Shown here: piece by piece, positions 1 to 64,000 of the stretch
Layout of the letters: the number at the start of each line of letters is the position of its first letter
Numbering within the stretch: position 1 is the first letter of the stretch
NCBI GenBank assembly: GCA_965227095.1
Contig: CBDDFL010000001.1
Span: forward strand, 85,539-149,538
Length of the DNA stretch: 64,000 nt
Source: Alphaproteobacteria bacterium
GTDB taxonomy: Bacteria; Pseudomonadota; Alphaproteobacteria; JANQMY01
Direction of reading: 5' to 3'
Position numbers and translations under genes: made by a program
The notes under the pieces: generated by a model
What the model was told of the DNA's origin: nothing
Seen by the model: the letters and a program-made list of their open reading frames with translations, nothing else
Databases searched by the model: none

Positions 1-2
1 CC

Positions 3-413
3 CATCCTACCCACCTTCTCGACCAAATCCCGCAGGACCAGGAAATCGGTAGCGTTACGGCTGATGGCGCCTACGACACGCGCAAATGCCACGATGCGAT
101 TGCAGATCGCGGTGCCCATGCCGTCATCCCGCCCCGCAAGAACGCGAAGCCCTGGAAGACGATCACCGCCGGAGCCGTGGCGCGAAATGAGGCCCTGCGC
201 GCGGCGAAATACCTGGGCCGCGCGCTCTGGCGACGATGGAGTGGATACCACCGCCGAAGCCGCGTCGAGACAAAGATGCATTGTATCAAGTTGCTGGGCC
301 AGCGGCTCATGGCACGGGACTTCGATCGACAGGTCGCCGAACTCCAGGTCCGCATCGCCGTCCTGAACGGCTACACCGCGCTCGGAATACCCGTCACGGA
401 AGCTGTGGGATAA
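3..413 (+). CDS. IS5-family DDE transposase, C-terminal portion (5' end lies outside window)
   Basis: Frame-3 translation is open from the window edge: ...DGAYDTRKCHDAIADRGAHAVIPPRKNAKPWK...HRRSRVETKMHCIKLLGQRLMARDFDRQVAELQVRIAVLNGY... This is a typical IS5/IS903-group transposase C-terminus; stop at 411-413. Confidence 0.7.
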   Translation, partial: HPTHLLDQIPQDQEIGSVTADGAYDTRKCHDAIADRGAHAVIPPRKNAKPWKTITAGAVARNEALRAAKYLGRALWRRWSGYHRRSRVETKMHCIKLLGQRLMARDFDRQVAELQVRIAVLNGYTALGIPVTEAVG

Positions 414-562
414 GTCCGTCCGGGGAAAGGGGAACCTCGGCCTTAAGCCGATTTGTGCATCAGAGCCCTTGACACTAATAATTAGCTATCTATGTTTTTC
501 CCGGCGATGGTTCCCCGGAAGAGGAGCCGGATTTCATCGCTGCATCAAACTGGAGGAAATTC

Positions 563-1945
563 ATGTCACGGACAGCCAATTTGGCCGGCCCGCTCGCGTC
601 GGCGCAGGAGCAGCCCGCCTTCAACGAACATGCGGGAACCCTGCCGGACGGGACGGCATGGCTGATCCGCGTGCCCGAGAACTGGAATGGTCGACTACTC
701 AGGGATCTGGATTTCGCCAGCAACGTTTCGGTCGCGTCAGCGGTCCAGCGGTATGACGACCTGCTCGGTCGTGGCTATGCCTTCGCCGGGCTCGCCCGGC
801 ACCCGCTGCGCCTGTGGCAATACGATCCGCAGCGTGAAATCCTGAATCTACAAGCTGTTCAGGACATTTTCACGGACCTGGAGCGCGCTCCTGACATGGT
901 GCTGCAATACGGCTGTTCTGGCGGAGGGCTCGACAGCCTCGCTTCGGCCGAGGATTACCCGGACAGGATCGACGGTGCCGCCGTGCTTGCCGCCCATACG
1001 CCGGTCTGGATCATGAGCAGTTTCCTGGATGGCTGGTTCGCCATGCAGACCCTGCTGGGCGAAAGCTATGAGGCCGCTGGGCACGGTCCGGCCAGCGATC
1101 TCGCCATCGTCGGCCTGCCCAATGCCGGAGCGGGTGGCGAGCGCAGCCTTGACGCGATCCGTGCGTCCTGGATGGCCGCCATCGAAACGGCGGGCGAAAG
1201 CCCGGAGGGCCGCGCGCGGCTGGCGCTTGCCTTCGCCATCGGACAGTGGTCGCCGTGGATGGTCGAGGGGACCGAACTACCCGACACCGCGGATGCCGGC
1301 GCCATGGCCGACATGATCGTGGCCTCGGCGCTGCGCATCGGCGGTAATGTTGGCGGGTCCTCGCGGCTTCTGTTCGAAAACGCCGCATCGGGGCAGCAAC
1401 TTTCCGGGAACGAGGGGGTCGACTATGCCGCCTTCTACCAGAATGCCGCACCCGCGATGGCGCGGACGGTTGAGGCGCTCTACGAACAGGCCGGTTTGGA
1501 CCTTCAGGCCGACATTGCCAGGATCGACGCCGCCCCCCGCATCGCGGCCTCGGATTATGCGCGCGATTTCTGGGCCGCAGACGGGCGCACGACGACCGGC
1601 GATCTGCAGGTTCCGGCGATCCGCATCCACATGCTGGGCGACTGGGCCATTCCCTACACGCTGATGGAAGGCTACGGCGCGCTGGTGCAGGAGCAGGGTA
1701 CCGGCGATCTGTATCGGCAGTCGCTGGTCCAGGGCACGGGCCATTGCGAGTTCACGGCTGCCGAAAGCACGGCCATCGTCGAGACCCTGGTCGAACGGAT
1801 CGAAACGGGCGCCTGGCCCGAGACATCGCCCGAGGCGCTGAACGCCGCAGCCGAGGCGCTGGAAACCGGGAGCGCCCCCCGGTTCATCGAACACGGTGAT
1901 TGGCGCGTGGCAGCCTATAACCGGCCCTGGGTTCCGGCAGAATGA
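563..1945 (+). CDS. hypothetical protein, possible alpha/beta-hydrolase-like (G-C-S-G-G nucleophile-elbow-like motif)
   Basis: 460-aa ORF with coding-like composition; motif LQYGCSGGGLDS resembles GxSxG of serine hydrolases; no other family recognised. Confidence 0.5.
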   Translation: MSRTANLAGPLASAQEQPAFNEHAGTLPDGTAWLIRVPENWNGRLLRDLDFASNVSVASAVQRYDDLLGRGYAFAGLARHPLRLWQYDPQREILNLQAVQDIFTDLERAPDMVLQYGCSGGGLDSLASAEDYPDRIDGAAVLAAHTPVWIMSSFLDGWFAMQTLLGESYEAAGHGPASDLAIVGLPNAGAGGERSLDAIRASWMAAIETAGESPEGRARLALAFAIGQWSPWMVEGTELPDTADAGAMADMIVASALRIGGNVGGSSRLLFENAASGQQLSGNEGVDYAAFYQNAAPAMARTVEALYEQAGLDLQADIARIDAAPRIAASDYARDFWAADGRTTTGDLQVPAIRIHMLGDWAIPYTLMEGYGALVQEQGTGDLYRQSLVQGTGHCEFTAAESTAIVETLVERIETGAWPETSPEALNAAAEALETGSAPRFIEHGDWRVAAYNRPWVPAE

Positions 1946-2400
1946 GCCGATGGGGAACTGGCGCTGCGCCGGTTCCCCCACAGGTCCGGTGGCGCAAGTC
2001 ATTGGTGGACCGTCGCCAACGCGCAGTGGGCATCTCTGGCGAGGGCAAGTGTTCCCATGTCTGGACGACCCCTGCTGCGCAAGCTGGGAATTGACGCGCC
2101 TATGCCGAAAGCAGTCATGTCTACGGCCTTTGTGGTGCGGTCTAGCCGCTGGCCCAGATGAAGTCCGCGGATCGGGTCCCAATCAAAATTGCGCGCTTTC
2201 TGCGCCTTGACCCCCTGGGGTGTCCCGATCCCCGGTTCGACCGGTTTGTCATCTCTTCTCAGCTTCACGCATTCCGTCAGCGGTTCCGCGCTCAGGAGAC
2301 AGGGGCCGCGTAGATCTCGTTGCGGCGCAGGAGCGCCCAAGCGATCCGGGCAGTCTTGTTGGCGAGCGCGACCGCAACGACTTTCGGTCGCTTGCGTGCT

Positions 2401-2460
2401 TGTCGCGTTGCCCTTAAATCTGAGACACGACGCGTTCGGGGATATTTTTTGCCCTTAATT
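2401..2460. repeat. Left-end transposase-binding repeats (TTGCCCTTAA x2) incl. terminal IR
   Basis: tgtcgcgttgcccttaaatc at 2401-2420 and ttgcccttaatt at 2449-2460. Confidence 0.7.
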
Positions 2461-3306
2461 ATGAGATTCCACTGCCATCGCGCCTATGCTTTTCGCGCGC
2501 TGCCGGGCGATGTAAACAACCGCGGCAAGCAGACGTGGCTCCTTATCGAAGGCGCGCAATAGAGCAACCCTTGCATAGTCGTCGATGCCGGAGCTTGAGA
2601 TGGCCGCTTTGACCAGTGGACGGGATTGGGCTGCATCAATTGCAGCAAGGCCAAACAGCCTTACTTCCAGCCTGTGGCCCTGAAGAGCGTATAACGGATC
2701 TCCGCGGAAGGCCTTTAATGATATGGCAAAGGTGACCGCGCGCATTGCGCGCCGAAATTGCTTGGAGCTGCGTAATCGCGCGGCGTATTCAAGCCGCGCG
2801 GCGCCGTTGCGCGCACGATTTATCAGCTTTTCGGGCATCTGTTCGCCACTGGCCTTGCCGAGCGTCGGCACAAGTCTCGTCCCACAAACCTGGCAGTCGA
2901 ATGCCCAGGCTCGCCTCCAATGCTTGAGCGAAAGGCCCTCTCTGGAACATTGCAGGCAATGCTGGAATGGTATCTGGGCCGTCAGCGAGGCTTCTCGTGT
3001 CGTCATTGCTGGGAAGGTCAAAGATCGCACAACATCTGGGTCAATCCGTGCGGCGTTGGCAATCTTCGCCGCCGCAGCCGCGTCGACGTTGAAGTTCAAG
3101 GCGGTGCCATGCGCGGTATCGATTCTGAGATGAGCCAGTAGTTCCGCATCATCACAGTAGTTGGCCGCCGCCAGCCTAGACAACCAACCTGACAACAACT
3201 CGTCGGGCAGCGGCGCGACAGTCTTGGGCAGCGGGTGCGGCTTCACACCCCGGACTTCTCGAGCCGCCGATGGGGGTTCGCATGGCGCGACCAAACCGGC
3301 GTCCAT
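2455..3306 (-). CDS. tniQ: TniQ-family transposition protein
   Basis: N-terminus ...LPDELLSGWLSRLAAANYCD... plus Cys pairs (CLQC...CQVCG) are typical of the TniQ/TnsD domain; lies downstream of tniB, overlapping its end. Confidence 0.7.
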   Translation of the reverse strand: MDAGLVAPCEPPSAAREVRGVKPHPLPKTVAPLPDELLSGWLSRLAAANYCDDAELLAHLRIDTAHGTALNFNVDAAAAAKIANAARIDPDVVRSLTFPAMTTREASLTAQIPFQHCLQCSREGLSLKHWRRAWAFDCQVCGTRLVPTLGKASGEQMPEKLINRARNGAARLEYAARLRSSKQFRRAMRAVTFAISLKAFRGDPLYALQGHRLEVRLFGLAAIDAAQSRPLVKAAISSSGIDDYARVALLRAFDKEPRLLAAVVYIARQRAKSIGAMAVESHN

Positions 3307-4241
3307 TTTGCGATTGCGTCATCGGTGATGCATTCATCACCTGTGACAATGGCGTCGATGGAAAGATCCTTGATCAGGGCGAAGATGCGCGAGGTCACCC
3401 CGCCGGTCAGCGCAAGTATCTGCTTTAGTGACTTGACCTTCAGATTGGATTTCTTCTCGAGGGGCATTGCCGCGATGAGTGTCTGGATCATGTCCGAGAA
3501 CTCGGCGTCGTCGCGCCAGTTTGGAAGGTGATGTTCGTCCAGCCGCCTGGCAAGCTGGATATCACCACGGATGGCATCGACGGCCTCGCTGACCCCCAGG
3601 CAGACCAGCGACACTTCGAGTTCATTGCTGAGATACCGCAGAACATTGAGAAAGCGGCGCTGTTCGCGGTGGGTCCCGGCCAAGAGGTTGTGGACTTCGT
3701 CGATCATGATCATCCGCAGGCCAAGGTCGCGCAAGAGCGCGACGACACGGACTTCGAGGGAGGCCACATTTTGAGCGCGCGCGCTCAGTGCCGTGGCCGG
3801 TGCCCCGACGGTCGCCAGGATGTGCAGATAGAACCGTCGTTCGTCGGGAGCTGGTGGTGCTTGTAACAGTAACAGCGGCGTTCGCGTAATTCCCGATGCT
3901 GGGTCATATTCCGGTGCATATCTGCGCGAAAGATTGCGGGCGATCATCGTCTTTCCGATCCCGGACGCGCCATGCACAAGAAGGCCAGGCATACGGGTTT
4001 GCCTTGGCGCTTCGATCATACACTGCAAACGGTCCAGAACTTGTTCGGCCCGCGGAAAGCCAATCCAGATATCCGATTGAATGAGGGTGATCCGACCGTC
4101 TTCCTCTGTTTTTCCTGCCCTCAATTCACCATCTCTCCACCTTGAACAATGGGCGCGATGTATCACCCGTATCGATCGCGCGCAGCCCTTCGGTTGTTGA
4201 GACGGCCGAGTTGGCGCCCTCCAATGTCCCTTTTCTTTCAC
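3243..4241 (-). CDS. tniB: TniB AAA+ ATPase (transposition helper, TnsC-like)
   Basis: Walker A GASGIGKT and Walker B MIMIDEVHNLL; size and position after tniA. The annotated start overlaps tniA by 116 nt, so the true start may be an internal or non-ATG codon. Confidence 0.8.
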   Translation of the reverse strand: MKEKGHWRAPTRPSQQPKGCARSIRVIHRAHCSRWRDGELRAGKTEEDGRITLIQSDIWIGFPRAEQVLDRLQCMIEAPRQTRMPGLLVHGASGIGKTMIARNLSRRYAPEYDPASGITRTPLLLLQAPPAPDERRFYLHILATVGAPATALSARAQNVASLEVRVVALLRDLGLRMIMIDEVHNLLAGTHREQRRFLNVLRYLSNELEVSLVCLGVSEAVDAIRGDIQLARRLDEHHLPNWRDDAEFSDMIQTLIAAMPLEKKSNLKVKSLKQILALTGGVTSRIFALIKDLSIDAIVTGDECITDDAIAKWTPVWSRHANPHRRLEKSGV

Positions 4242-5775
4242 GGGATCGGCGTTCGGCCCTCGTCAGGCTCCGGCTTTCAGACTCGATTTGGCGTTGCTGT
4301 CGGATCAGCTCAGCCAGGACCAGCTCATTGGACCCGGACTTGCCAAGGGCACGGGCATTCCTCATGGCTTCGCGATATTCCCAGAGCGACACAGGCGGAA
4401 TTTCCAGGTTTCGGTACCGAGCTTCGACGTATCGGTCATTATCCAGTTCGACCCAGATCACCGAGAGGTCGCGAGGGTCGTAGCGGACGACCACCTTTCC
4501 ATCCCCGCGCCCGATGTGGCCTGCAAGCGCATCGGACCAGTACCGTATCTGGAACAGATGGATGCCGTCACGCCTGACCTTGCGCAGTTCACTTGGCAGA
4601 AAGCTCACCCGAAAGGCTTCAATCTCGAAGGGGATATCGCCCATCATTTGCTCTGAGAGCGCCTCCCATTTGGCAACGGGCGTGCAGCCAAGACTTGAAT
4701 GAATGCTGTTGTTGTAGCGGCAGATTTCCAGAGCAAACCAGCGATCGAAGTCGCTTAAGGTCATCGTGGCCATGCCCTCGGCGTCATAGTCGCCCTTGGC
4801 CACGACCGAGGATTGCGTTGTTCCAGGCAACAGGTGCACGGCCCCCATCATCGTGCCGATCAATCGTTCGATGTGCCCTCCGAAATGAGGACTGCCTGGC
4901 GGCCGATAGACCAGATCGATCCCCCATTCCGCACATGCCGACCGAAAGGCATGCGACCGGAAATCGCGCCCGTTATCGACGTGGATGCTATGCGGTTTAC
5001 CCTGCGCGGGCCAAGGAACATTGCGCACCAATTCCGCCAGAAGTTCCGCCTTGGGGGCCACAGCCTGTGTCAGGCAAAGCGCCACCGACAGACGCGAAGG
5101 TGCCTCGAGAGAGGTGTAATATCCGGTCACCATCCGCGTTGCGACGTCGATCGCCAGCGTGACCCAAGGCCGCCCAATTGGTTTGCGTTCAAAACTGTCG
5201 ACGAGAATGATGTCCGCAGGCGTATGGTCGATTTGCACGACCTCCAGTGGCCGGTTTGCCTTGTTGTCGCCTACGACCGGCGCAAATTTCTGGCGGGCCG
5301 CCTTTGCGCCTTCGCGTGCCTTGGCAATTTCACGGGCATCCATTGCATCCAGCCTGCGCTGAACCGTCCGACGTGTCGGCGGTTGCAAGCCCTGCTGCCA
5401 GCACGCGCTTCGGATTTCTGTCACGATGCGCGACAGGCTTGGGCGTTCCCGCCGTAAGAAATAACGGCGAAGATGTTCTTCGATCACCGCTTCCACCTTG
5501 CCGGATATCAAGGTTGTACCAGTCGGGCGGCCCCGTTTCCGAGAAGCCAGCGCGCTGGTGCGCCCACCCTCTTCGGCCAGACGCTTTATCCAGCGCCAGA
5601 CAGTCGCCCTGCTGACACCAAGCTCCCAAACGGCGTCATTGATGCCACTTTCCAGACTGCCAGTTCCTTTGAGATATGCCTGAACAAGCGGACGCAGAAC
5701 GGCCGCCCTGCGCGCCTCCTCAGCACCAGCGGCAACGAAGTCTTCGCGATCATCATCCATCAATATTTGCCACAC
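4126..5775 (-). CDS. tniA: TniA DDE transposase (Mu/TnsB-like, rve integrase core)
   Basis: N-terminal HTH region, then integrase core ...VVQIDHTPADIILVD...WVTLAIDVATRMVTGYY...HVDNGRDFRS... (D, D, E spacing typical of the TnsB/TniA/MuA family). Confidence 0.85.
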   Translation of the reverse strand: MWQILMDDDREDFVAAGAEEARRAAVLRPLVQAYLKGTGSLESGINDAVWELGVSRATVWRWIKRLAEEGGRTSALASRKRGRPTGTTLISGKVEAVIEEHLRRYFLRRERPSLSRIVTEIRSACWQQGLQPPTRRTVQRRLDAMDAREIAKAREGAKAARQKFAPVVGDNKANRPLEVVQIDHTPADIILVDSFERKPIGRPWVTLAIDVATRMVTGYYTSLEAPSRLSVALCLTQAVAPKAELLAELVRNVPWPAQGKPHSIHVDNGRDFRSHAFRSACAEWGIDLVYRPPGSPHFGGHIERLIGTMMGAVHLLPGTTQSSVVAKGDYDAEGMATMTLSDFDRWFALEICRYNNSIHSSLGCTPVAKWEALSEQMMGDIPFEIEAFRVSFLPSELRKVRRDGIHLFQIRYWSDALAGHIGRGDGKVVVRYDPRDLSVIWVELDNDRYVEARYRNLEIPPVSLWEYREAMRNARALGKSGSNELVLAELIRQQRQIESESRSLTRAERRSRERKGTLEGANSAVSTTEGLRAIDTGDTSRPLFKVERW

Positions 5776-5797
5776 GAAGCTGCGAACCCTGTCTCAG

Positions 5798-5906
5798 GTT
5801 TAAGGGCAAAAATATCGGATTTAAAGGCAAAATATCATATTTAAGGGCAAAGCAAGGCCGTTGATTTCGTTGGATTTCTCATCTCACAATTAAGGGCTAC
5901 GCGACA
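5798..5906. repeat. Right-end transposase-binding repeat array (TTAAGGGCAAA-like x4) incl. terminal IR
   Basis: gtttaagggcaaaaat (5798), ttaaaggcaaaat (5821), ttaagggcaaagc (5841) at ~20-bp spacing, then caattaagggctacgcgaca ending at 5906. Confidence 0.7.
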
Positions 5907-5925
5907 CCGGGGCTTCGGCACCCGC

Positions 5926-6963
5926 ATGCTCAACGACTATGAAATCGCGAATGGCATGGTTCAACCAGCCCGCGCCTATGCTCTGTTTGAAAATGCGTGG
6001 CGCAACAAACACGGCCTCTCTCGAGACCAGCATCGCGCCCTGATCGGTGAATTGTTCGCCCCCTTTTCCGAGGTGGCGGCTCAAAATCCGTATGCGCAGT
6101 TTAGAGAAGCACGAACGCCGGACTATCTGGCAACACCGTCGGATGGGAACTTTGAGCTGGTAGACCCCTATCTGAAATGGCATGTGGCGCAGGATTCCGT
6201 AAACCAGGGCGCCGCCGTCATCCTGACCTCGGTCGCCAAAGCGCGAGAACTTGGCATTCCGGAAAGCAAATGGGTGTACCTGCATGGCTATTCCGACGCC
6301 TATGACCGGTTGGTAACCGCCCGCCGCGATTTCACCCGGTCAAACGCCATGCATGCAACGGTGAGCGAAGGCTTATCCACGTCCGGACGCACGGTCGATC
6401 AGATCGACCATTTTGAGATCTACAGCTGCTTTCCCTGCGCGGTGCTCTTTGCCTGCGATGCCTTGGGAATCGATTGGCGCCAGCACCAACTGACGCAAAC
6501 AGGCGGCCTTCCCTTCTTTGGCGGCCCCGGCAACAATTACAGCATGCATGGTATTGCCGCCATGGTGGAAAAATTGCGCGCCCATCCCGGCGACACGGGA
6601 CTGGTCCTCGCCAATGGGGGCTTTTTGACGAAGGAAGCCGTTGGGGTTTATTCGACCAGCCCGCAAGCGGATTGGACACCGAACCGCCGCAAGCAAGCCC
6701 AAGCGGAGGTGGACCGCGATGCCGAAATGCCCGTTTTTGAAACGCCGACCAGTGGAACGGTTGAAAGCTTCACGGCCTTCTACAAAAAGAAGGAAGCCTA
6801 TTCCGGTATGATCACCGGGCTGTCAAACGGTCAACGTTTCATGGCGCGCGTAGGCCAAGAAGATATGCGGACATTGCAAGAGCTTGTGTCCGGCGATCCC
6901 ATCGGCAAGCCTGTGACCGTTGAGAAGACCGACAAGGGCAACACGTTCCATCTCAGCTCTTAA
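5926..6963 (+). pseudogene. Thiolase-family protein, apparently 5'-truncated (about the N-terminal 130-150 aa incl. catalytic Cys missing)
   Basis: The translation matches the central and C-terminal parts of thiolase-like proteins (GAAVILTSVAKARELG, GxG-rich C-terminal domain). The ORF begins only 20 nt from the transposon terminus. No N-terminal thiolase segment is found on the other side of the element. Confidence 0.45.
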
Positions 6964-6971
6964 ACGCTCAT

Positions 6972-8081
6972 TCAAGACGCGCGCGCACCGTCGCCCAAAA
7001 ACCAGTTCATAATTTTCGCGTTTTCTTCGCGCGGATAGGTGTGGGACAGATCCGCCACTTCGCTGTAGGTGACATCGGCCCCCGCCGCCAACAACGCCGC
7101 CTGTGCCGTGCGGGCAATGTCGACCGGGAACATCCAATCCCACGCGCCGTGCACCAAATAAACGGGAAGGTTTTTAATGCGTCCCGGATCCATCATCTCC
7201 AGCAACATGGGGTGGAAGGCAGCGGATATGGGGGCGAGATGGGTGAAGGGCGACTCTTTTCTCAGTCCACTGACATATGAAAACGTGCCGCCATCGCTCA
7301 TGCCGGTGAGCAGCAACTTCTCGCGATTGATATTCCAACGCCCACACACTTGTTCCAGAATGTGATCCAGATTTTCGCTGTCGATATCCGGCCCCATCAG
7401 CGACCACGTATCGCCCCGCGAAGTGGGGCTGACAAGGATGGCGCCGTTTGTGCGGGCCGTGTTGAGCCAGGTCCATAAAAACCCGCGACCATGGCCCGAG
7501 CCCCCATGCATGGCCATGATCAACGGATAGGATTGAGTCTCGTCATAAAATTCGGGCACATAGATCGAACAACCGCCACGCTGATCCCGGCCATTTTCCG
7601 CATGCAGGACGCCCACATTGTCGCGGCCCGCATCCGCGTTATCGAGACGCGCAATCAGGTCGGCATCGCCCTGCCGCTCGTGATCGAGATAAAACTGGCT
7701 GACCGGCGGCAGCGTGGACGCGACCGGGTACAGAACTTCCACCGCGCGGGTATAGCGGCGCAAGGCGCGATAGGCGGCCATGGCACCATTTGGATCGGTC
7801 GCCGCGCCGCGCAACCCGTCGAACGCCTGACACGCCGCCTCGGCGGACTTGGCCACCCGGTCTTTGAAGGGGACCAATCCCTCTGGCCATTGTGCTGATT
7901 GAAAGCCTGGCAGCTTGGCGCGCAGATCCGCATCGATATCGCCCACATTCGCCATCACCTGATCCAGCCGGGGAGGGTGTAAGTGCCGCGCCACGAAGCC
8001 GAGCGCTTCCAGGCAGTTCAATAAAGGCGGAAGAATTTCGGAAATGGTCTCGAGCAGGTCTTCCGATGGTTTTTCACTCAT
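6972..8081 (-). CDS. alpha/beta-hydrolase esterase (PHB-depolymerase/carboxylesterase-like)
   Basis: Nucleophile elbow GMSDGG and HGG-type oxyanion region MAMHGGSG; 369 aa. Confidence 0.7.
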   Translation of the reverse strand: MSEKPSEDLLETISEILPPLLNCLEALGFVARHLHPPRLDQVMANVGDIDADLRAKLPGFQSAQWPEGLVPFKDRVAKSAEAACQAFDGLRGAATDPNGAMAAYRALRRYTRAVEVLYPVASTLPPVSQFYLDHERQGDADLIARLDNADAGRDNVGVLHAENGRDQRGGCSIYVPEFYDETQSYPLIMAMHGGSGHGRGFLWTWLNTARTNGAILVSPTSRGDTWSLMGPDIDSENLDHILEQVCGRWNINREKLLLTGMSDGGTFSYVSGLRKESPFTHLAPISAAFHPMLLEMMDPGRIKNLPVYLVHGAWDWMFPVDIARTAQAALLAAGADVTYSEVADLSHTYPREENAKIMNWFLGDGARAS

Positions 8082-8208
8082 ATGGTCCGCTTCCAGATCC
8101 GCCCGTCAACATGAGCCCCCACCATACGCCTTTACAATCGCCCCGTCATGTTTACATGTTTGTCGCCCACAAATCGCATCGTTACCCAACGTCATATCGA
8201 GCATAGAA

Positions 8209-9015
8209 ATGAGATCATCTGTCTTGAAGCTCGTCGAGCGCGACGATTTTAAGAACCTCGTCACCCTGGTCGTGGTGATCAACGCCGTCACCTTGGGATT
8301 GGAAACCTGGCCCTTTGCCATGAACCGCATCGGCGGTCTACTGCGTATTTTGGACACACTGGCAATCTCTATCTTCGTTGTCGAGATCGGCCTCAAACTG
8401 TTCGCCTATCGCTTGAGCTTCTTCCGGTCCGGATGGAATGTGTTTGACTTTGTCATTGTGGGCGTTGCGCTTGTGCCGTCCGCCGGCGCGTTTTCCGTGC
8501 TGCGTACCTTACGGATTTTGAGGGCCCTGCGCTTATTATCCGTAGTGCCCCAAATGCGCGCGGTTGTGGGCGCGCTGCTGGGCGCGGTGCCGGGCATGGG
8601 TGCGATCGTCGCGGTGTTGTTGTTGGTGTTTTACATTGCCGCCGTCATGGCAACGAAATTGTTCGCCGCAACGTTTCCGGATTGGTTCGGCAGCGTCCCC
8701 TCTTCCATGTACACGCTGTTCCAAATCATGACGCTGGAAAGCTGGTCCATGGGGATTGTCCGCCCTGTGATGGACGTACACCCCTGGTCCTGGGTGTTCT
8801 TTGTCCCCTTCATTATCGTCACCAGTTTCGCCGTTTTGAATCTGTTCATCGCCTTGATTGTGGATTCCATGCAAGCCATGCACGCCTTCGAGGACAAAGA
8901 AGATGCCGATAAGAAAGAGGCCGTCGCCCATCGCGAGCGAGAGGCCCTGATGGCGGAACTGCGCGCCGTTCGGGCGGAATTGGCGGAACTCCGCGATACC
9001 TTAAAGAATGCCTAG
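8209..9015 (+). CDS. Bacterial voltage-gated sodium channel (BacNav, NavAb-like)
   Basis: Six TM segments, S4 voltage sensor RTLRILRALRLL, selectivity filter FQIMTLESWSMGIVRPVM (TLESWSM as in NavAb/NavMs), C-terminal coiled-coil. Start set at the internal ATG 8209 giving a 269-aa protein. Confidence 0.85.
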   Translation: MRSSVLKLVERDDFKNLVTLVVVINAVTLGLETWPFAMNRIGGLLRILDTLAISIFVVEIGLKLFAYRLSFFRSGWNVFDFVIVGVALVPSAGAFSVLRTLRILRALRLLSVVPQMRAVVGALLGAVPGMGAIVAVLLLVFYIAAVMATKLFAATFPDWFGSVPSSMYTLFQIMTLESWSMGIVRPVMDVHPWSWVFFVPFIIVTSFAVLNLFIALIVDSMQAMHAFEDKEDADKKEAVAHREREALMAELRAVRAELAELRDTLKNA

Positions 9016-9094
9016 ATAAAGGCGTTGATCTAGATCATCGCTGGCAGGCGGCGCGGTCTTCTAAAACAGGCTTGTTAGCTATAGGAGAAGAGAA

Positions 9095-9313
9095 ATGGTT
9101 GGAACAACCGAACTTGTAAGGGGGCATGTGGATGCGACGCTAAAAGCTGCCGACGAACACAAAATCCCCCATGACAGCGTGGCCCGCGCCATGATGTCCC
9201 TGGCGATTGAGATTTTTCTCAAGGAACGGTCTCCGGATGACGTCAAAAGCGAACTGGAATATATGATCAGCAACGTGGTGAGCGACGAAGACCAAGAATT
9301 TATGCGGCCCTAA
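9095..9313 (+). CDS. small hypothetical protein (72 aa)
   Basis: Preceded by an AGGAGAAG Shine-Dalgarno; acidic small ORF; no family recognised; 3' end overlaps the convergent LysR gene by 14 nt. Confidence 0.35.
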   Translation: MVGTTELVRGHVDATLKAADEHKIPHDSVARAMMSLAIEIFLKERSPDDVKSELEYMISNVVSDEDQEFMRP

Positions 9314-10181
9314 GCCGGAAGTTTTCGGTCAAGTGATCCAGAAACACACGCACCTTCAACGGTAAAAACGCCCGGTGGGCGTAGAGTGCCCGAATGGTGA
9401 GGGTCCGCTGGGCCCCACCAAACGGCAGTTGGACCAAGCGCTTGGCGCGCACATCCGTCGCCACAAAGAAATCAGGCAAAAAGGCAATCCCGGCACCCTC
9501 AAGGGCCAGGCGCCTCAACCCATCACCACTTGAGCACCGCACGGCCCACGCCGGGACGAACCCTCGGCCGGACATTTCCCAGTCCGTTATGCGCGTGCCT
9601 TGCGCGAAGACCAAGCAGCGATGCTGCGTCAGGTCCCGCTTTGAGGCGGGTGTGCCGTACTTCTTCACGTAAGCAGGGCTCGCGAAATAGCCATGCCGCG
9701 TCTCATCTATGGCGCGGCCAATCAGATTGCTTTCCATATCGCCGCCGACCCGGATGGCCACATCAATGCCCTCTTCCACCAGATCCACAAATCGGTCCGT
9801 GAGGTCCAGTTCAAGGCGCAATTGAGGAAAAGCGTCCAAGAAATCAGGCAACAACGGCGCAATCGCGAATTGGCCATAGGAGACCGGCGCGCTTATCCGC
9901 AACACCCCGTGCGGTTTTGCCGATTGTTCGGCAAGCGCGTCTTCAGTGGTGGCGATCTGTTCGAGCACGCTGCGCGCATGGTCTAGATACAGACGCCCTG
10001 CTTCCGTCAAACTGTTTCGCCGCGTGGTACGATTGAGAAGACGCGTCCCAAGATGGTCTTCCAGTGACGCAATCTGTTTGCTCACAACCGGCTTTGACAG
10101 GTTCAGCTTGCGGCCTGCGGCGGCGAAGCCACCTTCCTCTTCGACCGCCACAAACGTCTTCATGGCGCGCAAAACATCCAT
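9300..10181 (-). CDS. LysR-family transcriptional regulator
   Basis: MDVLRAMKTFVAVEEEGGFAAAGRKLNLSKPVVSKQI... wHTH plus LysR substrate-binding domain. Start chosen at the MD... codon (10181); the ORF extends to 10211. Confidence 0.85.
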   Translation of the reverse strand: MDVLRAMKTFVAVEEEGGFAAAGRKLNLSKPVVSKQIASLEDHLGTRLLNRTTRRNSLTEAGRLYLDHARSVLEQIATTEDALAEQSAKPHGVLRISAPVSYGQFAIAPLLPDFLDAFPQLRLELDLTDRFVDLVEEGIDVAIRVGGDMESNLIGRAIDETRHGYFASPAYVKKYGTPASKRDLTQHRCLVFAQGTRITDWEMSGRGFVPAWAVRCSSGDGLRRLALEGAGIAFLPDFFVATDVRAKRLVQLPFGGAQRTLTIRALYAHRAFLPLKVRVFLDHLTENFRLRAA

Positions 10182-10477
10182 CAGTTTGTTTCCCTTTGAC
10201 AAACAAAACACAGCAAATACTTCCCATTGTTACTCCATCCGCGAATCCATTGCCATTTGGGGGCGTTTCCGCGTTAAGATATAGCGTCACAGCAGCGATT
10301 CTTTGCAAAACACTCGGTTTCGCGAGATCCGCAGTGACTTGACGGGCGATAAGAAAAACAAAAATGCCCGTGGGGGACAGTGATGGACATTCGAATTGAT
10401 TTCACACTAGTGGAACGTATCGCCGAAGGACCTGCTTCGGTCATTTGGTGTACGCGCATCTCTAACAGAAAGACATT

Positions 10478-11260
10478 ATGACCGATCTCTTATTGACTGA
10501 CATTCAAGACGGCATCGCCACACTGACCATCAACCGGCCGGAAAAGAAAAACGCCATGACCTATGCGATGCTCATGGAGTTTACGGAACTTGTCGGCACA
10601 CTCGGGCAAAATCCGGATGTCCGTGTTCTGATTATTACCGGCACGCAAGGGGCATTTTGTGCCGGAACCGACCTTGCGGATCTCGCGACCGTTCCCGGCA
10701 AAGAACGCGGGCTCCGAGGAAGCGCTGAAGAAAAACACCGGTGGTGGCCCATTGTGGAATGCCCCGTTCCGGTCATCGCGGCCATTGATGGTCCCGCCGT
10801 TGGCATGGGGGCCGAATTTTCCAGCCAATGCGACATTCGATTGGCGTCTTCCAATGCCCGTTTTGCTTGGAACTTCGCACAGCGAGGATTGGTGCCTGAT
10901 ACCGGCGCCGGATCTTGGCTACTGCCTCGCTTGATCGGGCATTCAAATGCCTTGCGTCTGCTGTACACGGCCGACTTCATCTCCGCCGAAGAAGCGCTTG
11001 ATCTTGGTTACCTTCACCAAGTTCTTCCGTCCGAAGACCTCTTGCCGGCGGCCAACGCGCTGGCCCAGAAAATGTTGCAAAGCTCGCCCTTTTCGTTACG
11101 CCGCATCAAATCCCTCGTCTACGAAGGCATGGGCAGTCACGTGGACGATCATATGCAGCGCCATACGCAAGCCATGTCGGAATGTTTCAAAAGTGATGAT
11201 CACGCTGAAGGCGTCGCCTCCTTCTTGGAACGCCGCCCCGCCAAATTCTCCGGCACCTAG
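10478..11260 (+). CDS. enoyl-CoA hydratase/isomerase (crotonase family)
   Basis: ITINRPEKKNAM..., GAFCAGTDL, VIAAIDGPAVGMG motifs; divergent from LysR. Confidence 0.85.
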   Translation: MTDLLLTDIQDGIATLTINRPEKKNAMTYAMLMEFTELVGTLGQNPDVRVLIITGTQGAFCAGTDLADLATVPGKERGLRGSAEEKHRWWPIVECPVPVIAAIDGPAVGMGAEFSSQCDIRLASSNARFAWNFAQRGLVPDTGAGSWLLPRLIGHSNALRLLYTADFISAEEALDLGYLHQVLPSEDLLPAANALAQKMLQSSPFSLRRIKSLVYEGMGSHVDDHMQRHTQAMSECFKSDDHAEGVASFLERRPAKFSGT

Positions 11261-11296
11261 ATCGATTTTGCCTTCTGCCGCTCAGGATACCAGACA

Positions 11297-13168
11297 ATGA
11301 CACGACATCTCCGCGAGACCTTTTTTCTATCAACGCTGTGCGCTGCTCTGGGTGCTTTGTCTGTTCTGACTGTGGCACCGGTGCAGGCAAACCATATCTT
11401 CCTCAGCACAACAATGTGTACCAAGGCGGACAATCGCGACCCACATACGTTAGAAACGGTTTACGCGCGGCCTGACCAAGCCGCCCCCTGCCGGGTGTAC
11501 CATACAAAACAAGGCCTACGCCGCCAGGTGGGCAGCGGCAACAACACCCCCCCTGGGGCCAAGAGTTGCGAATCTATCGAAAAGAACATTCTCAACAATC
11601 TCAAGGTCGGCGGTTATCAGTGCACGAATAATGTAAGCGCCGCCGGAGAAGGCCCTCATCACGATGTCTCGTCCTTGGTCGGGCGCACAGCAGCAGACCA
11701 TGGGCGCTATGCGGTCCTTATTGATGCCTTCAAAACGGAGGACGATGCGCAAATTTTCGCCGCCGGCATTAAGCGCATGCTGCCGCTTGTTCCTGTTCAT
11801 ATCCGCAAACTTACACAAAGTGGCCTGCCCTTTTCCGTTTATGCGGGCGCCGAGGCCTCAGAAGATGGGGCACGCGCTTTAGTCGAGAAAATAGGGGCGG
11901 CCGCATCCCCCGACGGACAGGTGCTCGATCTGTTCGCCCCCTTTGGCAGCAAAATTGCGGCGGACTGGCAACGATATGCCGTGGCTTCTTGTTTCCATCA
12001 GGGGCACGAAACACAGCGCGCCATGGCCCATTGCTCCGGTTTGGTCGTGGATGCAACACAGCTGACCTCGTGCCTAAATGGCGGATTGTGCAGGCCGCCA
12101 CAACTTGCCCCGATTTCGGGCACGCCCCTTAGCTCGGTGCCGGAACGAGCCCTGATCGAACAACCTTGGATCGGCGACCAAATTGCCGCCTGTGACGCAA
12201 ACGCCGAAGATGGAAACGTCACGGAATGCGGTATCAACCTGATGCTATCCGCGGATCAGCGCAAAATGCTCAGCTGCAGCCGCAGCTCGGAAACAGAAGC
12301 CGACGCGCTGGCCTGTATGGCGGGTCCGCGTCTTGGTCCGACCGAAAAGAAAATGCTCACCTGCCTACAGAACAATGACGGCACGGCGCCCATGTCCACG
12401 TGCCTCATGACCGATTATGCCGCCGCCGACAGCCGCGCGGTAACCACATGTTTCGACAACCGGACAACGGAAACCTTTGCCTCCTGTATCGCAACAAATG
12501 TCAGTGCCGTGACCGATCAGCGCGTTACCGAGTGCGCCCAAAAATCAGACAACGATCCTATCGCAACCGGTTTGTGTGCGGCGGAATTCTACCTCACGGC
12601 CCGTCAACGGCAGACTCTTGAGTGTTGGTCGCAAACGTCGTCGCTGACGGCTTTTGGTGTCTGTACATTGGGAAGCGATTTAGGCTTTTCGGCCTCTGAT
12701 CAGCTTGTCGCAACCTGTGCCGCCACATCGAAAGGCGACATTCACACCTTTGCGATGTGCGCCGGAGGCAGCCTGACCTTACGGGAAATGAAAGTATGTT
12801 CTGAAACCCCCGAAGATGTGCGCGCCGCCTGTTATCAAAGCGACAGCGCCATGACGGCGTTTTTGGACAGCACGCCGAAAGACCCGAATGCCGGTTTGAA
12901 GCCCACAAGCAAAATCATGGAGCAACGGGTGTCTGTGCTTGGGACCCCTGCCGTTCAAGAAAAAATCGAGCAGGTGGCTCAGGAAGAGCCATTGGTTGAC
13001 ACGGAAGCAACCGGCGCGCTACAGGCGGACCCCGCAATGGGGCCCGTGTTGGACGACAGTGCACCGCCTCCCCTGGTAGAGGTGCCCAACCCTCAGACCG
13101 AAATACCAAACGAGGTCACGCCGCCTCCAACAGTCGCAGAGGATGTTTTCCATCAACCATCCCCATAA
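11297..13168 (+). CDS. Secreted protein with SPOR-like domain followed by about 13 Cys-containing short repeats and a Pro-rich tail
   Basis: Signal peptide MTRHLRETFFLSTLCAALGALSVLTVAPVQA. Region YAVLIDAFKTEDDAQIFAAGIKRML...FSVYAGAEASEDGARAL resembles SPOR. Repeats of the form (M/V)(L/T)xC every about 12-14 aa (MLSCSRS, MLTCLQN, MSTCLMT, VTTCFDN, FASCIAT, VTECAQK, TLECWSQ, FGVCTLG, VATCAAT, FAMCAGG, MKVCSET). C-terminal PPPLVEVPNPQTEIPNEVTPPP. Confidence 0.7.
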   Translation: MTRHLRETFFLSTLCAALGALSVLTVAPVQANHIFLSTTMCTKADNRDPHTLETVYARPDQAAPCRVYHTKQGLRRQVGSGNNTPPGAKSCESIEKNILNNLKVGGYQCTNNVSAAGEGPHHDVSSLVGRTAADHGRYAVLIDAFKTEDDAQIFAAGIKRMLPLVPVHIRKLTQSGLPFSVYAGAEASEDGARALVEKIGAAASPDGQVLDLFAPFGSKIAADWQRYAVASCFHQGHETQRAMAHCSGLVVDATQLTSCLNGGLCRPPQLAPISGTPLSSVPERALIEQPWIGDQIAACDANAEDGNVTECGINLMLSADQRKMLSCSRSSETEADALACMAGPRLGPTEKKMLTCLQNNDGTAPMSTCLMTDYAAADSRAVTTCFDNRTTETFASCIATNVSAVTDQRVTECAQKSDNDPIATGLCAAEFYLTARQRQTLECWSQTSSLTAFGVCTLGSDLGFSASDQLVATCAATSKGDIHTFAMCAGGSLTLREMKVCSETPEDVRAACYQSDSAMTAFLDSTPKDPNAGLKPTSKIMEQRVSVLGTPAVQEKIEQVAQEEPLVDTEATGALQADPAMGPVLDDSAPPPLVEVPNPQTEIPNEVTPPPTVAEDVFHQPSP

Positions 13169-13367
13169 AGGGCGGATAGACGGAATACCCCACCAAGGCC
13201 TGAAGGTCCGGAGATAGGCCACGCACTGTTTCCTTGGACAACTCCAGCAAATAGTTTTCCTGTTGGCGCATATAGGCCTCGCAATATTGATGCGTCACAC
13301 CGAAACGCGGAGCCGTGGACATGTTTTCACCGCCGCCGTGCCATGTGGTGCCGAGAAAGAAGATCAC
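13116..13367 (-). pseudogene. Possible C-terminal remnant of a PhyH-family dioxygenase
   Basis: 83-aa ORF beginning FFLGTTWHGGGENMS (resembles the xFHxxTxHGSGxNxS region of phytanoyl-CoA dioxygenases); no upstream remainder present. Confidence 0.3.
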
Positions 13368-13455
13368 GGAACCGGCAGAAAGATGGCATGCCGGTAGCCC
13401 TCGACAGGCACATCTTTCGATTGAATAAAACGATTAGCCACACCATAATGTTGGC

Positions 13456-13869
13456 ATGAGCCGCCTTGTGGAAATCGCGACCTTCTATGACCCCGAAGAA
13501 GCCTATTGCGCCCAAGCGGCAGTGCGATCCGGGGGGTGCTATAGTATTCTGTATAATGAACACCATTTAGGTGTCGCGCCGGCCCTGCGCATCGGCCTAG
13601 AAGGGTTTCGATTGATTGTCCTGGAACAAGACGCCGCGGACGTGCGCAACGCCCTAAACGGGTACATGGATGACGCTGTCGCGGAAATTCAGAACGCACC
13701 ACTTCCGGAGACCGGCCGGACAAAACGAAAAAACTGGTTTTGGTTTCCGGTCGCCCTGGCAACCGCCGTTCCGTTTCTGCCATCCTACAGCTCACGAAAC
13801 GTTCTTATCGGCCAGATACTGGTGTCTCTGCCATTCTATTTCATCATACTGGCCAGCCTGGCCTCTTAA
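13456..13869 (+). CDS. hypothetical membrane protein (DUF2007-like N-terminal domain + C-terminal TM)
   Basis: N-terminal VEIATFYDPEEAYCAQAAV...GFRLIVLEQDA pattern and C-terminal hydrophobic helices. Confidence 0.5.
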   Translation: MSRLVEIATFYDPEEAYCAQAAVRSGGCYSILYNEHHLGVAPALRIGLEGFRLIVLEQDAADVRNALNGYMDDAVAEIQNAPLPETGRTKRKNWFWFPVALATAVPFLPSYSSRNVLIGQILVSLPFYFIILASLAS

Positions 13870-13940
13870 CGCCATCTGATATTGCAGTTCTTCTCTACTT
13901 CGCCTAAAGTGATGCCAAACAGAATGTTGGAGGCGAGACA

Positions 13941-15005
13941 ATGACGACCACACAGCTGCCCGGACGCTTGGGCAACCCAGATAGCACCTTTGAAACAGAC
14001 AGCCGCGCCGATCCGCGGATCGTGGCTGCGGTTGAATTGATGGGTGGATTTGGTAATGGCGTCGAACCCATTGGGCCGAATGCGTCTTACGAAGAGGCTT
14101 TGGCCTATTGCACCGCTTTCGAAGAAAGCGCCGATGCGGGCAATGAGGCCTTGCGGGCCGCGCTGCCGGACTGGCCCCACATCATCTCCCGCACGGAAAC
14201 CATTAAAGGTGTGGATGGCAATGACATAAAGCTTTTCATCCACCATCCGCGCGATCAGGACGGGCCTCTTCCCTGCATTTACCACACCCATGGCGGCGGC
14301 ATGGTGGTGATGAGCGCGGAAGATCCTGGCTTCATCCGCATACGAAATGATCTTGCGAGTCACGGCCATGTGGTTGTTGGCGTGGAGTTCCGCAACGGGG
14401 GCGGTCGTCTGGGCGCTCACCCCTTTCCCGCCGGCCTCAACGATTGCGCCAGCGGCCTGCAATGGGTGCATGAAAACGCTAAGGACCTAGGCGTCGGCAA
14501 GATCACGATCGCGGGCGAATCCGGCGGCGGCAATTTGGCAATCGCGACCACAATGAAAGCGAAGCAAGAAGGCTGGCTCGACATGATAAGCGGTGTCTAT
14601 GCCATGTGCCCCTTTATTTGCGGCGATTATGCCAGCCCGCCGGCAGAACTGACCTCGCTCACCGAAAACAATGGCTATATGCTGGACACAAAGCAAATGG
14701 CCGCTCTGGCCTACGTGTACGATCCGTCGGGGGACAACAAGAACAATCCAATGGCATGGCCGCTTTCCGCGGCTCCACAAGAGTTGGCGGGCTTGCCCCC
14801 TCATATCATTTCCGTCAATGAACTGGACCCTCTGCGTGATGAAGGTCTTGCCTTTTTCCGCAAATTGCTGGCAGCGGGTGTGCCCGCGATGGCGCGGACG
14901 GCGATGGGCACCCCCCATGCGGGCGATCAAATGTTCGCCGACGTGGTGCCTGACGCTTATAGAGATTTATTGGGATCTATTTCGGGGTTTTCTAAGCGCG
15001 TTTAG
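13941..15005 (+). CDS. alpha/beta-hydrolase fold-3 esterase/lipase (HSL family)
   Basis: HTHGGGMVV (HGGG oxyanion motif), GESGGGNLA (GxSxG), downstream DPLRDEG and His. Confidence 0.85.
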   Translation: MTTTQLPGRLGNPDSTFETDSRADPRIVAAVELMGGFGNGVEPIGPNASYEEALAYCTAFEESADAGNEALRAALPDWPHIISRTETIKGVDGNDIKLFIHHPRDQDGPLPCIYHTHGGGMVVMSAEDPGFIRIRNDLASHGHVVVGVEFRNGGGRLGAHPFPAGLNDCASGLQWVHENAKDLGVGKITIAGESGGGNLAIATTMKAKQEGWLDMISGVYAMCPFICGDYASPPAELTSLTENNGYMLDTKQMAALAYVYDPSGDNKNNPMAWPLSAAPQELAGLPPHIISVNELDPLRDEGLAFFRKLLAAGVPAMARTAMGTPHAGDQMFADVVPDAYRDLLGSISGFSKRV

Positions 15006-15208
15006 AAAAACTATTCTTAAGTCGCAAAAGCAATACTTGAAAATGCGCCATTTTTTACCAATTCACCTTCAATGAAACGGTTGGCGTTAACATAAAAAAC
15101 AGAATTATGCCCTTAGAAGCGCCCTTTACTCTATAAATACTTTACTTTGAGAAGCTGATCGGAAATAGAATACCCGTTATAACGCGTAAGAGTTCGATCG
15201 GTTCCCAA

Positions 15209-15460
15209 ATGACACGTAAACCGCTAGCTAAGGTCCTGGTGCTGGGAATTGATTCCGGCGAGCCGAGCATGGTCACCCGCTATGCTGCCGAAGGATTGCT
15301 GCCCAATATTCAACGCTTGCAGAACCGCTCCGTTTGGGGGCGCGTTGCAAATCCAAAAGGGTTCGAATCCAGCGCTGTTTGGCCCACCTTTCAAACGGCA
15401 AAACGGCCCGGCAATATGGGGCAGTATGAGGGCTTGCGGTATTTCGATCCGCAAACGTAC
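15209..15460 (+). pseudogene. Alkaline-phosphatase/nucleotide-pyrophosphatase-family paralog, 5' part (interrupted by IS)
   Basis: MTRKPLAKVLVLGIDSGEPSMV...YEGLRYFDPQT aligns with residues 1-84 of the intact paralog at 18531. The reading frame runs into the IS inverted repeat. Confidence 0.8.
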
Positions 15461-17137
15461 CAGACCGTGTGAAAACGGCGGCTTGGGATTCCTGTTGCGG
15501 CGTTTGTGGAGTATGCTGAGGCATGAGATACATGACCGGAACACCACGTTCGCAAGCGTTGCTTTTGCCGGAGCGCGTTGAAGACTACGTTGGCCCAAAC
15601 AATCCAGTGCGGTTTATCGATGCCTTTGTTGACGGGCTTGACCTCGCTGCAGCTGGGTTCGCGCGGGCGATGCCCAAGTCGACCGGCCGACCAGGTTACG
15701 ATCCGGCTGACCTGCTCAAACTCTACATCTACGGTTACTTAAACCGGGTGCGTTCAAGCCGCCGTCTGCAGGCCGAAGCGCACCGCAATCTTGAGGTGAT
15801 CTGGCTGATGCGGCATCTAAAGCCGGATTTCAAAACAATAGCCGATTTCCGGAAGGATAATCGATCAGCATTTCGGAACGTCTTCCGGCAGTTTGTTCGG
15901 CTGTGCCGAGACCTTGATCTTTTCGGGCGCGAGCTGCTGGCTGTGGACGGGACACGGATCAAGGCGGTGAACAACGGTGGCAAGAATTTCACCAAAGCTT
16001 CGCTCAAGCGCGATTTGGCTCTGATCGACAAGCGATTGGAACATTATCTCACCTCCCTCAACAATGCAGATGCAGAGGATGACGGTAACGCTGATATCGC
16101 GTCGAAGGAGGATATTTCCAAGAAAATCGAAGCTATGAAGGCGCGGCGCGAACGGCTGATCGGCCATCAAAAAGAACTGGAGGAGACCGGCGCGGACCAA
16201 CTGTCTCTGACCGACCCTGACGCCCGCGCCATGGATCGCAACACGCGCGTTGGCGTTGGCTATAACATCCAGATCGCCGTGGATGTGAAGCACAAGTTGA
16301 TCGCTGAGCAACAAGTTCATTCCAAGGTAAGCGACCTTGGGCTGCTCGCAACGACCGCGGTTGCGGCACGCGAGGCGCTGGATGTTGAGCGCATCAATGT
16401 GGTCGCGGACAAGGGGTATTTCGCGATCGAGGATATCGAGGCCAGCGAAGCAGGGAGCGCCTTTCCAATCGTCCCAAGGCCGCGGCGTGGGGCTGCCGCG
16501 AGTAGAAATTTGTTTGTCAAAGAGCGATTTCAATACGACGCGACGGCAGACCGCTACACCTGCCCCGGCGGTCAGACCCTCCCCCCGAATGGGAAAAAGC
16601 TTTACGTCCGAGATGGTGTTTTCGAGCAGAAATATCGCAACTACCGCGCCTGCAAGCAGTGCCAGCTCAAGCCGCGATGTACCGGAAGTGAGGCTCGAAC
16701 TGTTTCGCGATATGAAAACGAAGAGGTTTTAGAACGTATGGCTGAGCGCCTTGCCGCCCGCCCCGAAGCGCTCGATCAGCGCCGCGAGACCGTCGAGCAC
16801 CCCTTCGGATCCATCAAGCAATGGATGGGTCAAGGCGCGTTTTTGACACGCCGTCTGGATAACGTCCGTGGCGAGTTCAGCCTAACGGCGCTCGCCTACA
16901 ACATCCGCCGGGCGATCACATTGGTCGGAGTGCCGACCCTAATCCAAGCAGCACGGGTGTAGGCAACCAACCTGCGACTGTTTCGGCGCCAGAAAATGCG
17001 CGGCTGGCCCTGTCACGCCCTCAATAGCCTCTGCTGGCCGACGTTAGGCCACTCAAAGCCCATTTCCACACGATATATCCAAAGACCGATCGTTCTCCGT
17101 ATTCGCGGCCAGAAGGCCGCCGTTTTCACACGGTCTG
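15461..17137 (+). mobile_element. Intact IS1182-like (IS5-family) insertion sequence, 1677 bp
   Basis: 22-bp perfect terminal IRs CAGACCGTGTGAAAACGGCGGC (15461-15482 and rc 17116-17137), flanked by GTAC on both sides (4-bp TSD). Single transposase ORF. Confidence 0.85.
15523..16962 (+). CDS. IS1182-group (IS5-family) DDE transposase
   Basis: N-terminal ...PNNPVRFIDAFVDGLDL...GRPGYDPADLLKLYIYGYLNRVRSSRRLQ and C-terminal Cys cluster CPGGQTL...CKQCQLKPRC typical of IS1182-group transposases. Confidence 0.85.
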   Translation: MRYMTGTPRSQALLLPERVEDYVGPNNPVRFIDAFVDGLDLAAAGFARAMPKSTGRPGYDPADLLKLYIYGYLNRVRSSRRLQAEAHRNLEVIWLMRHLKPDFKTIADFRKDNRSAFRNVFRQFVRLCRDLDLFGRELLAVDGTRIKAVNNGGKNFTKASLKRDLALIDKRLEHYLTSLNNADAEDDGNADIASKEDISKKIEAMKARRERLIGHQKELEETGADQLSLTDPDARAMDRNTRVGVGYNIQIAVDVKHKLIAEQQVHSKVSDLGLLATTAVAAREALDVERINVVADKGYFAIEDIEASEAGSAFPIVPRPRRGAAASRNLFVKERFQYDATADRYTCPGGQTLPPNGKKLYVRDGVFEQKYRNYRACKQCQLKPRCTGSEARTVSRYENEEVLERMAERLAARPEALDQRRETVEHPFGSIKQWMGQGAFLTRRLDNVRGEFSLTALAYNIRRAITLVGVPTLIQAARV

Positions 17138-18461
17138 GTACGATTTCGACCACTTCACCGAAGATCAAGTGCCGGAAGACTATCTATGGCAGCGTTTGTC
17201 GCGTGCCGGTAAGCGTTGCTTCGTATTCGATGCGCCTTATGCGCTGCTTGACCGATCCATCAACGGTACGATGATTGTAGATTGGGGTCCTCATTTGCCC
17301 GCCAAAGGCTATGGCCAGGCTGATTTTCAAACGCAACCGCCCGAAGTGGCGGAAGAAGTGCTCGCGGTTGGCGGTCCCGACCCGTTCTGCGGTGAAATGT
17401 GTGATGACCTGTCTATCGCGTCAGCCGCGGACTATCGGGAGTTCGTCGATCAGCATATTGACCGCATACAGAGAAAAGCAAAGATCGCGAGTTACTTTCT
17501 GAAAAAGGGTGATTGGGATTACTTTCAGACTGTCTTCCCCGATATGCATTGTGTGGGACATCACGTGTGGCATATCAGCGATGAGAACCACCCTGACCAC
17601 GATCCGGACTTCGCGAAAAAGACCGGAGATTTGTACAAAGATGCGTTCATCGCCATTGACCAGGCCATCGGTGATATCATGGCCAATGTGGATGACCGGT
17701 CGCTCACCCTGCTCTATTTCAGTCATGGCATGCGCCAACAACGCACGGGCACGGGAGTGTTGGATCGGGCGCTGGCCTTGATTGACGGTCAGACCCTTGA
17801 TCTTGGCGGCGCGACCACTAAAACCCGCCTTAAGAAATTATGGCAAAAGACACCCGCTGAGTTTCGGTCTTTAGTGGCGCCCTTGAGACGCAAATTCCGC
17901 GGTGCTCTGGAAGTTTCCACCCTGCTTGAGAACCGGGACGACCGGCGTTTTTTCGAAGTGCATAACAATCGGCGCACGGGGGGTGTTCGCCTCAATCTGA
18001 TCGGCCGGGAAGCCAACGGAAAAGTAGCCCCGGAAGAATTCGACATGGTGCTGGATGAGATTATTGCGGAACTCTCCAAAATAACCAATGTGGAGTCCGG
18101 AACGCCGTTGGTGGAGGAATTTATCAAAACCCGCGACGTGCATGACGGCCATTGCATTGATCGGTTGCCGGACCTGCTGGTGCGCTGGAATCAGCACCAT
18201 CCGATCCGCGCGGTGACGTCGCCCACAATTGGCAGGATTGATCAGAACTTCGAAAACACGCGTAGCGGGGATCATTCCTCTTACGGACTATTCGCGGCGC
18301 AAGGCGGCGGCATTGAACGCACGCCCCTCAACCATGATGTGAATGCGGAAGACTTCGGCCTTACATTGATGGAAATATTGGGCGTGTCGCCTGAAGACAC
18401 TGATGGCGATGCCATCGAACAATTGCTGGTATTCGACCAGAAACTCGAATTGGCCAGTTGA
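17138..18461 (+). pseudogene. Alkaline-phosphatase-family paralog, 3' part (resumes after IS)
   Basis: In-frame YDFDHFTEDQVPEDYLWQRLSRAGKRCFVFDAPY... aligns with the intact paralog from residue 85 onward; GDHSSYGLFAAQG near the C-terminus. Confidence 0.8.
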
Positions 18462-18530
18462 TAAAATCTGCCCCCCGTTAAACCAACTCCGAATAGAAAA
18501 CCTATTCGGTAACAGAGTGTTGGGGACTGA

Positions 18531-20105
18531 ATGACTGAACCGCGTACACGTATACTGGTATTGGGCATTGATTCCGCGGAGCCACGACTTGTGCATGAAA
18601 TGGCGGGTGCGGGGCGTCTGCCCCATGTCGCCTCCTTGCTTAAAGGCGGCCTAACAGGGGCGGTTCAGAACCCTCGCGGTTTCGAATCCGGCACGGTGTG
18701 GCAGAGCTTTCATACGGGCAAAGAACCCGGCGGCCATCCCATGTATGATGGGCTACGCTATTTCAATCCGCAAACCTATGGTTTTTCGTTTCTCGAACAA
18801 TCAGAGGTCGGCGCCGATCTCATCTGGGAACATTTGTCAAAGCACGGCAAACGGTGCGCGGTGATTGACGCGCCTTATTGTCAGATCGGCCAAACCATCA
18901 ATGGCATTCTGGTTGCGGACTATGCGGTGCATGACGCCGCCCTCGGCGACAATGTGATCACCTTTGCAACCGACCCCGCCCCTCTGGCGCAAGAGCTGCT
19001 GGACCTGGTAGGTCCCGACCCCACGGGGGGCATTCAAAGTGACATTCCGCTGGTGGAAACACTGCAAGACCATATCGACTTCCGCGATAAATATTTCGCC
19101 CGCGTCGAGAAAAAGGGGCGCCTCATCAACCACATCCTGCAAAAAGAGCCGTGGGACTATGTAGAGGCCGTGTTTACCGAACCCCACAGTGTGGGGCATC
19201 GGTTGTGGCATGTGGCCAATCCCGACCACGACCAATATCAGCGGCATCTGCATGAGGCCCTGGGAGATCCCATCCGCGATCTTTATGAACTGACCGACAA
19301 GGCGATCGGCGAGGTTCTAGCCCAGTTGGATGACCGTACGCTGGTGATTTTCTACATAAGCCACGGCATGGAAAACCATTACACCGGCGTTGGTCTTCTG
19401 GATGAAGCCTTGGTTCAACTTGAACGTGGCGTGCCGGCCACCGGAGACCGGTCGCTCAAGGAAAAATTGCGCGGCGCGTGGCGGTCGATCCCGTCTGAAA
19501 CCCGGGGGCGCTTGCGTCCCTTCAAGAAGTTTTTCCACGGTGCGCTGTCTCCGCGCGAACAAGATTTCGCGGGCAACCGCCGTGACCGTCGCTTCTTCGA
19601 AGTCTATGCGAATTACAGAACCGGCGGTGTACGGATTAATCTGCAAGGGCGGGAAGCCAATGGATTGGTCGCCCCAGAAGACTATGATGCGCTGCTCACG
19701 GAACTGACAACCGATCTGCTGGCGCTGAAGAATGCGGATACGGGCGACAATTTGGTGGAAGAAGTGCTGCGCCCGCGCGACCTTTACGACGGCGCCTATG
19801 TAGACTATCTGCCTGACCTCTTGGTCTCGTTCGACCGGCGGGCGCCGATCAACCGTATCTCGTCAGATAAAATTGGTCTGATTGAACGCGCCTTTCCACC
19901 CGCCCGGTCCGGCGATCATTCCCGTTACGGACTGTTTGCGGCCACGGGCGCTGGCATCCCGCCCCGGAAACTCAACGCTACCGTCAACGCCGTGGATTTC
20001 TTTCCGACAGTGTGCCAAGCATTGGGTGTGGCAGCCCCAGGCTTCCCGGGAAAACCGATTGAGCATCTGCCCGCCGCCGCCCGCATGCTCGAAGACGCAC
20101 GTTAA
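18531..20105 (+). CDS. Alkaline phosphatase-like / type I phosphodiesterase-nucleotide pyrophosphatase family protein
   Basis: ILVLGIDSAEP...LPHVASLLKGG N-terminus (PF01663-like), ...ARSGDHSRYGLFAATG metal-site region; 524 aa; tandem paralog of the IS-disrupted gene. Confidence 0.75.
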   Translation: MTEPRTRILVLGIDSAEPRLVHEMAGAGRLPHVASLLKGGLTGAVQNPRGFESGTVWQSFHTGKEPGGHPMYDGLRYFNPQTYGFSFLEQSEVGADLIWEHLSKHGKRCAVIDAPYCQIGQTINGILVADYAVHDAALGDNVITFATDPAPLAQELLDLVGPDPTGGIQSDIPLVETLQDHIDFRDKYFARVEKKGRLINHILQKEPWDYVEAVFTEPHSVGHRLWHVANPDHDQYQRHLHEALGDPIRDLYELTDKAIGEVLAQLDDRTLVIFYISHGMENHYTGVGLLDEALVQLERGVPATGDRSLKEKLRGAWRSIPSETRGRLRPFKKFFHGALSPREQDFAGNRRDRRFFEVYANYRTGGVRINLQGREANGLVAPEDYDALLTELTTDLLALKNADTGDNLVEEVLRPRDLYDGAYVDYLPDLLVSFDRRAPINRISSDKIGLIERAFPPARSGDHSRYGLFAATGAGIPPRKLNATVNAVDFFPTVCQALGVAAPGFPGKPIEHLPAAARMLEDAR

Positions 20106-20214
20106 CACCGCGGTAAGCTTTGCCCGCGTTAACGCTAGCGGTTTATTAGGATTAATGCGCCATAGTCGCCCCAGTTTTACTGGTATTTCAAAGTAGTTCT
20201 CAGGCGGGCGTTTC

Positions 20215-21051
20215 ATGAAACCTGGCGTATACAAAGTATCCGATCTTCCGGCAGAGTTGGTCAGCACTCTTGATCTTAAAGGCGATTATGCGCTGTACGA
20301 CAAAGCACGCGGCGGCAGTTACCATTTCTTCGAAGTAGAACTTCTCAAGCGCATTGAAAGCGAACGGCAACTGATTGAAATCATTCGCTCGCCTGTGCAT
20401 GGGCATTTTCTGGTGCTGGATGGCGAGGTGCAAATCGCCAGCGCCGACGAACACGAATATCATGGTGCCTTTGCCCGCGAATCCCTTGCCTTCCTGGAAG
20501 AGCGCAACGCTAAACCCACCTACAAAGCCATGGTGTTCGGCGGCGGCGACGGCTGCCTGGCCCGCGAAATGCTGGATACGGATAAATTTAATTCCATCGA
20601 AATCATCGATTGGGACAAGGATGTGCTGGGCCTTTTCAGCGATGGCGAGATGGCGGATGTGTTTAACACCAAGCGGGTGTTTGCATCCGACACGGTCAAG
20701 GTCTACAGCGAGGACTTTCGGGATTATCAATTCGAAGCCTTGGGCGACAGTGTCGACATCCTTTATTTCGATTTGACCGACGAAGCGGTGGACGACCCCG
20801 CCTGGTCCGGCCAAATGGTCGACCTGCTCAACTACTTCATCGCCGACCAAAAGCAAGAATTGGTTCTGGCGGTGCAACTGGGGTCGCGCTTCTGTCACAC
20901 GCCGACGCAGAATTTTGAGCTGTTGCTCGGCGCGCTGAAAGACAAATTCAGCGATCAGAAAATCAAACTGACCCACAAGGAAATTTGCTTCTACATCCCG
21001 TCCTATTCCACCTATTGGGCGCTGGGATTTGTAGGCATTTCCTACGACTAG
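20215..21051 (+). CDS. Spermidine-synthase-like (polyamine aminopropyltransferase fold) protein
   Basis: FLVLDGEVQ and MVFGGGDGCLAREM motifs correspond to the SpeE substrate and SAM-binding signatures. The antisense ORF 20200-20976 was judged spurious. Confidence 0.6.
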   Translation: MKPGVYKVSDLPAELVSTLDLKGDYALYDKARGGSYHFFEVELLKRIESERQLIEIIRSPVHGHFLVLDGEVQIASADEHEYHGAFARESLAFLEERNAKPTYKAMVFGGGDGCLAREMLDTDKFNSIEIIDWDKDVLGLFSDGEMADVFNTKRVFASDTVKVYSEDFRDYQFEALGDSVDILYFDLTDEAVDDPAWSGQMVDLLNYFIADQKQELVLAVQLGSRFCHTPTQNFELLLGALKDKFSDQKIKLTHKEICFYIPSYSTYWALGFVGISYD

Positions 21052-21072
21052 AGTTCAAGGGGCACGGCGCCC

Positions 21073-21810
21073 CTACACGGACACTTTTTGATCGGCGCCC
21101 GTCTCTTTGGGGAGGGGCGCCATCTTCGTTTCAAGCGCCGAAATCTGGTCCCGAAACCGTCGCGCCGTGTCGTCATCGGCATAGGCCAGAAGATTGCACA
21201 GCCCCGTATGTTCGACGCGGGTCACAAAGTCCGCATCGCTCAACGCCCCCCGCGCCCACAAAATGGCCGTGCCGAACCAGCCCACCGTCAATTGAGAAGC
21301 GAGAATGTGCGGGTCGAAGCGCGCCGCCAGCGCCCCTTGTTCCAAGGCGCGGATCAAGGCGGTTTCCGCAAGTCCGGCGCCAAATTCCATGAACTCCAAA
21401 GGGCGGCTGGGGGAGCCCAAGGGGCGGTCCTTGTCGCCCGCCCACATGGGATGAAAGAGCGCCTTGCGCGCAATGCATTTTTCCGCCGCCACCGTCATGA
21501 TGGTCAGCACCTGCTCGATGGGGTCTTGATCTTCGGGGAGCGCCGTCAGTTCTTCTTCCAGGGTCGAAAAGGCGCGGTCTTCCAGCACGGCGGCGATGGC
21601 TTCCTTGCCGCCGCCATAGAGGTTGTAAAGCGTCTTGACGCTCAGCCCCACTTCCTGGGCCAGCGCCCGCATGGTGAAAGCGCTCAAGGAATCGCGCATG
21701 ATCAACCGCTCCGCCGAATCCAAGATTCGCTGGCGCCTGGCCTCCATATTGAGTGCGCGTTGATCCATCCCGACCACGGTCGATCCCATTGAGTCCCCGA
21801 TCTTTGGCAT
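21073..21810 (-). CDS. TetR-family transcriptional regulator
   Basis: HTH RQRILDSAERLIMRDSLSAFTMRALAQEVGLSVKTLYNLYG; divergent from the CYP153 gene. The true start is probably an internal Met (MDQRAL or MEARRQ). Confidence 0.8.
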   Translation of the reverse strand: MPKIGDSMGSTVVGMDQRALNMEARRQRILDSAERLIMRDSLSAFTMRALAQEVGLSVKTLYNLYGGGKEAIAAVLEDRAFSTLEEELTALPEDQDPIEQVLTIMTVAAEKCIARKALFHPMWAGDKDRPLGSPSRPLEFMEFGAGLAETALIRALEQGALAARFDPHILASQLTVGWFGTAILWARGALSDADFVTRVEHTGLCNLLAYADDDTARRFRDQISALETKMAPLPKETGADQKVSV

Positions 21811-21854
21811 CTAGCAAGTTGGCGCCGCAATCCGCAAGTGCCATTCACATTTTG

Positions 21855-21899
21855 CTTGACTACAACGCCGTTGTAACTTACAACATTGTTGTAGTCAAG
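21855..21899. promoter_or_regulatory. Nested perfect palindrome, likely TetR operator in tetR/CYP153 divergent promoter
   Basis: Outer IR CTTGACTACAAC (21855-21866) / GTTGTAGTCAAG (21888-21899); inner IR GTTGTAA-C-TTACAAC (21870-21884). Confidence 0.6.
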
Positions 21900-21917
21900 A
21901 TTTTCCCGGAGATCTCC

Positions 21918-23192
21918 ATGAGTCAGGCCGCCCTGAAACCGTCCACAACAGACACTTTCGACCCAAACGCGATCGCGCTGGAGGACATCGATCTGACGGA
22001 CGCGAATTACTATTTCAACCAACAGCATTGGGCCCTGTTCGAACGCCTGCGCAATGAAGATCCGGTGCATTTCTATGACCATGAAGAATTTGGCCGCATC
22101 TGGTCGGTGACCCGCTATGCGGACATCATGGCGGTGGACACCAACCACAAAACGTTCTCCTCCGAACCGTCCATCTTTATCGTCGATGGGCCCACGGGCG
22201 ACGATGAAAACTTCGACCCGGAAACCTTCATCGCCATGGACCCGCCAAAACACGACATTCAGCGCAAAGCGGTGACCCCGGCCGTTTCGCCCTCTGCGTT
22301 GATGGATTTGGAACCCCTGATCCGCGAGCGTGTGTGCAAGGTGCTCGACGGCTTGCCGGTGGGCGAAACCTTCAACTGGGTGGACCGGGTGTCGATCGAA
22401 ATCACCACCCAAATGTTGGCCACCCTGTTCGATTTCCCCTTCGAAGACCGCTACAAGCTGACCTTCTGGTCAGACCTCACAACCGCCAACGAAGAAGTGT
22501 TGGAAGAAATGGGGCTCACGGAAGAAGAACGCCGCGGACACCTGTATGAATGCTTGGAAACTTTCGGCAAGCTTTACGCCGAACGCGCGGCTCTTCCGCC
22601 TGCGAATGATTTCATCTCGCTGATGGCTCATAACGAGCATATGAAAAGCCTGGACCCCATGAACTTGCTCGGCAATCTGATGCTGCTGATCGTGGGCGGC
22701 AACGACACCACGCGGAATTCCATGTCCGGCGGCGTGCTGGCCCTGCATAACCATCCGGACCAATTCGCGAAGCTGAAGGCCGACCCGTCGGTCATCCCGA
22801 ACATGGTGTCGGAAATCATTCGTTGGCAGACGCCGCTGGCCTATATGCGCCGCACTGCCACGGAAGATGTGGAACTGGGCGGCAAGACCATCAAAAAAGG
22901 CGACCGGGTATTGATGTGGTACATCTCCGGCAACCGCGACGAGCGGGACATTGACCGCCCCAATGAATTCCTGATCGACCGGGAAGGCGCCCGCCGCCAC
23001 CTATCCTTTGGCTTCGGCATTCACCGCTGCATGGGCAACCGTGTGGGCGAAATGCAGGTGCGCATTCTGTGGGAAGAAATTCTCAACCGCTTCGACCGGG
23101 TGGAAGTGGTGGGCACGCCCGTGCGCACTTTCTCGAACTTCGTGATGGGCTTCACCGACCTACCTGTCGTCGTGCACCCGAAGACGAGCTAG
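21918..23192 (+). CDS. Cytochrome P450, CYP153 family (alkane/alkyl omega-hydroxylase-like)
   Basis: CYP153 signatures LLIVGGNDTTRNSMSGG, EIIRWQTPLAYMRRTA, heme loop FGFGIHRCMGNRVGE. Confidence 0.9.
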   Translation: MSQAALKPSTTDTFDPNAIALEDIDLTDANYYFNQQHWALFERLRNEDPVHFYDHEEFGRIWSVTRYADIMAVDTNHKTFSSEPSIFIVDGPTGDDENFDPETFIAMDPPKHDIQRKAVTPAVSPSALMDLEPLIRERVCKVLDGLPVGETFNWVDRVSIEITTQMLATLFDFPFEDRYKLTFWSDLTTANEEVLEEMGLTEEERRGHLYECLETFGKLYAERAALPPANDFISLMAHNEHMKSLDPMNLLGNLMLLIVGGNDTTRNSMSGGVLALHNHPDQFAKLKADPSVIPNMVSEIIRWQTPLAYMRRTATEDVELGGKTIKKGDRVLMWYISGNRDERDIDRPNEFLIDREGARRHLSFGFGIHRCMGNRVGEMQVRILWEEILNRFDRVEVVGTPVRTFSNFVMGFTDLPVVVHPKTS

Positions 23193-23204
23193 GCGATCAG
23201 CCTT

Positions 23205-23232
23205 GACGGACGGGGTTTGCAACCCCGTTTAC
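23205..23232. repeat. REP-like palindrome (degenerate copy) immediately after CYP153 stop
   Basis: gacggacggggtttgcaaccccgtttac (compare consensus TTGACGGACGGGGTTACAAACCCCGTCCGTCAA). Confidence 0.5.
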
Positions 23233-23238
23233 CTCTGT

Positions 23239-23637
23239 TTATTTCTCACCAGGTTCACCTTGCGCGGTGGAGAGGAGTCTGACCAACAGTCCAAGCAAGG
23301 TCAAAGAGATTAGACCGTAGAGGCCGACGATTGACCAGCCATTTTCATTCGCCCCGGCATACTGTCCCTGGATCGCCATGACCGTGCTCAAAGACGTTGC
23401 GATCAGAAGGGATGACACAAACCCCATACGCAGGTTTCTATCCTCAGTTCGACGGGCGAACCATGCGCACATGCCCATGCCGATGAGTGTCGAGCCCCAG
23501 AACCGATAGATGACGATCCCCATGGCGCTCAATTGAACATCGTAATTTGCCAACATATCTTCGGGGAACAGAACACATAGAGCGCCAGAGACAATGGTTA
23601 CTACGGCCAAAATTGAAAGTACCAATTTATACGTCAC
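23239..23637 (-). CDS. hypothetical small membrane protein (4 predicted TM)
   Basis: 132-aa hydrophobic ORF; no family recognised. Confidence 0.5.
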   Translation of the reverse strand: MTYKLVLSILAVVTIVSGALCVLFPEDMLANYDVQLSAMGIVIYRFWGSTLIGMGMCAWFARRTEDRNLRMGFVSSLLIATSLSTVMAIQGQYAGANENGWSIVGLYGLISLTLLGLLVRLLSTAQGEPGEK

Positions 23638-23676
23638 GGCCTTTTCCTTTTTTTTAGGGTCTAATGATGTCGAGTG

Positions 23677-24984
23677 TTAGGCTGACAAGCTCAGCCCCAC
23701 TTGCTTTTTGACCTGGGCCAAAGCAGCGCGATAGGTGTCGATATGCACATAATTTGCATGTCGTTGAGAGTCGACATAACGGTGGCCAGCCGTGAGGTCG
23801 GGCTTATGCGTCTTTTTCATTTTTGAAAGCTTTTCTTTCAAGGGCGATTCGGCATTGGCCGCGGCATCTGCCGCGATTAACTCAGCCATCTGATCAAAAT
23901 TTGCGTATGCCGCCGAGGAGAATTCCACAAACCCAAGAAACGCCAAATTGCTGTGCTTTCTGGAAAACATTCCCAAATAAAGATCGGGCCGCCCCTTCTT
24001 TTTGTCTACGTCGGCTGGGTCCAGGAACGGGATGTCGTGTTTGTATCCGGTCGCCGCTATGATGAGATCCACCTGCTCTCTAGACCCGTCAACAAATTCA
24101 ACACAATGGCCATCCAATCTCGCAATGTCCGGTTTAACGACACAATCGCCGTGCCCCACATAGTGCAGAATCTGGGTGTTCATCAACGGATGAGATTGAA
24201 ACAGTTTGTGGTCCGGCTTCGGAAATCCGTATCTCGCAACATTGCCATTCATCAAGTTCAGGATCAACGTGATTGCCGGCGTGGAAATCCAGTCCGGAAG
24301 CTTGGCCCCTTTCCTCGCAAACACATCCGTCGGCTGTCCCATGATGTATTTCGGCACAAAATGATAACCCCTTCGTACGCTGATGAATGTCTGCTTCGCT
24401 GCAAATGCCGCATCACACGCAATGTCTGCGCCGGAATTCCCAGCGCCAACGATCAGCACACGTTTTCCAGCAAACTCCGACGGCGATCGATATGTGATTG
24501 AATGTCGAATTTCTCCGTCAAAATTTCCGGGCCATGAAACTAAGTTAGGTTCCCAAGTCACTCCATTGGCGCAGATCAAATAACGGGCGGTAAGGGTTTC
24601 ACCCTCTTTCGTTTCTAACTTCCATTTCCCCTGACGGTCACGCTTGGCATGGGTAATATGGGTGTTCAGTCTTACGTGTTTGCGTAAATCAAACGTGTCG
24701 GCGAACGACCGGATATAGTCGAGAACAAGTGTGTGATTTGGGTAGTCGGGGTAACCATCGGGCATTGGAAATCCGGGAATTCCCGACAATGACCGAGACG
24801 AAATAAAGTGGGCGGAGTCGTACATCGGCGATCCAGGTGCATCAATGTCCCAAACACCTCCTACGTCAGACCCACGATCAATTAACTGAAACCTTGTGTC
24901 ATATGACTGGAGGTGTTTTGCCAGAATCAATCCGGCAGGGCCCGCACCAACAACCAAAACATCCCATTCTTTCGTCTCATTCAT
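23677..24984 (-). CDS. Flavin-containing monooxygenase (FMO-like, two dinucleotide-binding motifs)
   Basis: VLVVGAGPAGL (FAD) and LIVGAGNSGADIA (NADPH) GxGxxG motifs, FMO-like FxGxxxHS region. Confidence 0.85.
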   Translation of the reverse strand: MNETKEWDVLVVGAGPAGLILAKHLQSYDTRFQLIDRGSDVGGVWDIDAPGSPMYDSAHFISSRSLSGIPGFPMPDGYPDYPNHTLVLDYIRSFADTFDLRKHVRLNTHITHAKRDRQGKWKLETKEGETLTARYLICANGVTWEPNLVSWPGNFDGEIRHSITYRSPSEFAGKRVLIVGAGNSGADIACDAAFAAKQTFISVRRGYHFVPKYIMGQPTDVFARKGAKLPDWISTPAITLILNLMNGNVARYGFPKPDHKLFQSHPLMNTQILHYVGHGDCVVKPDIARLDGHCVEFVDGSREQVDLIIAATGYKHDIPFLDPADVDKKKGRPDLYLGMFSRKHSNLAFLGFVEFSSAAYANFDQMAELIAADAAANAESPLKEKLSKMKKTHKPDLTAGHRYVDSQRHANYVHIDTYRAALAQVKKQVGLSLSA

Positions 24985-25004
24985 TCAAATACCCCCCCTC
25001 TTTC

Positions 25005-25048
25005 GTGACTAGTAGTCACGTTACAAAATACGACTATTAGTCACGTTT
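25005..25048. promoter_or_regulatory. Candidate operator in FMO promoter: palindrome GTGACTAGTAGTCAC plus direct repeat of CTAnTAGTCACGTT
   Basis: gtgactagtagtcac at 25005-25019; ctagtagtcacgtt (25008-25021) and ctattagtcacgtt (25034-25047), 20-60 bp upstream of the FMO start. Confidence 0.45.
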
Positions 25049-25230
25049 TGAGTTTTGTCAAGCGGAACTCCGCATCGGAAACACGCAGACGACAGAAAAG
25101 TTTCGCTGCTCTTTCACCGGATGAGGGAGCCGACCGTTCTCCAAAAGGAAAGTTGGGGTGTTCAAATTAAAGCACGCGGTCGAAACAATGTGCCGCGAGA
25201 ATGTCGGTTGCGCCGTGCTAAGCAGCATTA

Positions 25231-25309
25231 CTCAGCACTCAGCACTCAGCACTCAGCACTCAGCACTCAGCACTCAGCACTCAGCACTCAGCACTCAGCA
25301 CTCAGCACT
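25231..25309. repeat. Heptanucleotide microsatellite (CTCAGCA)x11.3, perfect
   Basis: Direct reading of ctcagca repeated 11 times plus ct, ending at the tetR stop codon (25309-25311); lies in the 324-bp FMO upstream region. Confidence 0.95.
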
Positions 25310-25932
25310 TAAGATACCGATCGATTTTCCAAAATATGCAAGCAGGTTAATCCACAGAAGGCATCAATCGTTCTTTTTGCCTCCGCTGGAGACAGGACTG
25401 CTACGAGACGAATTGCGGCATCTGCCAATTCCAGCATCAACAAGACGCGCTCCGCAATCGATTTGCGGGACCCGTGAACACCTCGGCTCGCCAAAAACCC
25501 AGCGACGATTTTTGCGTTCTTTCGACTGTCTTCCAAATCCAGACGCGAGAGCTCCGGATCTTCACGAATAACGGCTCTCAACTGCACACGAAACGGTTCT
25601 CTTTGATGCCGTTCAAGATATTCCCGAAAGCCAATGCGCAATATTTCCTCCGGCGATATATCCGGCCCAATCGTTGCGTGGATCAGATCAGCCCCATCCT
25701 TATAGACCCGTTTGATAAGCGCATGGACGATTGCCGGTTTTCCCGGGAAATACCGATAGACTGCCGCTTTCGATATCCCGGCCCGTTTCGCGATTTCGGT
25801 AATCGTGATCTTGTCGATACTATTGGACGACAACAACTCCTCCAGCGCCCCCAGAATCGATTCAACACCGGTCTTGCTTCGGGTTTGCTCGGGTTCACGT
25901 CTGAGCTCTAAGTCTGTGTTAGACATTCTCAT
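25309..25932 (-). CDS. TetR-family transcriptional regulator
   Basis: HTH ITITEIAKRAGISKAAVYRYFPGKPAIV; 207 aa. Confidence 0.85.
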   Translation of the reverse strand: MRMSNTDLELRREPEQTRSKTGVESILGALEELLSSNSIDKITITEIAKRAGISKAAVYRYFPGKPAIVHALIKRVYKDGADLIHATIGPDISPEEILRIGFREYLERHQREPFRVQLRAVIREDPELSRLDLEDSRKNAKIVAGFLASRGVHGSRKSIAERVLLMLELADAAIRLVAVLSPAEAKRTIDAFCGLTCLHILENRSVS

Positions 25933-26091
25933 TCAATTCCTTATGTCGGTCGCGCCGGAGAAGCTGACATCGTGTTTTGTAATCCTACCCTCGAGAAGCT
26001 CGACATGCACCGTCGCTGATGGAACCGAATAGGAAATGCCACACGAACAGAGCAACAAGGCCATAACGACGCTGGCAATGAGTCTTGGCAT
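25933..26091 (-). CDS. possible small lipoprotein (52 aa), not in supplied ORF track
   Basis: Manual translation MPRLIASVVMALLLCSCGISYSVPSATVHVELLEGRITKHDVSFSGATDIRN; signal-peptide-like with Cys; stop abuts the tetR start codon. Confidence 0.25.
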   Translation of the reverse strand: MPRLIASVVMALLLCSCGISYSVPSATVHVELLEGRITKHDVSFSGATDIRN

Positions 26092-26133
26092 TTTCTAACC
26101 CCCAATTCGGAAAATGGGTCTAGTTTCTCTATT

Positions 26134-26170
26134 GATGGGCGGGGTTACAAACCCCGTCGGTCGCCCGCCT
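26134..26170. repeat. REP element copy 2
   Basis: gatgggcggggttacaaaccccgtcggtcgcccgcc; palindromic core GGGGTTACAAACCCC. Confidence 0.7.
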
Positions 26171-26179
26171 TAAAGCGTC

Positions 26180-26956
26180 TTAGCGCGGCGACCGCCCATA
26201 GACGAGGCCGAGGCCTTGTGTCTTGTATCCTAACAATACCAACAATTCGTCCGACGCGGTTTCGATCACTTCCTTGTCGAGTGACAGAAACCAGTTTTCC
26301 TGCGTTCGGTAAATCGGCCTCGTGTACCAGCCGAACAACGCCGCGCGCGGATGTTGGGAACGGTTGCTGCCGGTGCGGTGGCGCACGCGGCTTTCGAACA
26401 CCATCAGCGTTCCCGCCGGTGCGATCACGGGAATCGCTTTTGCGGGAAGCTCGGTTTCGTCCGCATCGCCGGGCAACACATGGCTGTGTGGCACCACTTC
26501 GGTTGCCCCATTATCCGCCGTGAAATCGTCCAGCAGCACACCCACATTCATGCCTTGCGGGGCCGCCGGCCATGGCGTGGGCACGAAAAGCTGATCGGCA
26601 TGTAACATGCCGCCGTCACTGCCTGGTTCGGCGATATTGGCGGAGATATTACCGAGGAGCGCCGGCCAGCCGATCACCTCGCGTAACAGGTCGAGCACGA
26701 TCGGCAATTGGACGATGTCGCGAAACACCGCATCGCGATTGAGAATGTTCCAAACACGGACATTTTTATCGCCATAATCCAGGCCGAACATATCGGCTTT
26801 TCGGCCCAGACGCCGGTCCTCGTCCACCGCCGCATAGGTCGCGGCGCGCGCCGTTTCCAGTTGCGCGGCCGACAGCTGTCCACAGATCAACGCCAATCCG
26901 TGCTCGCGAATATGGTCCTTGGCATCGGCAGCGTTATCAACGACGGGAGGGAGCAT
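26180..26956 (-). CDS. Phytanoyl-CoA dioxygenase (PhyH) family Fe(II)/2OG oxygenase
   Basis: HADQ...H...R pattern (GGMLHADQLF, TEVVPHSHV, RHRTGSNRS), 258 aa. Confidence 0.8.
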   Translation of the reverse strand: MLPPVVDNAADAKDHIREHGLALICGQLSAAQLETARAATYAAVDEDRRLGRKADMFGLDYGDKNVRVWNILNRDAVFRDIVQLPIVLDLLREVIGWPALLGNISANIAEPGSDGGMLHADQLFVPTPWPAAPQGMNVGVLLDDFTADNGATEVVPHSHVLPGDADETELPAKAIPVIAPAGTLMVFESRVRHRTGSNRSQHPRAALFGWYTRPIYRTQENWFLSLDKEVIETASDELLVLLGYKTQGLGLVYGRSPR

Positions 26957-27030
26957 GGTTACGTCCAGATTTGTGCAGCGGTTGTGACGATCTCATAGTA
27001 TGACACAACCAATTGACATACACCTCCCTA

Positions 27031-27064
27031 TTGACGGTCGGGGTTACAAACCCCGTCCATCAAC
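27031..27064. repeat. REP element copy 3
   Basis: ttgacggtcggggttacaaaccccgtccatcaa. Confidence 0.8.
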
Positions 27065-27077
27065 TGGGAACCAATCC

Positions 27078-27620
27078 TTAGCTTCTACCGTCGGGATCAC
27101 TTTCGCCGCCATCCTTCCAATTCTGTTGAAGGTCTGTCCACAGTTTGGACTGCTGATCAGGCGAGTCGAGACGGGATTGAAGATAAGTTCGCGGGCTGGG
27201 GGGAACGATATGGGTGTTTTCTGTTTGGGTCCACCATTCCGGAATTGACCGAATGGTAACAAGAAGAGATTGCATGATCACTTCAAACGATTCCTCATCC
27301 AACAGGCCCTTTTCGTACAATTGCAACGCGTCATGCGCATTTCCCAAATAGCGCCACATGAACATGTCGAACGACGAGCTGTCCTGCTGGTCCATTGTTG
27401 CGTATCCATTTACCGCCGCCAGCATGATGCGACGCAATTCGGCGTTTTTCGCAACATCCCAAGAGTTGCCGTGAAAATTGCCCATAACGGACCGTGCGCT
27501 TTCGATGCGATAGTTGCGATTTGACTGGCGGATCTGAATCGCGAGGTAAATGAGCGATAAGATGACGCCCACTGCCGCCAAAAAATCTGAAATCGCGCTA
27601 ATGGCTGACCAGTTCATCAT
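27078..27620 (-). CDS. hypothetical membrane-anchored protein (paralog of 27843-28364)
   Basis: N-terminal TM ...VGVILSLIYLAIQIRQSNRNYRIESARSV resembles ...AAILGSLIFVGVQIRQNTLATRRQSLDGV of the neighbour. Confidence 0.55.
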   Translation of the reverse strand: MMNWSAISAISDFLAAVGVILSLIYLAIQIRQSNRNYRIESARSVMGNFHGNSWDVAKNAELRRIMLAAVNGYATMDQQDSSSFDMFMWRYLGNAHDALQLYEKGLLDEESFEVIMQSLLVTIRSIPEWWTQTENTHIVPPSPRTYLQSRLDSPDQQSKLWTDLQQNWKDGGESDPDGRS

Positions 27621-27683
27621 CTTTCCTCTCGTTCACATCAGGGATTTTTAGTTGATTTTCCAAAGGATGTCTTCTCTACATTC

Positions 27684-27729
27684 TCTCGACGGACGGGGGG
27701 ACGGGGTTACAAACTCCGTCCGTCAACGG
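27684..27729. repeat. REP element copy 4
   Basis: ctctcgacggacggggggacggggttacaaactccgtccgtcaacgg. Confidence 0.8.
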
Positions 27730-27842
27730 AAACTGTGATGCAACCAATGTCACTTCTCTCATCGGCCTGACAATGACATTCTTTGATCAGACAGATAATG
27801 TCGCTCGTCTGCAAAACACCTCTTTTATGCGGGGAGAAGGTC

Positions 27843-28364
27843 ATGTCGCTCGAGACCATTTACTATATCGGCCAAACGATTGCCGTTGCGGCGATTCTAG
27901 GTTCGCTCATATTTGTTGGCGTTCAAATTCGCCAGAATACGCTTGCGACCAGAAGACAATCTCTAGACGGCGTGATTGACCGAATTGTTCGGTGGCAGTC
28001 AAGGCTAACCAGCACGCCGACTCATGTGGATAGCTGGGTCAAAGGGCTGCAGAACTTTGACAGTCTTCCCGTTGAAGAAAAAATCCATTTCAATGCCCTC
28101 ATCATAGAAATTCTGGTAACTCTCGAGGCGGGACGAGAGGCCGGTAAGACGGGCGATATTAAGCCTGAAACCATTGAGGCGATGGACGGCATGATCGTCC
28201 AACTCTTCCGAAACGCCGGCGTAAGGGAATATTGGCGCCAAGCAAATTACGCGGCGGATTTTATGGCCTACGTCGATAAAATTACAGAGAAGGTGACAGC
28301 GATCCCCAATAGTGACCCCGGGTCCTTGCCGTTTTATGTACCGCCGGAAGAGGCAACTCAATGA
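27843..28364 (+). CDS. hypothetical membrane-anchored protein (paralog of 27078-27620)
   Basis: GGAGAAGG SD before the ATG at 27843; the same N-terminal TM-IQIRQ architecture as the divergent neighbour. Confidence 0.55.
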   Translation: MSLETIYYIGQTIAVAAILGSLIFVGVQIRQNTLATRRQSLDGVIDRIVRWQSRLTSTPTHVDSWVKGLQNFDSLPVEEKIHFNALIIEILVTLEAGREAGKTGDIKPETIEAMDGMIVQLFRNAGVREYWRQANYAADFMAYVDKITEKVTAIPNSDPGSLPFYVPPEEATQ

Positions 28365-28519
28365 AATGCGATGCAGTCTGGTCTGCTCCCTTCGACATTG
28401 CCTTTGGACTGTGATGACCGGATCAAGTATTGCAGCGTTTGGTTTTTTTGAAAGAGATCTAAGGTTATCCGGCCGTTTATGAACATCATAACAACGTCCA
28501 CGTCATAAAAATTCTTCAC

Positions 28520-28557
28520 TCTCGACAGACGGGTTTTGTAACCCCGTCCGCAGGTTC
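28520..28557. repeat. REP element copy 5 (inverted relative to copy 6; flanks RAYT start)
   Basis: ctctcgacagacgggttttgtaaccccgtccgcaggttc. Confidence 0.8.
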
Positions 28558-28559
28558 AT

Positions 28560-29111
28560 ATGATCCGCCTATTAGATCGGAGAACGTGGCCTATGCCAAT
28601 CGTGCGTATCAAACCGTTTGCAAAAGATGGTGTCTATTTCGTGACGCCGACGGTTTGGAATTGGTACTACCTGTTCGATCGGCACAATCGGTGGCAGATC
28701 ATCGCGGACAGTCTGCGGTATTGCCAAGATCACAAATCTCTCAAGATCTACGCTTACGTCTTCATGCTGAACCATCTGCATTTGATCATTCAGGCGGACG
28801 ATGCCGAAAACGTTTTGCGGGATTTTAAGCGGCACACCTCAAAAGCGCTCAAAGAGAATATTCGCGCAACGGAACCAAATGTCCTGACATTATTCGAAAC
28901 CACTGATAGCACCTGGCGTCTTTGGAAAGCAGATAACCAACCACAGCTGATTGAAACGGAAAAGTTCTTTCGCCAGAAGCTCGATTACATTCACGCCAAC
29001 CCCGTACGCAAAGACGACGGGTCACAAGCCGAACACTGGAAATGGTCATCCGCTAATCCGGATAGCCCTCTAAAAATTGAACCGTTATCCTTATTGACGG
29101 GACAGCAATGA
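28560..29111 (+). CDS. REP-associated tyrosine transposase (RAYT, IS200/IS605-like Y1 HUH)
   Basis: HUH motif MLNHLHLIIQ and catalytic Tyr region LDYIHANPVRK; 183 aa; flanked by inverted REPs. Confidence 0.85.
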   Translation: MIRLLDRRTWPMPIVRIKPFAKDGVYFVTPTVWNWYYLFDRHNRWQIIADSLRYCQDHKSLKIYAYVFMLNHLHLIIQADDAENVLRDFKRHTSKALKENIRATEPNVLTLFETTDSTWRLWKADNQPQLIETEKFFRQKLDYIHANPVRKDDGSQAEHWKWSSANPDSPLKIEPLSLLTGQQ

Positions 29112-29149
29112 ACCTGCGGACGGGGTTACAAACCCCGTCCGTCAATGGC
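29111..29149. repeat. REP element copy 6 (flanks RAYT stop)
   Basis: gaacctgcggacggggttacaaaccccgtccgtcaatggc; the outer arm gaacctgcgg is the inverse of ccgcaggttc at copy 5. Confidence 0.8.
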
Positions 29150-29187
29150 ATAGGCAGCGTTGTCAACGAGAGGCGGCAGCACGTTTA
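29150..29187 (-). pseudogene. 12-codon remnant of a second PhyH-like gene start fused to REP copy 6
   Basis: The rc reads GTG-LPPLVDNAAYA..., compared with the intact PhyH N-terminus MLPPVVDNAADA; about 80% nt identity over about 100 bp to 26921-27030, including upstream sequence. Confidence 0.45.
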
Positions 29188-29418
29188 CGTCCGTATTTGT
29201 TTGGGCGGCTGAAGACGCTTCTCAGTATGGCATAGACATGATGCGTGCTTATCCCGCTCTCTACGCGGGAATAGGCAACATTAGCGAACGAATCACTAAC
29301 CTGGCAGCCTAATTAAGTATAGCAGGTGCCAATTTGGTGGGAAACCAAATGGATCGCACTTGCCCTCCATCGGTGCTTTGTTATTCTGGGACAATCTTAA
29401 CGATAATGGAGGAAGCTC

Positions 29419-29847
29419 GTGTCTACACCGACAGACGGTAGTTTTGACGCCCTAAATCTAGACGCTGTCTTAAACACAGCTGTTGATCAAGCCTCTGGAA
29501 TAATCAGCAGTGTCAAAAATCCTTCGTGGGATAAACTATCGCCGGTAAAGCAGTTCCCCGGCAAAATTTCGAAAAATGTCATCCCAATAGATTTTGAAGA
29601 ATATCGGATGCAGATTGTCACAAAAGTTGAACCCGGCACTCTTGTCGACACACATAAGCATGTGGAATCCGTATTCCGATATGTCCTGGATGGCGACCTT
29701 ACAATAAATGGTCTGGCACACGGACCAGGTGATTGGGTACTTGTCCCTGGAAACACCCCATATCGAGTAACAACAAACGGCGGATACACAGTTCTAGCTT
29801 CTTACGGAGCCAAATGCGGATCCCCACATGACCGCGTCGTTAAGTAA
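29419..29847 (+). CDS. cupin-domain protein
   Basis: ThkHvesvFryVLdGdLti...GpGdwvlvPgn pattern of small cupins; located in a low-GC islet. Confidence 0.55.
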   Translation: MSTPTDGSFDALNLDAVLNTAVDQASGIISSVKNPSWDKLSPVKQFPGKISKNVIPIDFEEYRMQIVTKVEPGTLVDTHKHVESVFRYVLDGDLTINGLAHGPGDWVLVPGNTPYRVTTNGGYTVLASYGAKCGSPHDRVVK

Positions 29848-29926
29848 GACATTGAAACATCAGCACAGAACCTTTGCGGACGAGATATCAAACTGTCGAT
29901 AGATAATCTATGTGGGGTTTCGCTGA

Positions 29927-30616
29927 ATGCCTCTCACCATGACTATATTTCCAAAATTAAATGAGAAGGTACTAATACGGTGGATCGAGACATATTGCGA
30001 GCTCCATGATGTTTCCCATTGTCGTCCAAAAGTTTTCGCCGAATCCGATTGGGAAACCGATATTGATATTTTTGCAGATCAGAACAGTTGGGTGCGCGTG
30101 GAATGGCCTCCGTTATTCGGTATAAACACGGTCCCAGCTTCAGAGTATTTTTCACGAGCGCTTGATTCTGTCGTCGTTTCCTCGGAATTTCTTGATGACC
30201 ACGGATGGACCTATGTGATTCTGGATCGAGGCGTGATCAAGGACAAGTTTGTAAATTCACGTTTCAGATATAACCTTACCGAGGAGGAGGCAAAAGATTA
30301 CGTCGGGAATGCAGAGATTTTGGCTAAACACTTCAACATCCCTACACAGAATATCATTCCGTATTTGCGGCACATTGAAAGCTATGGAATATGGGATGAG
30401 CTAAAAGTCTTGTTGGGCTTAAAAATGAGACCCAAACCAATTGGCAAAGTTTTTTTGGATGACCGCTATCAATTGGATGACGAGCGTGTTTTTTTTGATT
30501 TTTGGCGCCGACTTGGTTTTAATCTTTCTTACGATGGTGCACCTGCAGGAACTGCTCGAATCAAGATAAAAAAAGGCTTTCACGACAAGTTCCCCAAAAA
30601 TCAAATAAGTTTCTAG
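29927..30616 (+). CDS. hypothetical protein (low-GC islet)
   Basis: 229-aa ORF, about 40% GC versus about 60% surroundings; no family recognised. Confidence 0.5.
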   Translation: MPLTMTIFPKLNEKVLIRWIETYCELHDVSHCRPKVFAESDWETDIDIFADQNSWVRVEWPPLFGINTVPASEYFSRALDSVVVSSEFLDDHGWTYVILDRGVIKDKFVNSRFRYNLTEEEAKDYVGNAEILAKHFNIPTQNIIPYLRHIESYGIWDELKVLLGLKMRPKPIGKVFLDDRYQLDDERVFFDFWRRLGFNLSYDGAPAGTARIKIKKGFHDKFPKNQISF

Positions 30617-30647
30617 CGACCTCCACGTTATCACAGCAAACTGGCCC

Positions 30648-31310
30648 CTACTCCACCCGCTCGAAATCCTTGAACAGCAGCACATAGTCTTCCGAGATGG
30701 CGCGGCGCAGGGTTGAGCCTTCGCGGCAGATGACGGCACGGGTAAGCAGTGGCGGCAGGTCCGCGAACACGCGTTCGAAATGGTGTTCGAACACGAACTT
30801 GTCGAAACGCATGAATAGGGTCGGTTCGATTTTTTCATCCGTACGGATACTATATCGGGTAAGGCCGCCTAGTGGACCTAAACCAAGTTCCGCCTGCACG
30901 TTTTCAGCCACCTTGGACTGCCGCGGCGCCTGAAACCGATAGACCGTTTCGACAGGTGACATGGAGATCAATTCCGCTCCCGCGATGGACTTGCGGTAGT
31001 CCGCCGCCACCAAGCCGCCTGGCATGGCCTCCAACCGTTTGGCGTGGGCCAGTTTACCGCGCGCCGTCGCGTCGAGTGCATTCGGGTCGCCCTTGAGCAC
31101 CGTCCACCGCCCGCTTGAGGCGTTGTAGCGTTCGACGATTTCGGGGCCGTCCGCCCATTGAAACACCAAGGTGAACGATAGGCGCAGATCCGCATGGGCT
31201 TCGGCCTCTCGCAGCGCTTGCTCCACCGGATCGGGCAAGGTGCTGGCCCCTGCGGGCACCGCACCCAATAACGCCCCTATGAGGGCGAGAATTTTGACCA
31301 ATGACCCCAT
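30648..31310 (-). CDS. hypothetical secreted protein
   Basis: Signal peptide MGSLVKILALIGALLGAVPAGAST; 220 aa. Confidence 0.55.
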   Translation of the reverse strand: MGSLVKILALIGALLGAVPAGASTLPDPVEQALREAEAHADLRLSFTLVFQWADGPEIVERYNASSGRWTVLKGDPNALDATARGKLAHAKRLEAMPGGLVAADYRKSIAGAELISMSPVETVYRFQAPRQSKVAENVQAELGLGPLGGLTRYSIRTDEKIEPTLFMRFDKFVFEHHFERVFADLPPLLTRAVICREGSTLRRAISEDYVLLFKDFERVE

Positions 31311-32130
31311 GGGCGTTTTCTGCTATCCTCTTTGGTGAGGGAGGCATCTGACAGCAGAGGCCTCACATGAGAGAGCGAACAAACCGCACCGAGAGTACCA
31401 GAGGGTCCACCAGGGCCCTTTTGTTTTGTGTGGTTAATCGGGGTCACTTTTCCGTTAGGTGGATGACCCCCTGTGTGCCCGTGAATTGGGTTGGCGGCAC
31501 GCCAAATCAGGGATGTCGTCCCAGCCCTGAGCTGGGACCCATAGCCCCTAATTTTACGGGTTTGGCCGAGGCCTTTGTGACGGGAAACGAGGCGTCGTCG
31601 CACCTTGTGTGCTGCGGCGTATGGATCCCAAGCTCGCGGACAGGGTCCGCTCCTTGGGATGACAGCAAGAGGGTGCGGCCGTCCGGTTCCCCGACCGCCA
31701 CCTCCGCGATAACAAGAGCCAAAACGAAACACCGCCGTCATTGCGAGCACAGTGTCTATCCGCTTGGCCCGTTCTGCCCCCACTCGAAGCCACCCGCCAG
31801 GGTACCGTATCCGGGTGCTTGGGAGGGGGAGTGGGTGGCATGGTGATCAAACATTGGATGAACCCCATGCGCCCATCTTCTATGGGCTGCGCCACCCGAC
31901 TCTCTTCTCCACGCCATTGCCTGTCGTGTTCCGGCAATCCAGGGGCCATCTGCTCCGAACAAGCTGCTCTGGATCCCAGGGACAAGCCTTGGGATGACGA
32001 CGGCAGTAGGCCAATCCCTATTGTTTTGTTTTACCGAACAATGTGTTTCGAATTATCCGAATTGTTTTCGAACCATCGCGCCCGCATATTTCCCCCAGAC
32101 GCAATCGAAACCCTTTTGGAGATACGGGCC

Positions 32131-32589
32131 ATGACACAGAATTCCCTCATCTTGCCGGTGTTTGAGCCGCTCTATGACGGCCTTACCAAATATACGGACA
32201 CCGCCGTGCGCGTGGCCGCCGGCTTGTTCCTGGTACCCCACGGCGCACAGAAACTGTTCGGCTGGTTCGGCGGTTACGGACCTGCCGCTACAGGTCAATT
32301 CTTCGAACAGCAATTGGGCTTTTCTAACGGCTTGCTCATGGCCGTGGCCGCGGGCTCCGTCGAATTCTTCGGCGGCATGTTGCTGGCCCTGGGCCTGCTC
32401 ACCCGGCCCGCCGCGGCAGCAGCCTCGGTTCTGCTGTTGGTGGCGCTGACCATGCATGTGAGCAACGGCTTCTTCTGGACAGAGGGCGGCTACGAATACC
32501 CCCTTCTCTGGCTGATCGTGACACTTACCTTTGTTGTTAAAGGCGGCGGCGCCTATTCGCTGGACCGCATGATTGGAAGGGAATTTTAA
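32131..32589 (+). CDS. DoxX-family membrane protein (YqjF-like)
   Basis: DoxX hydrophobic pattern ...AVRVAAGLFLVPHGAQKLFGWFGG...; start set at the internal ATG 32131 (the ORF extends upstream through implausible sequence). Confidence 0.8.
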   Translation: MTQNSLILPVFEPLYDGLTKYTDTAVRVAAGLFLVPHGAQKLFGWFGGYGPAATGQFFEQQLGFSNGLLMAVAAGSVEFFGGMLLALGLLTRPAAAAASVLLLVALTMHVSNGFFWTEGGYEYPLLWLIVTLTFVVKGGGAYSLDRMIGREF

Positions 32590-32590
32590 G

Positions 32591-33562
32591 ATGGGACTGC
32601 TTATCGACGGCGCTTGGAAAGACCAGTGGTACGACACCGGAAAAACCAAAGGCGAATTTGTGCGCCAAGAGGCCAAATTCCGTAATTGGATCACGGCGGA
32701 TGGGTCACCGGGCCCGTCCGGCACGGGCGGATATAAGGCGGAAGCAAACCGCTACCATCTTTATGTCTCACTGGCCTGCCCCTGGGCACACCGGACCGTG
32801 ATCTTCCGTAAGCTGAAGGGCTTGGAAGACATGATCGGCCTGACCATCGTGCACCCCCATATGCTGGAAAACGGCTGGGAGCTGCGCGACGACAACGGCA
32901 ACAGTGTGGATCCGTTGCACGGCCACCGGTTCATGCACCAGGTTTACACCTCTGTGGTGCCGGACATGACCGGACGCGTGACGGTGCCGGTTCTGTGGGA
33001 TACCCAGACCAACACGATCGTGAGCAATGAATCGTCGGAAATCATCCGCATGTTCAACTCCGCCTTCAATCACTTAACCGGCAATAGGGATGATTATTAC
33101 CCCGCTGATTTGCAAGATGAGATCGATGCGCTGAACGAACGTGTCTATCACACGGTGAACAATGGAGTGTATCGCGCGGGCTTTGCCACCACCCAGGATG
33201 CCTATGAAACAGCGTTCGCCGATTTGTTCGACAGTCTGGATTGGCTGGACGAACGCGTGAGCCAACAGCGCTATTTGTTTGGCGGCCGATTGACCGAAGC
33301 CGATTGGCGCTTGTTCACCACTTTGATCCGGTTTGATGCGGTCTATCACGGCCATTTCAAAACCAACAAGAAGCGGATCGAGGATTACGAACACCTGTCC
33401 GCCTATCTGCGGGATTTGTACCAGCACCCCGGCGTCAAGGAGACCGTGGATTTCTGGCACATCAAAGAACATTATTATGTCAGTCAGCGGACGATTAACC
33501 CCACCCAAGTGGTGCCCGCCGGCCCCGAATTGGACTATGACCGGCCGCACGGCCGGGCCTAA
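32591..33562 (+). CDS. Glutathionyl-hydroquinone reductase (Xi-class GST, YqjG/ECM4-like)
   Basis: Active-site CPWAHR motif, YHLYVSLACPWAHRTVI; conserved pairing with the upstream doxX as in E. coli yqjF-yqjG. Confidence 0.85.
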   Translation: MGLLIDGAWKDQWYDTGKTKGEFVRQEAKFRNWITADGSPGPSGTGGYKAEANRYHLYVSLACPWAHRTVIFRKLKGLEDMIGLTIVHPHMLENGWELRDDNGNSVDPLHGHRFMHQVYTSVVPDMTGRVTVPVLWDTQTNTIVSNESSEIIRMFNSAFNHLTGNRDDYYPADLQDEIDALNERVYHTVNNGVYRAGFATTQDAYETAFADLFDSLDWLDERVSQQRYLFGGRLTEADWRLFTTLIRFDAVYHGHFKTNKKRIEDYEHLSAYLRDLYQHPGVKETVDFWHIKEHYYVSQRTINPTQVVPAGPELDYDRPHGRA

Positions 33563-33805
33563 AATTGAAATGCTGATGAAAGGATGAACATCTTGATAGC
33601 AGACTGCGCGTCATACCAGCGCCTGTCGCTGGTATCCAGGGTGAGGCTCAAGGGCGTGACGGCACGCTCATCGTCTTGTGGCCCCTGGATTCCCGCAACG
33701 CGCTCCCGCGCGCGGGAATGACGCCGGGGTTGGAGAAAGGATGTACAGGAACAAACATTATTGGGCAGGCGCAACGTGTACCCGTCCAAATCGTGGAGAT
33801 GTATT

Positions 33806-34510
33806 ATGATCACAACACGGAGACATGAAGACCGAGGACACTCAAAATATGGCGGATGGCTGGACAGCCGCCACAGCTTTTCTTTCGCGCATTATCACGA
33901 TCCGGATCACATGGGTTTTGGCCCCTTGCGCGTGATCAATGAAGACACAGTGCTGGGTGGTGCGGGGTTTGACGGCCATGGCCACCGGGACATGGAAATC
34001 ATTTCCTATGTGATTGACGGCGCCTTGGAACATAAGGATTCCATGGGCAACGGCTCTGTCATCCGCGCAGGCGATGTGCAGCGCATGTCCGCCGGCACGG
34101 GTGTGATGCACAGCGAATACAATGCGTCACAGACCGATCCGGTTCACTTTCTTCAGATTTGGATTGAGCCCCATGCCACGCGGCTTGCCCCCGGCTATGC
34201 GCAAAAGTCGTTTGCGGATATCAGCACGGCAGATGGCCTGGTGCTGGTGGTGAGCGGCGATGGCCGCGGCGGATCCTTGTCCATGAACCGGGATGCGGAT
34301 GTGTATCTGGCGGCGCTTGAGGACGGCACAATGCTGAACCAGGCTTTACGGCCCAACCGGCAAGCCTGGCTGCATGTGATCTTAGGCAATGTGCGCGTCA
34401 ACGGGCAGGATCTGTCCTCCGGCGATGCGGTGGCCATCCGCCAGGAAGAGGGCATTGCCGTTACCGGAACCGGCGACGCCAAAATCTTGCTGTTCGATTT
34501 GGAGGCTTAG
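33806..34510 (+). CDS. Pirin-family protein (bicupin, quercetinase-like)
   Basis: GFDGHGHRDMEIISYVIDG and SAGTGVMHSE pirin signatures. Confidence 0.85.
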   Translation: MITTRRHEDRGHSKYGGWLDSRHSFSFAHYHDPDHMGFGPLRVINEDTVLGGAGFDGHGHRDMEIISYVIDGALEHKDSMGNGSVIRAGDVQRMSAGTGVMHSEYNASQTDPVHFLQIWIEPHATRLAPGYAQKSFADISTADGLVLVVSGDGRGGSLSMNRDADVYLAALEDGTMLNQALRPNRQAWLHVILGNVRVNGQDLSSGDAVAIRQEEGIAVTGTGDAKILLFDLEA

Positions 34511-34950
34511 CGCGTGGCGGACAGGACCGCGAACACATATCCGCCCAAGGCGCCCGCCACGGCTTGGCCCGACATGCCGAGCAGACCGCGGGCGCCTGCA
34601 ATGGGGGTGACACCCCAAAACTGCGCGCTCATGGCTTCGAGCGCCACCACAATGGCAACGGCCCCCGCCAGCACATATCCGGTGGTCCGCAGGAAGGGCA
34701 CAAAATAGATGATGGCCGCCGCCACCAAAAAGGCGATCAAAAAGCCGATGGCCACGACCGCGCCATATGTGGGCGCCATGCCGGTCAGATCAAACCAGGT
34801 GGTGGCCACCCGGTCGGCAAAGGGAATGGGGCCACTGACCTCCGCCAAGGCCGCCAACACGAATTGGGTGTGCGAAAAGCAGCCCGCCACAACCGCGACG
34901 ATCACCGCTACCAAGAATGCAAGAAACACCCTGCCAATTGATGCTACCAC
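34507..34950 (-). CDS. hypothetical integral membrane protein
   Basis: 147 aa, 4 hydrophobic helices. Confidence 0.5.
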   Translation of the reverse strand: MVASIGRVFLAFLVAVIVAVVAGCFSHTQFVLAALAEVSGPIPFADRVATTWFDLTGMAPTYGAVVAIGFLIAFLVAAAIIYFVPFLRTTGYVLAGAVAIVVALEAMSAQFWGVTPIAGARGLLGMSGQAVAGALGGYVFAVLSATR

Positions 34951-35101
34951 CGGACATCCCCCTGTTTTCGCCGGATTATCCTCCGGCTTTATCGCCGCAA
35001 AGAACCGGACATTGTGTGTGCTCGGTCAGCCACGTAAGGTATACAGGTTAGTCTGGTGGGGAATGAAAATCAAAGAGGGCCCAGTGACACTTCTTCATAA
35101 C

Positions 35102-36214
35102 ATGATTAGGGGCATCGCCCGGGGCGCGGCGGCCATGGCCGTGGGGGCAATGTTCTGGACCGGCGCTTTCGCCGACGAGGTCTATGAGGTTTCAACGGTG
35201 GCCGAGGGATTGGACCACCCGTGGAGCATCGCCTTCCTGCCCAATGGCGACATGCTGGTGACGGAACGGCCGGGCCGGTTGCGCGTGATCCGCAATGGCT
35301 CGCTGATGCCGGACCCGATTGGTGGCGTGCCCAATGTGTATGGGGTCAATCAAGGCGGCCTGTTGGAAGTGGCATTGGACCCTGATTTTGCATCGACCCG
35401 CACGATTTTCATTTCTTATGCCCATGGCACGCCCAACGCGAACACCACGCGCCTGGCCCGCGCGACCTTTGACGGTGTGACGCTCACGGACCTGCAGGTC
35501 ATTTTCGAAGCCGGACCCATGCGGCAAACCTCTGCCCATTATGGCGGCCGCATGGCGTTCTTGCCGGACGGTACCTTGTTGCTGACCTTGGGCGACGGCT
35601 TTGATTACCGCGAGCAGGCACAAGTGTTGAGCAACCATCTCGGTAAGGTGGTGCGCCTCAACAAGGACGGCTCCGTGCCGGACGACAATCCCTTTGTGGG
35701 CGCGGGCGATGCGGCGCCTGAAGTGTGGTCCTATGGCCACCGCAATGTGCAAGGCATTGTCTATGACGCGGCGACGAACCGCGTCTACACCAACGAACAC
35801 GGACCGCAGGGCGGTGACGAATTAAACCTCACCGAAAAGGGTAAAAACTATGGGTGGCCGGTCGCCACCTATGGCCTTGATTATTCGGGCGCGCGCATTT
35901 CTCCCTATACGGAGCGTGAAGGAACCGAGCAACCGCTGACCTATTGGGTGCCGTCCATCGCACCGTCCGGCATGGCGATTTATAACGGCGATAAATTCCC
36001 CCAATGGCAGGGGGACCTGTTCGTGTCGGCCCTGGTGCCGGGGGATGTGCGCCGCATCGATGTGCAGGAATTCGGCCTGGGGCTTGAAGAAACACTGTTT
36101 GCCGAATTGGAAGAACGCATCCGCCAGATTGCGGCGGGACCGGATGGGTATCTTTATTTGCTGACCGACAATCCGGAGGGCCGCGTGCTGAAGGTAACGC
36201 CGAAGCGATACTAG
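35102..36214 (+). CDS. PQQ-dependent soluble sugar (glucose/sorbosone) dehydrogenase, beta-propeller
   Basis: Signal peptide MIRGIARGAAAMAVGAMFWTGAFA; sGDH motifs HPWSIAFLPNGDMLVTER, SYGHRNVQG, NYGWP. An alternative start is ATG 35063. Confidence 0.8.
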   Translation: MIRGIARGAAAMAVGAMFWTGAFADEVYEVSTVAEGLDHPWSIAFLPNGDMLVTERPGRLRVIRNGSLMPDPIGGVPNVYGVNQGGLLEVALDPDFASTRTIFISYAHGTPNANTTRLARATFDGVTLTDLQVIFEAGPMRQTSAHYGGRMAFLPDGTLLLTLGDGFDYREQAQVLSNHLGKVVRLNKDGSVPDDNPFVGAGDAAPEVWSYGHRNVQGIVYDAATNRVYTNEHGPQGGDELNLTEKGKNYGWPVATYGLDYSGARISPYTEREGTEQPLTYWVPSIAPSGMAIYNGDKFPQWQGDLFVSALVPGDVRRIDVQEFGLGLEETLFAELEERIRQIAAGPDGYLYLLTDNPEGRVLKVTPKRY

Positions 36215-36240
36215 GGGCGCTTTTTGCGCAGCAAGGGCTG

Positions 36241-36693
36241 CTAGATACCGTCGAGAAACGCGCGAATGCCGGGATTATCTTTAAGCTGATCAAGTTCGTC
36301 CGTGGTCGGAAGCTGTGGACGATCCCTCTCCGCGTTGACCATGCATAAAAAGCCCAGCGGTTCGCCTTTGGTCGCACGGAACTGATGCCACGTCATCGGA
36401 TCGATTTTAACAAGATCGTTCGGCGCCACCTCCCGCACCTCATCGCCTACCAGGCAATGCCCATGCCCGCGCAGGATCATCACCGCATGTACATGTTCAT
36501 GACGCTCGAGCGTTGAATGTCCGCCCGCGGCCATTTCGAAATAGCGCAATTCGCAGCCAAGGTTCTGATCCTGAAACAAAACCTGGCGCGTGATATCTTT
36601 AAACGGCGCCGCGCCTTCTTCCTTGTAAGCCAGAAGATCCACATTGTCCCAGCGGTAATCCGGCTGAGCTGGTCGGAATGGAGTCTTAGACAT
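36241..36693 (-). CDS. cupin-domain protein
   Basis: Start at MSKTPF (SD-supported internal Met); His-rich cupin motifs HEHVHAVMILRGHGH. Confidence 0.6.
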   Translation of the reverse strand: MSKTPFRPAQPDYRWDNVDLLAYKEEGAAPFKDITRQVLFQDQNLGCELRYFEMAAGGHSTLERHEHVHAVMILRGHGHCLVGDEVREVAPNDLVKIDPMTWHQFRATKGEPLGFLCMVNAERDRPQLPTTDELDQLKDNPGIRAFLDGI

Positions 36694-36706
36694 AGCGATC
36701 TGGCCT

Positions 36707-37807
36707 TCACGCGTAGGAATGAGATTTGACTTTATCTGTGAACAGAGCGGTCTGTTCGGTGAGCTTGTCGCCGGCGGACAGCAGCCCGCCACCAATCAAC
36801 AACATCACATCCTGACCGTAAAAATCTAACATTTCCGGAACACGGTCGACCGTCATGCCGCCGGCGGGAATAGGCACGCAAGACTTAACCGGCAGACCGC
36901 TCGTCAATGCGGTCTCCGCCAGTGTTTTGCAGGTCTGCGGAGAATAGCCGAAGCGGCCGCCATGATTGGGAAAGATGGTTGCATCCGCCCCCATCACGCG
37001 AAAGATTTTCCCCAACAACAATGGCGGCAGAATGTGCGACGCGCCCGCCAACGCCGGATGCGCCATGAACGCCACTTCCGGGTTTTCGCGCGACAATTGC
37101 CGAAATGCAGCGAGCCCCGTAATCATCGGCGCAATCAAAAACGTGTTGAGGCCGCGTTCTTTACCACGGGCGACCTGTTCCCGCAGCTGATCAAGATGGC
37201 CCGAGAGGCTCGGCACATAGCTGGTTTTGCCCCCGGTCTGGGCATTGGCCGTCGCGACAGCATCGCTACAGGCATCCACGCGATCCGCAAACGGACTATA
37301 GGCCTGATCGGCCAAACCATGATCGTCTTTAATGAAATCAAGTCCGCCCAAAGCCATTTGATGCGCAACCCGTCCCAACGCCTTCGCCGGCAAGCCTTGC
37401 GGCTTTAGCGCCGAACAGGTCATGCCCCGATTCTCGGCCCCGCACCGCGCGCGCCAGCCTTCAAGTCCTTGATTTGGTCCGCCAAACGCGCCGGCAACCT
37501 CTGACGGAAACTCGATATCCGCAAGCGTCACGTCCGCATGGATGGACGTGTTGCCAAACGCCATATTCATGAGCTGCCCGGGTTCAAGGCCGGTGGTTTC
37601 GGTCGCCAAACCGATTTTTACTTGAAAGACACCGCTGCCAAGATCGTCTATCTGGGTAACCTTGCCCACAATATCGGAAAGCACACGTTCATCGGCGATC
37701 GCGGACACGGGCATTTCGACGCTTTGCTCAACGGCAATGGTGTGGGCGCGGGCGTCAATTTGATCCGCCGCTTCCCGCACATGATAAATCGCTGTTATTC
37801 TTGACAT
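36707..37807 (-). CDS. RuBisCO-like protein (form IV RLP; no carboxylase function expected)
   Basis: GLDFIKDDHGLADQ (compare RuBisCO GGLDFTKDDE), ~366 aa, RuBisCO large-subunit fold hallmarks. Confidence 0.75.
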   Translation of the reverse strand: MSRITAIYHVREAADQIDARAHTIAVEQSVEMPVSAIADERVLSDIVGKVTQIDDLGSGVFQVKIGLATETTGLEPGQLMNMAFGNTSIHADVTLADIEFPSEVAGAFGGPNQGLEGWRARCGAENRGMTCSALKPQGLPAKALGRVAHQMALGGLDFIKDDHGLADQAYSPFADRVDACSDAVATANAQTGGKTSYVPSLSGHLDQLREQVARGKERGLNTFLIAPMITGLAAFRQLSRENPEVAFMAHPALAGASHILPPLLLGKIFRVMGADATIFPNHGGRFGYSPQTCKTLAETALTSGLPVKSCVPIPAGGMTVDRVPEMLDFYGQDVMLLIGGGLLSAGDKLTEQTALFTDKVKSHSYA

Positions 37808-37878
37808 GAACCCTGTATTTCCGCTTTCACATAAACCCCCATTCATAATCGTTTTCGAAGGGACAAACCAGCGTTCGT

Positions 37879-38673
37879 ATGTCTATCACCGATTTTCTAG
37901 GCCTAAAATCCACCCACAACCCTCACCGTTGGATCCTGCCGGTGGAACAGCGCATCTGCACCCCAGGGGATTTTCTCTTCGGAGGCGCCGCCCTTGCCGC
38001 GGGTATTGAGGCGATGGAGCAAACTACCGGTCGTAAGACGGTTTGGGCCACCGCGCAGTATCTCTCCTTCGCTCGGCGCCCCGCCATAATTGATATCGAT
38101 GTGGAAGTACCCGTGTCAGGCAACAATATCAGCCAAGCGCGCGCTATCGCCCATGTGGGGGACAAAGAAGTGATTGCCGTCAACGCTGCTTTGGGGGACC
38201 GACCGAACAGCCCGGAAGGCGTGTGGGCTGAGTGCCCTAACGTTGCGCCGCCGGAAGACTGCGATGTGGTCCAACTGCCACCAGAGTTCCCACCCAACAT
38301 TCACAACCATGTGGAAAAACGCCTGGTTCACGGTAAATTTGGTTTCTTTGATTTTGGCGAGCCGTCCGATGACGGACGATTAATCTTTTGGTGCAAATTT
38401 CCCAATGTCGAGATGAGCGCCGCCACCCTGGCCATGATCGCGGATTTCATGCCGTCCGGCGTGGGCAATGTGCTGAACCGGCGGGCCGGCGGTAACAGCC
38501 TGGACAACACCTTGCGGGTCATTGCCTTAGAGCCTACTGAATGGGTGCTTTGCGACGTGCATGTTCATGCGTTGGCAAGAGGGTTTGGTCATGGCCGAAT
38601 CCACCTGTGGGGCCAGAACGGAAAGCTTCTTGCCACGGCAAACCAATCGGTGATCGTGCGCATTCACGATTGA
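37879..38673 (+). CDS. acyl-CoA thioesterase II-like (double hot-dog) protein
   Basis: Size and pattern ...RWILPVEQRICTPGDFLFGGAALAA... / ...HALARGFGHGRIHLWGQNGKLLATANQ typical of the TesB family. Confidence 0.6.
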   Translation: MSITDFLGLKSTHNPHRWILPVEQRICTPGDFLFGGAALAAGIEAMEQTTGRKTVWATAQYLSFARRPAIIDIDVEVPVSGNNISQARAIAHVGDKEVIAVNAALGDRPNSPEGVWAECPNVAPPEDCDVVQLPPEFPPNIHNHVEKRLVHGKFGFFDFGEPSDDGRLIFWCKFPNVEMSAATLAMIADFMPSGVGNVLNRRAGGNSLDNTLRVIALEPTEWVLCDVHVHALARGFGHGRIHLWGQNGKLLATANQSVIVRIHD

Positions 38674-38808
38674 TCAAGCCGAAACGGCACGAATGTCATA
38701 GATTGATGTTTTAGGAGTCTCATAATGGGCGCGACCGCAGTCTTTGCGTAACTAACCAACAGTGCTCAAGAGCTTCGGTCTTCCATCGATCACGCTATTG
38801 AGGTCACC

Positions 38809-40416
38809 ATGAGCACCGGACAAGATATCTTACGCGACAATGCGCGCAACAAATCAACGGCCTTTTCACGTGAAGAGCGTGAACGTTTGGGGCTGCGCGG
38901 TCTTTTGCCTTACGCTGTCGCTGATTTCGAAACTCAGCAACGCCGCGCGCTGGAAAATATGCGGCGCAAAGCATATGACATTGAGAAATATATTTTTTTG
39001 AACGCTTTGCTGGAACGGAATCAGGTTCTCTTCTACCGTACACTGATCGACAATATCGAAGAACTGATGCCGCTCATTTACACGCCCACTGTCGGACAGG
39101 CGTGCAAGGAATTCGCCCACATCTTTCGAAAAGCGCAAGGTTTCTACATCACCCCGGAAGACCGTGGAGAAATTCACAAAATTCTGGGCAATTGGCATGA
39201 AGACGACATTCGCATGATCGTTGTCACCGATGGGGAACGCATACTGGGATTAGGTGACCTCGGTGCCAATGGTATGGGTATCCCCATCGGTAAATTATCG
39301 CTCTATGTCGCGGGCGCCGGTATCCACCCCAAACACTGTCTACCGGTCATGCTGGATGTCGGCACCAACAATGAAGACATGCGCAATGACCCGCTTTACC
39401 TCGGCTACCCTCATCCGCGCTTGGAGGGTGACGCATATGATTCGCTGGTTGAGGAATTTGTCCAAGCAGTGCAAAAGCGGTATCCGGGCGCCCTGATCCA
39501 GTTTGAGGATTTTCTGACCCCCAACGCCTACAAGCTTCTCAATCGATATCGGGACAAAGTCCTTTGTTTTAACGACGATATTCAAGGCACCGCAGCCGTG
39601 GCCTTGTCGGGCGTCTATGCGTCCACGCGCATATCCAACACGCCGTTTGAAGACCTTAAGATCATGTTTCTGGGCGCCGGATCAGCAGCGACTGGCATTG
39701 CGGATCTGATGACGTCGGCCTTTGAAGCGGAAGGGTTGTCCAACACGCAAGCCCGTGAGCGGCTATGGTTTGTGGACGTTGACGGCTTGGTGGTGAAGTC
39801 GCGAACCAATCTCATGCCCCACAATCTGCCCTACGCCCATGATGCGGCGCCGGCGGATTTCTTGAGCGCGATCAATTCCTTAAAACCGCATATCCTGATC
39901 GGCGCGACAGGCGCACCCGGGACCTTCACTGAAGCCGCCATCCGCGCCATGAGCACCCATCACGAACGGCCGGCCATTTTCGCCTTGTCCAACCCGACGT
40001 CTCGCGCCGAATGCACAGCGGAACAGGCTTATGACTGGTCGGACGGACGCGCAATTTTTGTAAGCGGCAGCCCCTTCGACGCGGTAGACACCAAGAATGG
40101 GCAGCTTCAACCAGGCCAAGGCAATAATGCCTATATATTCCCGGGCATCGGTCTGGGAGCCCTCGCCTGCACAGCCTCTCGTGTGACGGACAGCATGTTC
40201 CTGGCCGCGGCCCGGTCTCTCGCTGACCAAGTCGCCCAAGAACAAGTTGATCGGGGCACGCTTTATCCCCCTCTGACTCACCTTCGGCGCGTGTCCAAGG
40301 GAATTGCCAGAGCAGTGGCACAGGCCGGATTTGATGACGAGGTTGCCCAAGCGAACTCTATGGCGGACGTCGATGCCTATATTCAATCGAGTTGGTATGA
40401 CGCCTCTTACGGCTAG
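38809..40416 (+). CDS. maeA: NAD-dependent malic enzyme
   Basis: Malic enzyme signatures FNDDIQGTAAV, GAGSAATGIA, YTPTVGQAC. Confidence 0.9.
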   Translation: MSTGQDILRDNARNKSTAFSREERERLGLRGLLPYAVADFETQQRRALENMRRKAYDIEKYIFLNALLERNQVLFYRTLIDNIEELMPLIYTPTVGQACKEFAHIFRKAQGFYITPEDRGEIHKILGNWHEDDIRMIVVTDGERILGLGDLGANGMGIPIGKLSLYVAGAGIHPKHCLPVMLDVGTNNEDMRNDPLYLGYPHPRLEGDAYDSLVEEFVQAVQKRYPGALIQFEDFLTPNAYKLLNRYRDKVLCFNDDIQGTAAVALSGVYASTRISNTPFEDLKIMFLGAGSAATGIADLMTSAFEAEGLSNTQARERLWFVDVDGLVVKSRTNLMPHNLPYAHDAAPADFLSAINSLKPHILIGATGAPGTFTEAAIRAMSTHHERPAIFALSNPTSRAECTAEQAYDWSDGRAIFVSGSPFDAVDTKNGQLQPGQGNNAYIFPGIGLGALACTASRVTDSMFLAAARSLADQVAQEQVDRGTLYPPLTHLRRVSKGIARAVAQAGFDDEVAQANSMADVDAYIQSSWYDASYG

Positions 40417-40564
40417 CCCCAAAACCTCCTCAATTCGGCCATATTGCTGGCATTCCCGCCATAGAAACTTCTAACTAGGTCAGTTTCGACTCGCCTTCAT
40501 GGGTCAATTGTTTAAGATCTCAAGGGTAGTATTTCGGCTCTTCGAGAGTAGCAGTGGGTGTGTC

Positions 40565-41275
40565 ATGTCAGTGTTGCGTACGGATTATTATGTCGTTTCT
40601 GTGACAACCAAGGTCTTAGCTTTGGGTGCATTTCTCTTCACCAGCGCATGTGCGGCGCCCGAAGAGAATTCAGTGGCGGAGCTTCTGGTCGACGCCGCGA
40701 TGGAGCGCACGACCCATAGAGTGACCTATGACGGCGCCTATATGCAGATCGGCTACCCGAATGGCGATGTGCCCAACAATATTGGGGTGTGCACGGATGT
40801 TGTGATCCGTAGCTATCGTGCCTTAGGGATCGACCTTCAAGAACTGGTTCACGAGGACATGAAAGTTGCGTTCTCGGAATATCCTAATCTGGAAATGTGG
40901 GGCCTCCGGGCGCCGGATACAAATATCGACCACCGTCGCGTACTCAATCTTCGTGTCTTCTTTGAGCGCCATGGCGAAAGCCTGCCTGTCACGCAAGACC
41001 CGAACAATTACAGACCGGGCGATCTGGTGACGTGGGATTTAGCGGATGATGGCGACGGCACCAAGAAACCACATATCGGCATCGTGGCCAATGAACGGTC
41101 CTTAAATGGGGTACGGCCCAAGGTCATTCACAATATCGGATGGGGACCTGACATGAACGATATGTTGTTTAAGTTCCAGATTACAGGCCACTATCGCTAC
41201 AATGGCCCCCTCCCGGTGGATCAAGATATTGAGTTGGCGTCCCGATCCGTCGAGGATGACGATTTCGACGACTGA
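40565..41275 (+). CDS. DUF1287-like lipoprotein
   Basis: Signal/lipobox-like LFTSAC; YRPGDLVTW...HIGIV pattern. Confidence 0.5.
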   Translation: MSVLRTDYYVVSVTTKVLALGAFLFTSACAAPEENSVAELLVDAAMERTTHRVTYDGAYMQIGYPNGDVPNNIGVCTDVVIRSYRALGIDLQELVHEDMKVAFSEYPNLEMWGLRAPDTNIDHRRVLNLRVFFERHGESLPVTQDPNNYRPGDLVTWDLADDGDGTKKPHIGIVANERSLNGVRPKVIHNIGWGPDMNDMLFKFQITGHYRYNGPLPVDQDIELASRSVEDDDFDD

Positions 41276-41318
41276 AGGCTAAAGGCTATAAAATTTAGGC
41301 CGTATCGACGTTTATCGG

Positions 41319-42644
41319 CTAGGCTTTGCGGTGGCAGACCACGGGCAGCCACGCATATCCGTGTACGAATGAATTCGGCACCAAATTCGGCTCGTCCAAC
41401 ACCTCGATATGCTCAAACCGCTTGAGCAATTCTTCCCACAACACACGCAATTGAAGCTCCGCAAGGCGGTTGCCCACGCATCTATGAATGCCAAATCCAA
41501 ATGAGACGTGGTTACGCGCTTGTTTGCGGTCAATGATTAGGCGGTTTGGATCTTCTTCCCAGAACGTTTCATCGCGATTGGCGGATATGTACCACATGGC
41601 GATTTGATCGCCTTTCTTGATGGTTTTGCCATGCATCTCTACGTCTTCCAGCGCGGTCCGCCGCATATAGGACAGCGGTGTCTGCCAGCGGATAATTTCC
41701 GCAACCATATTGGGGATGAGCGCGGGGTTTGCTTTTAACTTGGCATATTCATCCGGGAATTTGTTGAGCGCATAGACACCGCCCGACATGCTGTTGCGGG
41801 TCGTATCGTTCCCCCCAACAATCAGCAGCAACACGTTCCCCAGCAACCAATTCATATCGAGATTGCGTGTGGACGCACCATGGGCCAACAGGCTCATCAA
41901 GTCATGACCAGCAGGGGCCGACTTACGTTCTTCATAGATACCGGAGAACGTTGTGAGGCAGTCAGACAATTCCTGCTGCCATTGGTCCCGGCCCCCAGGA
42001 CACACGTCTTTATCGAATGGATTGGTGGTCACATCTGACCAGCGGGTGAGTTGGCGCCGTCTTTCCTGAGGAAACCCGAACAAGGTCGCCAGCATCATGG
42101 CCGTCAATTCGATAGAGACAGTATCGACCCAATCGAAGGGCTCCCCCACCGGCAACCGATCCAATACTTTTTGCGTCCGACCACGGATAAGGGGTTCATA
42201 TTCCTGCAGCATGTTCGGGGCAACGCCGGGCTGAACAGTTTTGCGCTGAACCGAATGAATGGGTTCATCCGCCGTTATAAAACTGTTGGCGTCAAAGCCC
42301 TTGGCTGGCGGGCCCAACACGATGCCGCCATATTTAGCGTCTGATGAAAAACGCGTGTGATCCGTATCTATCGCCAGCACGTCCTTATAGCGGGTGACCG
42401 ACCAATAGGGACCAGAAATGCTATCAGGCGTCCAATGCAACGGATCTTCTTTGCGCAGACGGTCGAACCGATCCCACATTTTGTTCTGCCGCCAGACTTC
42501 CACGTCAATGAGATCGAGCGTTTCCAGATCCAATTCGCTCGCCGGAGGGACGCGATCCCCTTGATCTAAATATTGAGGCCGAGCGGGCTTGCGGTAACTG
42601 AGAGTTGGACGTTCCAACGTCAGGCTGCGGGCGGCTTCCCCCAT
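41319..42644 (-). CDS. Cytochrome P450, CYP153 family (second copy)
   Basis: LLIVGGNDTTRNSMSGG, EIIRWQTPLSYMRRTA, FGFGIHRCVGNRLAE; paralogous to 21918-23192. Confidence 0.9.
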   Translation of the reverse strand: MGEAARSLTLERPTLSYRKPARPQYLDQGDRVPPASELDLETLDLIDVEVWRQNKMWDRFDRLRKEDPLHWTPDSISGPYWSVTRYKDVLAIDTDHTRFSSDAKYGGIVLGPPAKGFDANSFITADEPIHSVQRKTVQPGVAPNMLQEYEPLIRGRTQKVLDRLPVGEPFDWVDTVSIELTAMMLATLFGFPQERRRQLTRWSDVTTNPFDKDVCPGGRDQWQQELSDCLTTFSGIYEERKSAPAGHDLMSLLAHGASTRNLDMNWLLGNVLLLIVGGNDTTRNSMSGGVYALNKFPDEYAKLKANPALIPNMVAEIIRWQTPLSYMRRTALEDVEMHGKTIKKGDQIAMWYISANRDETFWEEDPNRLIIDRKQARNHVSFGFGIHRCVGNRLAELQLRVLWEELLKRFEHIEVLDEPNLVPNSFVHGYAWLPVVCHRKA

Positions 42645-42671
42645 GGGATTTGTTCCTCATGATCACGACTG

Positions 42672-42707
42672 TTGACACTGTCTACTCAAATCTGTAGACA
42701 GTGTCAA
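42672..42707. promoter_or_regulatory. Perfect 14-bp inverted repeat, likely TetR operator in CYP153/tetR divergent promoter
   Basis: TTGACACTGTCTAC-tcaaatct-GTAGACAGTGTCAA, ending 1 bp before the tetR ATG. Confidence 0.6.
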
Positions 42708-42708
42708 C

Positions 42709-43335
42709 ATGGAAGCAGCATTGCTAGAGTCACCCACCCCCCCGCGCAGTGACGGTTTGCGCGCAAGACTCATATCTGTGGCCCTGAAGATCCTAAAAGA
42801 CCAAGGGATTGAAGCCCTTACGCTGCGGGCTGTGGCACGCGGGGCCTGTGTCTCGCATGGCGCGCCCGCGCGGCATTTCAGGAATTTGGATGATCTGAAG
42901 GCCGAAGTGGCGGCGGAAGGCCTGCGTATCGTTTCCGGCGACGTATCGGATGCCATGGCTCAAGTCCCCCCCGGCAGCCCCCCCAAAACGCTGCTCATGG
43001 CGGCCTCACGCGCATATGTAAATTGCGCCCTTGAGAACCCGGGCCTTTTTTCGCTTATCATTCGGACGGGCACGCTGCCCGCATCGAACGACGCGCTGCG
43101 CGTCGAATCCCAATCAACTTACGAACGCTTCCATCGCATGGTTTTAAAGCTTCAGGAAAGAGGGTGGAAAAAAGGGATGGACCCCAAACTGCTTGCGGGG
43201 TCTCTTTGGTCGTCCGTGCATGGGCTGTCTACGCTTTGGATGCACGGGACATACCAACAAGCCCATCCTGATGCCACGCTTGACGATGCGATAGAAAACA
43301 TCTTGGACCTTAATTCACATCCGCGATCCGATTGA
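42709..43335 (+). CDS. TetR-family transcriptional regulator
   Basis: HTH LTLRAVARGACVSHGAPARHF; divergent from CYP153. Confidence 0.85.
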   Translation: MEAALLESPTPPRSDGLRARLISVALKILKDQGIEALTLRAVARGACVSHGAPARHFRNLDDLKAEVAAEGLRIVSGDVSDAMAQVPPGSPPKTLLMAASRAYVNCALENPGLFSLIIRTGTLPASNDALRVESQSTYERFHRMVLKLQERGWKKGMDPKLLAGSLWSSVHGLSTLWMHGTYQQAHPDATLDDAIENILDLNSHPRSD

Positions 43336-43346
43336 AGAAACGCACC

Positions 43347-44966
43347 ATGACCACAGACAGCACACACCATCAATTCATTATCATCGGCGCAGGGGTTTCA
43401 GGCATTTATCAAATCAAGCGTCTCAGTGACATGGGGCTCGATGCAATTGTACTGGAGGGCGACGAAGATTTGGGAGGCACGTGGTATCGCAACAGATATC
43501 CAGGCGCCCGTTTCGATTCCGAAAGCTACACTTATGGCTATTCATTTTCGCAGGAACTTTTGGATGAATGGCACTGGACAGAACGCTTTTCGTCCCAACC
43601 GGAAAATCTGAAATACCTGAACTTCGTCGCTGACAAATTCAACCTGCGCCAATACATGAAGTTTAACGCCCGCGTTGAGTCCATGATCTGGGACGACACC
43701 GCAAATCAATGGCAGCTAACCTTACAGAATGGTGAAACATACACGGCCCAATTTGTAATCACCGGTATTGGCGTCTTGTCGATGCCGACGATGCCCCGCA
43801 TCAAGGGAATTGACGATTTCAAAGGTGAATCCTTCCACACCTATTGGTGGCCCAAAGAACCTGTATCGTTTGCCGGCAAACGGGTTGGCGTGATCGGAAC
43901 AGGGGCGACCGGCATTCAGGTCATCGCGGAGATCGCCGACAAAGTCGGTACACTGACCGTCTTCCAGCGCCGCCCAAATTGGAGCACACCTTTAAACAAC
44001 GCGCCGATCTCTGAAAGTGAGATGGCGGAGATCCGGTCTCGCTATGACGAGATTTTCGCGAATTGCGCCATGTCACCCGGCGGTTTCGAACATGTGCCGG
44101 ACCGGCGTGGCTTTTGGAACGTGAGCAAGGAAGAACGTATTGCCACGTGGGATCGCCTTTATGACACGCCAGGTTTTGCCCTTCTGGCGGGAAATTTTCG
44201 CGAAATCTTCATGGATGAGGCTGCGAACAAAGAGATCTCTGACTACGTGGCCGATCGCATTCGTCAGCGCGTAAACGACCCGAAGGTCGCCGAAAAACTT
44301 ATCCCGAAGGATCACGGATTTGGCGTGCAACGGCTGCCGTTAGAAAGCCGATATTTTGAGGCGTACAATCGCGACAATGTTGAGCTGGTGGACATTACAG
44401 ACTCACCGATCGAGAGGATTACGGAAACAGGCATTCAAACAACCAACGCACACCATGACCTCGATATGATCATTTATGCCACGGGCTTTGACGCGGTGAC
44501 CGGCGCCTTCGACCGTCTGACTGTCAAAGGTGTCGGAGGCGTGGATCTTCGTGACAAATGGAAAGACGGGCCGAAGACCTATCTCGGCCTTCTCGTTCAT
44601 GGATTTCCAAACATGTTCATGGTCGCAGGGCCACAAAGTGCTTCAGGGTCTACAAATTACCCGCGTGCGATCGAAAACGGGGTTAACTGGGTCACCGATC
44701 TGATCGAACACTTGGTCGCGAACGACATAAACAGGTTCGAGGCGACGGCTTCAGCGGAAGAAAGCTGGCAAGAAGCCGTCCAGGACGCCTACGCGGCATT
44801 GCTTCTGCGTAAAAGCCAAGGATGGTTCACGGGATATAACTCGAACATCGCCGGGCGCGAAGTTGGAAAAATCCGTTACCAAGCCTATTTCGGCACAGGC
44901 CCCAAATACACGTCGATCATCAAACAAGTGGCAGAGGACGGGTACCGCACACTTAAGTTCGGTTGA
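43347..44966 (+). CDS. Baeyer-Villiger monooxygenase (type I BVMO)
   Basis: FIIIGAGVSGI (FAD), BVMO fingerprint FKGESFHTYWWP, second Rossmann VGVIGTGATGIQ. Confidence 0.85.
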   Translation: MTTDSTHHQFIIIGAGVSGIYQIKRLSDMGLDAIVLEGDEDLGGTWYRNRYPGARFDSESYTYGYSFSQELLDEWHWTERFSSQPENLKYLNFVADKFNLRQYMKFNARVESMIWDDTANQWQLTLQNGETYTAQFVITGIGVLSMPTMPRIKGIDDFKGESFHTYWWPKEPVSFAGKRVGVIGTGATGIQVIAEIADKVGTLTVFQRRPNWSTPLNNAPISESEMAEIRSRYDEIFANCAMSPGGFEHVPDRRGFWNVSKEERIATWDRLYDTPGFALLAGNFREIFMDEAANKEISDYVADRIRQRVNDPKVAEKLIPKDHGFGVQRLPLESRYFEAYNRDNVELVDITDSPIERITETGIQTTNAHHDLDMIIYATGFDAVTGAFDRLTVKGVGGVDLRDKWKDGPKTYLGLLVHGFPNMFMVAGPQSASGSTNYPRAIENGVNWVTDLIEHLVANDINRFEATASAEESWQEAVQDAYAALLLRKSQGWFTGYNSNIAGREVGKIRYQAYFGTGPKYTSIIKQVAEDGYRTLKFG

Positions 44967-45065
44967 GGCCGGAGTGGCAGACATTTAGCCTGACCGATGT
45001 CGGTCATGCTGCCTTTTTCGTCTGTCAGGTTCTGACATCATCGCATGGCAGTACGGATCGATGCG

Positions 45066-46100
45066 CTAAGCCAAACGCGGGAATATTTTCTTGGCGTTAC
45101 CGCTTGCGATCTTGTCTCTGTCCGCAGCATTCAGCCCGTCAAACTTCGACACACCCGCCCAAGCCGCCACACTTACCGGCGGCGGTGCGAATGGGAAGTC
45201 GCTGCCAAACAGGATCTTGTCGCTGGGAACCAGATTTGTAAGCGCCCCGAGCGCTTGCGCGCCGCCTGACAAGGCCGTGTCGTAGTAGAAGTTTTGCAGA
45301 TAATGCAGAAACCCCTTCGGAAAGTTTGTCTTGGTGACCGGCAGCTGCTCCAAAAGTGACCAACGCCACGCCAGAAACGGCGCCGTGCCACCTGCGTGGG
45401 AAAAGATGAATTTGATGTTGGGATATTTTTCCGCCACGCCCGTCCAGATCAAGTTCGCAATAGCCCGGCTGGTATCGAACACAAACTCGGTGGCAAAGGG
45501 CGGAATGGTGAGCTGCTCGCCCGGCGCGCTGACCGGCACCGTCGGGTGCACGAATGCAACGGCGGAACGGGCATCCAGCGCGGCCATCAAGGCATCGAAT
45601 TTAGGATCGCCCAGATAGGTGCCGTCTGAATAGCTGGACAAAAGAACAACGCCATCCAATTCGAGCTGGTCGAGTGCAAATTCTGCTTCTGCAAGCGAGG
45701 CGTCAACCAACGGCATGGGCAAGACGGCGAAAACACCAAAACGGTCAGGGTCTTGTTTTACCAGAGACGCGGCGTATTCATTGCAAGATCTCGCCAAGTC
45801 CACGGCAGCCCCGTCATCGCCGAAATGCACGCCCGGCGCCGAAATGGAAAGGATGCCGGTTTTGATGTTTTGGCCGTCCATCATCTCAAGCGCACCGTCG
45901 GGTGTCCATTTAGGAAAATCGACGCCCCCTGCGCCGTAAATCCCCAGCTTCGCCAGTGCGGTCACATAGACATCCGGTAAAAAATGCTGGTGTACGTCTA
46001 TTTTTGACATGTTGGTGTTCCCTATCGCGGCGCCAGCGCCCATTGCTCCCATCGCAAGCGCGGCTGCGCTCGTCTTTATCATGGTTCTTCTGTTGATCAT
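45066..46100 (-). CDS. Amidohydrolase-2 family metal-dependent hydrolase with Tat signal
   Basis: Twin-arginine INRRTMIKTSAAALAMGAMGAGAA; IDVHQHFLP metal-binding start typical of PF04909. Confidence 0.75.
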   Translation of the reverse strand: MINRRTMIKTSAAALAMGAMGAGAAIGNTNMSKIDVHQHFLPDVYVTALAKLGIYGAGGVDFPKWTPDGALEMMDGQNIKTGILSISAPGVHFGDDGAAVDLARSCNEYAASLVKQDPDRFGVFAVLPMPLVDASLAEAEFALDQLELDGVVLLSSYSDGTYLGDPKFDALMAALDARSAVAFVHPTVPVSAPGEQLTIPPFATEFVFDTSRAIANLIWTGVAEKYPNIKFIFSHAGGTAPFLAWRWSLLEQLPVTKTNFPKGFLHYLQNFYYDTALSGGAQALGALTNLVPSDKILFGSDFPFAPPPVSVAAWAGVSKFDGLNAADRDKIASGNAKKIFPRLA

Positions 46101-46127
46101 CTTTCCCTCCCGGACTTCTTGTGGCCC

Positions 46128-46655
46128 CTAGTCATTGCTTGCCGCCAATATCGGAGGCATTGATTCCAAGGGGTGTTTACTGGATGGCGCTTTCTCGCGC
46201 CAATACACCTTGGACAATAAACCCAGCAACTGCCGCACCTCTGACTGGGAAAGCGCACTCCATTGTTCCCGATGCAGACTTTTTATATCTGCGGTGAGGC
46301 GCAAAAAAAGATCCCGGCCGCTTGGCGTCGCTTTAACCAGAACAACACGCCGGTCATATTCAGATGGGAAACGTTCTAGATGCCCTGCTTTTGTCAAACG
46401 ATCCACCAGACGCGTCACATCCGATGCCCTCGTGAACAGACCATCGGCGATCGCCCCCATGGGCACACCATTTTGGTGCTCGCCGTCCGAAAGACAGACA
46501 ATCCACAACACCGTGTAGTGCGCCATGGTGAGGTCTTGCGCCTTACAGACGGTTTCCACTTCGTCCGTCAGGCGCCCAGCCGCCAGGAACAAATTGATAA
46601 AGGTTTCGCGGCCGATCCGATCGATTTCCGGTTCACGTGTTTTGATTTTGGTCAT
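46128..46655 (-). CDS. MarR-family transcriptional regulator
   Basis: wHTH ...LTMAHYTVLWIV...GLFTRASDVTRLVDRL; 4-nt overlap with the upstream monooxygenase. Confidence 0.75.
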   Translation of the reverse strand: MTKIKTREPEIDRIGRETFINLFLAAGRLTDEVETVCKAQDLTMAHYTVLWIVCLSDGEHQNGVPMGAIADGLFTRASDVTRLVDRLTKAGHLERFPSEYDRRVVLVKATPSGRDLFLRLTADIKSLHREQWSALSQSEVRQLLGLLSKVYWREKAPSSKHPLESMPPILAASND

Positions 46656-48445
46656 GCAGCGTTTCTCAATTCATCCTTCCTCAAAACAAGAGAGAGAGCC
46701 TGTTGAAGCTCCGCCACGGGCGAGCCAGCGGCACCTAAGCTACGCCAGGCGACGAAGCGATCCGGCCTGACAAGCACAGCGCCGGCCTTGGATATCCCCC
46801 GTTGGCTCAGCCAATCACTTCGCTGGTCCAGATAGTCCCCACGTGCCGCCCCAATGGTAACTGAATCGAGCGGTATCTGCATCATCTCCGCCAGGTGTTT
46901 GGCCGCGTCCACCCAGGCACCTCCGTCTTCGCCGGCAATCAACAGGAAATGCCCAGGCCGCACGAGATCGAGCGTGGAGATGCGATCGGCGTCGTAAGTG
47001 TCCAGCCAAGCATGGGGCAAACAACTGCCGGGTTCCGTGTTTGCTTGATAAATCCGCCGCATGTCCGGCGAGGGCGGAAGCTCCCCGGCGCTGGGTACAA
47101 TGGCAGCACCTTCCGCCCGATAATTGTAGCCGTATTCCACATTGTGTTCCGCAAACTCCATGGTCTGCGTGTGGATGGCGCGCACCACATTCCGACGGAA
47201 ATCATCGTCCTCGGGGCGGTCACTCCACAGGCGCTTGAGGTTTTTCCAGTTCGCATCTGTTCCTGCATTTGGGCCAACTTGCATCGCTTCCGCTATTGCA
47301 GAATGATTAAGCGCGCTCTCAATGGAACAATTCACATTGTTTTGCACCACAGGTTTGCGTTCGACTTCATAAGACTCAAGAAGGCGATCGGAGGCCTTCC
47401 CGGTCAGAACGGCGGCCAACTTCCAACATAAATTGTGAGCATCTTGGATCGCGCTGTTTAGGCCCAATCCACCGGTGGGCGGATGCCGATGGGCGGCATC
47501 TCCCATCAGAAACACCCGGCCCGCCTGAAACCGTTCCGCCACCACACCTTCCAAGGACCACCGGGTGATCTTGTGGATCTTCACAGGATGATCCCCAATA
47601 CCTAACGCGTCTCGCATGGCGTCTTCGATTTGAGCATCATCCACCGCTTTCGGATCATCCATGGGATAATTCAGGTGAAACACCCATTCCTCGGAATGAG
47701 GCCCCCATTTTTCCGGCCCCATCGGAACCAACACACACATCACCCCTTTATGCGGCGGCCAAATCCATCTGATCAGCACCTCCGGGTCGCGCGCCCAGGC
47801 AGACAGATCCGCAGTCATGTGGATGGTCACTTGCCGCTGCAAGTCGCGAGGGCCTTCCATGGCGATTCCAAGAGCCGGGCCAATGGTTCGCCCTCCATCG
47901 CATGCCAGCACATATTTTGATGTTACCGTGTACTCACTGTTTTCGTTCAGATTACGGATTGTTGTTGTTACCCCGTCCTCATCTTGGTGGATGTCCACCA
48001 CTTCGTGAGAAAAGTGAATTTTGCCGGGTGCTAATTCTTCCGCTCGCTGCCGCAAGATAGGCTCCAGACGTATTTGCGGAAGATTTGTCGACGGGCACGG
48101 ACTTGCGGCGGCCCAATCGGGATTGGTGTAGCCCGCCCCCCAGGCTTCCAACTGCCCGATCTTACGCCCATAGTCTTCGTCATCTCCCGCAAGGCCTGCA
48201 TACCATGCGGATGCTTTCATGTTTTCGAGCGGCGTGCCGCGCGCGTAGATCGCGTCCGCGATCCCCACATCCTTCAAGATTTCCATGGCCCGTTGATTCA
48301 ACACATGAGCTTTGGGAAGGTCTGATGTTGAAGGGCGGGCATTCACCAGCCAGGTTTCGATACCCAATTGAGACAACAACATGGACGCGGTCAGGCCGGC
48401 ACCACCGCCGCCGACAATGAGGACGGGCACGTTAACGTCAGACAT
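46652..48445 (-). CDS. FAD-dependent aromatic-ring hydroxylase (PheA/TfdB/MhpA-like class A flavoprotein monooxygenase)
   Basis: VLIVGGGGAGL, DG motif region, GDAAHRHPPTGGLGLNSAIQDAHNLCWKLA; ~597 aa with C-terminal thioredoxin-like extension. Confidence 0.85.
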   Translation of the reverse strand: MSDVNVPVLIVGGGGAGLTASMLLSQLGIETWLVNARPSTSDLPKAHVLNQRAMEILKDVGIADAIYARGTPLENMKASAWYAGLAGDDEDYGRKIGQLEAWGAGYTNPDWAAASPCPSTNLPQIRLEPILRQRAEELAPGKIHFSHEVVDIHQDEDGVTTTIRNLNENSEYTVTSKYVLACDGGRTIGPALGIAMEGPRDLQRQVTIHMTADLSAWARDPEVLIRWIWPPHKGVMCVLVPMGPEKWGPHSEEWVFHLNYPMDDPKAVDDAQIEDAMRDALGIGDHPVKIHKITRWSLEGVVAERFQAGRVFLMGDAAHRHPPTGGLGLNSAIQDAHNLCWKLAAVLTGKASDRLLESYEVERKPVVQNNVNCSIESALNHSAIAEAMQVGPNAGTDANWKNLKRLWSDRPEDDDFRRNVVRAIHTQTMEFAEHNVEYGYNYRAEGAAIVPSAGELPPSPDMRRIYQANTEPGSCLPHAWLDTYDADRISTLDLVRPGHFLLIAGEDGGAWVDAAKHLAEMMQIPLDSVTIGAARGDYLDQRSDWLSQRGISKAGAVLVRPDRFVAWRSLGAAGSPVAELQQALSLVLRKDELRNAA

Positions 48446-48492
48446 CTTATTCCTCCCTTTGCTCGGTTTTGACTTATATACGTTGTCACATT

Positions 48493-48508
48493 ATTTGTTG
48501 CAACAAAT
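48493..48508. promoter_or_regulatory. Perfect 16-bp palindrome ATTTGTTGCAACAAAT upstream of monooxygenase-marR operon
   Basis: Read directly from sequence; about 50 bp upstream of the 48445 start; candidate MarR site. Confidence 0.4.
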
Positions 48509-48580
48509 ATTAATCCGAAAAAACGATCTCCATGACCGTTTGGCGCTAATTTTCTGTTGTAAACAGCTACTTAGGAAGGT

Positions 48581-49219
48581 TTAGAGGTAGCGGATTTTTG
48601 GTTTGCCGCCATAGTAGGTAAACAAAGGCGTCGGTGTGGATGCCGCATTGTCGTCCGCCAACCGCCGCTTGGTTTCGCCGAGCATAAATTCAGTCACATC
48701 GATGATGGGCAGTTTGAGCGCCTCATCAATGGGGTACCAATCCAACTCGTTGAGTTCGCCATTGCTGCGCAACGTGCCGTGCGTCGCCGCCCCGTCCGTA
48801 ATGAAGAACCGGGCGTGAAACCGGATGGGGCTTTCCGGCGGCGTGATCGCACGCCCGAGAAAAAACATATCCGCTTGGTCTGGCAAAAAAGGTAGATCAG
48901 TCCCGTCCGTTTTGGGTCCGATCATAAGACCCGTTTCTTCGAAGGTTTCCCGCAAAGCGGTGGTGGCAAGTATCGCCGCCTTGTCGCGGTTCGCCGCGCC
49001 ATGCGGGTGCATTTGAGCATGCGTGATCTTGGGCAAAGGGCGATCAATCGGGATCAACCGATCGGTCGCATCCATGCGGCCGCCTGGAAACACAAACGCA
49101 TCGGGAATGAAGGATGCTTTGGACGGGCGCTTGCCCATTAAAATTTCGACCTGTCCCCCGCGCCGCCGGTAAATGACCAAGCTTGCCGCGTTGCGGGGAT
49201 GGACGCGAGACGTGGACAT
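48581..49219 (-). CDS. NUDIX hydrolase
   Basis: Nudix box GGRMDATDRL...ATTALRETFEETGL. Confidence 0.75.
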   Translation of the reverse strand: MSTSRVHPRNAASLVIYRRRGGQVEILMGKRPSKASFIPDAFVFPGGRMDATDRLIPIDRPLPKITHAQMHPHGAANRDKAAILATTALRETFEETGLMIGPKTDGTDLPFLPDQADMFFLGRAITPPESPIRFHARFFITDGAATHGTLRSNGELNELDWYPIDEALKLPIIDVTEFMLGETKRRLADDNAASTPTPLFTYYGGKPKIRYL

Positions 49220-49233
49220 CAGCCGTGTCCGCC

Positions 49234-50676
49234 TTACCGTGGCAACAATGTGGAACCGGTCAGATATTCATCCACCGACCGGGCGCATTGGCGCCCTTCC
49301 CGAATGGCCCACACCACCAAGGATTGGCCGCGCCGCATGTCGCCAGCGGAAAATACTTTGTCCACAGATGTTTTGTAATCATCCGTATTGGCTTTCACAT
49401 TGCCGCGACCGTCCAGGTCGAGCGCCAGTTCCTTCACCATGCCGCCCTGTTCCGGATGAATGAACCCCATGGCCAGCAACACAAGGTCCGCGGGCAACTC
49501 AAATTCGGACCCCGGTACTTCTTTCATGGTCATGCGGCCATCGTCGCCTTTTTCCCAGGTAACGCGCACCAATTCCAGCGCGGTAACTTTACCGTCCTTG
49601 CCTTTGACAGATTTCGTATTCACGGCCCAATCGCGGTCACAACCTTCCAGATGCGAACTGGAGGTGCGCAGCTTCAACGGCCAATCGGGCCACACCAACC
49701 CTTTATTTTCTTTTTCCGGCGGCTGCGGCATGATTTCCAATTGGGTGATTGATTTCGCCCCATGCCGGTTTGACGTGCCGATACAGTCAGAGCCCGTATC
49801 GCCGCCACCGATAACGATGACGTTTTTACCGTCGGCCAAGATGGGCTGATTATCCCCGATCTGTTCACCGGCAACGCGCCGATTCTGTTGGGTGAGGAAC
49901 TTCATGGCGAAATGGACGCCGTCCAGTTCTTCACCCGGCACACCTAAGGGCCGTGGCACTTCAGCCCCGCCCGTCAGCACGACCGCATCGAAGTCGTCAT
50001 AGAGCTTCTTGATGTCCACATTGACGCCCACATGGCTGTTCGGGCGGAATTCCACCCCTTCCGCCTGCATCTGCGCCATGCGCCGATCAATAAGGTGCTT
50101 TTCCATCTTAAAATCAGGAATGCCGTAGCGCAGCAACCCGCCGATGCGGGCATTTTTTTCAAACACAACGATTTTATGGCCCGCGCGGGCCAATTGCTGG
50201 GCACAGGCCATTCCCGCCGGTCCCGAGCCGACAACAGCAACGGTCTTGCCGGTACGATGCTGGGCAATTTGAGGGACAATCCAGCCTTCTTCCCAGGCCC
50301 GGTCTACGATCGCGCATTCGATCGTTTTAATCGTTACAGGCCGCTCCGAGATATTCAATGTACAGGCTTCTTCACAGGGCGCCGGACAAATACGACCCGT
50401 AAATTCCGGAAAATTATTCGTGGAATGGAGAACATCGCTCGCCCGCTTCCAATCCCCCTGGTAGACCAAATCATTCCAGTCGGGGATAATGTTATTGACC
50501 GGGCAGCCATTGTGGCAAAACGGAATGCCACAATCCATGCAGCGCGCCCCTTGGGCACGGACTTCGTCTTCCGACAACGGAATAACGAACTCGTTATAGT
50601 TCTTCAACCGATCAGCGACGGGGGCGTAGACCCGATCCTTTCGATCGATCTCTTTAAATCCGGTTGGTTTTCCCAT
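49234..50676 (-). CDS. gltD: Glutamate synthase (NADPH) small subunit
   Basis: Fe-S Cys cluster [12 protein letters not shown], dinucleotide motifs [12 protein letters not shown] and [13 protein letters not shown]. Confidence 0.9.
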
Positions 50677-50681
50677 GAACT

Positions 50682-53600
50682 TTACTCTCCTGCCACCGCG
50701 CTGACTTTTTGTGCGGGCGCGGCTTGCGGCCGGTCTTTCATTTCCGTCAAAGCCCGGCGATAATCCGTCGGGATCACTTTGACAAATTTCGGAAGATAGC
50801 TGTCCCAGTTATCCAGAATGTGACGTGCGCGTGCACTATCCGTGTACAGCATGTGTTTTTCGATGAGACGTTTTAACCGCGCCGCATCATGGCTCAACAT
50901 ATCTGCCGCGATGTCTGCGTCGGACACAGTTCCTTCGTCTCGGATTTTTTCCAGTTCAACCATCGCCGGATTGCACCGCTCTTTGAAGCAATCGTTTTCG
51001 TCCAACACATAGGCCAAACCGCCACTCATACCGGCGGCAAAGTTACGGCCTGTTTCGCCCAGCACCACCACGACACCACCGGTCATATATTCGCAACCGT
51101 GGTCGCCGACGCCTTCAACAACCGCATGCGCGCCGGAGTTACGAACGCCAAACCGTTCTCCGCCGACGCCTCGGAAGTAGCATTCGCCGCCGATGGCGCC
51201 ATAGAGCACCGTGTTGCCGACAATAATGTTTTCTTCAGGCTTAAAACTGCTGACCGATGGCGGATAAATCACCAAGCGGCCACCGGACAAGCCTTTGCCC
51301 ACATAATCGTTGGCATCGCCTTCCAATTCGAAGGTCACCCCTTTCGACAGGAAACCGCCGAAGGTTTGCCCGGCATTCCCGGTAAACTTCACATGCAAGG
51401 TCTCGTCACCAAGGCCTTCATGCCCATGTTTTTCGGCAATGCGGCCCGCCAGCATAGCCCCAACGGTACGGTTCACATTGGTGATCTTCGTATCAATGCG
51501 CACCGGCGTGCCATCGTTGATGGCCGGTTGGGCCTCCGCAATCAGGGTGTGATCCAGTGCTTTGTCCAGGCCATGGTCTTGACGTTCACAATTGTAGATT
51601 GCCACATCCGGCCCGACGTCCAACTCATGGATCAACGGGGCCAGGTTCAGCCCTTTCGCTTTCCAATGTTCGACCGCTTCACGCACTTCCAACTTGTCAC
51701 GGCGGCCGATCATCTCATCGAAGGAACGGAAGCCAAGCTGCGACATCAGTTGGCGCACCTCATTGGCCACAAAGGTGAAGAAGTTGATCACATGTTCTGG
51801 CTGGCCGGTGAACAATTTCCGCAATTCCGGATCTTGGGTGGCGACACCGACAGGACAGGTATTCAGATGACATTTGCGCATCATAATACAGCCGGCGGAA
51901 ATCAACGCCGCCGTGGCGATGCCAAATTCATCCGCCCCCAGAAGGGCGCCGACCACAACATCGCGGCCGGTACGGATACCACCATCCACCTGAACGGCGA
52001 TGCGGCCGCGCAACCGATTGCGCACCAGCGTCTCGTGGGTTTCGGCCAAGCCGATTTCCCATGGGCTGCCGGCACTTTGGATCGAAGTGATGGGGCTCGC
52101 CCCTGTACCGCCGTCGAAACCGGAAATGGTCACATGATCCGCATGCGCCTTTGCAACGCCGGCAGCCACGGTGCCCACACCAATTTCGGACACCAGCTTC
52201 ACACTGATGCGGGCCTCTGGATTCACATTTTTGAGGTCGTGGATCAGCTGCGCCAAATCCTCGATGGAATAAATGTCATGGTGCGGCGGTGGTGAGATGA
52301 GGCCCACACCCGGTGTCGAATGGCGCACCCGCGCAATCCATTCATCCACCTTGTGGCCCGGCAACTGTCCGCCTTCACCGGGCTTTGCACCTTGCGCCAT
52401 CTTGATTTGAATGTCCGACGCATTGACCAAATACTCCGCCGTGACGCCAAACCGGCCCGACGCCACCTGCTTGATGGCCGACCGCATCAGATCGCCTTTT
52501 TCGTCCGGTTGGTAGCGGGACGATTCTTCCCCGCCTTCGCCACTATTGGACTTGCCGCCCATGCGGTTCATGGCGATGGCCAAAGTGGTATGCGCTTCCC
52601 AAGAGATGGAGCCGAAGGACATGGCGCCCGACGCAAAACGCTTCACGATCTCGGACGCCGGCTCAACTTCATCCAGCGGCACGGGCGTGTCCGCTAATTT
52701 GAACTCGAAAAGACCGCGCAAATTGCGCAGTTTTTTGTCCTGCACATTCATCCGCTTGGAGAAGGCGAGATATTTGGCTTCATCGCCCGACCGCGCCGCA
52801 TGTTGTAGCAGGCCGATGGTTTCCGGTGTCCAAGCGTGTTCCTCACCGCGCAAGCGATAGGCCACTTCGCCCCCCACATCCAACGCATCGCGATAGATCA
52901 GAGCATCGCTATAGGCGATGCTGTGGCGCCGAACGGTTTCTTCGGCCACTTCCGCAAGACCCACACCATCGATCGCGCAATGGGTGCCGGTAAAGTAATT
53001 GTCCAAGAATTCTTGGCTCAACCCGACCGCATCAAAAATCTGGGCGCCGCAATAGGACTGATAGGTGGAAATGCCCATTTTGGACATCACCTTCAAAATC
53101 CCCTTGCCCACCGCTTTTACATACCGCTTGTGGATATCTTCCACGCTGAGATCACCGGGAAGGGACGCCTTCAAGGACGTCAGCGTGTCGAGGGCCAAAT
53201 AAGGATTGATCGCTTCGGCGCCATAGCCTGCCAGCAAGCAGAAATCATGGACCTTGCGCGCTTCGCCGGTCTCCACCACCAGGCCAACTTCCGTACGCAG
53301 ACCTTCACGAATAAGGTGATGATGCACACCTGCCGTGGCCAGTAAAGCAGGGATCGCCACGCGATCCGCGTCCATTGCCCGGTCCGACAAGATCAAGATA
53401 TTGCAGCCTTCGCCTTGGGCTTCTTCGGCCAACGCGAAGATCCGCTCAAGCGCGCTTTCCATGCCGGCGGCCCCTTCGATCGCCGGATAGGTGATATCAA
53501 TTGTCTTTGCACGGAAGGCATCGTCCAAATGATTTTCGATGCGGCGAATACGTTCCAAGTCGAAGTTCGACAGGATTGGCTCGCGCACTTCCAAGCGCAA

Positions 53601-55304
53601 TTGGGAGCCGCCCTTATCATGGTCCAACAGGTTCGGGCGCGGCCCGATGAGGGACACGAGGGACATCACCGATTCCTCGCGGATCGGGTCGATCGGCGGG
53701 TTGGTCACCTGCGCAAAACACTGTTTGAAATAGTCGTAGAGAACCTTCGATCGGTCGGACAGCACCGCGATGGGCGTGTCCCGCCCCATGGAGCCAATCG
53801 GGTCTTGGCCGCTTTCCACCATGGGCATCAAGAAAGTACGAATGTCTTCTTGCGTATAACCAAACGCTTGCTGGCAATCGAGCAAGGTTTTTGGATCCGG
53901 CGGCATGGGTGCCACTTCGGTCGGCAAATCTTCCAAATGGATCTGGGTTTCGTTCAGCCATTGCTGATAGGGCTTGTTGTTCGCAAGCTCTGCTTTCAGC
54001 TCCTCATCGTCGATGATGCGGCCTTGTTCCATATCGATCAGGAACATCTTGCCCGGCTGCAAACGCCATTTTTTGACAATCTTTTCCTCCGGAATGGGCA
54101 ACACACCCACTTCCGATCCCATGACCACCAGATCGTCGTCGGTCACCACATAACGGGCGGGACGCAACCCATTGCGGTCCAGCGTCGCGCCGATTTGGCG
54201 TCCGTCGGTAAAGGCGACAGCGGCCGGCCCGTCCCAGGGCTCCATCATGGCAGCGTGATATTCGTAGAAAGCGCGGCGATCTTCATCCATGAGTGGATTG
54301 TCGTTCCACGCTTCCGGGATCATCATCATCATGGCGTGGGACAAGGAATAACCGCCCGCCACCAGCAGCTCGAGCGCATTGTCGAAGGTCGCCGAATCCG
54401 ACGACCCATCGCCGATCAACGGCCATAATTTGTTGAGATCGTTGCCCAGGATCGCCGAGACCATGGAATGGCGCCGCGCCGCCATCCAATTGATGTTGCC
54501 GCGAACCGTGTTGATCTCGCCATTGTGGCACAGATAACGGAACGGCTGCGCCAGCTTCCACGATGGGAAGGTATTAGTAGAAAAACGTTGATGCACCAAC
54601 GCTAAGGCGGAGGTACAGCGCGGGTCCGTCAGATCCTTGAAATAGGACGGAAGGTTCGGCGCCAACACCATGCCCTTGTACACAATCGTCCGTGTAGAAA
54701 GTGACGTGATGTAAAAATCTTCCGCAGGCTGACCAGCGCGGCTTTTTGCGACGCGGTGCGCTTGCTTGCGGATCACGAAGAGCTTGCGCTCGAACGCATC
54801 TTGGTCCGGGGTATCGGCACCCCGCCCCACAAAGAACTGACGAATGATTGGTTCGTCCGGTTTGACGCTTTCACCCAGCACGGCATTATCCGTGGGCACA
54901 TCGCGCCAGCCCAGCATCTTTTGGCCTTCTTGCGCGACCGTGTCCGACACCGCTTGGGCACAAATTTCATCAAGCCCTTTTATCGGCGGAATGAATACCA
55001 GCCCGACGGCGTAGTCCCCTTCCGTCGGCAGGTCCATGCCTTTCGACGCACAATCTTCACGCAGCAATGTATCGGGCACCTGAATCAAAATGCCCGCACC
55101 ATCGCCCGCCAATGGGTCCGCCCCAACAGCGCCACGGTGATCCAAGTTCACGAGGATCTCTAATCCCTGCCGGACGATTTCATGGCTTTTGCGGCCTTTA
55201 ATGTTGGCCACGAAGCCAACGCCGCAATTGTCATGTTCCTTGTCGGCACGGTAAAGCCCGCCCGTCATCTGCTTGTTCTGTTCCAGCATTCCCACAGTCG
55301 CCAA
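50682..55304 (-). CDS. gltB: Glutamate synthase large subunit
   Basis: 1540 aa; N-terminal Ntn amidotransferase CGVGFVA, FMN/Fe-S central domain, C-terminal GXGG beta-helix. Confidence 0.95.
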
Positions 55305-55717
55305 AACCCTATCTTGTCGCCTCAGAAAGCGGTCCTTTGGTCATCCAAATCACCGCCGCCAGCCGAGCCTCTCCAGAAACTTCCGCTCCCGTTGGACCGA
55401 CCAGCCGATCTCGTAACCCTCTGAAAATGCTTACGCATTCTCTAATTTTTGTTTTTCCGGTTGCCGATGAGACCGGTGAGCGGGCCGCGGCCAGTGTGCC
55501 GTTGCGCACACACTTTATCCAACAAGCCCAGTCCTTGCGCTTGTCGGCCCTATGCTCCATTTGTGTCGGGAATAACGCATCCCGAAGGGGCCTTATATCA
55601 CAAATTCAGAAGTGATACTGCTTCCTATTGCCCCAATAACGGCCCGTTTTCTGGGGCGACACCCCAAAAAACGTCATGAATACTGACCTAATCTAGCGAT
55701 TTTATCGCCGAAAACAA

Positions 55718-56662
55718 GTGCCACAAGACATAGCCAAAGCTCAAGCACCGAATTTAACCCGCCTGGCAGGGCGTTCCCCGCCCAGCGCCCCGACCAGCAG
55801 CGCCGCCCTAAGCCCCTCAAAACAAACACTTTTCGGGATTGGCCTGGCCGCCTTGGCTTTTGCGATCCTGGCAGCGGTGGACGCCATGGTCAAAACGCTG
55901 TCGGGCGATTATGTGGTGTTTCAGCTCACCGCCATGAGGGGTCTGATCGCCTGCAGTTTATCTCTGGCGATTCTCTTCTGGCGCCAGGAACACGCACAGC
56001 TACGCTCGCCGTTCCTCAAACTCCACCTTCTCCGCGGCGTCTTGAGCTTCGTCGCCGCCTCATCGTTCTTTTTTGCCCTGTCGCAGATGCCGATCGCCGA
56101 CCTCTATGTCATCGCCTTCACGGCGCCTTTCATGGTCGCGGCCATGTCCTGGCCCCTGCTGCGCGAACGGGTGGCGCACGGCACCTGGTGGGCCATTGGT
56201 GCCGGATTCATTGGTGTGCTGATTGCTTTTCAGCCAAGCGGCGTGACCTTTGGAACTGCGGCGGCCATCGGCTTCCTGGCCACTTTTTCCTATGCCATTT
56301 CGAACATCCTCATGCGCTGGGTCGGCCCCACTGAGAATCCGTTGGTGACGAGTATCTATGGCATGGGCGGAGGTGGCGCGCTGTCGCTGTTGGTGGCGCT
56401 GCCGTTCTGGGTGATGCCAAGCGTTGGTGACGCCTTCATGATGATTGGGGTGGGGTTGTTGGCAGGGCTTGGCTCAATCGCGTTGGCCGCGAGTTTTCGC
56501 TTCGCCCCCGCTGCGGTGATTTCCCCCATCGATTATTCATCGATCCTGTGGGGCGGATTTTACGGCTATCTCATTTTTGGCGATGTGCCCGGCGTGCCCA
56601 CTTTGGTGGGTGCCACAGTCATCGTTGCCGCCGGACTGTGGTTGGTCCGGCAGCACCGATGA
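55718..56662 (+). CDS. DMT-superfamily (EamA-like) transporter
   Basis: 10 TM pattern with two EamA-like repeats; the true start may be an internal Met. Confidence 0.65.
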   Translation: MPQDIAKAQAPNLTRLAGRSPPSAPTSSAALSPSKQTLFGIGLAALAFAILAAVDAMVKTLSGDYVVFQLTAMRGLIACSLSLAILFWRQEHAQLRSPFLKLHLLRGVLSFVAASSFFFALSQMPIADLYVIAFTAPFMVAAMSWPLLRERVAHGTWWAIGAGFIGVLIAFQPSGVTFGTAAAIGFLATFSYAISNILMRWVGPTENPLVTSIYGMGGGGALSLLVALPFWVMPSVGDAFMMIGVGLLAGLGSIALAASFRFAPAAVISPIDYSSILWGGFYGYLIFGDVPGVPTLVGATVIVAAGLWLVRQHR

Positions 56663-56668
56663 TCATTC

Positions 56669-57196
56669 TTAGTCGGCGCCGAACTGACGGATCGGGTCGG
56701 TCTTGCCGTCCCATTCGGCGTGGCTTTGTTCCAGAACCCCGAAGAAGGCGCGGACACCCGGATTGTCTTCATAGATTTCCACATAGCCGCCCAGATCCTT
56801 GCGCGCATCCATATAGGCAACGCGGCCCGTGGCCACCAGTTCCGTGATGGAGGGATAGCCCGCTTCTTCGAAGCGTTTCTTTTCCGCAGGGAAATCTTCC
56901 ACCAAGATCGCCCAATGGTGAAAGCCTTCTTCGCCCGGTTTATAGGCATGGCGATACACCGACGGCGTGTCGTCATTCTGTTGGATGAGCTGCACGTGAG
57001 CAGGCCCCACTTGACCGAAGGCATAGGTCACATCGACCACCGCCTTCTGACCCAAGAAGGTTGTGGAATCGATTTGCACATTTTCCATGAGGTAGAAAGG
57101 ACCGGCCCCGAACATTTCTGTCCACTTGGCGCAGGCCGCTTTTACGTCATTCACCACATAGGCGTATTGTTGGATGGGATGTTTGAGAAAAGCCAT
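56669..57196 (-). CDS. VOC-family (glyoxalase/bleomycin-resistance/dioxygenase fold) protein
   Basis: Paired beta-alpha-beta-beta-beta modules; start set at MAFLKHPIQQYAYVVNDV. Confidence 0.6.
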   Translation of the reverse strand: MAFLKHPIQQYAYVVNDVKAACAKWTEMFGAGPFYLMENVQIDSTTFLGQKAVVDVTYAFGQVGPAHVQLIQQNDDTPSVYRHAYKPGEEGFHHWAILVEDFPAEKKRFEEAGYPSITELVATGRVAYMDARKDLGGYVEIYEDNPGVRAFFGVLEQSHAEWDGKTDPIRQFGAD

Positions 57197-57219
57197 GGCG
57201 TCCTCCGGCGTTTGGGTTG

Positions 57220-57807
57220 TTATGAATTCTGTATGCGTTGATCTAGGGCGCGATCGACTGATGGCCACTCGCCCCGCAGGATTGAGAAATAGGCGCTGTC
57301 CCGATACGTGCCGTCCGGCAGCAGCATGTGGTGGCGCAAAATGCCTTCTTCGACGGCCCCTAACTTGCGCAACGCGGCGCGGGACCGGGCATTGCGCGCA
57401 TCGGTCTTAAACTCTACCCGGTTCGCCCCACAATCGAACGCATGTTGCAACAGCAAGCGTTTGCAAGAGGGATTCACCTGCGTTCCGTGAACGGAGGGGT
57501 GATACCAGGTGCCACCGATTTCCACCTTATGATCATGCGGCGCGATGTTGAGATAACAGCTCATGCCGACGATGCGGTCGCCTGACATGCCTTTGGCAAA
57601 CACCGTGTGCGGGATCCACCGGCGCGCGTCAAATTCGTGCCGCAGATAGGCAAAGAAAGGTTTGAATTGTTCGCCGGCGCCCCCGGCCGGCATATAGGTC
57701 CAGATGTCTGTATCATCTGCCATGTCCAGAAGACCCGGCAGGTGGGCATCCACAATCGGCTCCATACGGACGAAATCATTTTCTAAAACAGCGGGTTCGA
57801 GCTTCAC
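57220..57807 (-). CDS. GNAT-family N-acetyltransferase (RimJ/RimL-like)
   Basis: Acetyl-CoA motif A region RVEFKTDARNARSRAALRKLGA. Confidence 0.75.
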   Translation of the reverse strand: MKLEPAVLENDFVRMEPIVDAHLPGLLDMADDTDIWTYMPAGGAGEQFKPFFAYLRHEFDARRWIPHTVFAKGMSGDRIVGMSCYLNIAPHDHKVEIGGTWYHPSVHGTQVNPSCKRLLLQHAFDCGANRVEFKTDARNARSRAALRKLGAVEEGILRHHMLLPDGTYRDSAYFSILRGEWPSVDRALDQRIQNS

Positions 57808-58154
57808 GTGTTCACCTCACGCGCGCTGGCGCACGCGGTGCAGACGGCCGCAGCCGGATCTAGATCCAATCTCTTCTCCACAATCTCTTCCCCGCAGGCC
57901 ACACAGTAGCCAAATTCGTCATCATCCATTCGGGCAAGTGCTGCCGCAATTTGCTTCAGGCGCACACCGCGCCGCCGTTCTTCCGCCAGGGCCATGCTTT
58001 GCTGTTGCAGGGCGTCCATGCGCGACAAACGCCCGACGCTTTGCTGGTCCAGCTCCACCGGCGCGCGCTCGTCCGCACTGGCCGTTTGCAGGGCGGTGAT
58101 CTCTTCGCGTTCCTGAGATAATAGAGAGCGATATTTTTGAACGTCTAGTGCCAT
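57804..58154 (-). CDS. DksA/TraR-family C4-type zinc-finger protein
   Basis: Coiled-coil then CVACGEEI...CTAC four-Cys finger. Confidence 0.75.
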   Translation of the reverse strand: MALDVQKYRSLLSQEREEITALQTASADERAPVELDQQSVGRLSRMDALQQQSMALAEERRRGVRLKQIAAALARMDDDEFGYCVACGEEIVEKRLDLDPAAAVCTACASAREVNT

Positions 58155-58260
58155 AGTCGCTTCATGGTAGACGAATTAGCTGCGAAAGGTGAACACAGCC
58201 TGGAAACCGATCCTTTTTGCAAGACGAACCTTGCATGTGGAAAGGAATGAACTCTCGGGC

Positions 58261-59262
58261 CTAGTGTTTCGCGTCCAGCGACAACCATAGGCGCAGCAGG
58301 TGGCGCTTGCGGTCCGGTTCCGGCCAATCCTCATAATTCGTGCGGGCATGAAGGTTGGTGTGGTTCGATAACAGCTGAATGTCGCCGGGTTCCAGATCCA
58401 TATCGAAATAGAGCGCTGGGTCGGCGGCCACCTTTTCATAGAGGTCCATCAAGGTTTGGCGCTCTTCCGTGAAGGGCGGCACATCGTCGTGGCGTACCAC
58501 GGATCGAAAATAATCCGAATGATAAAACGTCCGCAACGACCCATTAGCAAACCGGCAGGGTTCAATGGGAATGTGGCCCGGCATGCCATCATTGCCTTCA
58601 TTGCGCCGGTCCAACAAAAACGCCTCGAACAATTGCGGCGCAAGGTCCGGCCGTTGTGCGAGTACTTCATTGAAAACCGTCACGGAGCTGACGATCCGGC
58701 TTTTGCCGCCGGATTTTGCTTTTTGCAAGCAGAGGAGGCCCACCACATCCGCCGCATCGCAGTGATATTCAATATTCGAAGCGGTGCGATAGAGCCGCAC
58801 AAACGGATCGTCGGCACTGTCGCCCGTATCGGTCACATGGCCCAGCAGATCTCCTTGCGGATTTTGCGCACCCGGCAGACCCAAATGCAGGCCAAAACAC
58901 CAAAAGACCCGTTCGGAGTCTTCTTGGCTCCACTCTGACACAGGGACGCCAGAGATCACTTGGAAGCCGCGTCCCGACGTAAGCTCTTCACGCCAGGCGC
59001 TAAACTGATCGGCCAGGGACGGCAGTGGGAAGTCATTGGCCACCAGCTCCCCCACCGGTTTTCCTGTGGCCTTGGACTGAGTGATGGCCTGCGTAATTTC
59101 ACCCACATCCGATGGTGTCAGTGCATAACGCCAGCCATCCGTCTGCCGCACCTCGTCGCCACGCCATGCGGCCGCAACGCGCAGCGGTTCCGACAATACA
59201 TCCGTATGGGGACGGTCAAAATAATGCAGGGTTTGATCGAGAAAGCTTTTGTAATGGGCCAC
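58261..59262 (-). CDS. TauD/TfdA-family Fe(II)/2-oxoglutarate dioxygenase
   Basis: HxD facial triad context IEYHCDAAD, distal His and Arg (NLHARTNY). Confidence 0.7.
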   Translation of the reverse strand: MAHYKSFLDQTLHYFDRPHTDVLSEPLRVAAAWRGDEVRQTDGWRYALTPSDVGEITQAITQSKATGKPVGELVANDFPLPSLADQFSAWREELTSGRGFQVISGVPVSEWSQEDSERVFWCFGLHLGLPGAQNPQGDLLGHVTDTGDSADDPFVRLYRTASNIEYHCDAADVVGLLCLQKAKSGGKSRIVSSVTVFNEVLAQRPDLAPQLFEAFLLDRRNEGNDGMPGHIPIEPCRFANGSLRTFYHSDYFRSVVRHDDVPPFTEERQTLMDLYEKVAADPALYFDMDLEPGDIQLLSNHTNLHARTNYEDWPEPDRKRHLLRLWLSLDAKH

Positions 59263-59279
59263 GGGACGCGTCCTTGTTG

Positions 59280-60623
59280 TTATCCACCCGAACCTATGGA
59301 GACGCCGCCCAAATATTTCTGGAAAATCCCATCACGCGTGCCGTCAATGGTTTTTTGGGTAAGCCAGGTATCCACATAATGGCGCCAAGCATCGTCCTGA
59401 GGCAGAAGGAATCCCTTTTCCGCAACCGTCAAGGTGCGCCCCGGCATGGCCCGGCACAAAGACGGGTTGCGCCCGGCTTGATAGAGCACTTCGATCAAAT
59501 CCGTGACCATCACATCCGCGCGGTTCGCTGCTATTTCCTGGAAGATCTTCGTATTATCGTCGAACACCGTCACGTTCGCGGCGTATAGATTTTTGGTGGT
59601 GAACTTTTGATTTGTGCCACCCGGGTTCACCACCACCCGCGTGGTTGGCCGGTTGAGATCGCTGAGCGAATGGTATTTGCTCACATCACCGCACCGGACG
59701 ATGGGTGCTTTACCGCCCGAATGATAGGCGCCCGAGAAATAGGCCTTCTGCGCCCGGGCAAGTGTGCGGGTGATGCCGCTCATGGCGATGTCGAATTTGC
59801 CCGCTTCAAAATCTTGCATCAGGGTAGGCCAGGTGGTCTGCACAAATTCCACCTCAACACCCAGCGTTTGGCCCAGACTATTGGCAAGATCGATGTCGAT
59901 GCCGGTGAAGCCGTCCCCTTTTGCAATCGAAAACGGCGGATAATCCCCCGTGGTGCCCACGCGCAATGTGCCGGCGGCCAGCACCGCGCCTAAGACGCCG
60001 TCCGGTTCTGTGGAGGCATCGCCCGTGCCATATTCAATTTGCGCGGCGGTGCGCACCAGAGTGTCGGCGGTTTCCGCGCCCAGCCCCAAGGGCTCCAATT
60101 GGGCGGCCAATCGGATAGCCAATGCTTCCTTCTGATCATCCGACGCAAGAAGGGGCTGGACCATCAGCAACTGATCCAAAATCCGCGCCGTGACGGCGGA
60201 GATCGCCGGGCGTAACGTTCTGCTTAAACTGGGTGCTGGCGCGGGAGAAGACTTACCGGCGCGCCATTGTTTGGTCGCTTGGTTCTGAATGGCCTTAGCG
60301 GCATCCATTTGCGCCACCACAAAGGGCGTGATGGTATCGGGGTCAAGGCCCGCTGCCGCCGCGTTTTTCTTGGACGCATCGATCACACGTGCCTCGCGCG
60401 GTGCGTCGGTGATCTTGCCATAGGCCTGCCATTTGGCAGCGGCCACTTGTTCCATCAGATAGAGACGGTGCACCAGCAAATCGCCCAAGCGTTCAAGTTC
60501 CGGCGACAGCACCACCTGTTCTTGAACCGGGTCGTCTTCCGCCACGCTGGCATAGGGAACTGCCATGAAACCGATGGCCACAACGCCTGCACACATGAAC
60601 GCCGCTGATCTGAGGAATGACAT
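59280..60623 (-). CDS. Periplasmic chorismate mutase (AroQ-gamma) fused to cyclohexadienyl dehydratase (PheC, SBP_bac_3 fold)
   Basis: Signal peptide; N-terminal CM domain ...RLGDLLVHRLYLMEQVAAAKW...; C-terminal PBP type-3 domain LRVGTTGDYPPFS...DIAMSGITRT. Confidence 0.75.
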   Translation of the reverse strand: MSFLRSAAFMCAGVVAIGFMAVPYASVAEDDPVQEQVVLSPELERLGDLLVHRLYLMEQVAAAKWQAYGKITDAPREARVIDASKKNAAAAGLDPDTITPFVVAQMDAAKAIQNQATKQWRAGKSSPAPAPSLSRTLRPAISAVTARILDQLLMVQPLLASDDQKEALAIRLAAQLEPLGLGAETADTLVRTAAQIEYGTGDASTEPDGVLGAVLAAGTLRVGTTGDYPPFSIAKGDGFTGIDIDLANSLGQTLGVEVEFVQTTWPTLMQDFEAGKFDIAMSGITRTLARAQKAYFSGAYHSGGKAPIVRCGDVSKYHSLSDLNRPTTRVVVNPGGTNQKFTTKNLYAANVTVFDDNTKIFQEIAANRADVMVTDLIEVLYQAGRNPSLCRAMPGRTLTVAEKGFLLPQDDAWRHYVDTWLTQKTIDGTRDGIFQKYLGGVSIGSGG

Positions 60624-60625
60624 GG

Positions 60626-62335
60626 TCAGCCTTTCTTGCCTTTGGCTTTGCTCCAGCTATCCCGCAACCCGATGGTGCGGTTATAGACCAGATGATCCGG
60701 CGTACTGTCCGGATCCGGAACAAAATAGCCCAACCGTTCAAACTGCACGGTTTCCGGATTGTTCGCCGCCGCAAGGGAAGGTTCCAGTTTGCAGTTCAGC
60801 AGAACCTCCCGCGAGGTCGGGTTCAAATCTTCCATCACGTCTTCCTTGCCCGCCCCCGGCACTTCCGAGGCAAACAACCGGTCATAGATCCGCACTTCCG
60901 CATCCACCGCATGGCGGGCAGAGACCCAATGCATGGTCGATTTCACTTTACGTCCATCCGGTGCGTTGCCGCCCTTTGTTTCCGGGTCATAGGTGCAACG
61001 GACTTCTATAACCTCGCCATTTTCATCTTTGATGACACCGGTGCAGGTAAGGAAATAGGCATAGCGAAAGCGCACTTCCCGGCCTGGGGCCAGACGGAAG
61101 AACTTTTTCGGCGGATCTTCCATGAAGTCGTCCCGCTCAATGTAAAGCTCGCGCGAGAACGGCACGGGCCGGCGGCCCGCTTCTTCATCTTCCGGATTAT
61201 TGATGGCCTGAACCTCTTCCACTTGGTCTTCCGGATAGTTTTCAATCACCACTTTCAACGGATTGAGCACGGCCATGCGGCGCGGAGCTGCTTTGTTGAG
61301 ATATTCCCGAACACAGGCATCCAGCAGCTCAATTTCCACCGTGCCTTCATTCTTGTTGATATCAAGCCGGCCGATGAAATCCCGCAGCGCTTCGGGGGGG
61401 ATGCCCCGGCGCCGCATCCCTGAAATGGTGGGCATGCGCGGATCATCCCAACCGTCCACATGGTTTTCCTGAACCAGTTGTATCAAACGGCGTTTGGACA
61501 GCACCGTATAGGTCACGCCGAGCCGCGCGAATTCATACTGGCGCGGTTCCGACGGCACGGGCAGTTTTTCCACCAGCCAATCATAAAGCGGTCGATGGTC
61601 GGCAAATTCCAGCGTACACAGGGAATGGGTGATGTGTTCCAGCGAATCCGACTGGCCATGGGCAAAGTCGTAGGTCGGATAGATATGCCAGGTATCGCCC
61701 GTGCGCGGGTGATGGGCATTCAAAATGCGGTAGAGCGTCGGGTCGCGCATATTGATATTGCCCGCGGCCATGTCGATTTTCGCGCGCAGAACCCGTTCCC
61801 CATCGGCGAATTCGCCCGCCTTCATACGCCGGAACAGGTCGAGATTTTCCTCAACGCTGCGGTCGCGGTAGGGGCTGGGTTTGCCGGGTTCGGTCAAGGT
61901 GCCGCGATATTCCCGCATTTCTTCCGCGGACAGATCTTCCACATAAGCAAGCCCTTGTTCGATTAGATATTCCGCCCAATCATAGAGCTGCTGGAAATAG
62001 TCTGACGCAAAGAACAGATTGTCGCCCCAATCGAAGCCCAGCCATTTCACATCGCGCTGGATGGCATCGATATATTCTTGCTCTTCCTTCTTGGGATTGG
62101 TGTCATCAAAACGCAGATGGCAGGTGCCGCCAAATTCTTCCGCCAACCCAAAATTGAGGCAGATGGACAAAGCATGTCCCATATGCAGATAGCCATTTGG
62201 TTCCGGCGGAAACCGGGTCACGATGCTTTTATGTTTTCCGGACGCAAGGTCTTCACGAATGATGGTGCGGACGAAATCGGTCTTTTCGCGGGGGGCTGCA
62301 TCCGTTTCCGTGGCAGCAATATCGGTCTTTGTCAT
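60626..62335 (-). CDS. glnS: Glutaminyl-tRNA synthetase
   Basis: Class I HIGH ([12 protein letters not shown]) and KMSKS-equivalent (VLSKR) motifs, GlnRS anticodon-binding beta-barrels; start at MTKTDIA. Confidence 0.9.
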
Positions 62336-62477
62336 GTATCGGCACAATTGCGGGCGTTAGCGAACCCGCAGATAGAGGTGGAAAATATTTCTCCCTGTGT
62401 GCCAGAAAATGCCTCTCACGCCAACCGCGCAGAAAAGCATTCAAGGAGGGACACGGATTTCGGATCTTGATGACCGC

Positions 62478-62870
62478 CTAATCGTTCGGCAAGACCACTG
62501 GTTTGCCATGGGGGGTGTCGCGATAGGCCTGGGCCCAGGCCACCTTCAAATCGGTCAGACCGTCGGCATCTGCCGCCCCTTTCTGGGTGACGATCCGTTC
62601 CAATGCCGCCAACCAGAACTCATAATAGCGCCCGCCCGACTGGTCATCTTGACCGCGATGGTCGCCGATAACGGCTCCCAAGGTACTGGCCCACTCGTCC
62701 CACGAAAAAAGGCCGTTTTGATACAGCGCGATGGTCATGGCGAAGGCGTGCGCCTGCCACGGTTCGGCAAAGACGGGGTCCGCCTCTTGTTTCAACGCGT
62801 CCGGCACCAGGGACGCGAATTTCTGTTGTGATGGGTCAGGCGCGTTCAAGATAGGGCTCCCACAGATCAA
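62478..62870 (-). CDS. Nitrile hydratase accessory/activator protein (beta-homolog, P14K/NhlE-like)
   Basis: FAEPWQAHAFAMTIAL...LFSWDEW resembles the NHase beta N-terminal helix; immediately downstream of beta; overlaps the beta 3' end. Confidence 0.6.
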   Translation of the reverse strand: MICGSPILNAPDPSQQKFASLVPDALKQEADPVFAEPWQAHAFAMTIALYQNGLFSWDEWASTLGAVIGDHRGQDDQSGGRYYEFWLAALERIVTQKGAADADGLTDLKVAWAQAYRDTPHGKPVVLPND

Positions 62871-63516
62871 GGGTCACGGTGTCTTTCGGATGGGCCGTCT
62901 CGCCCCACAGGGTTCGCGCTGTAAACCGCACCGAATAAAGATGCGCGGGATTTTCCCCCTCAAACTTTGCGTTGGTATCGGGAAAGACATGGGCGCCGTG
63001 ATGGGCAACGATGGTGCCCACCTTGTCGCGCGCATAGCGCGGCAGCCTGGTGTGCCCCTCCACCCGAAGATTTTTCGTGTGAATCTGGTCGCCTACCTTG
63101 AAAGCTGGTGTCGCCTCAATCTCTCGAGAAGCCGGGGCCCCTGCTTGCAGGACTGCCAGCACCAGGTCAGCCGGCACGGGTGGCGTATCCGGCTTCGCCC
63201 CCAAATCCGGCGTCCTGCCCTGGTTCACCTGATCAATCTGATCGTCCGACAGCACGCCGTTAACGCGACATCGGGACATCACGCCTTCAAACCAGCGTTC
63301 GTAATAGGATATACGCAGATAGTCCGCTGGCGGAACGGTTTCCATGGAATGACGGGTATTGTCCGTATTGCCTGGTAAAAATGCCGTGCTGACAAGATTG
63401 AGGGCCAAGACGCGTCCTTCCCATGGCGCGTGAAACACGGGCTCATCAATTTCGATCGGGATGGGACCGAAGCCCGCCATGCCGCCCATATCGTGAATGC
63501 CATCCATGAGCGTCAC
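62836..63516 (-). CDS. nthB: Nitrile hydratase beta subunit
   Basis: [16 protein letters not shown] start, central and C-terminal beta-barrel ...[15 protein letters not shown]...LWEPYLE. Confidence 0.85.
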
Positions 63517-64000
63517 CCTTTTTCCGGCGCAGCGGCAAGACCCGTGCCGATCATTGAATCGCGTGTTACCAATTCCGCGAGCTGATCTTCCGTCATACCG
63601 TCCGTGCCGTGCGGCCGCTCGGGCAACACCAGATACCGCACTTCAGCGGTGGAATCCCACACCCGCACTTCCGTGTCATCGCTTACCGTAACGCCGAATT
63701 CTTCCAACACCTTTCGCGGTTCGCTGACCGCACGGGCACGGTAAGCGGAAGACTTGTACCAAGCAGGCGGCAGCCCCAGGACCGGCCAGGGGTAACACGA
63801 ACACAATGTGCACACGACCATGTTGTGCACCGCGTCCGTATTTTCCACAACCACCATATCTTCGCCTTGCATGGCGGGAAAGCCAAAGTCCGCGATGGTG
63901 GCCGACCCGTCTGCCAGCAGTTTTTGTTTGAAGGCCGGGTCGGACCAGGCACGGGCCACAACACGGGCGCCGTTTTTCGGGCCCACTTTGTTTTCATAGA
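63513..64000 (-). CDS. nthA: Nitrile hydratase alpha subunit, cobalt type (N-terminus outside window)
   Basis: Metal-site [10 protein letters not shown] (T and Y define Co-type versus Fe-type CSLCSCT). The alignment implies about 45 further N-terminal residues beyond 64000. Confidence 0.85.

Follow-up and report, generated by a model that had tools for sequence, protein, structure and literature searches.

The window, that is, the whole 64-kb stretch of DNA analysed here, carries a transposable element consisting of tniA, tniB and tniQ. Its gene neighbours are IS remnants, an uncharacterised 460-aa gene, a thiolase-like gene, a hydrolase, an ion channel, a LysR regulator and an enoyl-CoA hydratase. 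The features of the locus are the following, with the tniQ-proximal and tniA-proximal termini named the Q end and the A end, respectively.

1..413, plus strand: 3' remnant of an IS5-family transposase gene, identical to L002 9660-10252; the fuller copy in L138 carries PF01609/PF13737
563..1945, plus strand: 460-aa gene, passenger of a compound structure, flanked by element copies in L139, L141, L142 and L138
2292..2400, minus strand: IS110-family transposase gene truncated to a 3' fragment by the Q end, its translation ending in ALANKTARIAWALLRRNEIYAAPVS and a stop
2401..5906, genes on the minus strand: complete TniABQ element of 3506 bp, with identical ends in full-length matches elsewhere and flanks that diverge right outside both ends
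2401..2425, plus strand: terminal inverted repeat of the Q end, TGTCGCGTTGCCCTTAAATCTGAGA, starting with 5'-TGT
2408..2468 (2408-2427 and 2448-2468), plus strand: two subterminal repeats of about 19 bp, putative TniA binding sites
2455..3246 (reading frame open to 3306), minus strand: tniQ, most likely 263 aa from GTG at 3246
3243..4124 (reading frame open to 4241), minus strand: tniB, AAA+ regulator, 293 aa from TTG at 4124
4126..5760 (reading frame open to 5775), minus strand: tniA, DDE transposase, 544 aa from ATG at 5760
5790..5901 (about 5790-5809, 5811-5830, 5831-5851 and 5882-5901), minus strand: four subterminal repeats of about 19 bp
5882..5906, minus strand: terminal inverted repeat of the A end, matching the Q end at 22 of 25 positions
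5907..6963, plus strand: thiolase-like (TLP1-type) gene cut by the A end (PF18313/PF22691), lacking about 160 N-terminal codons

The first-pass annotation had described termini starting with TGT and identical at 15 of 17 positions; the TGT starts stand, but the inverted repeat is 25 nt long and complementary at 22 of them (2401-2425 against 5882-5906). At three or fewer mismatches, the two ends themselves are the sole matches to this repeat in the window, against 0 expected. The 2 plus 4 subterminal sites reported earlier were found again, with TTAAGGGCAA-type sites at 2408 and 2449 in the Q end and at 5800, 5821, 5841 and 5890 in the A end, and a single further site, with 1 mismatch, elsewhere in the window. 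Relatives keep this layout at their ends (offsets 9/50 and 9/58/78/99), and their 3.2-kb body holds merely one or two repeat matches, counting both strands. By their likeness to the Tn402 and Tn7 ends summarised in PMC8649781, these repeats may be TniA binding sites. Apart from the terminal sites, one 12-bp repeat was the only tandem repeat in window positions 1-14000.

The non-coding ends of the element, 54 bp and 146 bp, are occupied by the terminal repeats and thus leave no space for a res site. The element consists of three genes only, without tniR or res, as do its relatives, and no further reading frame with a family match that could represent tnsA was found inside or beside it. Neither a resolvase, tnsA, a cas gene nor a CRISPR array was present within 5 kb to the right or the available 2.4 kb to the left, and no Cas12k or Cascade genes were found inside or beside the element. 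The earlier description of a unit without cargo, resolvase and TnsA is correct for these 3.5 kb.

Proteins and distribution of the element

TniA matches rve, Mu-transpos_C and HTH_Tnp_Mu_2 in Pfam, with D178, D262 and E298 as candidate catalytic residues; it matches TnsB in the PDB at 1e-41 to 2e-36 and is 38.8-40.6% identical (E 1e-89 to 1e-110) to annotated plasmid tniA genes of the Tn402/Tn5053 type. TniB matches PF05621 at 3.5e-58 and VchTnsC at 1.2e-11, and contains the Walker A motif GASGIGKT and the Walker B motif MIMIDEVH. The lengths of TniA and TniB are those of the public annotation. TniQ matches PF06527 at 1.1e-8, and the initial calls of tniA (DDE), tniB (AAA+) and tniQ are thus upheld by Pfam. 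The most likely start of TniQ is GTG at 3246, because nearly all of 193 homologue clusters have a length of 263 aa; the 283 aa first assigned to it could not be maintained. TniQ comprises a TniQ core and a distinct helical C-terminal domain (residues 139 to 254), with invariant Cys at 97, 100, 118 and 121. The pN/pS ratios range from 0.09 to 0.34 across the three genes (tniA 0.19, tniB 0.09), and purifying selection acts on all of them.

The IS21 family (IstA/IstB) was considered for its pairing of a DDE transposase with an AAA+ helper and was rejected, as the IstA model NF033546 gave 31.5 bits against a cut-off of 160. The scores of the IS481, IS3 and IS630 models were also far below their cut-offs.

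The same 3506 bp, with identical ends and 99.9-100% identity, occur in at least 17 plasmid records among the matches listed, from the five genera Phaeobacter, Celeribacter, Salipiger, Thioclava and Roseibium, at 2-5 places per plasmid. The scan of joints yielded 47 different joints at the Q end and 74 at the A end. In some draft genomes the element forms a high-coverage 3.5-kb contig of its own (for example, coverage 862 versus about 180), and internally deleted mini derivatives of 239-685 bp were found at different sites. In the public collection, 1509 blocks are indexed as containing exactly this TniQ protein, and the three-gene layout of 3.5-3.7 kb persists to a TniQ identity as low as 28%; at both 57-62% and 28% identity of TniQ, relatives show it without TnsA, resolvase or res, and the nearest outgroups have a TniQ of about 390-400 aa and a serine recombinase. 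Minimal TniABQ units, which had been called unusual, are not so in this lineage. The element is an intact, currently spreading, autonomous unit of 3.5 kb and is ordinary in kind.

Insertion joints and the window copy

Among the 44 full-length copies for which both flanks could be read, 1 carries a 5-bp duplication; of the 7 mini derivatives, none does. The window copy has none, the adjoining 5 bp being gtgct and ccggg as reported earlier, and this lack is the rule for the element's family and no oddity of the window copy. Both joint types share a target preference (Q/A), namely C at -4 (0.70/0.66), G at -2 (0.62/0.66) and A/T at -8 (0.87/0.75), in a sample in which plasmids are over-represented and joints are shared by descent. 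The midpoint of a 5-bp stagger is the axis of symmetry of this pattern, which corresponds to a weakly preferred pentamer, N-C-W-G-N.

Two further observations, together with the symmetric pentamer, support a 5-bp stagger. An ATCGC duplication is split between two copies on the Celeribacter plasmids pP73B and pP73C, and joining the Q-side flank of pP73B to the A-side flank of pP73C with ATCGC once restores a continuous DsbD reading frame. Furthermore, a chromosomal copy (L153) is flanked by a perfect CCCGC duplication in an otherwise intact phyR / HWE-kinase / nepR / ecfG locus; unrelated pairs of Q and A joints match at all five positions at a rate of 0.54%, and this duplication on its own could be due to chance. 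Insertion preferentially beside res sites in one orientation was not observed, as a resolvase was the main flanking reading frame at 3 of 110 joints and a tyrosine recombinase at 2, the other flanking genes being diverse.

The same joint was found paired with differing partner joints, and one passenger segment is bordered by several different Q joints and two A joints. Element-segment-element structures exist, as does an 8.3-kb x3 tandem array, and independent joints are clustered, in a single orientation, in one 450-bp stretch of an IS110 gene. In two complete Celeribacter plasmids, a partner was found for only 1 of 10 joints, and the cointegrate signature was not found on plasmid pP75_b or in the L139 compound. 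From the joint pattern alone, one cannot tell whether transposition was replicative or whether copies were first inserted simply and then underwent homologous recombination with one another.

In the window, the Q end adjoins the truncated IS110 gene beside the 460-aa gene, and the A end adjoins the truncated thiolase-like gene. Genes are thus cut on both sides, where the first-pass annotation had rightly noted the thiolase but had recorded this one truncated neighbour only. The IS110 fragment is identical in DNA to L002 up to L002 position 12117, where the gene continues, and a longer fragment matches PF02371 at 2.1e-26. Window positions 586-2401 are 99.9% identical to plasmid copies, the window copy lacking about 57 bp near the 5' end of the 460-aa gene, whose sole family match is a sub-threshold one to Tannase. 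The loss of the 5' thiolase segment is seen by comparison with full-length homologues of about 511 aa and with an intact syntenic locus (L154), in which the break lies at A|CCGGG. Upstream of window position 1, at a distance of 153 or 995 bp, every one of the 21 informative loci (21 of 21) has an A end. A further element end is thus almost certainly to be expected just outside the window, which would make the window copy most likely the right arm of a structure in which two elements enclose the IS5 remnant, the 460-aa gene and the IS110 remnant. The distant third end that had been named as a possible objection is therefore predicted to exist and to delimit a larger compound, while the autonomous unit is still 3.5 kb.

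A proposed replicative scenario and its alternatives

Considering these results, we think it probable that the element belongs to the Tn5053 clade of the Tn7 superfamily as an IS-like member that transposes replicatively and lacks a resolvase, and that cointegration, adjacent deletion and recombination reshuffle its joints, much as with IS26. Tn5053/Tn402 transpose replicatively and their cointegrate is resolved by TniR/res (PMC7765201), and for TnsA-less clades that have no resolvase, host recombination, possibly by recA, or a resolvase in trans has been proposed (PMC8649781). From homology and anatomy, we infer the following replicative steps, as well as the relative weight of transposition and homologous recombination in the shuffling of joints. 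TniA may bind the 2 + 4 terminal repeats and bring both ends together, and target DNA may be presented by TniB with TniQ. Strand transfer would then link both 3' ends to the target with a spacing of 5 bp, at the weakly preferred symmetric N-C-W-G-N. Because there is no TnsA, the 5' ends would stay uncut and the event would have to be finished by replication, giving two copies that each combine an old joint with a new one. Replicon fusions and adjacent deletions or inversions would result, and since there is no TniR/res, such products could be resolved by host recombination only. A matching duplication would consequently be found on hardly any single copy, and other DNA would come to lie between pairs of copies, as with IS26. 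The two joints of the window copy probably stem from two separate events, and the initial suggestion of transposon-mediated deletion or recombination between copies agrees with the partner-swapped joints, the split ATCGC and the loss of about 160 thiolase codons.

RecA should eventually resolve cointegrates, with their 3.5-kb direct repeats, into duplication-flanked insertions, and 1 of 44 is lower than such a model predicts. The frequency of duplications is not fully explained by a simple replicative model.

The element might instead insert simply, by cut-and-paste or with efficient resolution, leaving 5-bp duplications that are later erased by RecA recombination between identical co-resident plasmid copies. 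Copies that are 100% identical and sit at 2-5 places per plasmid are ideal substrates for recombination, the whole-flank exchange that such a history predicts was seen, and L153 is a clean duplication-flanked chromosomal copy. However, the element has no TnsA-like gene for cutting the 5' ends, and recent insertions should mostly be flanked by duplications, which 1 of 44 were; duplications are also absent from records with a single copy (L004, for instance, has the element at 1 place per record) and from the mini copies of 239 bp, which offer little substrate for recombination. We therefore regard this history as unlikely.

A second alternative, in which a larger Tn5053-like transposon lost tniR, res and cargo by deletion and decayed into a non-autonomous element that is passive on plasmids, might be suggested by the resolvase and longer TniQ of the nearest relatives outside the family and by a neighbourhood full of truncated insertion sequences. 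This reading is largely refuted, and we give it hardly any credence, as the exact ends recur in more than 100 sequence contexts, the 3.5-3.7-kb layout is conserved to 28% TniQ identity under purifying selection on all three genes, the element is multi-copy in single genomes, and mini derivatives at several sites imply working machinery in trans. It also seems very improbable that TniQ directs the element to an attachment site, a res site or an RNA-specified target and that the window copy is an aberrant insertion. TniQ proteins do have a targeting role in Tn7, CRISPR-associated transposons and Tn5053 (PMC8649781, PMC7765201), and several independent joints lie in the 450-bp IS110 stretch in one orientation. 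Those joints are, however, equally well explained as nested adjacent deletions, and the 47 + 74 distinct joints, the weakness of the pentamer preference, the diversity of flanking genes and the absence of nearby cas genes and CRISPR arrays argue against guided insertion. The replicative scenario is thus preferred.

A broader reading may be offered tentatively. The element could represent a distinct and abundant three-gene, IS-like family of the Tn7 superfamily, the transposition of which is essentially always replicative and unresolved, and which fuses, deletes and amplifies plasmids in marine Rhodobacterales as an IS26 analogue with components of the Mu/Tn7 type. Targets would be picked by its short TniQ, whose C-terminal domain is helical and in part HTH-like, under a rule other than res, an attachment site or a guide RNA. 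If this is true, much of the mosaic structure of roseobacter plasmids, laden as they are with metal resistance, can be put down to one 3.5-kb element, as can the identical DNA blocks on unrelated replicons of different genera. A naturally minimal TniA-TniB-TniQ system with defined ends, without guide RNA, TnsA or resolvase, is a convenient model for what TniQ and the AAA+ regulator do alone and for the fate of TnsA-less strand-transfer products, which is relevant to engineered V-K CRISPR-associated transposons. For annotation, target-site duplications are not to be expected at copies of this family, and boundary finders based on them will miss the element.

Comparison with known systems

TnsB-like, TnsC-like and TnsD/TniQ-like proteins between ends with arrayed sites place the element within the broad definition of Tn7-like transposons (PMC8649781), although it lacks the TnsA endonuclease of the heteromeric cut-and-paste transposase of Tn7 proper. 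In the survey of Benler et al. (2021), tnsA is missing from branches of clades 2 and 3, and 4% of the Tn7-like elements are without cargo (PMC8649781). Tn7-like transposons without TnsA and resolvase are the same general category as the element; the survey gives no account of its family, near-universal lack of duplications, target pentamer or compound structures (PMC8649781). The type V-K CRISPR-associated transposons (TnsB-TnsC-TniQ, no TnsA) differ in having Cas12k, a CRISPR array and a guide RNA, whereas the element has an extra helical C-terminal domain of about 120 residues in TniQ and dispersed insertion sites.

The element is most readily compared with Tn5053/Tn402, the 'res site hunters' (tniABQ-res-tniR). 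Its TniA is 39% identical over about 90% of the length, and the TniB family, the N-terminal domain of TniQ, the 25-nt TGT ends with arrayed subterminal repeats and the 5-bp stagger are shared; both lack TnsA, so that replicative transposition is expected (PMC7765201). In contrast, the element has no tniR, res or cargo, its targets show no enrichment of res or resolvase, and its 263-aa TniQ is shorter than that of Tn5053/Tn402 (about 390-405 aa), with the first 115 or so residues alignable (hhalign E 3e-5, 3e-4). Tn5053/Tn402 typically have 5-bp direct repeats, which are missing in 43 of 44 full-length copies of the element.

Phage Mu (MuA/MuB) may also be compared. The element's TniA has the Mu-transposase C-terminal and I-gamma domains, and both systems have an AAA+ partner, a stagger of 5 bp and a symmetric preference for a target pentamer, the Mu target consensus being N-Y-G/C-R-N; cointegrates, adjacent deletions and inversions are the expected replicative outcomes. 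Unlike Mu, the element is no phage, has TniQ and has ends of Tn402-type architecture.

IS26 and the IS6 family have one IS6-type DDE transposase and 14-bp ends, unlike the three Mu/Tn7-type proteins and multi-site ends of the element, and the element is not known to perform a conservative 'targeted' reaction. The likeness lies in behaviour only: IS26 is small, has no resolution system, usually lacks duplications at single copies, brackets passenger DNA with direct copies as pseudo-compound transposons, and gives rise to tandem amplification and plasmid mosaics, and in these respects the element resembles it.

Anatomy of the TniABQ element

A 25-nt inverted repeat, the arms of which agree at 22 of 25 positions, bounds window 2401–5906, and at up to three mismatches the terminal repeat has exactly two matches in the whole 64-kb window, where none is expected. 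Two TTAAGGGCAA-type sites lie inside the left end and four inside the right end, where the array was detected by Tandem Repeats Finder with a period of 20; elsewhere in the window one such site occurs, at one mismatch. The interior consists of three overlapping minus-strand genes with no fourth gene, and the non-coding ends of 54 bp and 146 bp are occupied by the repeats, leaving no space for a res site.

2401–2425, plus strand: terminal repeat of the Q (tniQ-proximal) end, TGTCGCGTTGCCCTTAAATCTGAGA, with its inverted partner at 5882–5906, the A (tniA-proximal) end
Element interior, minus strand: tniA, with rve, Mu-transpos_C and Mu I-gamma domains
Element interior, minus strand: tniB, PF05621 at 3.5e-58
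Element interior, minus strand: tniQ, PF06527 at 1.1e-8

TniA contains the candidate catalytic residues D178/D262/E298, TniB the Walker A and Walker B motifs, and TniQ four invariant cysteines. Against a 94%-identical copy, pN/pS was 0.19 for TniA, 0.09 for TniB and 0.34 for TniQ. The NCBIfam search returned no usable family names for the element genes, and the G+C composition profile did not set the element apart from the DNA on either side. The first-pass annotation had placed here a tniA–tniB–tniQ element with 2 plus 4 sites, devoid of resolvase, res and tnsA and flanked by differing pentamers without a duplication, all of which was borne out (the 5 bp outside the ends read gtgct and ccggg). 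The matched TGT ends that it described also stand, but the repeat is 25 nt, not 17 bp, long.

Distribution, target choice and missing duplications

In a megablast search against plasmids, 71 records matched, 52 of them with one place covering at least 80% of the query, and the whole 3506 bp was present at 99.9–100% identity in 17 of the records listed, from Phaeobacter, Celeribacter, Salipiger and Thioclava (Rhodobacterales) and Roseibium (Hyphomicrobiales). Plasmids often carried two to five places; identity ended precisely at the TGT termini, and the flanks varied among records. A terminal-pattern scan of one genome per species yielded at least 118 stretches, with at least 47 distinct Q joints and at least 74 distinct A joints, a joint being the border of the respective end with flanking DNA. 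In several draft genomes the element formed a separate 3.5-kb contig with several-fold coverage, and the exact TniQ protein was indexed in 1509 blocks of a public assembly collection, chromosomes included. The 2+4 layout was kept in relatives at the same offsets and restricted to the ends, in agreement with the first-pass expectation for other copies. Internally deleted derivatives of 239–685 bp retained both ends and occupied different sites, which implies mobilisation in trans. The element is a real, active and widespread unit with exactly these ends.

Gene-free, MITE-like 239-bp derivatives with both ends occurred in two Seohaeicola sp. 4SK31 loci (L029, 5819–6057; L105, 137–375) and in a Marivivens MAG (L113, 2154–2392), at three different sites, none with a duplication; the L113 copy was inserted among the terminal repeats of another element. 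Larger mini derivatives of 347–1784 bp were found in loci L114, L033, L031 and L115. Terminal-pattern matches also occurred in MAGs labelled Acidobacteriota, Akkermansia, Luminiphilus and Gammaproteobacteria (L014, L046, L057 and L098), which may reflect transfer beyond Alphaproteobacteria, although these contigs are probably mis-binned Rhodobacterales plasmid fragments; L057 has the same IS110 joint as the window. In Celeribacter indicus plasmid pP73B (L131/L132), inverted copies at record positions 88577–93822 and 121131–124636, with Q ends inward, enclose a stretch of approximately 27 kb with copper and cytochrome-c maturation genes; an ISL3 element interrupts the left of the two copies. 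A copy in plasmid pP73C of the same organism is interrupted by IS21 and adjoins a mer operon lying outside its ends.

The joints were dispersed. When the largest ORF at each of 110 distinct joints among the matches listed was scanned against Pfam, the genes were diverse, including transporters, metal ATPases, regulators and some transposases; a resolvase was found at three of these joints and Phage_integrase (tyrosine recombinases) at two. Because resolvases are rare beside the joints and the ORFs are diverse, the element does not qualify as a Tn5053-like res hunter. No attachment site was seen near the element, nor was any cas gene or CRISPR array, remnants of which the first-pass annotation had suggested seeking.

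In a census of every copy with both flanks readable, an exact 5-bp duplication was found in 1 of 44 distinct full-length copies and in none of seven internally deleted copies; its absence is a family trait. In C. indicus, however, ATCGC ends the Q-side flank of a pP73B copy and begins the A-side flank of a pP73C copy, and fusing these flanks with a single ATCGC gives a continuous DsbD frame into the thioredoxin-like C-terminus. This was the sole match among 97 within-genome pairs, with 0.09 expected. The chromosomal copy L153 has CCCGC on both sides within an otherwise ordinary phyR/HWE-kinase/nepR/ecfG locus, a duplication that, taken alone, could be chance given that unrelated joint pairs match at 0.54%; a search of metagenomes for its empty site gave no exact match. 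Among the distinct joints in the matches listed, Q and A joints showed, read towards the element, the same preference for C at −4 (0.70 and 0.66, respectively), G at −2 (0.62 and 0.66) and A/T at −8 (0.87 and 0.75), that is, a pentamer N-C-W-G-N symmetric about its centre. The split duplication, the L153 copy and the symmetric preference show two-ended insertion with a 5-bp stagger, and each joint thus looks like a product of the transposase, the two joints of one copy stemming from different events.

GGCAT, shared by the Q joint of L155 and the A joint of L006, was rejected as a third split duplication, as the flanks are non-contiguous and belong to different IS5 paralogues in opposite orientations. 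A short perfect palindrome in an IS5 copy, GGCATGTTCATGCC (L006 6507–6520), is the site of the A joint common to L006, L007, L009, L073 and L138. In pP75_b, a Q joint within a paralogous IS5 also has GGCAT, as at the L006 A joint; this sharing is probably coincidence plus target preference. A cross-genome reading-frame test on pentamer-matched joints gave 133 codons for the true pair against a null 95th percentile of 143, the test being non-discriminating in such G+C-rich DNA.

The two flanks of the window copy

On Phaeobacter and Celeribacter plasmids, DNA adjoining a different copy of the element is 99.9–100% identical to window 1–2400, except that the window lacks approximately 57 bp near position 590. 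This segment and its right-hand borders comprise the following features.

Segment content: a 460-aa gene between two transposase-gene fragments, an IS5-family 3′ remnant on the left and an IS110-family 3′ part on the right
Window 563–1945 (10222–11661 in comparison locus L002): the 460-aa gene, with a sub-threshold Tannase hit as its sole family match
Q-end positions right of the segment: three in the IS110 gene (the window's included), the sister element's own Q end in the same gene, and two inside the sister

An A end (…TTAAGGGCTACGCGACA) lies upstream of the equivalent of window base 1 in all 21 loci with enough sequence, at a distance of 153 bp in 10 loci and 995 bp in 11. To the right, Q ends of the element or of a 79%-related sister occur at no fewer than six positions, in one orientation throughout, and complete element–segment–element structures are present in L139, L141 and L142. 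Judged from the sequences, these nested joints would most simply represent adjacent deletions that encroached on the segment from the arm on each side. The long-read contig L138 (ENA ERZ26692762, contig ctg76608; 1–19939) contains three tandem 8.3-kb units that recur at an interval of exactly 8300 bp, every unit comprising the 460-aa gene, IS110 remnant, sister tniQ fragment, full element and IS5 copy; it may represent either an amplified array or a multimeric 8.3-kb circle.

The sister, of approximately 79% DNA identity and with the end TGTCGCCTTGCCCTTAAATCCGAGACA, lies in the same IS110 gene (L002 12538–15506; L138 2516; L140 2516–4105); its copies on plasmids of Phaeobacter and Celeribacter are cut short by the IS5-like ISRhba5, and in other loci the main element is inserted into the sister's tniQ or tniB. 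The stretch of 19 codons missing from the window's 460-aa gene and found in plasmid copies includes a signal-peptide-like hydrophobic segment at the N-terminus (…RSRTGMVVLCLALTAGFAPLASA…). In the public collection, 204 blocks, mainly 2–5-kb contigs, list the shortened product.

On the right, the A end cuts a thiolase-like gene whose full-length homologues are approximately 511 aa, confirming the truncated neighbour noted previously. Window 5906–15334 is syntenic with the intact locus L154, whose protein is 94% identical, the break falling at A/CCGGG (the slash marks the joint). L154 has two P450 genes upstream of the thiolase gene; the window lacks the 5′ 480 bp of that gene and the upstream genes. 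The partner Q joint, predicted to read …GAAGACCGGG/TGTCGCGTT (CCGGG/TGTCGCG...), was not found, its sole match, L156, having an unrelated flank and likewise no duplication. The truncated thiolase was not on record in an exact-protein look-up, and the right flank had no match among plasmids. P450 genes at window 22028–23093 and 41430–42143, with 66–77% DNA identity to the L154 pair, are paralogues and do not represent the missing upstream DNA.

Separation of joints and relation to known elements

TnsA-defective Tn7 and V-K elements only nick the 3′ ends, and insertion is completed by replication. By analogy with these and with Tn5053/Tn402 (PMC7765201), the present element, without TnsA, would nick only its 3′ ends and complete insertion by replication, each event yielding two copies with one old and one new joint apiece and leading to replicon fusion, adjacent deletion or inversion. 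The Tn5053 cointegrate is resolved by TniR at res (PMC7765201), and Benler et al. considered that TnsA-less elements without a resolvase would need a resolvase in trans or host recA (PMC8649781). In a family without TniR and res, the products would seldom be tidied up. The data fit such an element, but with RecA presumably available this accounts for the scarcity of duplication-flanked copies only in part.

Among the matches listed, copies with a common joint on one side bear different joints on the other. This pattern alone fits either replicative transposition or homologous recombination between identical copies, and probably both act. A fresh cointegrate signature was explicitly sought in pP75_b and L139 and was seen at neither: the two direct copies 38 kb apart in pP75_b have inner joints CCAGG and GGCAT, with no common pentamer, and the outer joints of the element–segment–element structure in L139, CCGTG and ACGGG, show no duplication that would mark compound transposition. 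The first-pass proposal of transposon-mediated deletion or recombination between copies is supported by the one-sided sharing of joints, the split ATCGC and the loss of 480 bp from the 5′ part of the neighbouring thiolase-like gene.

The literature on TniQ in Roseobacter/Rhodobacteraceae and on tniABQ yielded no description of the element, coverage being incomplete and large surveys possibly including it silently. The kind of element is familiar; what stands out is that duplications are almost universally absent, that the pentamer is symmetric, that compound and tandem structures occur and that spread across genera has been very recent. It likely drives plasmid mosaicism in marine Rhodobacterales and is a useful natural minimal system.

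Against solved TnsB structures, TniA matched those of type I-F CAST (~1e-41), type V-K (2e-36) and Tn7 (7e-16), and it is 38.8–40.6% identical over approximately 90% of its length to annotated Tn402/Tn5053-type TniA, against 28% for the staphylococcal Tn552-type transposase; TniB matched Tn6677 TnsC at 1.2e-11. The nearest outgroups among those compared retain the canonical four-gene module. On an E. coli plasmid it consists of tniA, tniB, a 387-aa tniQ and tniR and adjoins mer genes; on an Ancylobacter plasmid its TniQ measures 398 aa and is accompanied by a serine recombinase. The element's TniQ could be aligned to both outgroup TniQs over the first 60–115 residues only (hhalign E 3e-5 and 3e-4). 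Its family is small, with 313 representatives (E ≤ 0.001) in a search of 1.84 billion proteins and lengths of about 260 to 345 aa for complete members. Neither the single sequence nor the profile had a sequence match among solved structures. An AlphaFold2 model from a shallow alignment was unusable (pLDDT 56), and that from a deeper alignment reached pLDDT 90.7 and pTM 0.84. Its best structural matches were all TniQ/TnsD proteins; the model thus indicates a genuine, mid-sized TniQ with a C-terminal domain of its own. The identity and intermediate size assigned in the first-pass annotation therefore hold, but the length is 263 aa, that of almost all homologues, rather than 283 aa. The three-gene, resolvase-less layout of 3.5–3.7 kb with the same kind of ends recurs in L128 and L129 (57–62% TniQ identity) and in L158, a 3703-bp element with 28% TniQ identity.

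The element qualifies as Tn7-like in the broad sense. It resembles Tn5053/Tn402 in strand-transfer machinery and ends. TniR/res and res targeting, both defining in the Tn5053 family, are absent, and in a third defining feature, the canonical TniQ, the agreement is only partial. Its likeness to IS26 lies in the consequences of transposition.

Follow-up and report, generated by a model that had tools for sequence, protein, structure and literature searches.

The 623-residue protein encoded by the gene described here is tentatively read, at somewhat less than an even chance, as a periplasmic helical solenoid stapled by disulfides, with a structural or scaffold role and possibly tethered to peptidoglycan. 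Its core is a tandem array of short two-cysteine units, a type of repeat that is shared by a widespread protein family and has no model in Pfam or NCBIfam. The gene, which is real and complete, lies in a stretch of 64,000 nucleotides (the window), and its features are collected in the table below. Among the roles floated in a sequence-only reading of the same DNA, that of a disulfide-rich envelope module is the best reading.

Features of the 623-residue protein and its gene (nucleotide positions in the window)
Feature	Position	Strand	Evidence
Shine-Dalgarno-like AGGA, 9 nt 5' of ATG	11284..11287	+	read from sequence
Gene of the 623-residue protein, complete with stop codon	11297..13168	+	ORF list; 6 full-length orthologues at 45–98% identity
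Sec-type signal peptide (putative), aa 1–31, predicted cleavage after VQA31	11297..11389	+	sequence features
N-terminal domain, aa 32–125, 4 invariant Cys (C41, C65, C91, C109)	11390..11671	+	orthologue alignments
SPOR-like domain, aa 130–215 (Pfam match aa 135–209)	11684..11941	+	Pfam, PDB profile match, predicted fold
Two degenerate units, aa 223–289, Cys pairs 232/246 and 259/265, then Pro-rich linker of ~25 residues	11963..12163	+	leave-one-out HMM (unit 1), Cys conservation
Eight tandem two-Cys helical-hairpin units, 27–31 residues each, aa 290–520	12164..12856	+	spacing, unit alignment, HMM tests, module model
Acidic, Pro-rich C-terminal tail, aa 521–623	12857..13165	+	composition, alignment, pLDDT

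Cysteine makes up 4% of the protein, or 25 residues, of which one lies within the signal peptide and the mature chain has the other 24, in agreement with the earlier count of at least 24. From C299 to C512 the distances between successive cysteines are 12, 16, 13, 16, 13, 16, 12, 16, 14, 16, 13, 18, 14, 13 and 11 residues, and because gaps of 11–14 alternate with gaps of about 16, the repeat unit spans about 29 residues and contains two cysteines, in two different half-sites, which read 's..dQ(R/K)..l.C' (A) and '..fa.C' (B) in the unit alignment. The cysteine pairs of the eight clean units are 299/311, 327/340, 356/369, 385/397, 413/427, 443/456, 474/488 and 501/512. The sequence-only reading had described about 13 one-cysteine repeats spaced every 12–14 residues; in their place stand eight clean and two degenerate two-cysteine units of about 29 residues, and the (M/V)(L/T)xC motif it proposed matches only five sites, every one of the A type. 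In the degenerate units, which have low pLDDT in a full-length structure model, all four cysteines are invariant among orthologues; the two of unit 2 lie just 6 residues from each other, and a cysteine-free linker of 34 residues comes after them, an arrangement that favours pairing within the unit.

The regularity of the array is far from what chance placement yields, since none of 2,000,000 random distributions of 16 cysteines over the same span gave gaps all within 11–18 residues. A hidden Markov model of the unit scored 90 bits on the protein, and none of 500 shuffles of matched composition exceeded 8 bits. When each unit was left out of the model in turn and compared with 1000 shuffles, units 1, 4, 5, 6, 7 and 8 were recognised (at most 4 shuffles scoring equal or higher, a figure reached by unit 1), unit 9 was marginal (22 of 1000), and units 2, 3 and 10 were not significant by sequence alone. 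Conservation of the cysteines in homologues, which had been proposed as a check, is strict: all 24 of the mature protein are invariant across six orthologues from uncultured Alphaproteobacteria (45–98% identity), and the 16 of the array are 95–100% conserved in 63 distant modules that share only about 20–27% identity. The last three units are the best conserved.

The breadth of the family became visible only by exhaustive profile search, which retrieved 414 representative proteins, most of them sharing only the repeat module, in 4–19 units; word-indexed homologue searches had given 6, 14 and 5 matches. A module-only model matches 147 of the 149 best representatives, and the cysteine gaps among the 150 best matches peak at 13, 14 and 16. 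The protein described here carries the family signature of gaps alternating between about 13–14 and about 16, an A-site 'Q(R/K)...C' and a short final gap of 9–11. A C-terminal cap, 'LT.REL.KC..GIGG..GCFG.NN', followed by GPG..NN repeats, was also defined in the family, its GCFG.NN element being present in 75 of the 150 best matches; it is absent from the 623-residue protein and its orthologues, in which the array ends with '...LTLREMKVCSETPEDVRAAC'. The relatives are named only 'hypothetical protein' in their clusters and, apart from one Nitrosomonas MAG, are metagenome entries; the carrier organisms are free-living environmental MAGs.

The repeat architecture had not been recognised as that of a known family, and this stands. 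The repeat region has no match in Pfam or NCBIfam, either in the 623-residue protein or in 76 relatives, and none among PDB sequences even with a profile; a Peptidase_M48 match (E=0.24) was treated as noise. In some family members the module is joined on its N-terminal side to SPOR, DUF1036, TPR or VHL domains, and one family member carries TPR repeats beside it. Such varied partners, together with a unit number that ranges from 4 to 19, are what an interaction or spacer module would be expected to display.

A model of the full-length protein was too poor overall (mean pLDDT 53.5, with a Foldseek search that returned noise only) and was for that reason replaced by a model of the module alone, built from a deeper alignment. 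The latter (pLDDT 83.5, pTM 0.73) contains 16 helices with one cysteine in each, and a search of this confident model against the PDB found no solved fold that matches. Based on this model, the array is predicted to be all-alpha, with helix-loop-helix hairpins stacked as a solenoid or rod. The two cysteines of each unit probably pair with each other, because of the parity and the boundaries of the arrays: the number of cysteines is even in 168 of 185 arrays, which open with a short gap (12–14) in 77% of cases and close with a short gap (9–11) in 88%. The distances between units show a sharp mode of 16 residues, and most of the alignment indels lie in the loop that joins A to B within a unit. 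In a comparison of cysteine co-loss as a guide to pairing, cysteines were almost never lost, the columns being 95–100% occupied.

The same residues could in principle hold Cu(I), Zn or another thiophilic metal in the hairpin pairs rather than form disulfides, as the sequence-only reading had suggested. Periplasmic copper-storage proteins with cysteine-lined helices provide a precedent, and the cysteines are abundant, strictly invariant and located in helices. We nevertheless consider metal binding or storage highly unlikely. Neither CxxC nor CxxxC occurs in the protein, such motifs account for only 32 among 4389 cysteines in 180 family proteins, and units 3–10 hold a single histidine. The even number of cysteines per array and the two cysteines per unit fit pairwise bonds, and export of the Sec rather than the twin-arginine type would mean that the chain meets the oxidising machinery of the periplasm unfolded.

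If the cysteines do form disulfides, these might be redox-active, serving as a thiol-disulfide buffer, a relay or an envelope redox sensor instead of static staples. The exported protein offers up to 12 conserved cysteine pairs for such a function, and the repeat region of CagY has been proposed, speculatively, to be a redox switch (PMC10706595). Against this, there is neither a thioredoxin-like fold nor a CxxC active-site motif, no Dsb or Ccm genes are found in conserved synteny, and a single buried pair in each repeat is the usual pattern of structural disulfides, so that a redox-active protein seems very improbable.

The N-terminus looks like a Sec-type signal peptide, as had been claimed, with arginines at positions 3 and 6, a hydrophobic core and an AxA-like site between VQA and NH; A31, N32 and H33 are invariant in homologues, while the residues just before them vary. 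The N-terminus contains neither a twin-arginine motif nor a lipobox, and reading 'LSTLC15' as a lipoprotein signal was rejected because position –1 is leucine and C15 is not conserved. A signal-peptide-like hydrophobic region is also found in 114 of the 168 family proteins that start with methionine, and the two observations together suggest that the family is extracytoplasmic.

The signal peptide precedes a separate domain, outside the repeat, that holds C41, C65, C91 and C109 in the motif C...PC...CE.xE...NL...C and is the most conserved part of the protein among orthologues. It has no Pfam match and no match among PDB sequences; five strands and one helix are predicted for it in the full-length model (pLDDT 52–82). 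This domain lies upstream of the cysteine-repeat array in 21 of 149 representatives, and in about half of the 21 a SPOR-like segment is detected as well.

The peptidoglycan-binding-like SPOR segment announced in the sequence-only reading is present, but its match to the Pfam model (PF05036; E=0.0039, nearly the whole profile) reaches 17.9 bits, short of the 21 bits of the gathering score, and a key glutamine is missing. SPOR is matched in 6 of the 7 orthologues (best E=3.3e-7), one of which (P0006) has a precomputed SPOR match, and the best PDB match of the family profile is the SPOR domain of CwlC (1x60, E=0.0076), with that of FtsN (1uta) also listed. SPOR domains have an RNP-like fold, in which two helices back an antiparallel sheet of four strands (PMC6895207). 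The segment, about 75 residues long, is predicted at low model confidence (pLDDT only 60–72) to adopt such a fold, as β-α-β-β-α (strands at 138–145, 167–171 and 179–186, helices at 148–161 and 189–201, and a short strand near 209). In SPOR domains a glutamine of strand β1 (RlpA Q270, FtsN Q251, DamX Q351) hydrogen-bonds denuded glycan, its mutation reduces septal localisation, and a phenylalanine four residues further on (RlpA F274) stacks on the glycan (PMC6895207). The β1 motif here is Y-x-V-x-I-x-A-F, in which the canonical glutamine position is Leu141 (codon 11717–11719), and the equivalent of F274, Phe145, is invariant in all 7 orthologues. At the glutamine position the orthologues have leucine (P0001–P0003), arginine (P0004) or glutamine (P0005 and P0006). 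In other family members the cysteine-repeat module is preceded by one clear SPOR domain or by a tandem of them, and a literature search for SPOR with cysteine-rich repeats, and also for DUF1036, found nothing relevant.

The array is followed by the Pro-rich tail that had been noted, which has 18 prolines, 17 acidic (D+E) and 5 basic (K+R) residues and contains PPPLVEVPNPQTEIPNEVTPPP. It is not conserved, being alignable in close relatives only, and its pLDDT of 26–46 is disordered-like. Because the protein is long and repetitive, ends in a disordered Pro-rich tail and belongs to a family in which the repeat number varies, it might instead be an adhesin or effector, a rigid cysteine-stapled rod at the cell surface or beyond the outer membrane whose target would be a host, another cell or a surface; in Helicobacter, the disulfide-rich helical repeats found in the Hcp proteins and CagY do have roles at the cell surface or directed at the host (PMC3851747, PMC10706595). 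We regard this as improbable, for SPOR-type domains work inside the periplasm (PMC6895207), Pfam and NCBIfam show no autotransporter, β-barrel, type I secretion, sortase or lipoprotein signal, there are no secretion-system genes near the gene, and the organisms are free-living. Nothing was found that points to the adhesin that the sequence-only reading had also considered.

The neighbouring genes offer little guidance to function. An enoyl-CoA hydratase gene, with its stop codon at 11258–11260, ends 36 nt before the start of the gene, no terminator-like site was found between the two, and the hydratase is also immediately 5' of the orthologue at the orthologous loci L012 and L011. This arrangement could be taken to mean that the protein works together with the hydratase and the neighbouring LysR regulator in one operon or pathway, an idea that is already largely refuted and barely credible. 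In two other orthologous loci the hydratase and the orthologue are separated by an SDR gene and a 133-residue ORF, or by a GDPD gene on the opposite strand; wide synteny by descent is common to all the orthologous loci compared; and it is hard to see what chemistry an exported cysteine-repeat protein would share with a CoA enzyme of the cytoplasm. The loci of distant family members have unrelated, non-recurrent neighbours, with neither LysR nor hydratase, and no conserved neighbour gives a clue to a partner or pathway. The co-occurrence with this gene pair that had been put forward as a check is thus synteny within one lineage only. Elsewhere in the window, two ORFs of 479 residues (starting at 15523 and 21753) were considered as copies of one IS, a reading rejected because no DNA repeat links them, and an Rfam scan of the whole window found no RNA genes.

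Assuming that the protein is a periplasmic disulfide-stapled solenoid, it would be exported unfolded by way of its Sec signal peptide, and once in the periplasm, which is oxidising, each of the units (about 29 residues) would fold into a hairpin with one cysteine per helix and one intra-unit disulfide. About ten such staples would form in the repeat region and probably two more in the N-terminal domain, and the stacked hairpins would make a rigid, protease-resistant all-alpha solenoid or rod. The SPOR-like domain ahead of the array would anchor the protein on peptidoglycan, and canonical binding of denuded glycan may be weakened because the key glutamine is leucine. The last three units would be the likely partner-binding surface and the disordered, acidic tail a variable spacer. 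A more general proposal, which we put forward as doubtful, is that the two-cysteine hairpin repeat constitutes an undescribed fold family, a disulfide-stapled α-solenoid lacking a Pfam or NCBIfam model or a solved relative and present in hundreds of environmental Proteobacteria clusters. Its role would be that of a stiff strut or 'ruler' in the periplasm, its length set by the number of units (4–19), tethered to the cell wall by N-terminal domains (SPOR, DUF1036 and others), and the N-terminal four-cysteine domain would be a second new domain.

If correct, this would add a new kind of building block to those of the bacterial envelope, a helical repeat with one disulfide per hairpin that varies five-fold in length and has been recombined with cell-wall-targeting domains, and would place another family beside the few disulfide-stabilised α-solenoids (Hcp, CagY). 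A curated domain model could then be provided for several hundred 'hypothetical' proteins, and the repeat, as a compact and very stable scaffold, might be useful in protein engineering. The replacement of glutamine by leucine in the SPOR-like domain, set against the orthologues that retain glutamine, offers a natural test of the need for this residue in glycan binding. A practical limit is that every known member comes from an uncultured organism.

Several known systems resemble parts of the protein. In the cell-division and related SPOR proteins (FtsN, DamX, DedD, RlpA, CwlC) the SPOR domain is usually C-terminal, whereas here the SPOR-like domain is internal and followed by a large cysteine-repeat array. 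The likeness to these proteins consists of the predicted β-α-β-β-α order, the Y-x-V-x-I-x-A-F motif and the best PDB match, and a further difference is that the equivalent of RlpA Q270 (PMC6895207) is leucine, with glutamine in two orthologues. With the periplasmic TPR or Sel1 scaffolds CpoB/YbgF, NlpI, the LpoA N-domain and ExoR, which do not match the protein in sequence or fold, the resemblance is by analogy only and concerns the role that we infer, that of an α-solenoid platform or spacer in the envelope near peptidoglycan; these scaffolds are not known to be stapled by disulfides. The Csp-type copper-storage proteins are four-helix bundles with CxxxC/CxxC-type motifs lining the core and are exported by Tat, in contrast to the 16-helix hairpin array modelled here, which has no such motifs and no twin-arginine signal.

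Precedents for helical repeats stabilised by disulfides come from Helicobacter. HcpB and HcpC, of the Sel1-like repeat type, are exported α/α-repeat proteins with two cysteines per helix pair, whose disulfides lock the super-helical stacking (PMC3851747), and the 623-residue protein likewise is exported, as predicted, with helix-pair repeats of two cysteines each. The Sel1 repeat (PF08238) is longer, however, at about 36–44 residues compared with 27–31, its model has no match in the protein at E<=10 or in 76 relatives at E<=0.01, and the SLR super-helical fold superposable on HcpB/HcpC was not found. In the middle repeat of CagY, a component of the H. pylori type IV secretion system, short helical modules with two cysteines each are arranged in tandem, and a disulfide has been modelled, not solved, between the consecutive helices of a module (PMC10706595). 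The corresponding Pfam model (CagY_M, PF07337) has no match in the protein at E<=10 and matches 1 of 76 relatives weakly (E=3.2e-4). Although the 623-residue protein has neither a VirB10 domain nor a secretion system, it shares with this 'DC-EC repeat' a long tandem array of helical modules, each with exactly two cysteines.

The target, the Cys-rich protein encoded 36 nt downstream of the end of an enoyl-CoA hydratase gene, is a real, multi-domain protein that is probably exported. In the sequence, AGGA is read 9 nt 5' of its ATG, and the N-terminus resembles a Sec signal peptide, with R3 and R6 followed by a hydrophobic stretch of ~20 residues and VQA-NH; A31-N32-H33 are unchanged across all homologues, and the residues ahead of A31 vary. 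The protein contains 25 Cys, 24 in the mature part and one, C15, in the signal peptide, which is not conserved. The Pro-rich tail described in the sequence-only reading is present at the C-terminus and can be aligned among close relatives only.

The same reading was right that the Cys are periodic and wrong in dividing them among ~13 one-Cys units: the unit that recurs in tandem is ~29 residues long and contains two different Cys sites, A (preceded by 's..dQ(R/K)..l.') and B (preceded by '..fa.'). From C299 to C512 the successive gaps are 12, 16, 13, 16, 13, 16, 12, 16, 14, 16, 13, 18, 14, 13 and 11. Chance does not account for this pattern: in 2,000,000 trials that placed 16 Cys at random, the gap range of 11-18 never came up, and an HMM of the unit that scored 90 bits on the target gave no more than 8 bits on any of 500 shuffles. 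When units were left out one at a time, units 1, 4, 5, 6, 7 and 8 were each recognised (at most 4/1000), unit 9 was marginal, and units 2, 3 and 10 did not reach significance by sequence alone.

Features of the window and of two orthologous loci, L001 and L002 (window nucleotides unless stated)
Feature	Position	Strand	Details
Target gene	11297..13168	+	623 aa, ORF call
N-terminal 4-Cys domain	11390-11671, aa 32-125	+	motif C...PC...CE.xE...NL...C
Degenerate repeat units	Cys pairs C232/C246 and C259/C265		n=2
Clean repeat units	aa 290-520		n=8
PhyH-family remnant	13116-13367	-	83-aa ORF
Type I phosphodiesterase gene	15209-18461	+	split by insertion sequence
Phosphodiesterase 5' fragment	15209..15472		87-aa ORF
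Insertion sequence	about 15450-17148		~1.7 kb; 33-nt terminal inverted repeats
Terminal inverted repeats	15450-15482 and 17116-17148		94% complementary
DDE transposase	15523..16962		479 aa; DDE_Tnp_1_6, DUF772
Phosphodiesterase 3' fragment	17169..18461		430-aa ORF
Glutamate synthase large subunit	50682-55304	-	ordinary; GATase_2, Glu_syn_central, Glu_synthase, GXGXG
Glyco_hydro_19/PG_binding_1 gene	L001 4638-5465	-	weak hits
Hydrolase_2 (SleB-like) gene	L002 1857-2486	-

A search of 5.8 billion clusters yielded only six full-length relatives (98-45% identity), all derived from MAGs of uncultured Alphaproteobacteria, in which every one of the 24 mature Cys is invariant. The best-conserved part across orthologues is the N-terminal domain, whose C41, C65, C91 and C109 stand outside the repeat. 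Lacking a Pfam match or a relative among PDB sequences, and predicted with moderate confidence to form five strands and one helix, it appears to be a domain of its own that has not been described; in 21 of 149 representatives it lies upstream of a Cys-repeat array, with a SPOR-like segment detected in about half of these 21.

The repeat region itself belongs to a family of helical hairpins with two Cys each that is sizeable but uncurated. When 1.84 billion representatives were searched exhaustively with a profile, 414 proteins were recovered at E<=0.001 (221 at E<=1e-10). The whole architecture of N-domain, SPOR-like segment and repeats is common to a few of them, and most (197-1060 aa) share the repeat region alone with the target; an HMM of the repeat module matches 147 of the 149 best representatives. 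Among the 150 best hits the Cys-Cys gaps peak at 13, 14 and 16. A module alignment of 23 sequences, 20-27% identical, keeps every Cys column, and across 63 near-complete modules the occupancy of the 16 Cys columns is 95-100%. Arrays have a median of 8 units (range 4 to 19) and are fused N-terminally to SPOR (sometimes several in tandem), DUF1036, TPR or VHL-beta domains. Source names are throughout 'hypothetical protein' or 'uncharacterized membrane protein', and the sole named organism is a Nitrosomonas MAG. Half of the relatives have a terminal cap, 'LT.REL.KC..GIGG..GCFG.NN', with GPG..NN repeats after it; this cap is absent from the clade of the target. Many distant members (P0164, P0172, P0174, P0175 and others) carry the 'GCFG.NN' cap behind the array, then a series of 'GPG..NNE(I/L)V' repeats, and some are closed by a conserved C-terminal '...GG(H/F)R(I/V)C(I/L)PWC' motif. 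These elements have the look of additional modules or of a signal for sorting; the GPG..NNE(I/L)V repeats and the PWC motif are missing from the target.

Searches of Pfam, NCBIfam and PDB sequences, and Foldseek against the PDB, placed the repeat in no known domain. Pfam and NCBIfam gave no match to the target repeat at E<=10 and, in 76 relatives, one weak CagY_M hit (E=3.2e-4); neither the single protein nor the module profile matched any PDB sequence. A full-length structure model was poor (pLDDT 53.5). The module-only model, built from a 21-sequence alignment, was confident (pLDDT 83.5, pTM 0.73) and consists of 16 helices, each with one Cys; Foldseek found no PDB neighbor for it at E<=0.001, with TM at most 0.18.

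The Cys number is even in 168 of 185 family arrays; the first gap is short (12-14) in 77% and the last (9-11) in 88%. Gaps between units peak sharply at 16, and most alignment indels lie within the A-to-B loop of a unit. In unit 2 of the target a Cys pair 6 residues apart precedes a 34-residue linker without Cys. We infer pairing within units, which would give every Cys a local partner; staggered pairing would leave an orphan at both array ends. CxxC and CxxxC motifs are absent from the target and number only 32 among 4389 family Cys, and units 3-10 of the target contain a single His. So many Cys might also suggest redox activity, which we regard as very unlikely; metal binding by the same residues is less likely still.

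The SPOR-like domain scores 17.9 bits in the target, below the Pfam threshold of 21. Pfam SPOR matches six of seven orthologues (best E=3.3e-7), the best PDB match of the family profile is the founding SPOR domain of CwlC (E=0.0076), and the predicted secondary structure is beta-alpha-beta-beta-alpha. The β1 motif reads YAVLIDAF, compared with the canonical YKVQIGAF of CwlC, with Leu141 at the position of the Gln equivalent to RlpA Q270, FtsN Q251 and DamX Q351. That Gln makes contact with denuded glycan, and septal localisation drops when it is mutated (PMC6895207). The three closest relatives also have Leu here, P0004 has Arg, and P0005 and P0006 have Gln; the Phe four residues further on is kept in the target. 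Taken together, this leaves peptidoglycan tethering plausible for the family but uncertain for the target itself. Among the long family members, P0053 (1060 aa) and P0059 (1026 aa) carry at least two tandem SPOR-like domains followed by at least 14 Cys-hairpin units; their motif, YFAV(L/V)GSF, likewise lacks the canonical Gln, and such Gln-less modules seem common in the repeat family. In both L001 and L002 the orthologue has a cell-wall-related gene within a few kb, with no counterpart at that place in the window; this may faintly suggest a connection with peptidoglycan, or be coincidental.

The gene order in the window is Abhydrolase_2, ion channel, LysR (-), enoyl-CoA hydratase, target, Abhydrolase_3. 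The hydratase directly precedes the target orthologue in loci L012 and L011 also, and other genes intervene in L001 and L002. Near distant family members neither LysR nor the hydratase is found, and the neighbors are unrelated. The co-occurrence that the sequence-only reading suggested checking proved bound to one lineage: it is synteny by descent and no evidence of shared function, and a partnership of the target with LysR and the hydratase is the least probable reading of all. The window contains no paralogue of the target and no RNA genes (Rfam); with a GC content of about 55-58%, it looks like normal chromosomal DNA. A truncated PhyH-family dioxygenase gene runs convergently into the 3' end of the target gene. 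Only its C-terminal part is left, which shares 93% identity with residues 199-280 of the 280-aa gene in the syntenic locus L012; the N-terminal 198 codons are missing, as is the TetR gene that neighbors it in L012. The two phosphodiesterase fragments correspond to residues 1-84 and 94-519 of the intact 523-aa L012 orthologue.

The best-supported mechanism, which we put forward tentatively, is that the repeat array would fold as a disulfide-stapled α-solenoid and act in the periplasm as a rigid spacer or scaffold, which the SPOR-like domain, possibly weakened, would place near peptidoglycan. An exported repeat protein might instead be a surface adhesin, which we consider unlikely; each of the rival readings is graded below the periplasmic scaffold. 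Disulfide-stabilised helical repeats have a precedent in HcpB and HcpC (PMC3851747), and the repeat region of CagY has been modelled as such, with two Cys per module (PMC10706595). Although membership tests place the target outside both Hcp and CagY, its repeats would be alike in kind to those of either.

Follow-up and report, generated by a model that had tools for sequence, protein, structure and literature searches.

We identified a gene of the AlkP superfamily that was knocked out by the recent insertion of an autonomous and spreading insertion sequence (IS) of the IS1182 family, probably with a plasmid as the vehicle, a reading to which we assign a probability of about 0.93. The locus lies within the 64-kb stretch of DNA that was analysed here as a whole (the window) and that belongs to an uncultured Rhodospirillales-like alphaproteobacterium. 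The IS entered at codon 83/84 of a gene encoding a protein with the type I phosphodiesterase/nucleotide pyrophosphatase fold. The insertion is real and recent. Taken alone it is a routine IS knock-out, and its value lies in a clean and fully documented pair of an occupied and an empty site.

The complete IS occupies window positions 15461-17137 (plus strand, 1,677 bp), as delimited by the break points of an alignment to the public metagenome scaffold L004 and by six copies of 100% identity with different flanks. One of these copies makes up an entire contig of 1,677 bp, which supports the boundaries. The left terminal inverted repeat (IR; CAGACCGTGTGAAAACGGCGGC, 15461-15482, plus strand) and the right one (17116-17137, minus strand) match in 22 of 22 positions, perfect as originally described. 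A 27-mer, CGTACCAGACCGTGTGAAAACGGCGGC, is found at 15456-15482 with its exact reverse complement at 17116-17142; the preliminary description had correctly recognised this pair, but the positions it gave (15458-15484 and 17113-17139) were off by 2-3 nt. Complementarity within the IS ends after 22 bases, and the five extra nucleotides of the 27-mer, which pair because of the palindrome CGTACG, are the target site duplication (TSD) and one adjacent base. An IR of 27 bp, or GTAC as a part of the IS, was rejected since identical IS copies carry other tetranucleotides. The 22-mer occurs at two sites only in the window, even with three mismatches allowed (0 matches in 100 shuffles), and the window holds a single IS copy. 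Its length and 22/22-bp IRs agree with the IS1182 family, for which about 1.3-2 kb was taken as the length criterion and in which the TSD is variable. In a composition profile the IS, with a GC fraction of about 0.56-0.59, did not stand out from its flanks, and a promoter/terminator scan of 15000-18700 gave fewer matches than in shuffles. Elsewhere in the window, a 'permuted tmRNA' called by ARAGORN at 1800-2301 is unsupported, since an Rfam scan of the window returned no match.

The transposase gene (15523-16962, plus strand) is one intact ORF, identified by Pfam, by the NCBIfam model NF033551, by alignment to homologues and by the record P0190. Translation from the ATG at 15523 gives 479 aa; public records use the ATG at 15532 instead, which gives 476 aa, and a look-up of these records matched the 476-aa version exactly and left the 479-aa version unmatched. 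The protein contains an N-terminal DUF772 domain (PF05598), DDE_Tnp_1 (PF01609) and a C-terminal DDE_Tnp_1_6 domain (PF13751), all above Pfam gathering scores. NF033551, the IS1182 family model, matched residues 8-466 of 479 with 392.1 bits (cutoff 270), whereas the IS5 model NF033581 reached 59.7 bits against a cutoff of 140 and the IS4 model 24.9 bits against 115. The element is a new member of the already known IS1182 family, as the label 'IS1182-like' had anticipated. The transposase, initially noted as intact, aligns collinearly and over its full length with 11 homologues, without truncation. Residues D142, D296, E425, R421 and K432 are invariant in the 12 aligned sequences, and by their position D142, D296 and E425 are candidates for the catalytic triad.

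The 5′ fragment of the interrupted gene (codons 1-84; 15209-15460, plus strand; from the ORF list, excision and translation) enters the IS as an open frame and stops at a TGA within the left IR. This gives an 87-aa product ending in PQTY plus QTV, which is on public record as P0178, from a 3.18-Mb contig. The 3′ fragment (codons 85-523 and the stop; 17142-18461, plus strand) was defined by the ORF list, by excision, by its PF01663 match and by the lack of any mismatch to L004. It is a remainder of 439 codons without a native start, for which a mechanical ORF call begins at the GTG at 17169 and yields 430 aa. Excision of 15461-17137 plus one GTAC, coordinates which the preliminary description had given exactly, produces a 1,572-nt ORF of 523 aa whose sole stop is terminal and which reads ...YFDPQTYDFDHFTEDQ... 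across the site. The reconstruction agrees in every residue (100% identity) with P0001, the uninterrupted protein of 523 aa that L004 encodes and that carries PF01663, and the gene was therefore rightly described as split and reconstructable. A tandem paralog (18531-20105, plus strand; 524 aa, PF01663) sits intact 70 bp downstream of the split gene and served as a control for collinearity; as had been suggested, the excised and translated product aligns collinearly with it, with 42% identity over 519 residues and one 2-residue gap. PF01663 matches the paralog with 68.5 bits and the 3′ fragment with 33.6 bits (gathering cutoff 23). Relatives are named in their sources as 'alkaline phosphatase family protein' or 'AlkP superfamily phosphohydrolase/phosphomutase'. 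None of the more distant orthologues, with identities of 84%, 68%, 67% and below, is interrupted; they have about 523 aa, and P0180 is intact as well. A PDB sequence search with the intact protein detected no solved structure, and NCBIfam models gave no match to the phosphatase-family protein. The split gene is almost certainly a null allele whose enzyme function would be lost. For the annotation of the host genome this means that two recorded 'proteins', of 87 and 430 aa, are halves of one disrupted gene.

The uninterrupted gene on L004 represents the empty site. Window positions 8301-15460 correspond to L004 1-7160 and window positions 17138-23186 to L004 7157-13205, so that the two flank alignments share exactly 4 bp, GTAC, on L004. 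This tetranucleotide is present once at the empty site and twice at the occupied site, namely at 15457-15460, matching the single GTAC of L004, and at 17138-17141, as defined by excision and the L004 alignment. The clean split with a GTAC target duplication noted at the outset is thereby directly documented. Between 12581 and 23186, outside the IS (about 8.9 kb), the window differs from L004 at two positions (14614 and 21456), and the gene itself shows no nucleotide differences. The strains with the occupied and the empty site are 99.98% identical. L004 and the Logan contigs stem from metagenome or bulk assembly, where a consensus or a chimera could in principle hide variation. With just two SNPs in some 8.9 kb and none in the gene, the insertion is younger than the split of two near-identical strains. 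The recent age, which had been proposed from the intactness of the element, is upheld, and the suggested comparison of strains does reveal a presence/absence polymorphism with L004 empty.

The whole 1,677-bp IS recurs with 100% nucleotide identity on six other public contigs (L131-L136). These copies show four further contexts of flank and orientation, giving five distinct contexts including the window. Their sites are mostly in the loop of a large hairpin beside relaxase genes on roseobacter-type conjugative plasmids. Within one such plasmid hairpin, identical copies are flanked by GCAT on both sides or, in the opposite orientation, by GTGC and ATGC, and a variant plasmid hairpin again contains the IS in both orientations. 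Since the flanking 4 bp differ between identical copies, they are not part of the IS. That one element occurs without a single change in five contexts places the event in the very recent past and identifies the IS as live; as far as sequences can tell, this suggests an element that is active now and spreading, in line with the activity presumed earlier. A scan of genome contigs with the 22-mer matched three distant relatives. The shared element furthermore links marine roseobacter conjugative plasmids with the chromosome of an uncultured Rhodospirillales-like bacterium.

The clade to which the IS belongs always generates a 4-bp duplication in the middle of a pseudo-palindrome, approximately C-R-A-A-A-W-Y N4 R-W-T-T-T-Y-G, and relatives likewise have 4-bp direct repeats at palindrome centres. 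In the gene the target reads CCGCAAAC-GTAC-GATTTCG. The left arm, ATCCGCAAAC (15448-15456), fits the half-site consensus C-R-A-A-A-W-Y, and the right arm, GATTTCGAC, is formed by the first bases of the 3′ fragment (from 17142). In a flank matrix built from 32 IS ends at unrelated sites, C at -11 is shared by 27, A at -8 by 29 and a pyrimidine at -5 by 31 of the 32 ends, and the consensus reaches about 9 bp past the TSD in both directions. After exclusion of the flanks in the window from the matrix, the occupied site ranks 3rd of 62,297 window positions. The equivalent site of the paralog, CCGCAAAC-CTAT-GGTTTTTCG, ranks 22nd of 62,297. On some short contigs of distant relatives, one flank is CAAG and the opposite one CTTG, which does not fit a simple direct duplication; we tentatively explain these flanks by chimeric assembly at repeats or by recombination between IS copies. 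For this clade of the poorly characterised IS1182 family, the analysis offers a target consensus that can be tested.

Tentatively, and with the odds somewhat against it, we propose that the clade is a sequence-specific inserter into palindrome centres with a target of about 22 bp, whose preferred home might be the 4-nt loop of a large, conserved hairpin directly upstream of an operon for an HTH protein and a relaxase on roseobacter-type conjugative plasmids. The chromosomal strike in the phosphatase-family gene would then be an off-target event on a coding sequence that mimics the site by chance. The plasmid hairpin is a candidate oriT; we found no sequence-level definition of oriT for roseobacter plasmids in the literature. 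If the proposal were true, the hairpin would offer the IS a harmless parking place with a built-in ride between hosts, and the site in the paralog would be a predicted secondary target.

The course of events was probably as follows. A roseobacter-type conjugative plasmid, on which the hairpin loop is apparently the usual landing place, would be the likely vehicle into the host. The transposase would have joined both 3′ ends of the IS to the two target strands, with an offset of 4 bp, in the middle of the pseudo-palindrome, and gap repair would then have doubled GTAC. The insertion left the gene as an 87-aa N-terminal stub and a 439-codon remainder next to the intact, 42%-identical paralog, at a time after the divergence of strains with about 2 SNPs per 9 kb. 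The strand-transfer chemistry in this account, be it cut-and-paste or copy-out, is inferred.

An old insertion into a decaying pseudogene that merely looks reconstructable would be conceivable, as genes split by an IS are usually free to decay, yet we found no specific support for it and regard it as extremely unlikely. Decay elsewhere in the reconstructed gene, named beforehand as the observation that would speak for greater age, was absent: the gene has zero differences from the intact L004 allele, the 8.9 kb of flank contain two SNPs, TSD and IRs are perfect and the IS is identical to six copies elsewhere. Slightly more weight, though still a very low probability, is given to an assembly artefact in which the metagenome-assembled genome would have received a wrongly placed copy of a multi-copy IS at a locus whose gene is really intact. 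The host is known from assemblies alone, related ISs on short-read contigs have flanks that look chimeric, and an intact allele does exist in another sample. A mis-join, however, would neither create a precise 4-bp target duplication nor fall on the third-best match to the clade consensus among 62,297 positions; moreover, both junctions are base-perfect and the contig has a length of 3.18 Mb, which is typical of long-read assembly.

Assignment to the IS5 or IS4 family would draw on the relatedness of IS5, IS4 and IS1182 transposases and on the weak matches to the first two models, and the palindromic GTAC, by which the apparent IR is stretched to 27 bp, might be taken as a part of the element that would then lack a target duplication. 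Both variants have a next to negligible probability: the model scores (59.7 against 140 bits for IS5 and 24.9 against 115 for IS4, as opposed to 392 against 270 for IS1182) contradict the former, and the latter is at odds with the GCAT, GTGC or ATGC flanks of identical copies and with the exactly one GTAC that is kept at the empty site. A recent insertion of an IS1182-family element thus remains the preferred reading.

The closest known systems include two plasmid-borne ISs, one on the Pontibrevibacter nitratireducens ALG8 plasmid (NZ_CP049814; 85.9% nucleotide identity across all 1,677 bp) and one on Rhodovulum sp. P5 pRGUI03 (NZ_CP015042; 84.7% over the same length). Both belong to the same clade with about 90-93% identity at the protein level, have the terminal CAGACCGTGTGAAAA motif in common with the IS of the window, show TSDs of 4 bp (GCAT and ACAA) and bear the NCBI annotation 'IS1182 family transposase'; they lie in a plasmid hairpin loop beside a relaxase operon, whereas the IS of the window lies in a chromosomal gene. 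At 84-86% nucleotide identity we take them to be ISs distinct from that of the window under usual ISfinder practice. IS5 duplicates 4 bp of its target, the core of which is a short palindrome (CTAG/YTAR). It resembles the present element in its related DDE transposase and its 4-bp TSD, but the transposase of the window is below the IS5 cutoff, is about 480 aa long with an extra C-terminal DDE_Tnp_1_6 domain, and belongs to a clade whose target consensus continues for about 9 bp past the TSD in either direction. ISPse1, an IS1182-family element from Paracoccus seriniphilus DSM 14827 (GenBank GQ868753; Dziewit et al. 2012), is described with 1,653 bp, 16/16 IRs and 4-bp direct repeats, and its mobility was shown by capture in a trap plasmid (PMC3281130). 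By this description it is similarly alphaproteobacterial, with one transposase ORF, comparable size (1,653 vs 1,677 bp) and IRs (16/16 vs 22/22) and a 4-bp direct target repeat; the passages on ISPse1 report no target consensus (PMC3281130). The closest transposase retrieved from Paracoccus is just 66-69% identical to that of the window. Some IS1182 members have been reported to target palindromes (PMC5678879). Among them, the staphylococcal IS1272 inserts at inverted-repeat or stem-loop targets, and the model for it includes a pathway with duplication of the loop only; it is reported to replace the target stem-loop without a TSD and to use targets that lack sequence similarity, which indicates recognition by structure (PMC5678879). 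The present IS shares with IS1272 the family and the inverted-repeat targets, and the loop-only duplication pathway fits the case in the window. In contrast to IS1272, it keeps its target, duplicates 4 bp and has target arms with a sequence consensus.

Comparison with public sequences confirmed that the AlkP-superfamily gene at 15209-18461 is split by an insertion sequence (IS), and supported, with a probability of about 0.93, the interpretation that this is a recent insertion of an IS1182-family element. Deletion of the IS and one GTAC in silico yielded an ORF of 1,572 nt (523 codons) with no internal stop, the product of which is 100% identical to an intact 523-aa protein (P0001) encoded on the public metagenome scaffold L004. 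Across 519 aligned residues, interrupted by one 2-residue gap, the reconstructed protein is 42% identical to the product of the tandem paralog (18531-20105), and both genes belong to PF01663 (AlkP-superfamily phosphodiesterase/pyrophosphatase). L004 is syntenic with the window and represents the empty site: window positions 8301-15460 aligned without gaps to L004 1-7160 and positions 17138-23186 to L004 7157-13205, and the two alignments share exactly four L004 bases, GTAC. This overlap therefore fixes the element boundaries and proves GTAC to be a true target-site duplication, so that the clean split, the duplication and the reconstructable ORF claimed in the preliminary description all hold. 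The gene fragments are publicly recorded as separate "proteins" of 87 and 430 aa, both on a 3,183,897-bp contig that is evidently the source of the window. The N-terminal 84 residues run three codons into the IS and end at a TGA within the left inverted repeat, and the remaining 439 codons have no native start. The insertion cuts one PF01663 domain in two, and for this reason the disrupted allele should be null, and the intact paralog 70 bp downstream may provide partial redundancy.

The element occupies positions 15461-17137 (1,677 bp), exactly the segment previously proposed for excision, with GTAC on both sides (15457-15460 and 17138-17141). Both copies of the inverted 27-mer noted in the preliminary description exist, but the positions quoted there were 2-3 nt off; the 27-mer lies at 15456-15482 and its exact reverse complement at 17116-17142. 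The inverted repeat of the IS itself comprises 22 bases, where pairing stops; the other five nucleotides of the 27-mer (GTAC plus one flanking base) pair only because CGTACG is itself palindromic. The 22-mer CAGACCGTGTGAAAACGGCGGC occurs at just two sites in the window even when three mismatches are allowed, and none of 100 shuffled sequences contained a match.

The sole long ORF of the IS (15523-16962, 479 aa; started at ATG 15532 in public gene calls, giving 476 aa) encodes a transposase with the Pfam architecture DUF772, DDE_Tnp_1 and DDE_Tnp_1_6. It scored 392 bits against NCBIfam NF033551 "IS1182 family transposase" (cutoff 270), and the IS5 and IS4 family models scored far under their cutoffs. 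An alignment with 11 homologues (65-93% identity) was collinear over the whole length of the protein, with D142, D296 and E425 as well as R421 and K432 invariant. Score, domain architecture and full-length alignment together identify an intact, putatively autonomous IS1182-family element, in agreement with what had been read from the sequence. All features defining the family that could be tested were found, and mobility is supported only indirectly. The nearest recorded transposases (93%, 91% and 90% identity) include those of plasmid copies in Pontibrevibacter nitratireducens and Rhodovulum sp. P5, and at the DNA level these elements are 84-90% identical over the full length. The element is a new IS1182-family member, or possibly an unnamed isoform.

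Between positions 12581 and 23186, without the IS, only two mismatches to L004 were found (14614 and 21456). Neither falls in the split gene, which thus shows none of the decay that had been named as an argument against a recent insertion. Orthologues at greater distance (identities of 84%, 68%, 67% and below) are without exception intact, with ~523 aa, and so is a second close allele (P0180); the uninterrupted gene is therefore the ancestral state. Mismatch density to L004 differs sharply along the alignment, with 145 mismatches in 4.3 kb (~3.4%) at 8301-12580 versus 2 in ~8.9 kb at 12581-23186. This shift suggests either that a recombination boundary lies near 12.58 kb, within the ORF 11297-13168 (623 aa), or that the metagenome consensus is a mosaic.

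Six further contigs, assembled from independent sequencing runs, encode a transposase identical to the 476-aa form, and all six match the window copy at 100% over the whole 1,677 bp. One contig has a length of exactly 1,677 bp, as is typical of an assembler-collapsed repeat. By their flanks, the identical copies fall into four contexts in addition to that of the window: a hairpin ...GACCGAACAC-GCAT, IS, GCAT-GTGTTCGGAC... (L132 and L133), that hairpin with an inverted IS and flanks GTGC/ATGC (L131), a variant hairpin ...GACCGAATAC-GCAT, IS, GCAT-GTATTCGGCG... (L135), and this variant with the IS in opposite orientation (L134). Identical copies carry other flanking tetranucleotides, which places these four bases outside the element. 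Five independent insertions with zero divergence over 1.7 kb suggest that the IS is currently active; together with the two flank mismatches to L004 they bear out the earlier view of a recent insertion by a probably active element.

The hairpin carrying most identical copies and the 84-90% relatives is located in a conjugative-plasmid backbone. L131, L009 and L010, all with this roseobacter-type plasmid backbone, have their neighboring genes in common, namely those for a relaxase, a small HTH protein and a DUF2493/YAcAr protein, together with a 68-aa ORF. The IS-free form of this 800-bp region was found in 152 PLSDB plasmids, of which 147 are predicted to be conjugative; nearly all genera listed belong to the Rhodobacterales (Sulfitobacter, Phaeobacter, Dinoroseobacter, Roseovarius and others). 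Insertion targets the 4-nt loop of the hairpin, which has arms of ~27 bp and lies ~235 bp upstream of the HTH/relaxase operon, and this one conserved hairpin has been struck repeatedly and in both orientations by the IS and its 84-90% relatives (L131, L132-L135, L009, L010), with varying 4-bp duplications (GCAT, ACAA, GTGC/ATGC). It may be an oriT; our literature search found no sequence-level oriT definition for roseobacter plasmids. The window host lies outside the roseobacters; its GlnRS shares 70-74% identity with proteins from MAGs named Rhodospirillaceae or Rhodospirillales. That such a conjugative plasmid brought the IS to this host is plausible but unproven.

Related elements always show a 4-bp duplication at the center of an imperfect palindrome, e.g. 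GCAT, ACAA, CTTG, CAAG, TAAC, GACC or GGCC. A metagenome scan with the terminal 17-mer gave at least 120 loci and, among the matches listed, 46 loci including the window had an IS1182 transposase homologue beside the end. From the matches listed, 32 non-redundant ends with transposases at least 55% identical were used for a target matrix, leaving out the flanks of the window itself. The resulting half-site consensus reads T at -13, C at -11 (27/32), R at -10, A at -9, A at -8 (29/32), A at -7 and -6, and a pyrimidine at -5 (31/32). The window target, CCGCAAAC-GTAC-GATTTCG, agrees with this half-site on both arms. Scoring of every position in the excised window with the two-sided arm matrix placed the actual site third of 62,297, a rank by which the insertion point appears to have been set by target preference, the near-consensus target happening to be spelled by the codons for P-Q-T-Y-D-F. 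The paralog site at the homologous codons (18770-18795, CCGCAAAC-CTAT-GGTTTTTCG) ranked 22nd of 62,297 and is a similar potential target.

A caveat concerns a more distant, CWWG-flanked subgroup, where the flanks on several short contigs do not match (CAAG at one end, CTTG at the other). Recombination between copies, or chimeras assembled across a multi-copy repeat, would probably account for this. Among the matches listed (L011-L130), the 17-mer CAGACCGTGTGAAAACG also terminates elements with transposases only 35-50% identical. At least 86 of the matched ends listed have no transposase homologue nearby. Some of these form a large group that continues ...TAGCGAGCGAAGGTCAGGCAAGG and has unrelated flanks, and others a group preceded by AAGGGGACGG. 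The ends without a homologue could represent MITE-like derivatives, or else belong to another class of element. In a distant relative from a Methylocella MAG (L002, 2835-5417), three end-like sequences delimit an element of 1,658 or 2,583 bp with CAAG on both sides; the arrangement may be nested or a partial tandem.

A second mobile-element module on the minus strand (2455-5775) is a Tn5053/Tn402- or Tn7-like tniABQ set, consisting of a Mu-type transposase (rve and Mu-transpos_C, 549 aa; 4126-5775), TniB (3243-4241) and a TniQ-domain protein (2455-3306). It lies directly upstream of the region syntenic with another scaffold, L005, and gave weak IS481/IS630 matches. ARAGORN predicted a permuted tmRNA at 1800-2301, adjoining the tniQ 3' end; an Rfam scan of the whole window at gathering threshold detected no tmRNA or other RNA family. 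Because it also overlaps long ORFs and has a tag with an atypical end, the prediction is probably a false positive. The region 23209-29139 contains six copies of a REP-like hairpin repeat, GACGGGGTTTGTAACCCCGTC (at 23209, 26138, 27037, 27700, 28528 and 29119), which had no match in any shuffle. The ORF 28560-29111, which weakly matches IS200-like Y1 transposases (E = 0.0011, under cutoff), is enclosed by two inverted copies, an arrangement resembling a RAYT/REP unit. The repeats mark the borders of segments that differ between the window and L004/L005. Segments 23187-26131, encoding an FMO-like flavin monooxygenase and a TetR regulator, and 26967-30647 are absent from or replaced in the otherwise near-identical L004, which is strain-level gene-content variation beside a 99.98%-identical block.

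Disruption of a gene by an IS is a commonplace event; modest added interest comes from the exceptionally clean occupied/empty pair and from a palindromic, sequence-specific target, for which conjugative plasmids appear to offer a home site. ISPse1 of Paracoccus seriniphilus, a functionally trapped IS1182-family element of 1,653 bp with 16/16 inverted repeats and a 4-bp direct repeat (PMC3281130), is the closest characterized relative, sharing family and 4-bp duplication with the IS studied here. The palindromic target agrees with the published remark that some IS1182 members choose palindromes, and the window insertion resembles the "loop duplicated" pathway drawn for IS1272; unlike the window IS, however, IS1272 is reported to replace the stem-loop, with no duplication and no sequence consensus (PMC5678879).

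Follow-up and report, generated by a model that had tools for sequence, protein, structure and literature searches.

CYP153 enzymes are class I, ferredoxin-dependent P450s, and the textbook arrangement of their genes is the araC-fdx-cyp153-fdr operon. In Novosphingobium aromaticivorans, a single unlinked pair, ArR/Arx, serves several class I P450s that have no partner genes beside them. In Mycobacterium tuberculosis, the TetR-family repressor EthR controls the BVMO EthA via an operator in the short intergenic region common to the two genes; ethA is divergent from ethR and encodes a different type of BVMO from the one described below. In Acidovorax sp. CHX100, a P450 and then a cyclohexanone monooxygenase act on one substrate, and their cluster includes ferredoxin, reductase, dehydrogenase and lactonase genes. 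The camR gene is divergently oriented, and the palindromic operator recognised by CamR overlaps the two promoters. The CYP153 gene AS9A_2813 of Amycolicicoccus subflavus is reportedly grouped with ferredoxin and reductase genes. CamR, a TetR-family regulator, controls the P450cam genes of Pseudomonas putida and responds to the pathway substrate (bioRxiv 10.1101/2021.08.20.457167); the P450 of the cycloalkane pathway in Acidovorax sp. CHX100 is of class I (PMC7056670); and AS9A_2813 has been described as controlled by a TetR-like regulator, not AraC, in an 'operon-like structure' (PMC3743902).

We analysed a 64-kb stretch of alphaproteobacterial DNA (the window) that holds three units of TetR gene, operator and oxygenase: TetR-1/P450-1, P450-2/TetR-2/BVMO and TetR-3/FMO (Table 1). 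The region is plastic, with a Tn7-like module, an IS insertion and two strain-variable slots. In our best reading, the P450 genes belong to two cassettes: (i) TetR-1, Op1 and P450-1; and (ii) P450-2, Op2, TetR-2 and a type I BVMO. We consider it likely that these are independent, self-contained CYP153A cassettes that use a ferredoxin and reductase encoded elsewhere. No single pathway cluster unites these oxygenase genes, and the layout is normal for these marine Alphaproteobacteria.

Table 1. Features of the window discussed in the text.
Feature	Position	Strand	Description
Esterase	13941-15005
TetR-1	21073..21810	-	TetR-family repressor gene, divergent from P450-1; longest ORF 245 aa
Op1	21855..21899	.	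Presumed TetR-1 operator, within the TetR-1/P450-1 gap
P450-1	21918..23192	+	CYP153A-type cytochrome P450, 424 aa
FMO cassette	23239..25932	-	Strain-specific; outside both P450 units
132-aa ORF	23239-23637		In FMO cassette
Class B FMO	23677-24984		Pfam FMO-like; motif FDGEIRHSITY present
Op3	25004-25045		Operator of FMO cassette (putative); 14-nt arms, 93% complementary
TetR-3	25309-25932		TetR_N (46.2 bits, cut-off 24) and TetR_C_22
Thioesterase	37879-38673
P450-2	41319..42644	-	CYP153A-type cytochrome P450, 441 aa
Op2	42670..42709	.	Presumed TetR-2 operator: perfect 16-nt arms TGTTGACACTGTCTAC, 8-nt spacer
TetR-2	42709..43335	+	TetR-family repressor gene, 208 aa, divergent from P450-2; Pfam TetR_N and TetR_C_33
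Type I BVMO	43347..44966	+	539 aa from ATG 43347; ORF opens at TTG 43332
FAD_binding_3 hydroxylase	46652-48445		Aromatic-ring hydroxylase in MarR operon
GltD	49234-50676		Glutamate synthase small subunit, adjoins gltB

The closest solved structures of P450-1 and P450-2 are CYP153 enzymes (6hqg and 3rwl, CYP153A7; E values of 1e-157 and 1e-143). Over approximately 405 residues, P450-1 is 59% and P450-2 56% identical to CYP153A7 (3rwl), and the two are 55% identical to each other. Family membership is defined by at least 40% amino acid identity to a named member, a level that both exceed, and a common subfamily by more than 55%. A P450 catalytic core is recognised by a Cys-ligand loop FxxGxHxCxG, an ExxR motif and, in CYP153-type enzymes, an I-helix acid-alcohol pair in LLIVGGNDTTRN. 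Both proteins carry the I-helix LLIVGGNDTTRN and EIIR, together with the heme loops FGFGIHRCMG (P450-1) and FGFGIHRCVG (P450-2), and CYP153A7 contains the same signature strings. The start of P450-1 at its table ATG fits the length of its orthologues (422-425 aa) and a GGAG ribosome-binding site 6 nt upstream. P450-1 is 100% identical to a metagenome protein (P0001, 462 aa) for which a longer N-terminus was called. Exact-sequence look-ups of both P450s returned no match, because public gene calls for P450-1 start upstream, as in P0001.

Both genes are under purifying selection. Against orthologues that are 80-87% identical, dN/dS was 0.06-0.08 for P450-1 and 0.06 for P450-2, figures that are rough because dS is close to saturation. 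These values bear on the idea that the P450 genes are what is left, silent or in decay, of operons gained by horizontal transfer and stripped of their ferredoxin, reductase and AraC genes. The plasticity of the region (Tn7-like module, IS insertion, two strain-variable slots) would suit such a history, but the ORFs are intact, all catalytic motifs are kept, dN/dS is low, and several genomes have kept the partnerless layout with its operators. We regard decay as extremely improbable.

TetR-1, TetR-2 and TetR-3 all pass the Pfam TetR_N cut-off of 24 bits. TetR-1 scores 29.9 bits; metagenome gene callers start it at 21699, which gives a protein of 208 aa. Its orthologues (85% identity) occupy the same divergent position at four other loci (L005-L007 and L089), and at a fifth, L088, the gene divergent from the P450-1 orthologue is also a TetR_N gene (24.1 bits). 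The TetR-1/P450-1 pair recurs with different neighbours at all five loci, and TetR-1 has a dN/dS of 0.06 against L005. Op1 consists of two perfect tandem sites, TACAAC-N3-GTTGTA (21861-21875 and 21879-21893), inside a larger 45-bp inverted repeat whose outer ends read TTGAC and whose 22-nt arms are 86% complementary, hence not strictly perfect. The arms do not vary across L005, L088 and L089, unlike the N3 centres and the flanks. Exact copies of the motif in the window are confined to Op1.

The second cassette is built around Op2, whose arms are 100% complementary and which covers most of the 64 bp that separate the two start codons. A small palindrome, GACA-N-TGTC, lies within each arm. The arms are nearly invariant across three metagenome-assembled genomes (L008-L010), with one change, in L010, and the spacer is variable; exact copies of this motif in the window are likewise confined to Op2. 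TetR-2 scores 27.7 bits for TetR_N. Its PDB matches are distant, the best being uncharacterised regulators. The BVMO begins 11 nt past the TetR-2 stop codon and is presumably co-transcribed with TetR-2. It gives full-length matches to OTEMO (3uov, 507 bits), PAMO, STMO and CHMO. Type I BVMOs are defined by FxGxxxHxxxW[P/D] and [A/G]GxWxxxx[F/Y]P[G/M]xxxD, flanked by two Rossmann motifs; here we found FKGESFHTYWWP at residue 158, GGTWYRNRYPGARFD at 43 and GxGxxG at 14 and 184. Beyond the TetR-1/P450-1 pair, the P450-2/TetR-2/BVMO trio is the only grouping that recurs elsewhere, in the same three genomes, with orthologues of P450-2 (80-83% identity), TetR-2 (60-67%, same position) and the BVMO (74-80%), and with completely different flanks each time. 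One of these genomes carries both modules, on separate contigs (L089 and L010).

These observations uphold much of what an earlier note on this DNA had claimed for the two genes. Both P450s are CYP153 enzymes, as the identity to CYP153A7 and the intact signature motifs indicate, and each faces a divergent TetR gene. Its claim of perfect palindromic operators holds outright for Op2; in Op1, perfection is limited to the two sub-sites.

The three palindromes, Op1, Op2 and Op3, are putative operators found in the intergenic regions between regulator and target. We propose that, in each cassette, a TetR-family repressor would bind a bipartite palindromic operator between divergent genes. In the absence of its ligand, the repressor would silence the oxygenase gene or genes as well as its own gene, and a hydrophobic substrate or product would release it. 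The outer operator ends, TTGAC(A/T), resemble what may be the -35 boxes of two face-to-face promoters. A strict sigma-70 consensus scan of both intergenic gaps found no promoter, and -10-like hexamers were poor; the promoter and leaderless layout is therefore proposed solely from the perfect TTGACA/TTGACT boxes and their spacing. The TetR-2 ATG abuts the operator, so its transcript may be leaderless.

P450-2 and the BVMO have one operator in common and are therefore probably co-regulated, that is, probably switched on together. Whether they also act on one carbon skeleton, by hydroxylation, conversion to a ketone by an unlinked dehydrogenase and Baeyer-Villiger insertion, is somewhat doubtful, albeit a real possibility. 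Two points count against such a pathway: (i) the cassette has no dehydrogenase to bridge P450-2 and the BVMO; and (ii) CYP153 enzymes typically yield primary alcohols from n-alkanes, and such alcohols do not feed a BVMO.

Neither P450 gene is adjoined by a ferredoxin, reductase or AraC gene, as a canonical araC-fdx-cyp153-fdr locus would have. Pfam scans of selected large ORFs across the window revealed no ferredoxin or reductase, and neither did precomputed Pfam calls for metagenome contigs colinear with it. HTH_18/AraC was absent from the scanned window ORFs and from the precomputed Pfam calls for two of the contigs (L001-L002). Six-frame window ORFs of at least 45 aa contained no genuine Fe-S cysteine motif; the cysteine-motif matches among them were dismissed as off-frame noise. 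Putidaredoxin and putidaredoxin-reductase probes found no match in the 64-kb window by phmmer. The probes were validated on positive controls, the reductase probe on 1q1r: at canonical control loci, the putidaredoxin probe matched L090-L093 and the reductase probe L091 and L093. The reductase probe also recovered 3lxd, the ArR structure. Pyr_redox_2 proteins in the window are limited to GltD and the class B monooxygenases. We rejected both GltD and the FAD_binding_3 hydroxylase as candidate reductases, given their assignments in Table 1.

The same holds among relatives. Ferredoxin or reductase genes were found near none of 80 genome loci carrying P450-2 relatives, in fetched DNA reaching up to 10 kb per side (at least 5 kb on both sides at 54 of the 80). 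More distant homologues have a ferredoxin alone or neither partner, and in one marine alphaproteobacterium (L096) a stand-alone reductase-ferredoxin gene pair sits amid housekeeping genes. The earlier note was right that no partner gene lies nearby, and the redox partners have to come from genes beyond the 64 kb; the 80 loci do not support its implied view that the arrangement is unusual. We propose that P450-1 and P450-2 are class I enzymes that would be fed by a [2Fe-2S] ferredoxin and an FAD-containing ferredoxin reductase encoded elsewhere, a pair that is probably common to other P450s of the genome.

The missing partner genes, within 64 kb and near all 80 relatives, could also mean that these P450s do without ferredoxin and reductase and use peroxide, or electrons from the BVMO, the FMO or another flavoenzyme. 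At several Hyphomonas loci, a nitroreductase-family flavoprotein gene lies directly 3' of the orthologous P450 and would fit this explanation. However, the acid-alcohol pair is intact within GGNDTTRN in both proteins, their identity to CYP153A7, a member of a ferredoxin-dependent class I family, is 56-59%, and neither (at 424 and 441 aa) has a fused reductase domain. P450-1 forms a conserved module without a flavoprotein, the FMO is strain-variable, and there are well-documented cases of bacterial class I P450s with unlinked partners, ArR/Arx among them. The nitroreductase-family gene was rejected as an alternative partner, being absent from the window and from L008-L010. We consider ferredoxin-free catalysis very unlikely, and retain class I enzymes with unlinked partners as the preferred reading.

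The earlier note had also listed a BVMO, an FMO, esterases and a thioesterase around the P450s, and these gene types are all present. It read them, with the P450s, as what looks like a single non-canonical regulon or island, possibly devoted to the sub-terminal oxidation of alkanes, ketones or esters. All of them fall within approximately 30 kb, P450-2 and the BVMO are served by a single operator, and sub-terminal oxidation of alkanes is known to pair a BVMO with an esterase (PMC6304351). Beyond the probable co-regulation of P450-2 and the BVMO, however, the evidence does not support the proposal. The three operator motifs differ, each limited to its own intergenic region, and TetR-1, TetR-2 and TetR-3 have no mutual BLASTP similarity. 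The FMO cassette is missing from four metagenome contigs (L001-L004), in which segment 23187-26131 is swapped for unrelated DNA despite flanks that match the window at 97-100% identity. Between the esterase and P450-1 lie two phosphodiesterase genes, an IS and a spermidine-synthase-like gene, and the thioesterase is grouped with a RuBisCO-like protein and malic enzyme. In relatives, the FMO, esterase and thioesterase travel with neither P450 module. Given this lack of conserved synteny, the one-regulon proposal is disfavoured, and we judge it improbable; sub-terminal alkane oxidation itself is speculation.

The two proposed compact, repressor-gated class I P450 cassettes are an ordinary finding that does not overturn current understanding, and their value lies mainly in annotation and enzyme mining. 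In marine Alphaproteobacteria, CYP153 genes typically stand alone, so the textbook operon serves poorly as a model there, and surveys of hydrocarbon degradation will miss these genes if they demand linked partners. Op1 and Op2 are short, well delimited and phylogenetically footprinted, and each has its own presumed repressor, which makes them ready candidates for biosensors of hydrocarbons or ketones. In the conserved CYP153/TetR/BVMO trio we see a compact, testable hypothesis of a two-oxygenase route. A broader scenario, which we hold to be rather unlikely as a whole, is that CYP153 genes in this uncultured alphaproteobacterial lineage circulate as minimal plug-in cassettes (repressor, operator and oxygenase or oxygenases) without electron-transfer genes, leaning on the recipient's single housekeeping-embedded reductase-ferredoxin pair. 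In that case, the P450-2/TetR-2/BVMO trio would move as one unit of two oxygenases, with a promoter pair inside a single 40-bp operator and a leaderless tetR-BVMO transcript, and would open cyclic or sub-terminal substrates, aided by a host dehydrogenase.

We found no similarity of the window TetRs to any characterised TetR. As in CamR/camDCAB, a TetR-family repressor gene is paired with a class I P450 unit; the cam operon, however, has its own reductase and ferredoxin (camA, camB) and dehydrogenase (camD) genes, which the window cassettes lack, and P450cam is a CYP101 rather than a CYP153. Amycolicicoccus subflavus is an actinobacterium, and the portion of its CYP153 description cited here links the gene to neither an operator nor a BVMO. 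Unlike ethA, the window BVMO gene runs in the same direction as the repressor gene, with the P450 in the divergent position. The P450s served by ArR/Arx belong to CYP families other than CYP153. In common with Acidovorax sp. CHX100, the second cassette combines a P450 with a type I BVMO, but the trio comes without ferredoxin, reductase, dehydrogenase or lactonase genes. The canonical CYP153 operon (araC and fdx-cyp153-fdr on the Acinetobacter plasmid locus L091; cyp153-fdr-fdx in Polaromonas JS666, L093) encodes P450s of the same family, with 54-57% whole-protein identity and the same catalytic signatures, and both sets presumably work as three-component class I systems. In contrast to that operon, each window cassette has a divergent TetR-family repressor and a palindromic operator, and one of the two copies is accompanied by a BVMO.

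On sequence grounds, we assigned P450-1 and P450-2, two genes 18 kb apart, to CYP153A. For both, the top solved-structure matches were the CYP153 enzymes 6hqg and 3rwl (CYP153A7; E 1e-157 to 1e-136), and the next families, CYP125 and CYP124, scored far below. P450-1 is 59% and P450-2 56% identical to CYP153A7, bearing out the earlier note's placement of both genes in CYP153, and the two share 55% identity with each other. LLIVGGNDTTRN, EIIR and the Cys loop FGFGIHRC(M/V)G occur in both proteins, and neither carries an extra domain (424 and 441 aa). Comparison with orthologues gave dN/dS values of 0.06-0.08, rough figures with dS near saturation, so both genes are under purifying selection.

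Features of the P450 modules and the adjoining TetR-3 unit
Feature	Position	Strand	Description
TetR-1	21073-21810	-	TetR-family gene, divergent from P450-1
Op1	21855-21899		presumed operator beside TetR-1
P450-1	21918 (ATG)-23192	+	CYP153-type gene
FMO	23677-24984	-	class B flavin monooxygenase gene of the TetR-3 unit, with a small ORF, also -
Op3	25004-25045		presumed operator of the TetR-3/FMO unit
TetR-3	25309-25932	-	third unit, directly after P450-1
P450-2	41319-42644	-	CYP153-type gene, faces TetR-2
Op2	42670-42709		presumed operator beside TetR-2
TetR-2	42709-43335	+	TetR-family gene facing P450-2
BVMO	43347 (likely ATG)		11 nt past TetR-2 stop; 539 aa, as in orthologues

Both P450s had been described as solitary, and searches of the window agree. 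Pfam analysis of selected large window ORFs, together with precomputed Pfam annotation of colinear metagenome contigs, returned neither a Fer2/Fer4 ferredoxin nor a Pyr_redox_2 plus Reductase_C reductase. Six-frame window ORFs of at least 45 aa held no credible Fe-S cysteine motif, and phmmer with putidaredoxin and putidaredoxin reductase gave no window match. The probes proved sound: the reductase probe gave a full-length match to 1q1r and hit further ferredoxin reductases at E < 1e-53, and the annotated genes of control loci L090-L093 were recovered with both probes. Each P450 lies > 20 kb from both window ends; hence, partners just beyond the ends would not share their operon.

This arrangement, which the earlier note described as non-canonical, is ordinary and lineage-typical in its group. 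A P450-2 scan of the genome collection identified 80 loci (66-83% identity), mainly from Henriciella and Hyphomonas and including three unclassified alphaproteobacterial MAGs, and no ferredoxin or reductase match turned up at any of the 80 in the sequence retrieved around them, which reached up to 10 kb per side (5 kb or more on each side in 54 loci, about 10 kb in 50). In Hyphomonadaceae loci, the CYP153 gene stands alone amid housekeeping genes (endonuclease III, ParA/ParB, GidB-like methyltransferase, PurE/PurK, and HisF), named by reading cluster representatives rather than by database scan; Pfam confirmed an SDR and a DUF2244 protein as neighbours. P450-1 relatives (L005-L007, L088, and L089) keep the divergent TetR and have no partner genes. 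Three more remote homologues have either ferredoxin-P450 and no reductase (two cases) or P450-MerR and neither partner (one case). Complete canonical operons are present on Acinetobacter and Polaromonas plasmids. A marine alphaproteobacterium (L096) carries a stand-alone reductase-ferredoxin pair amid housekeeping genes, which indicates, indirectly and from another organism, where unlinked partners can reside.

Two loci have expanded relatives of the P450-1 module: in L089 (7757-11269), the TetR-1 orthologue is followed by another 440-aa P450 on the TetR strand, and in L090 (6828-12737) three P450 genes stand in tandem, with a lone ferredoxin gene (106 aa, [2Fe-2S]) 3 kb away, upstream of the first. 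Beside P450-2 lies a convergent DUF1287 gene (40499-41275; 43-nt gap). DUF1287 is also downstream of CYP153 in about 15 Hyphomonas-type loci (L049, L053-L056, L059, L060, L062, L065, L070, L078, L080, L082, L084, and L085), where, in those inspected, it is on the P450 strand and preceded by a nitroreductase-family gene; it is missing from the closest loci with the P450-2/TetR-2/BVMO trio, L008-L010. This adjacency may reflect a functional link or coincidence.

TetR-1 and TetR-2 both pass the TetR_N cut-off, confirming that each P450 is paired with an adjacent, divergent TetR gene. The ORF after TetR-2 is a full-length match to type I Baeyer-Villiger monooxygenases (BVMO). Op1 is a 45-bp inverted repeat in the 107-bp TetR-1/P450-1 gap; its 22-nt arms show 86% complementarity, and it splits into two perfect TACAAC-N3-GTTGTA sites. 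Op2, whose 16-nt arms (TGTTGACACTGTCTAC) pair perfectly around an 8-nt spacer, fills most of the 64-bp P450-2/TetR-2 gap, ending at the A of the TetR-2 ATG. The perfect palindrome claimed for each P450 thus holds for Op2, but for Op1 only within its sub-sites. In orthologous loci (L005, L088, and L089 for Op1; L008-L010 for Op2), arm sequence changes little or not at all, whereas N3 centres, 8-nt spacer and flanking DNA diverge, a footprint that we read as good evidence for a protein-binding site at each. At their outer ends, both repeats carry TTGACA or TTGACT, which could act as -35 boxes of face-to-face divergent promoters, a layout that would make the TetR-2 mRNA leaderless. Because a strict promoter scan of both gaps was negative, this layout is one we only infer.

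The evidence argues against a single regulon uniting the two P450s, BVMO, FMO, esterases and thioesterase; the earlier note's observation is confirmed, and its interpretation partly supported. The motifs of Op1, Op2 and Op3 differ, each confined to its own gap in the window, and no similarity is detectable among TetR-1, TetR-2 and TetR-3. Four near-identical metagenome contigs (L001-L004) have an identical P450-1 and flanks 97-100% identical to the window, yet lack the FMO segment, so the FMO cassette is a strain-specific insertion. In these contigs, unrelated, shorter DNA replaces 23187-26131 and 26967-30647. The esterase (13941-15005) is parted from P450-1 by phosphodiesterases, an IS and a spermidine-synthase-like gene, and the thioesterase (37879-38673) from the P450s by a RuBisCO-like protein, malic enzyme and DUF1287; no such neighbours, FMO included, travel with either module in relatives. 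Trio flanks are wholly different across L008, L009 (MAG OZ245840.1), L010 and the window, and MAG IP29b_bin.177 has the two P450 modules on separate contigs (L089 and L010).

Directly downstream of P450-1 are two strain-variable slots. The breakpoint of the first, which contains the TetR-3/FMO cassette, falls 6 nt short of the P450-1 stop codon. The second is low in GC (0.48-0.50) and includes an IS200-like fragment (28560-29111), a cupin, and ORFs that match no family. The IS element at 15457-17141 (transposase 15523-16962, DUF772 and DDE_Tnp_1 domains; terminal inverted repeats of ~26 nt, GTACCAGACCGTGTGAAAACGGCGGC) splits a gene of the type I phosphodiesterase family; L001 and L003 have the intact gene. 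Near the left end (2455-5775) is a Tn7/Tn5053-like module of TniQ, TniB and a Mu-type transposase (rve and Mu-transpos_C). The RuBisCO large-subunit-like protein (36707-37846; 379 aa; RuBisCO_large, 82 bits), presumably form IV, is encoded next to the acyl-CoA thioesterase and malic enzyme. A minus-strand operon convergent with BVMO (45066-48445) comprises genes for an FAD aromatic-ring hydroxylase (597 aa), a MarR regulator and an Amidohydro_2 protein, the last of which weakly matches a Tat signal, and is not kept beside the trio in L008-L010. At the right end (62836-63986) are nitrile hydratase beta and alpha genes, the alpha ORF appearing to run past the end.

We suggest that the window contains two class I P450 cassettes, each gated by its own repressor, in which operator-bound repression would be relieved by ligand and electrons would come from an unlinked ferredoxin and reductase. 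P450, dehydrogenase and BVMO could then act in sequence. Coupling of P450-2 to BVMO is the only pathway hint backed by comparative data, and is weakened by the absence of a dehydrogenase from the cassette and the usual omega-regioselectivity of CYP153. The conserved three-gene module is one modestly interesting element of an ordinary finding.

By its sequence, the host is classed as an uncultured marine alphaproteobacterium. Its glutaminyl-tRNA synthetase matches ENA metagenome proteins at 100% and 97% identity and Rhodospirillales-like MAG proteins at ~74%, whereas the closest relatives of both P450s are Parvibaculaceae and Hyphomonadaceae proteins. The P450 modules are common to more than one order. 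The arrangement departs from the canonical CYP153 operon on all three counts: ferredoxin, reductase and AraC. Without partner genes, it would otherwise work like CamR/P450cam. TetR-linked CYP153 is already known from Amycolicicoccus subflavus (PMC3743902). Genomes with several CYP153 copies are known too; Parvibaculum lavamentivorans has five (PMC4021335).
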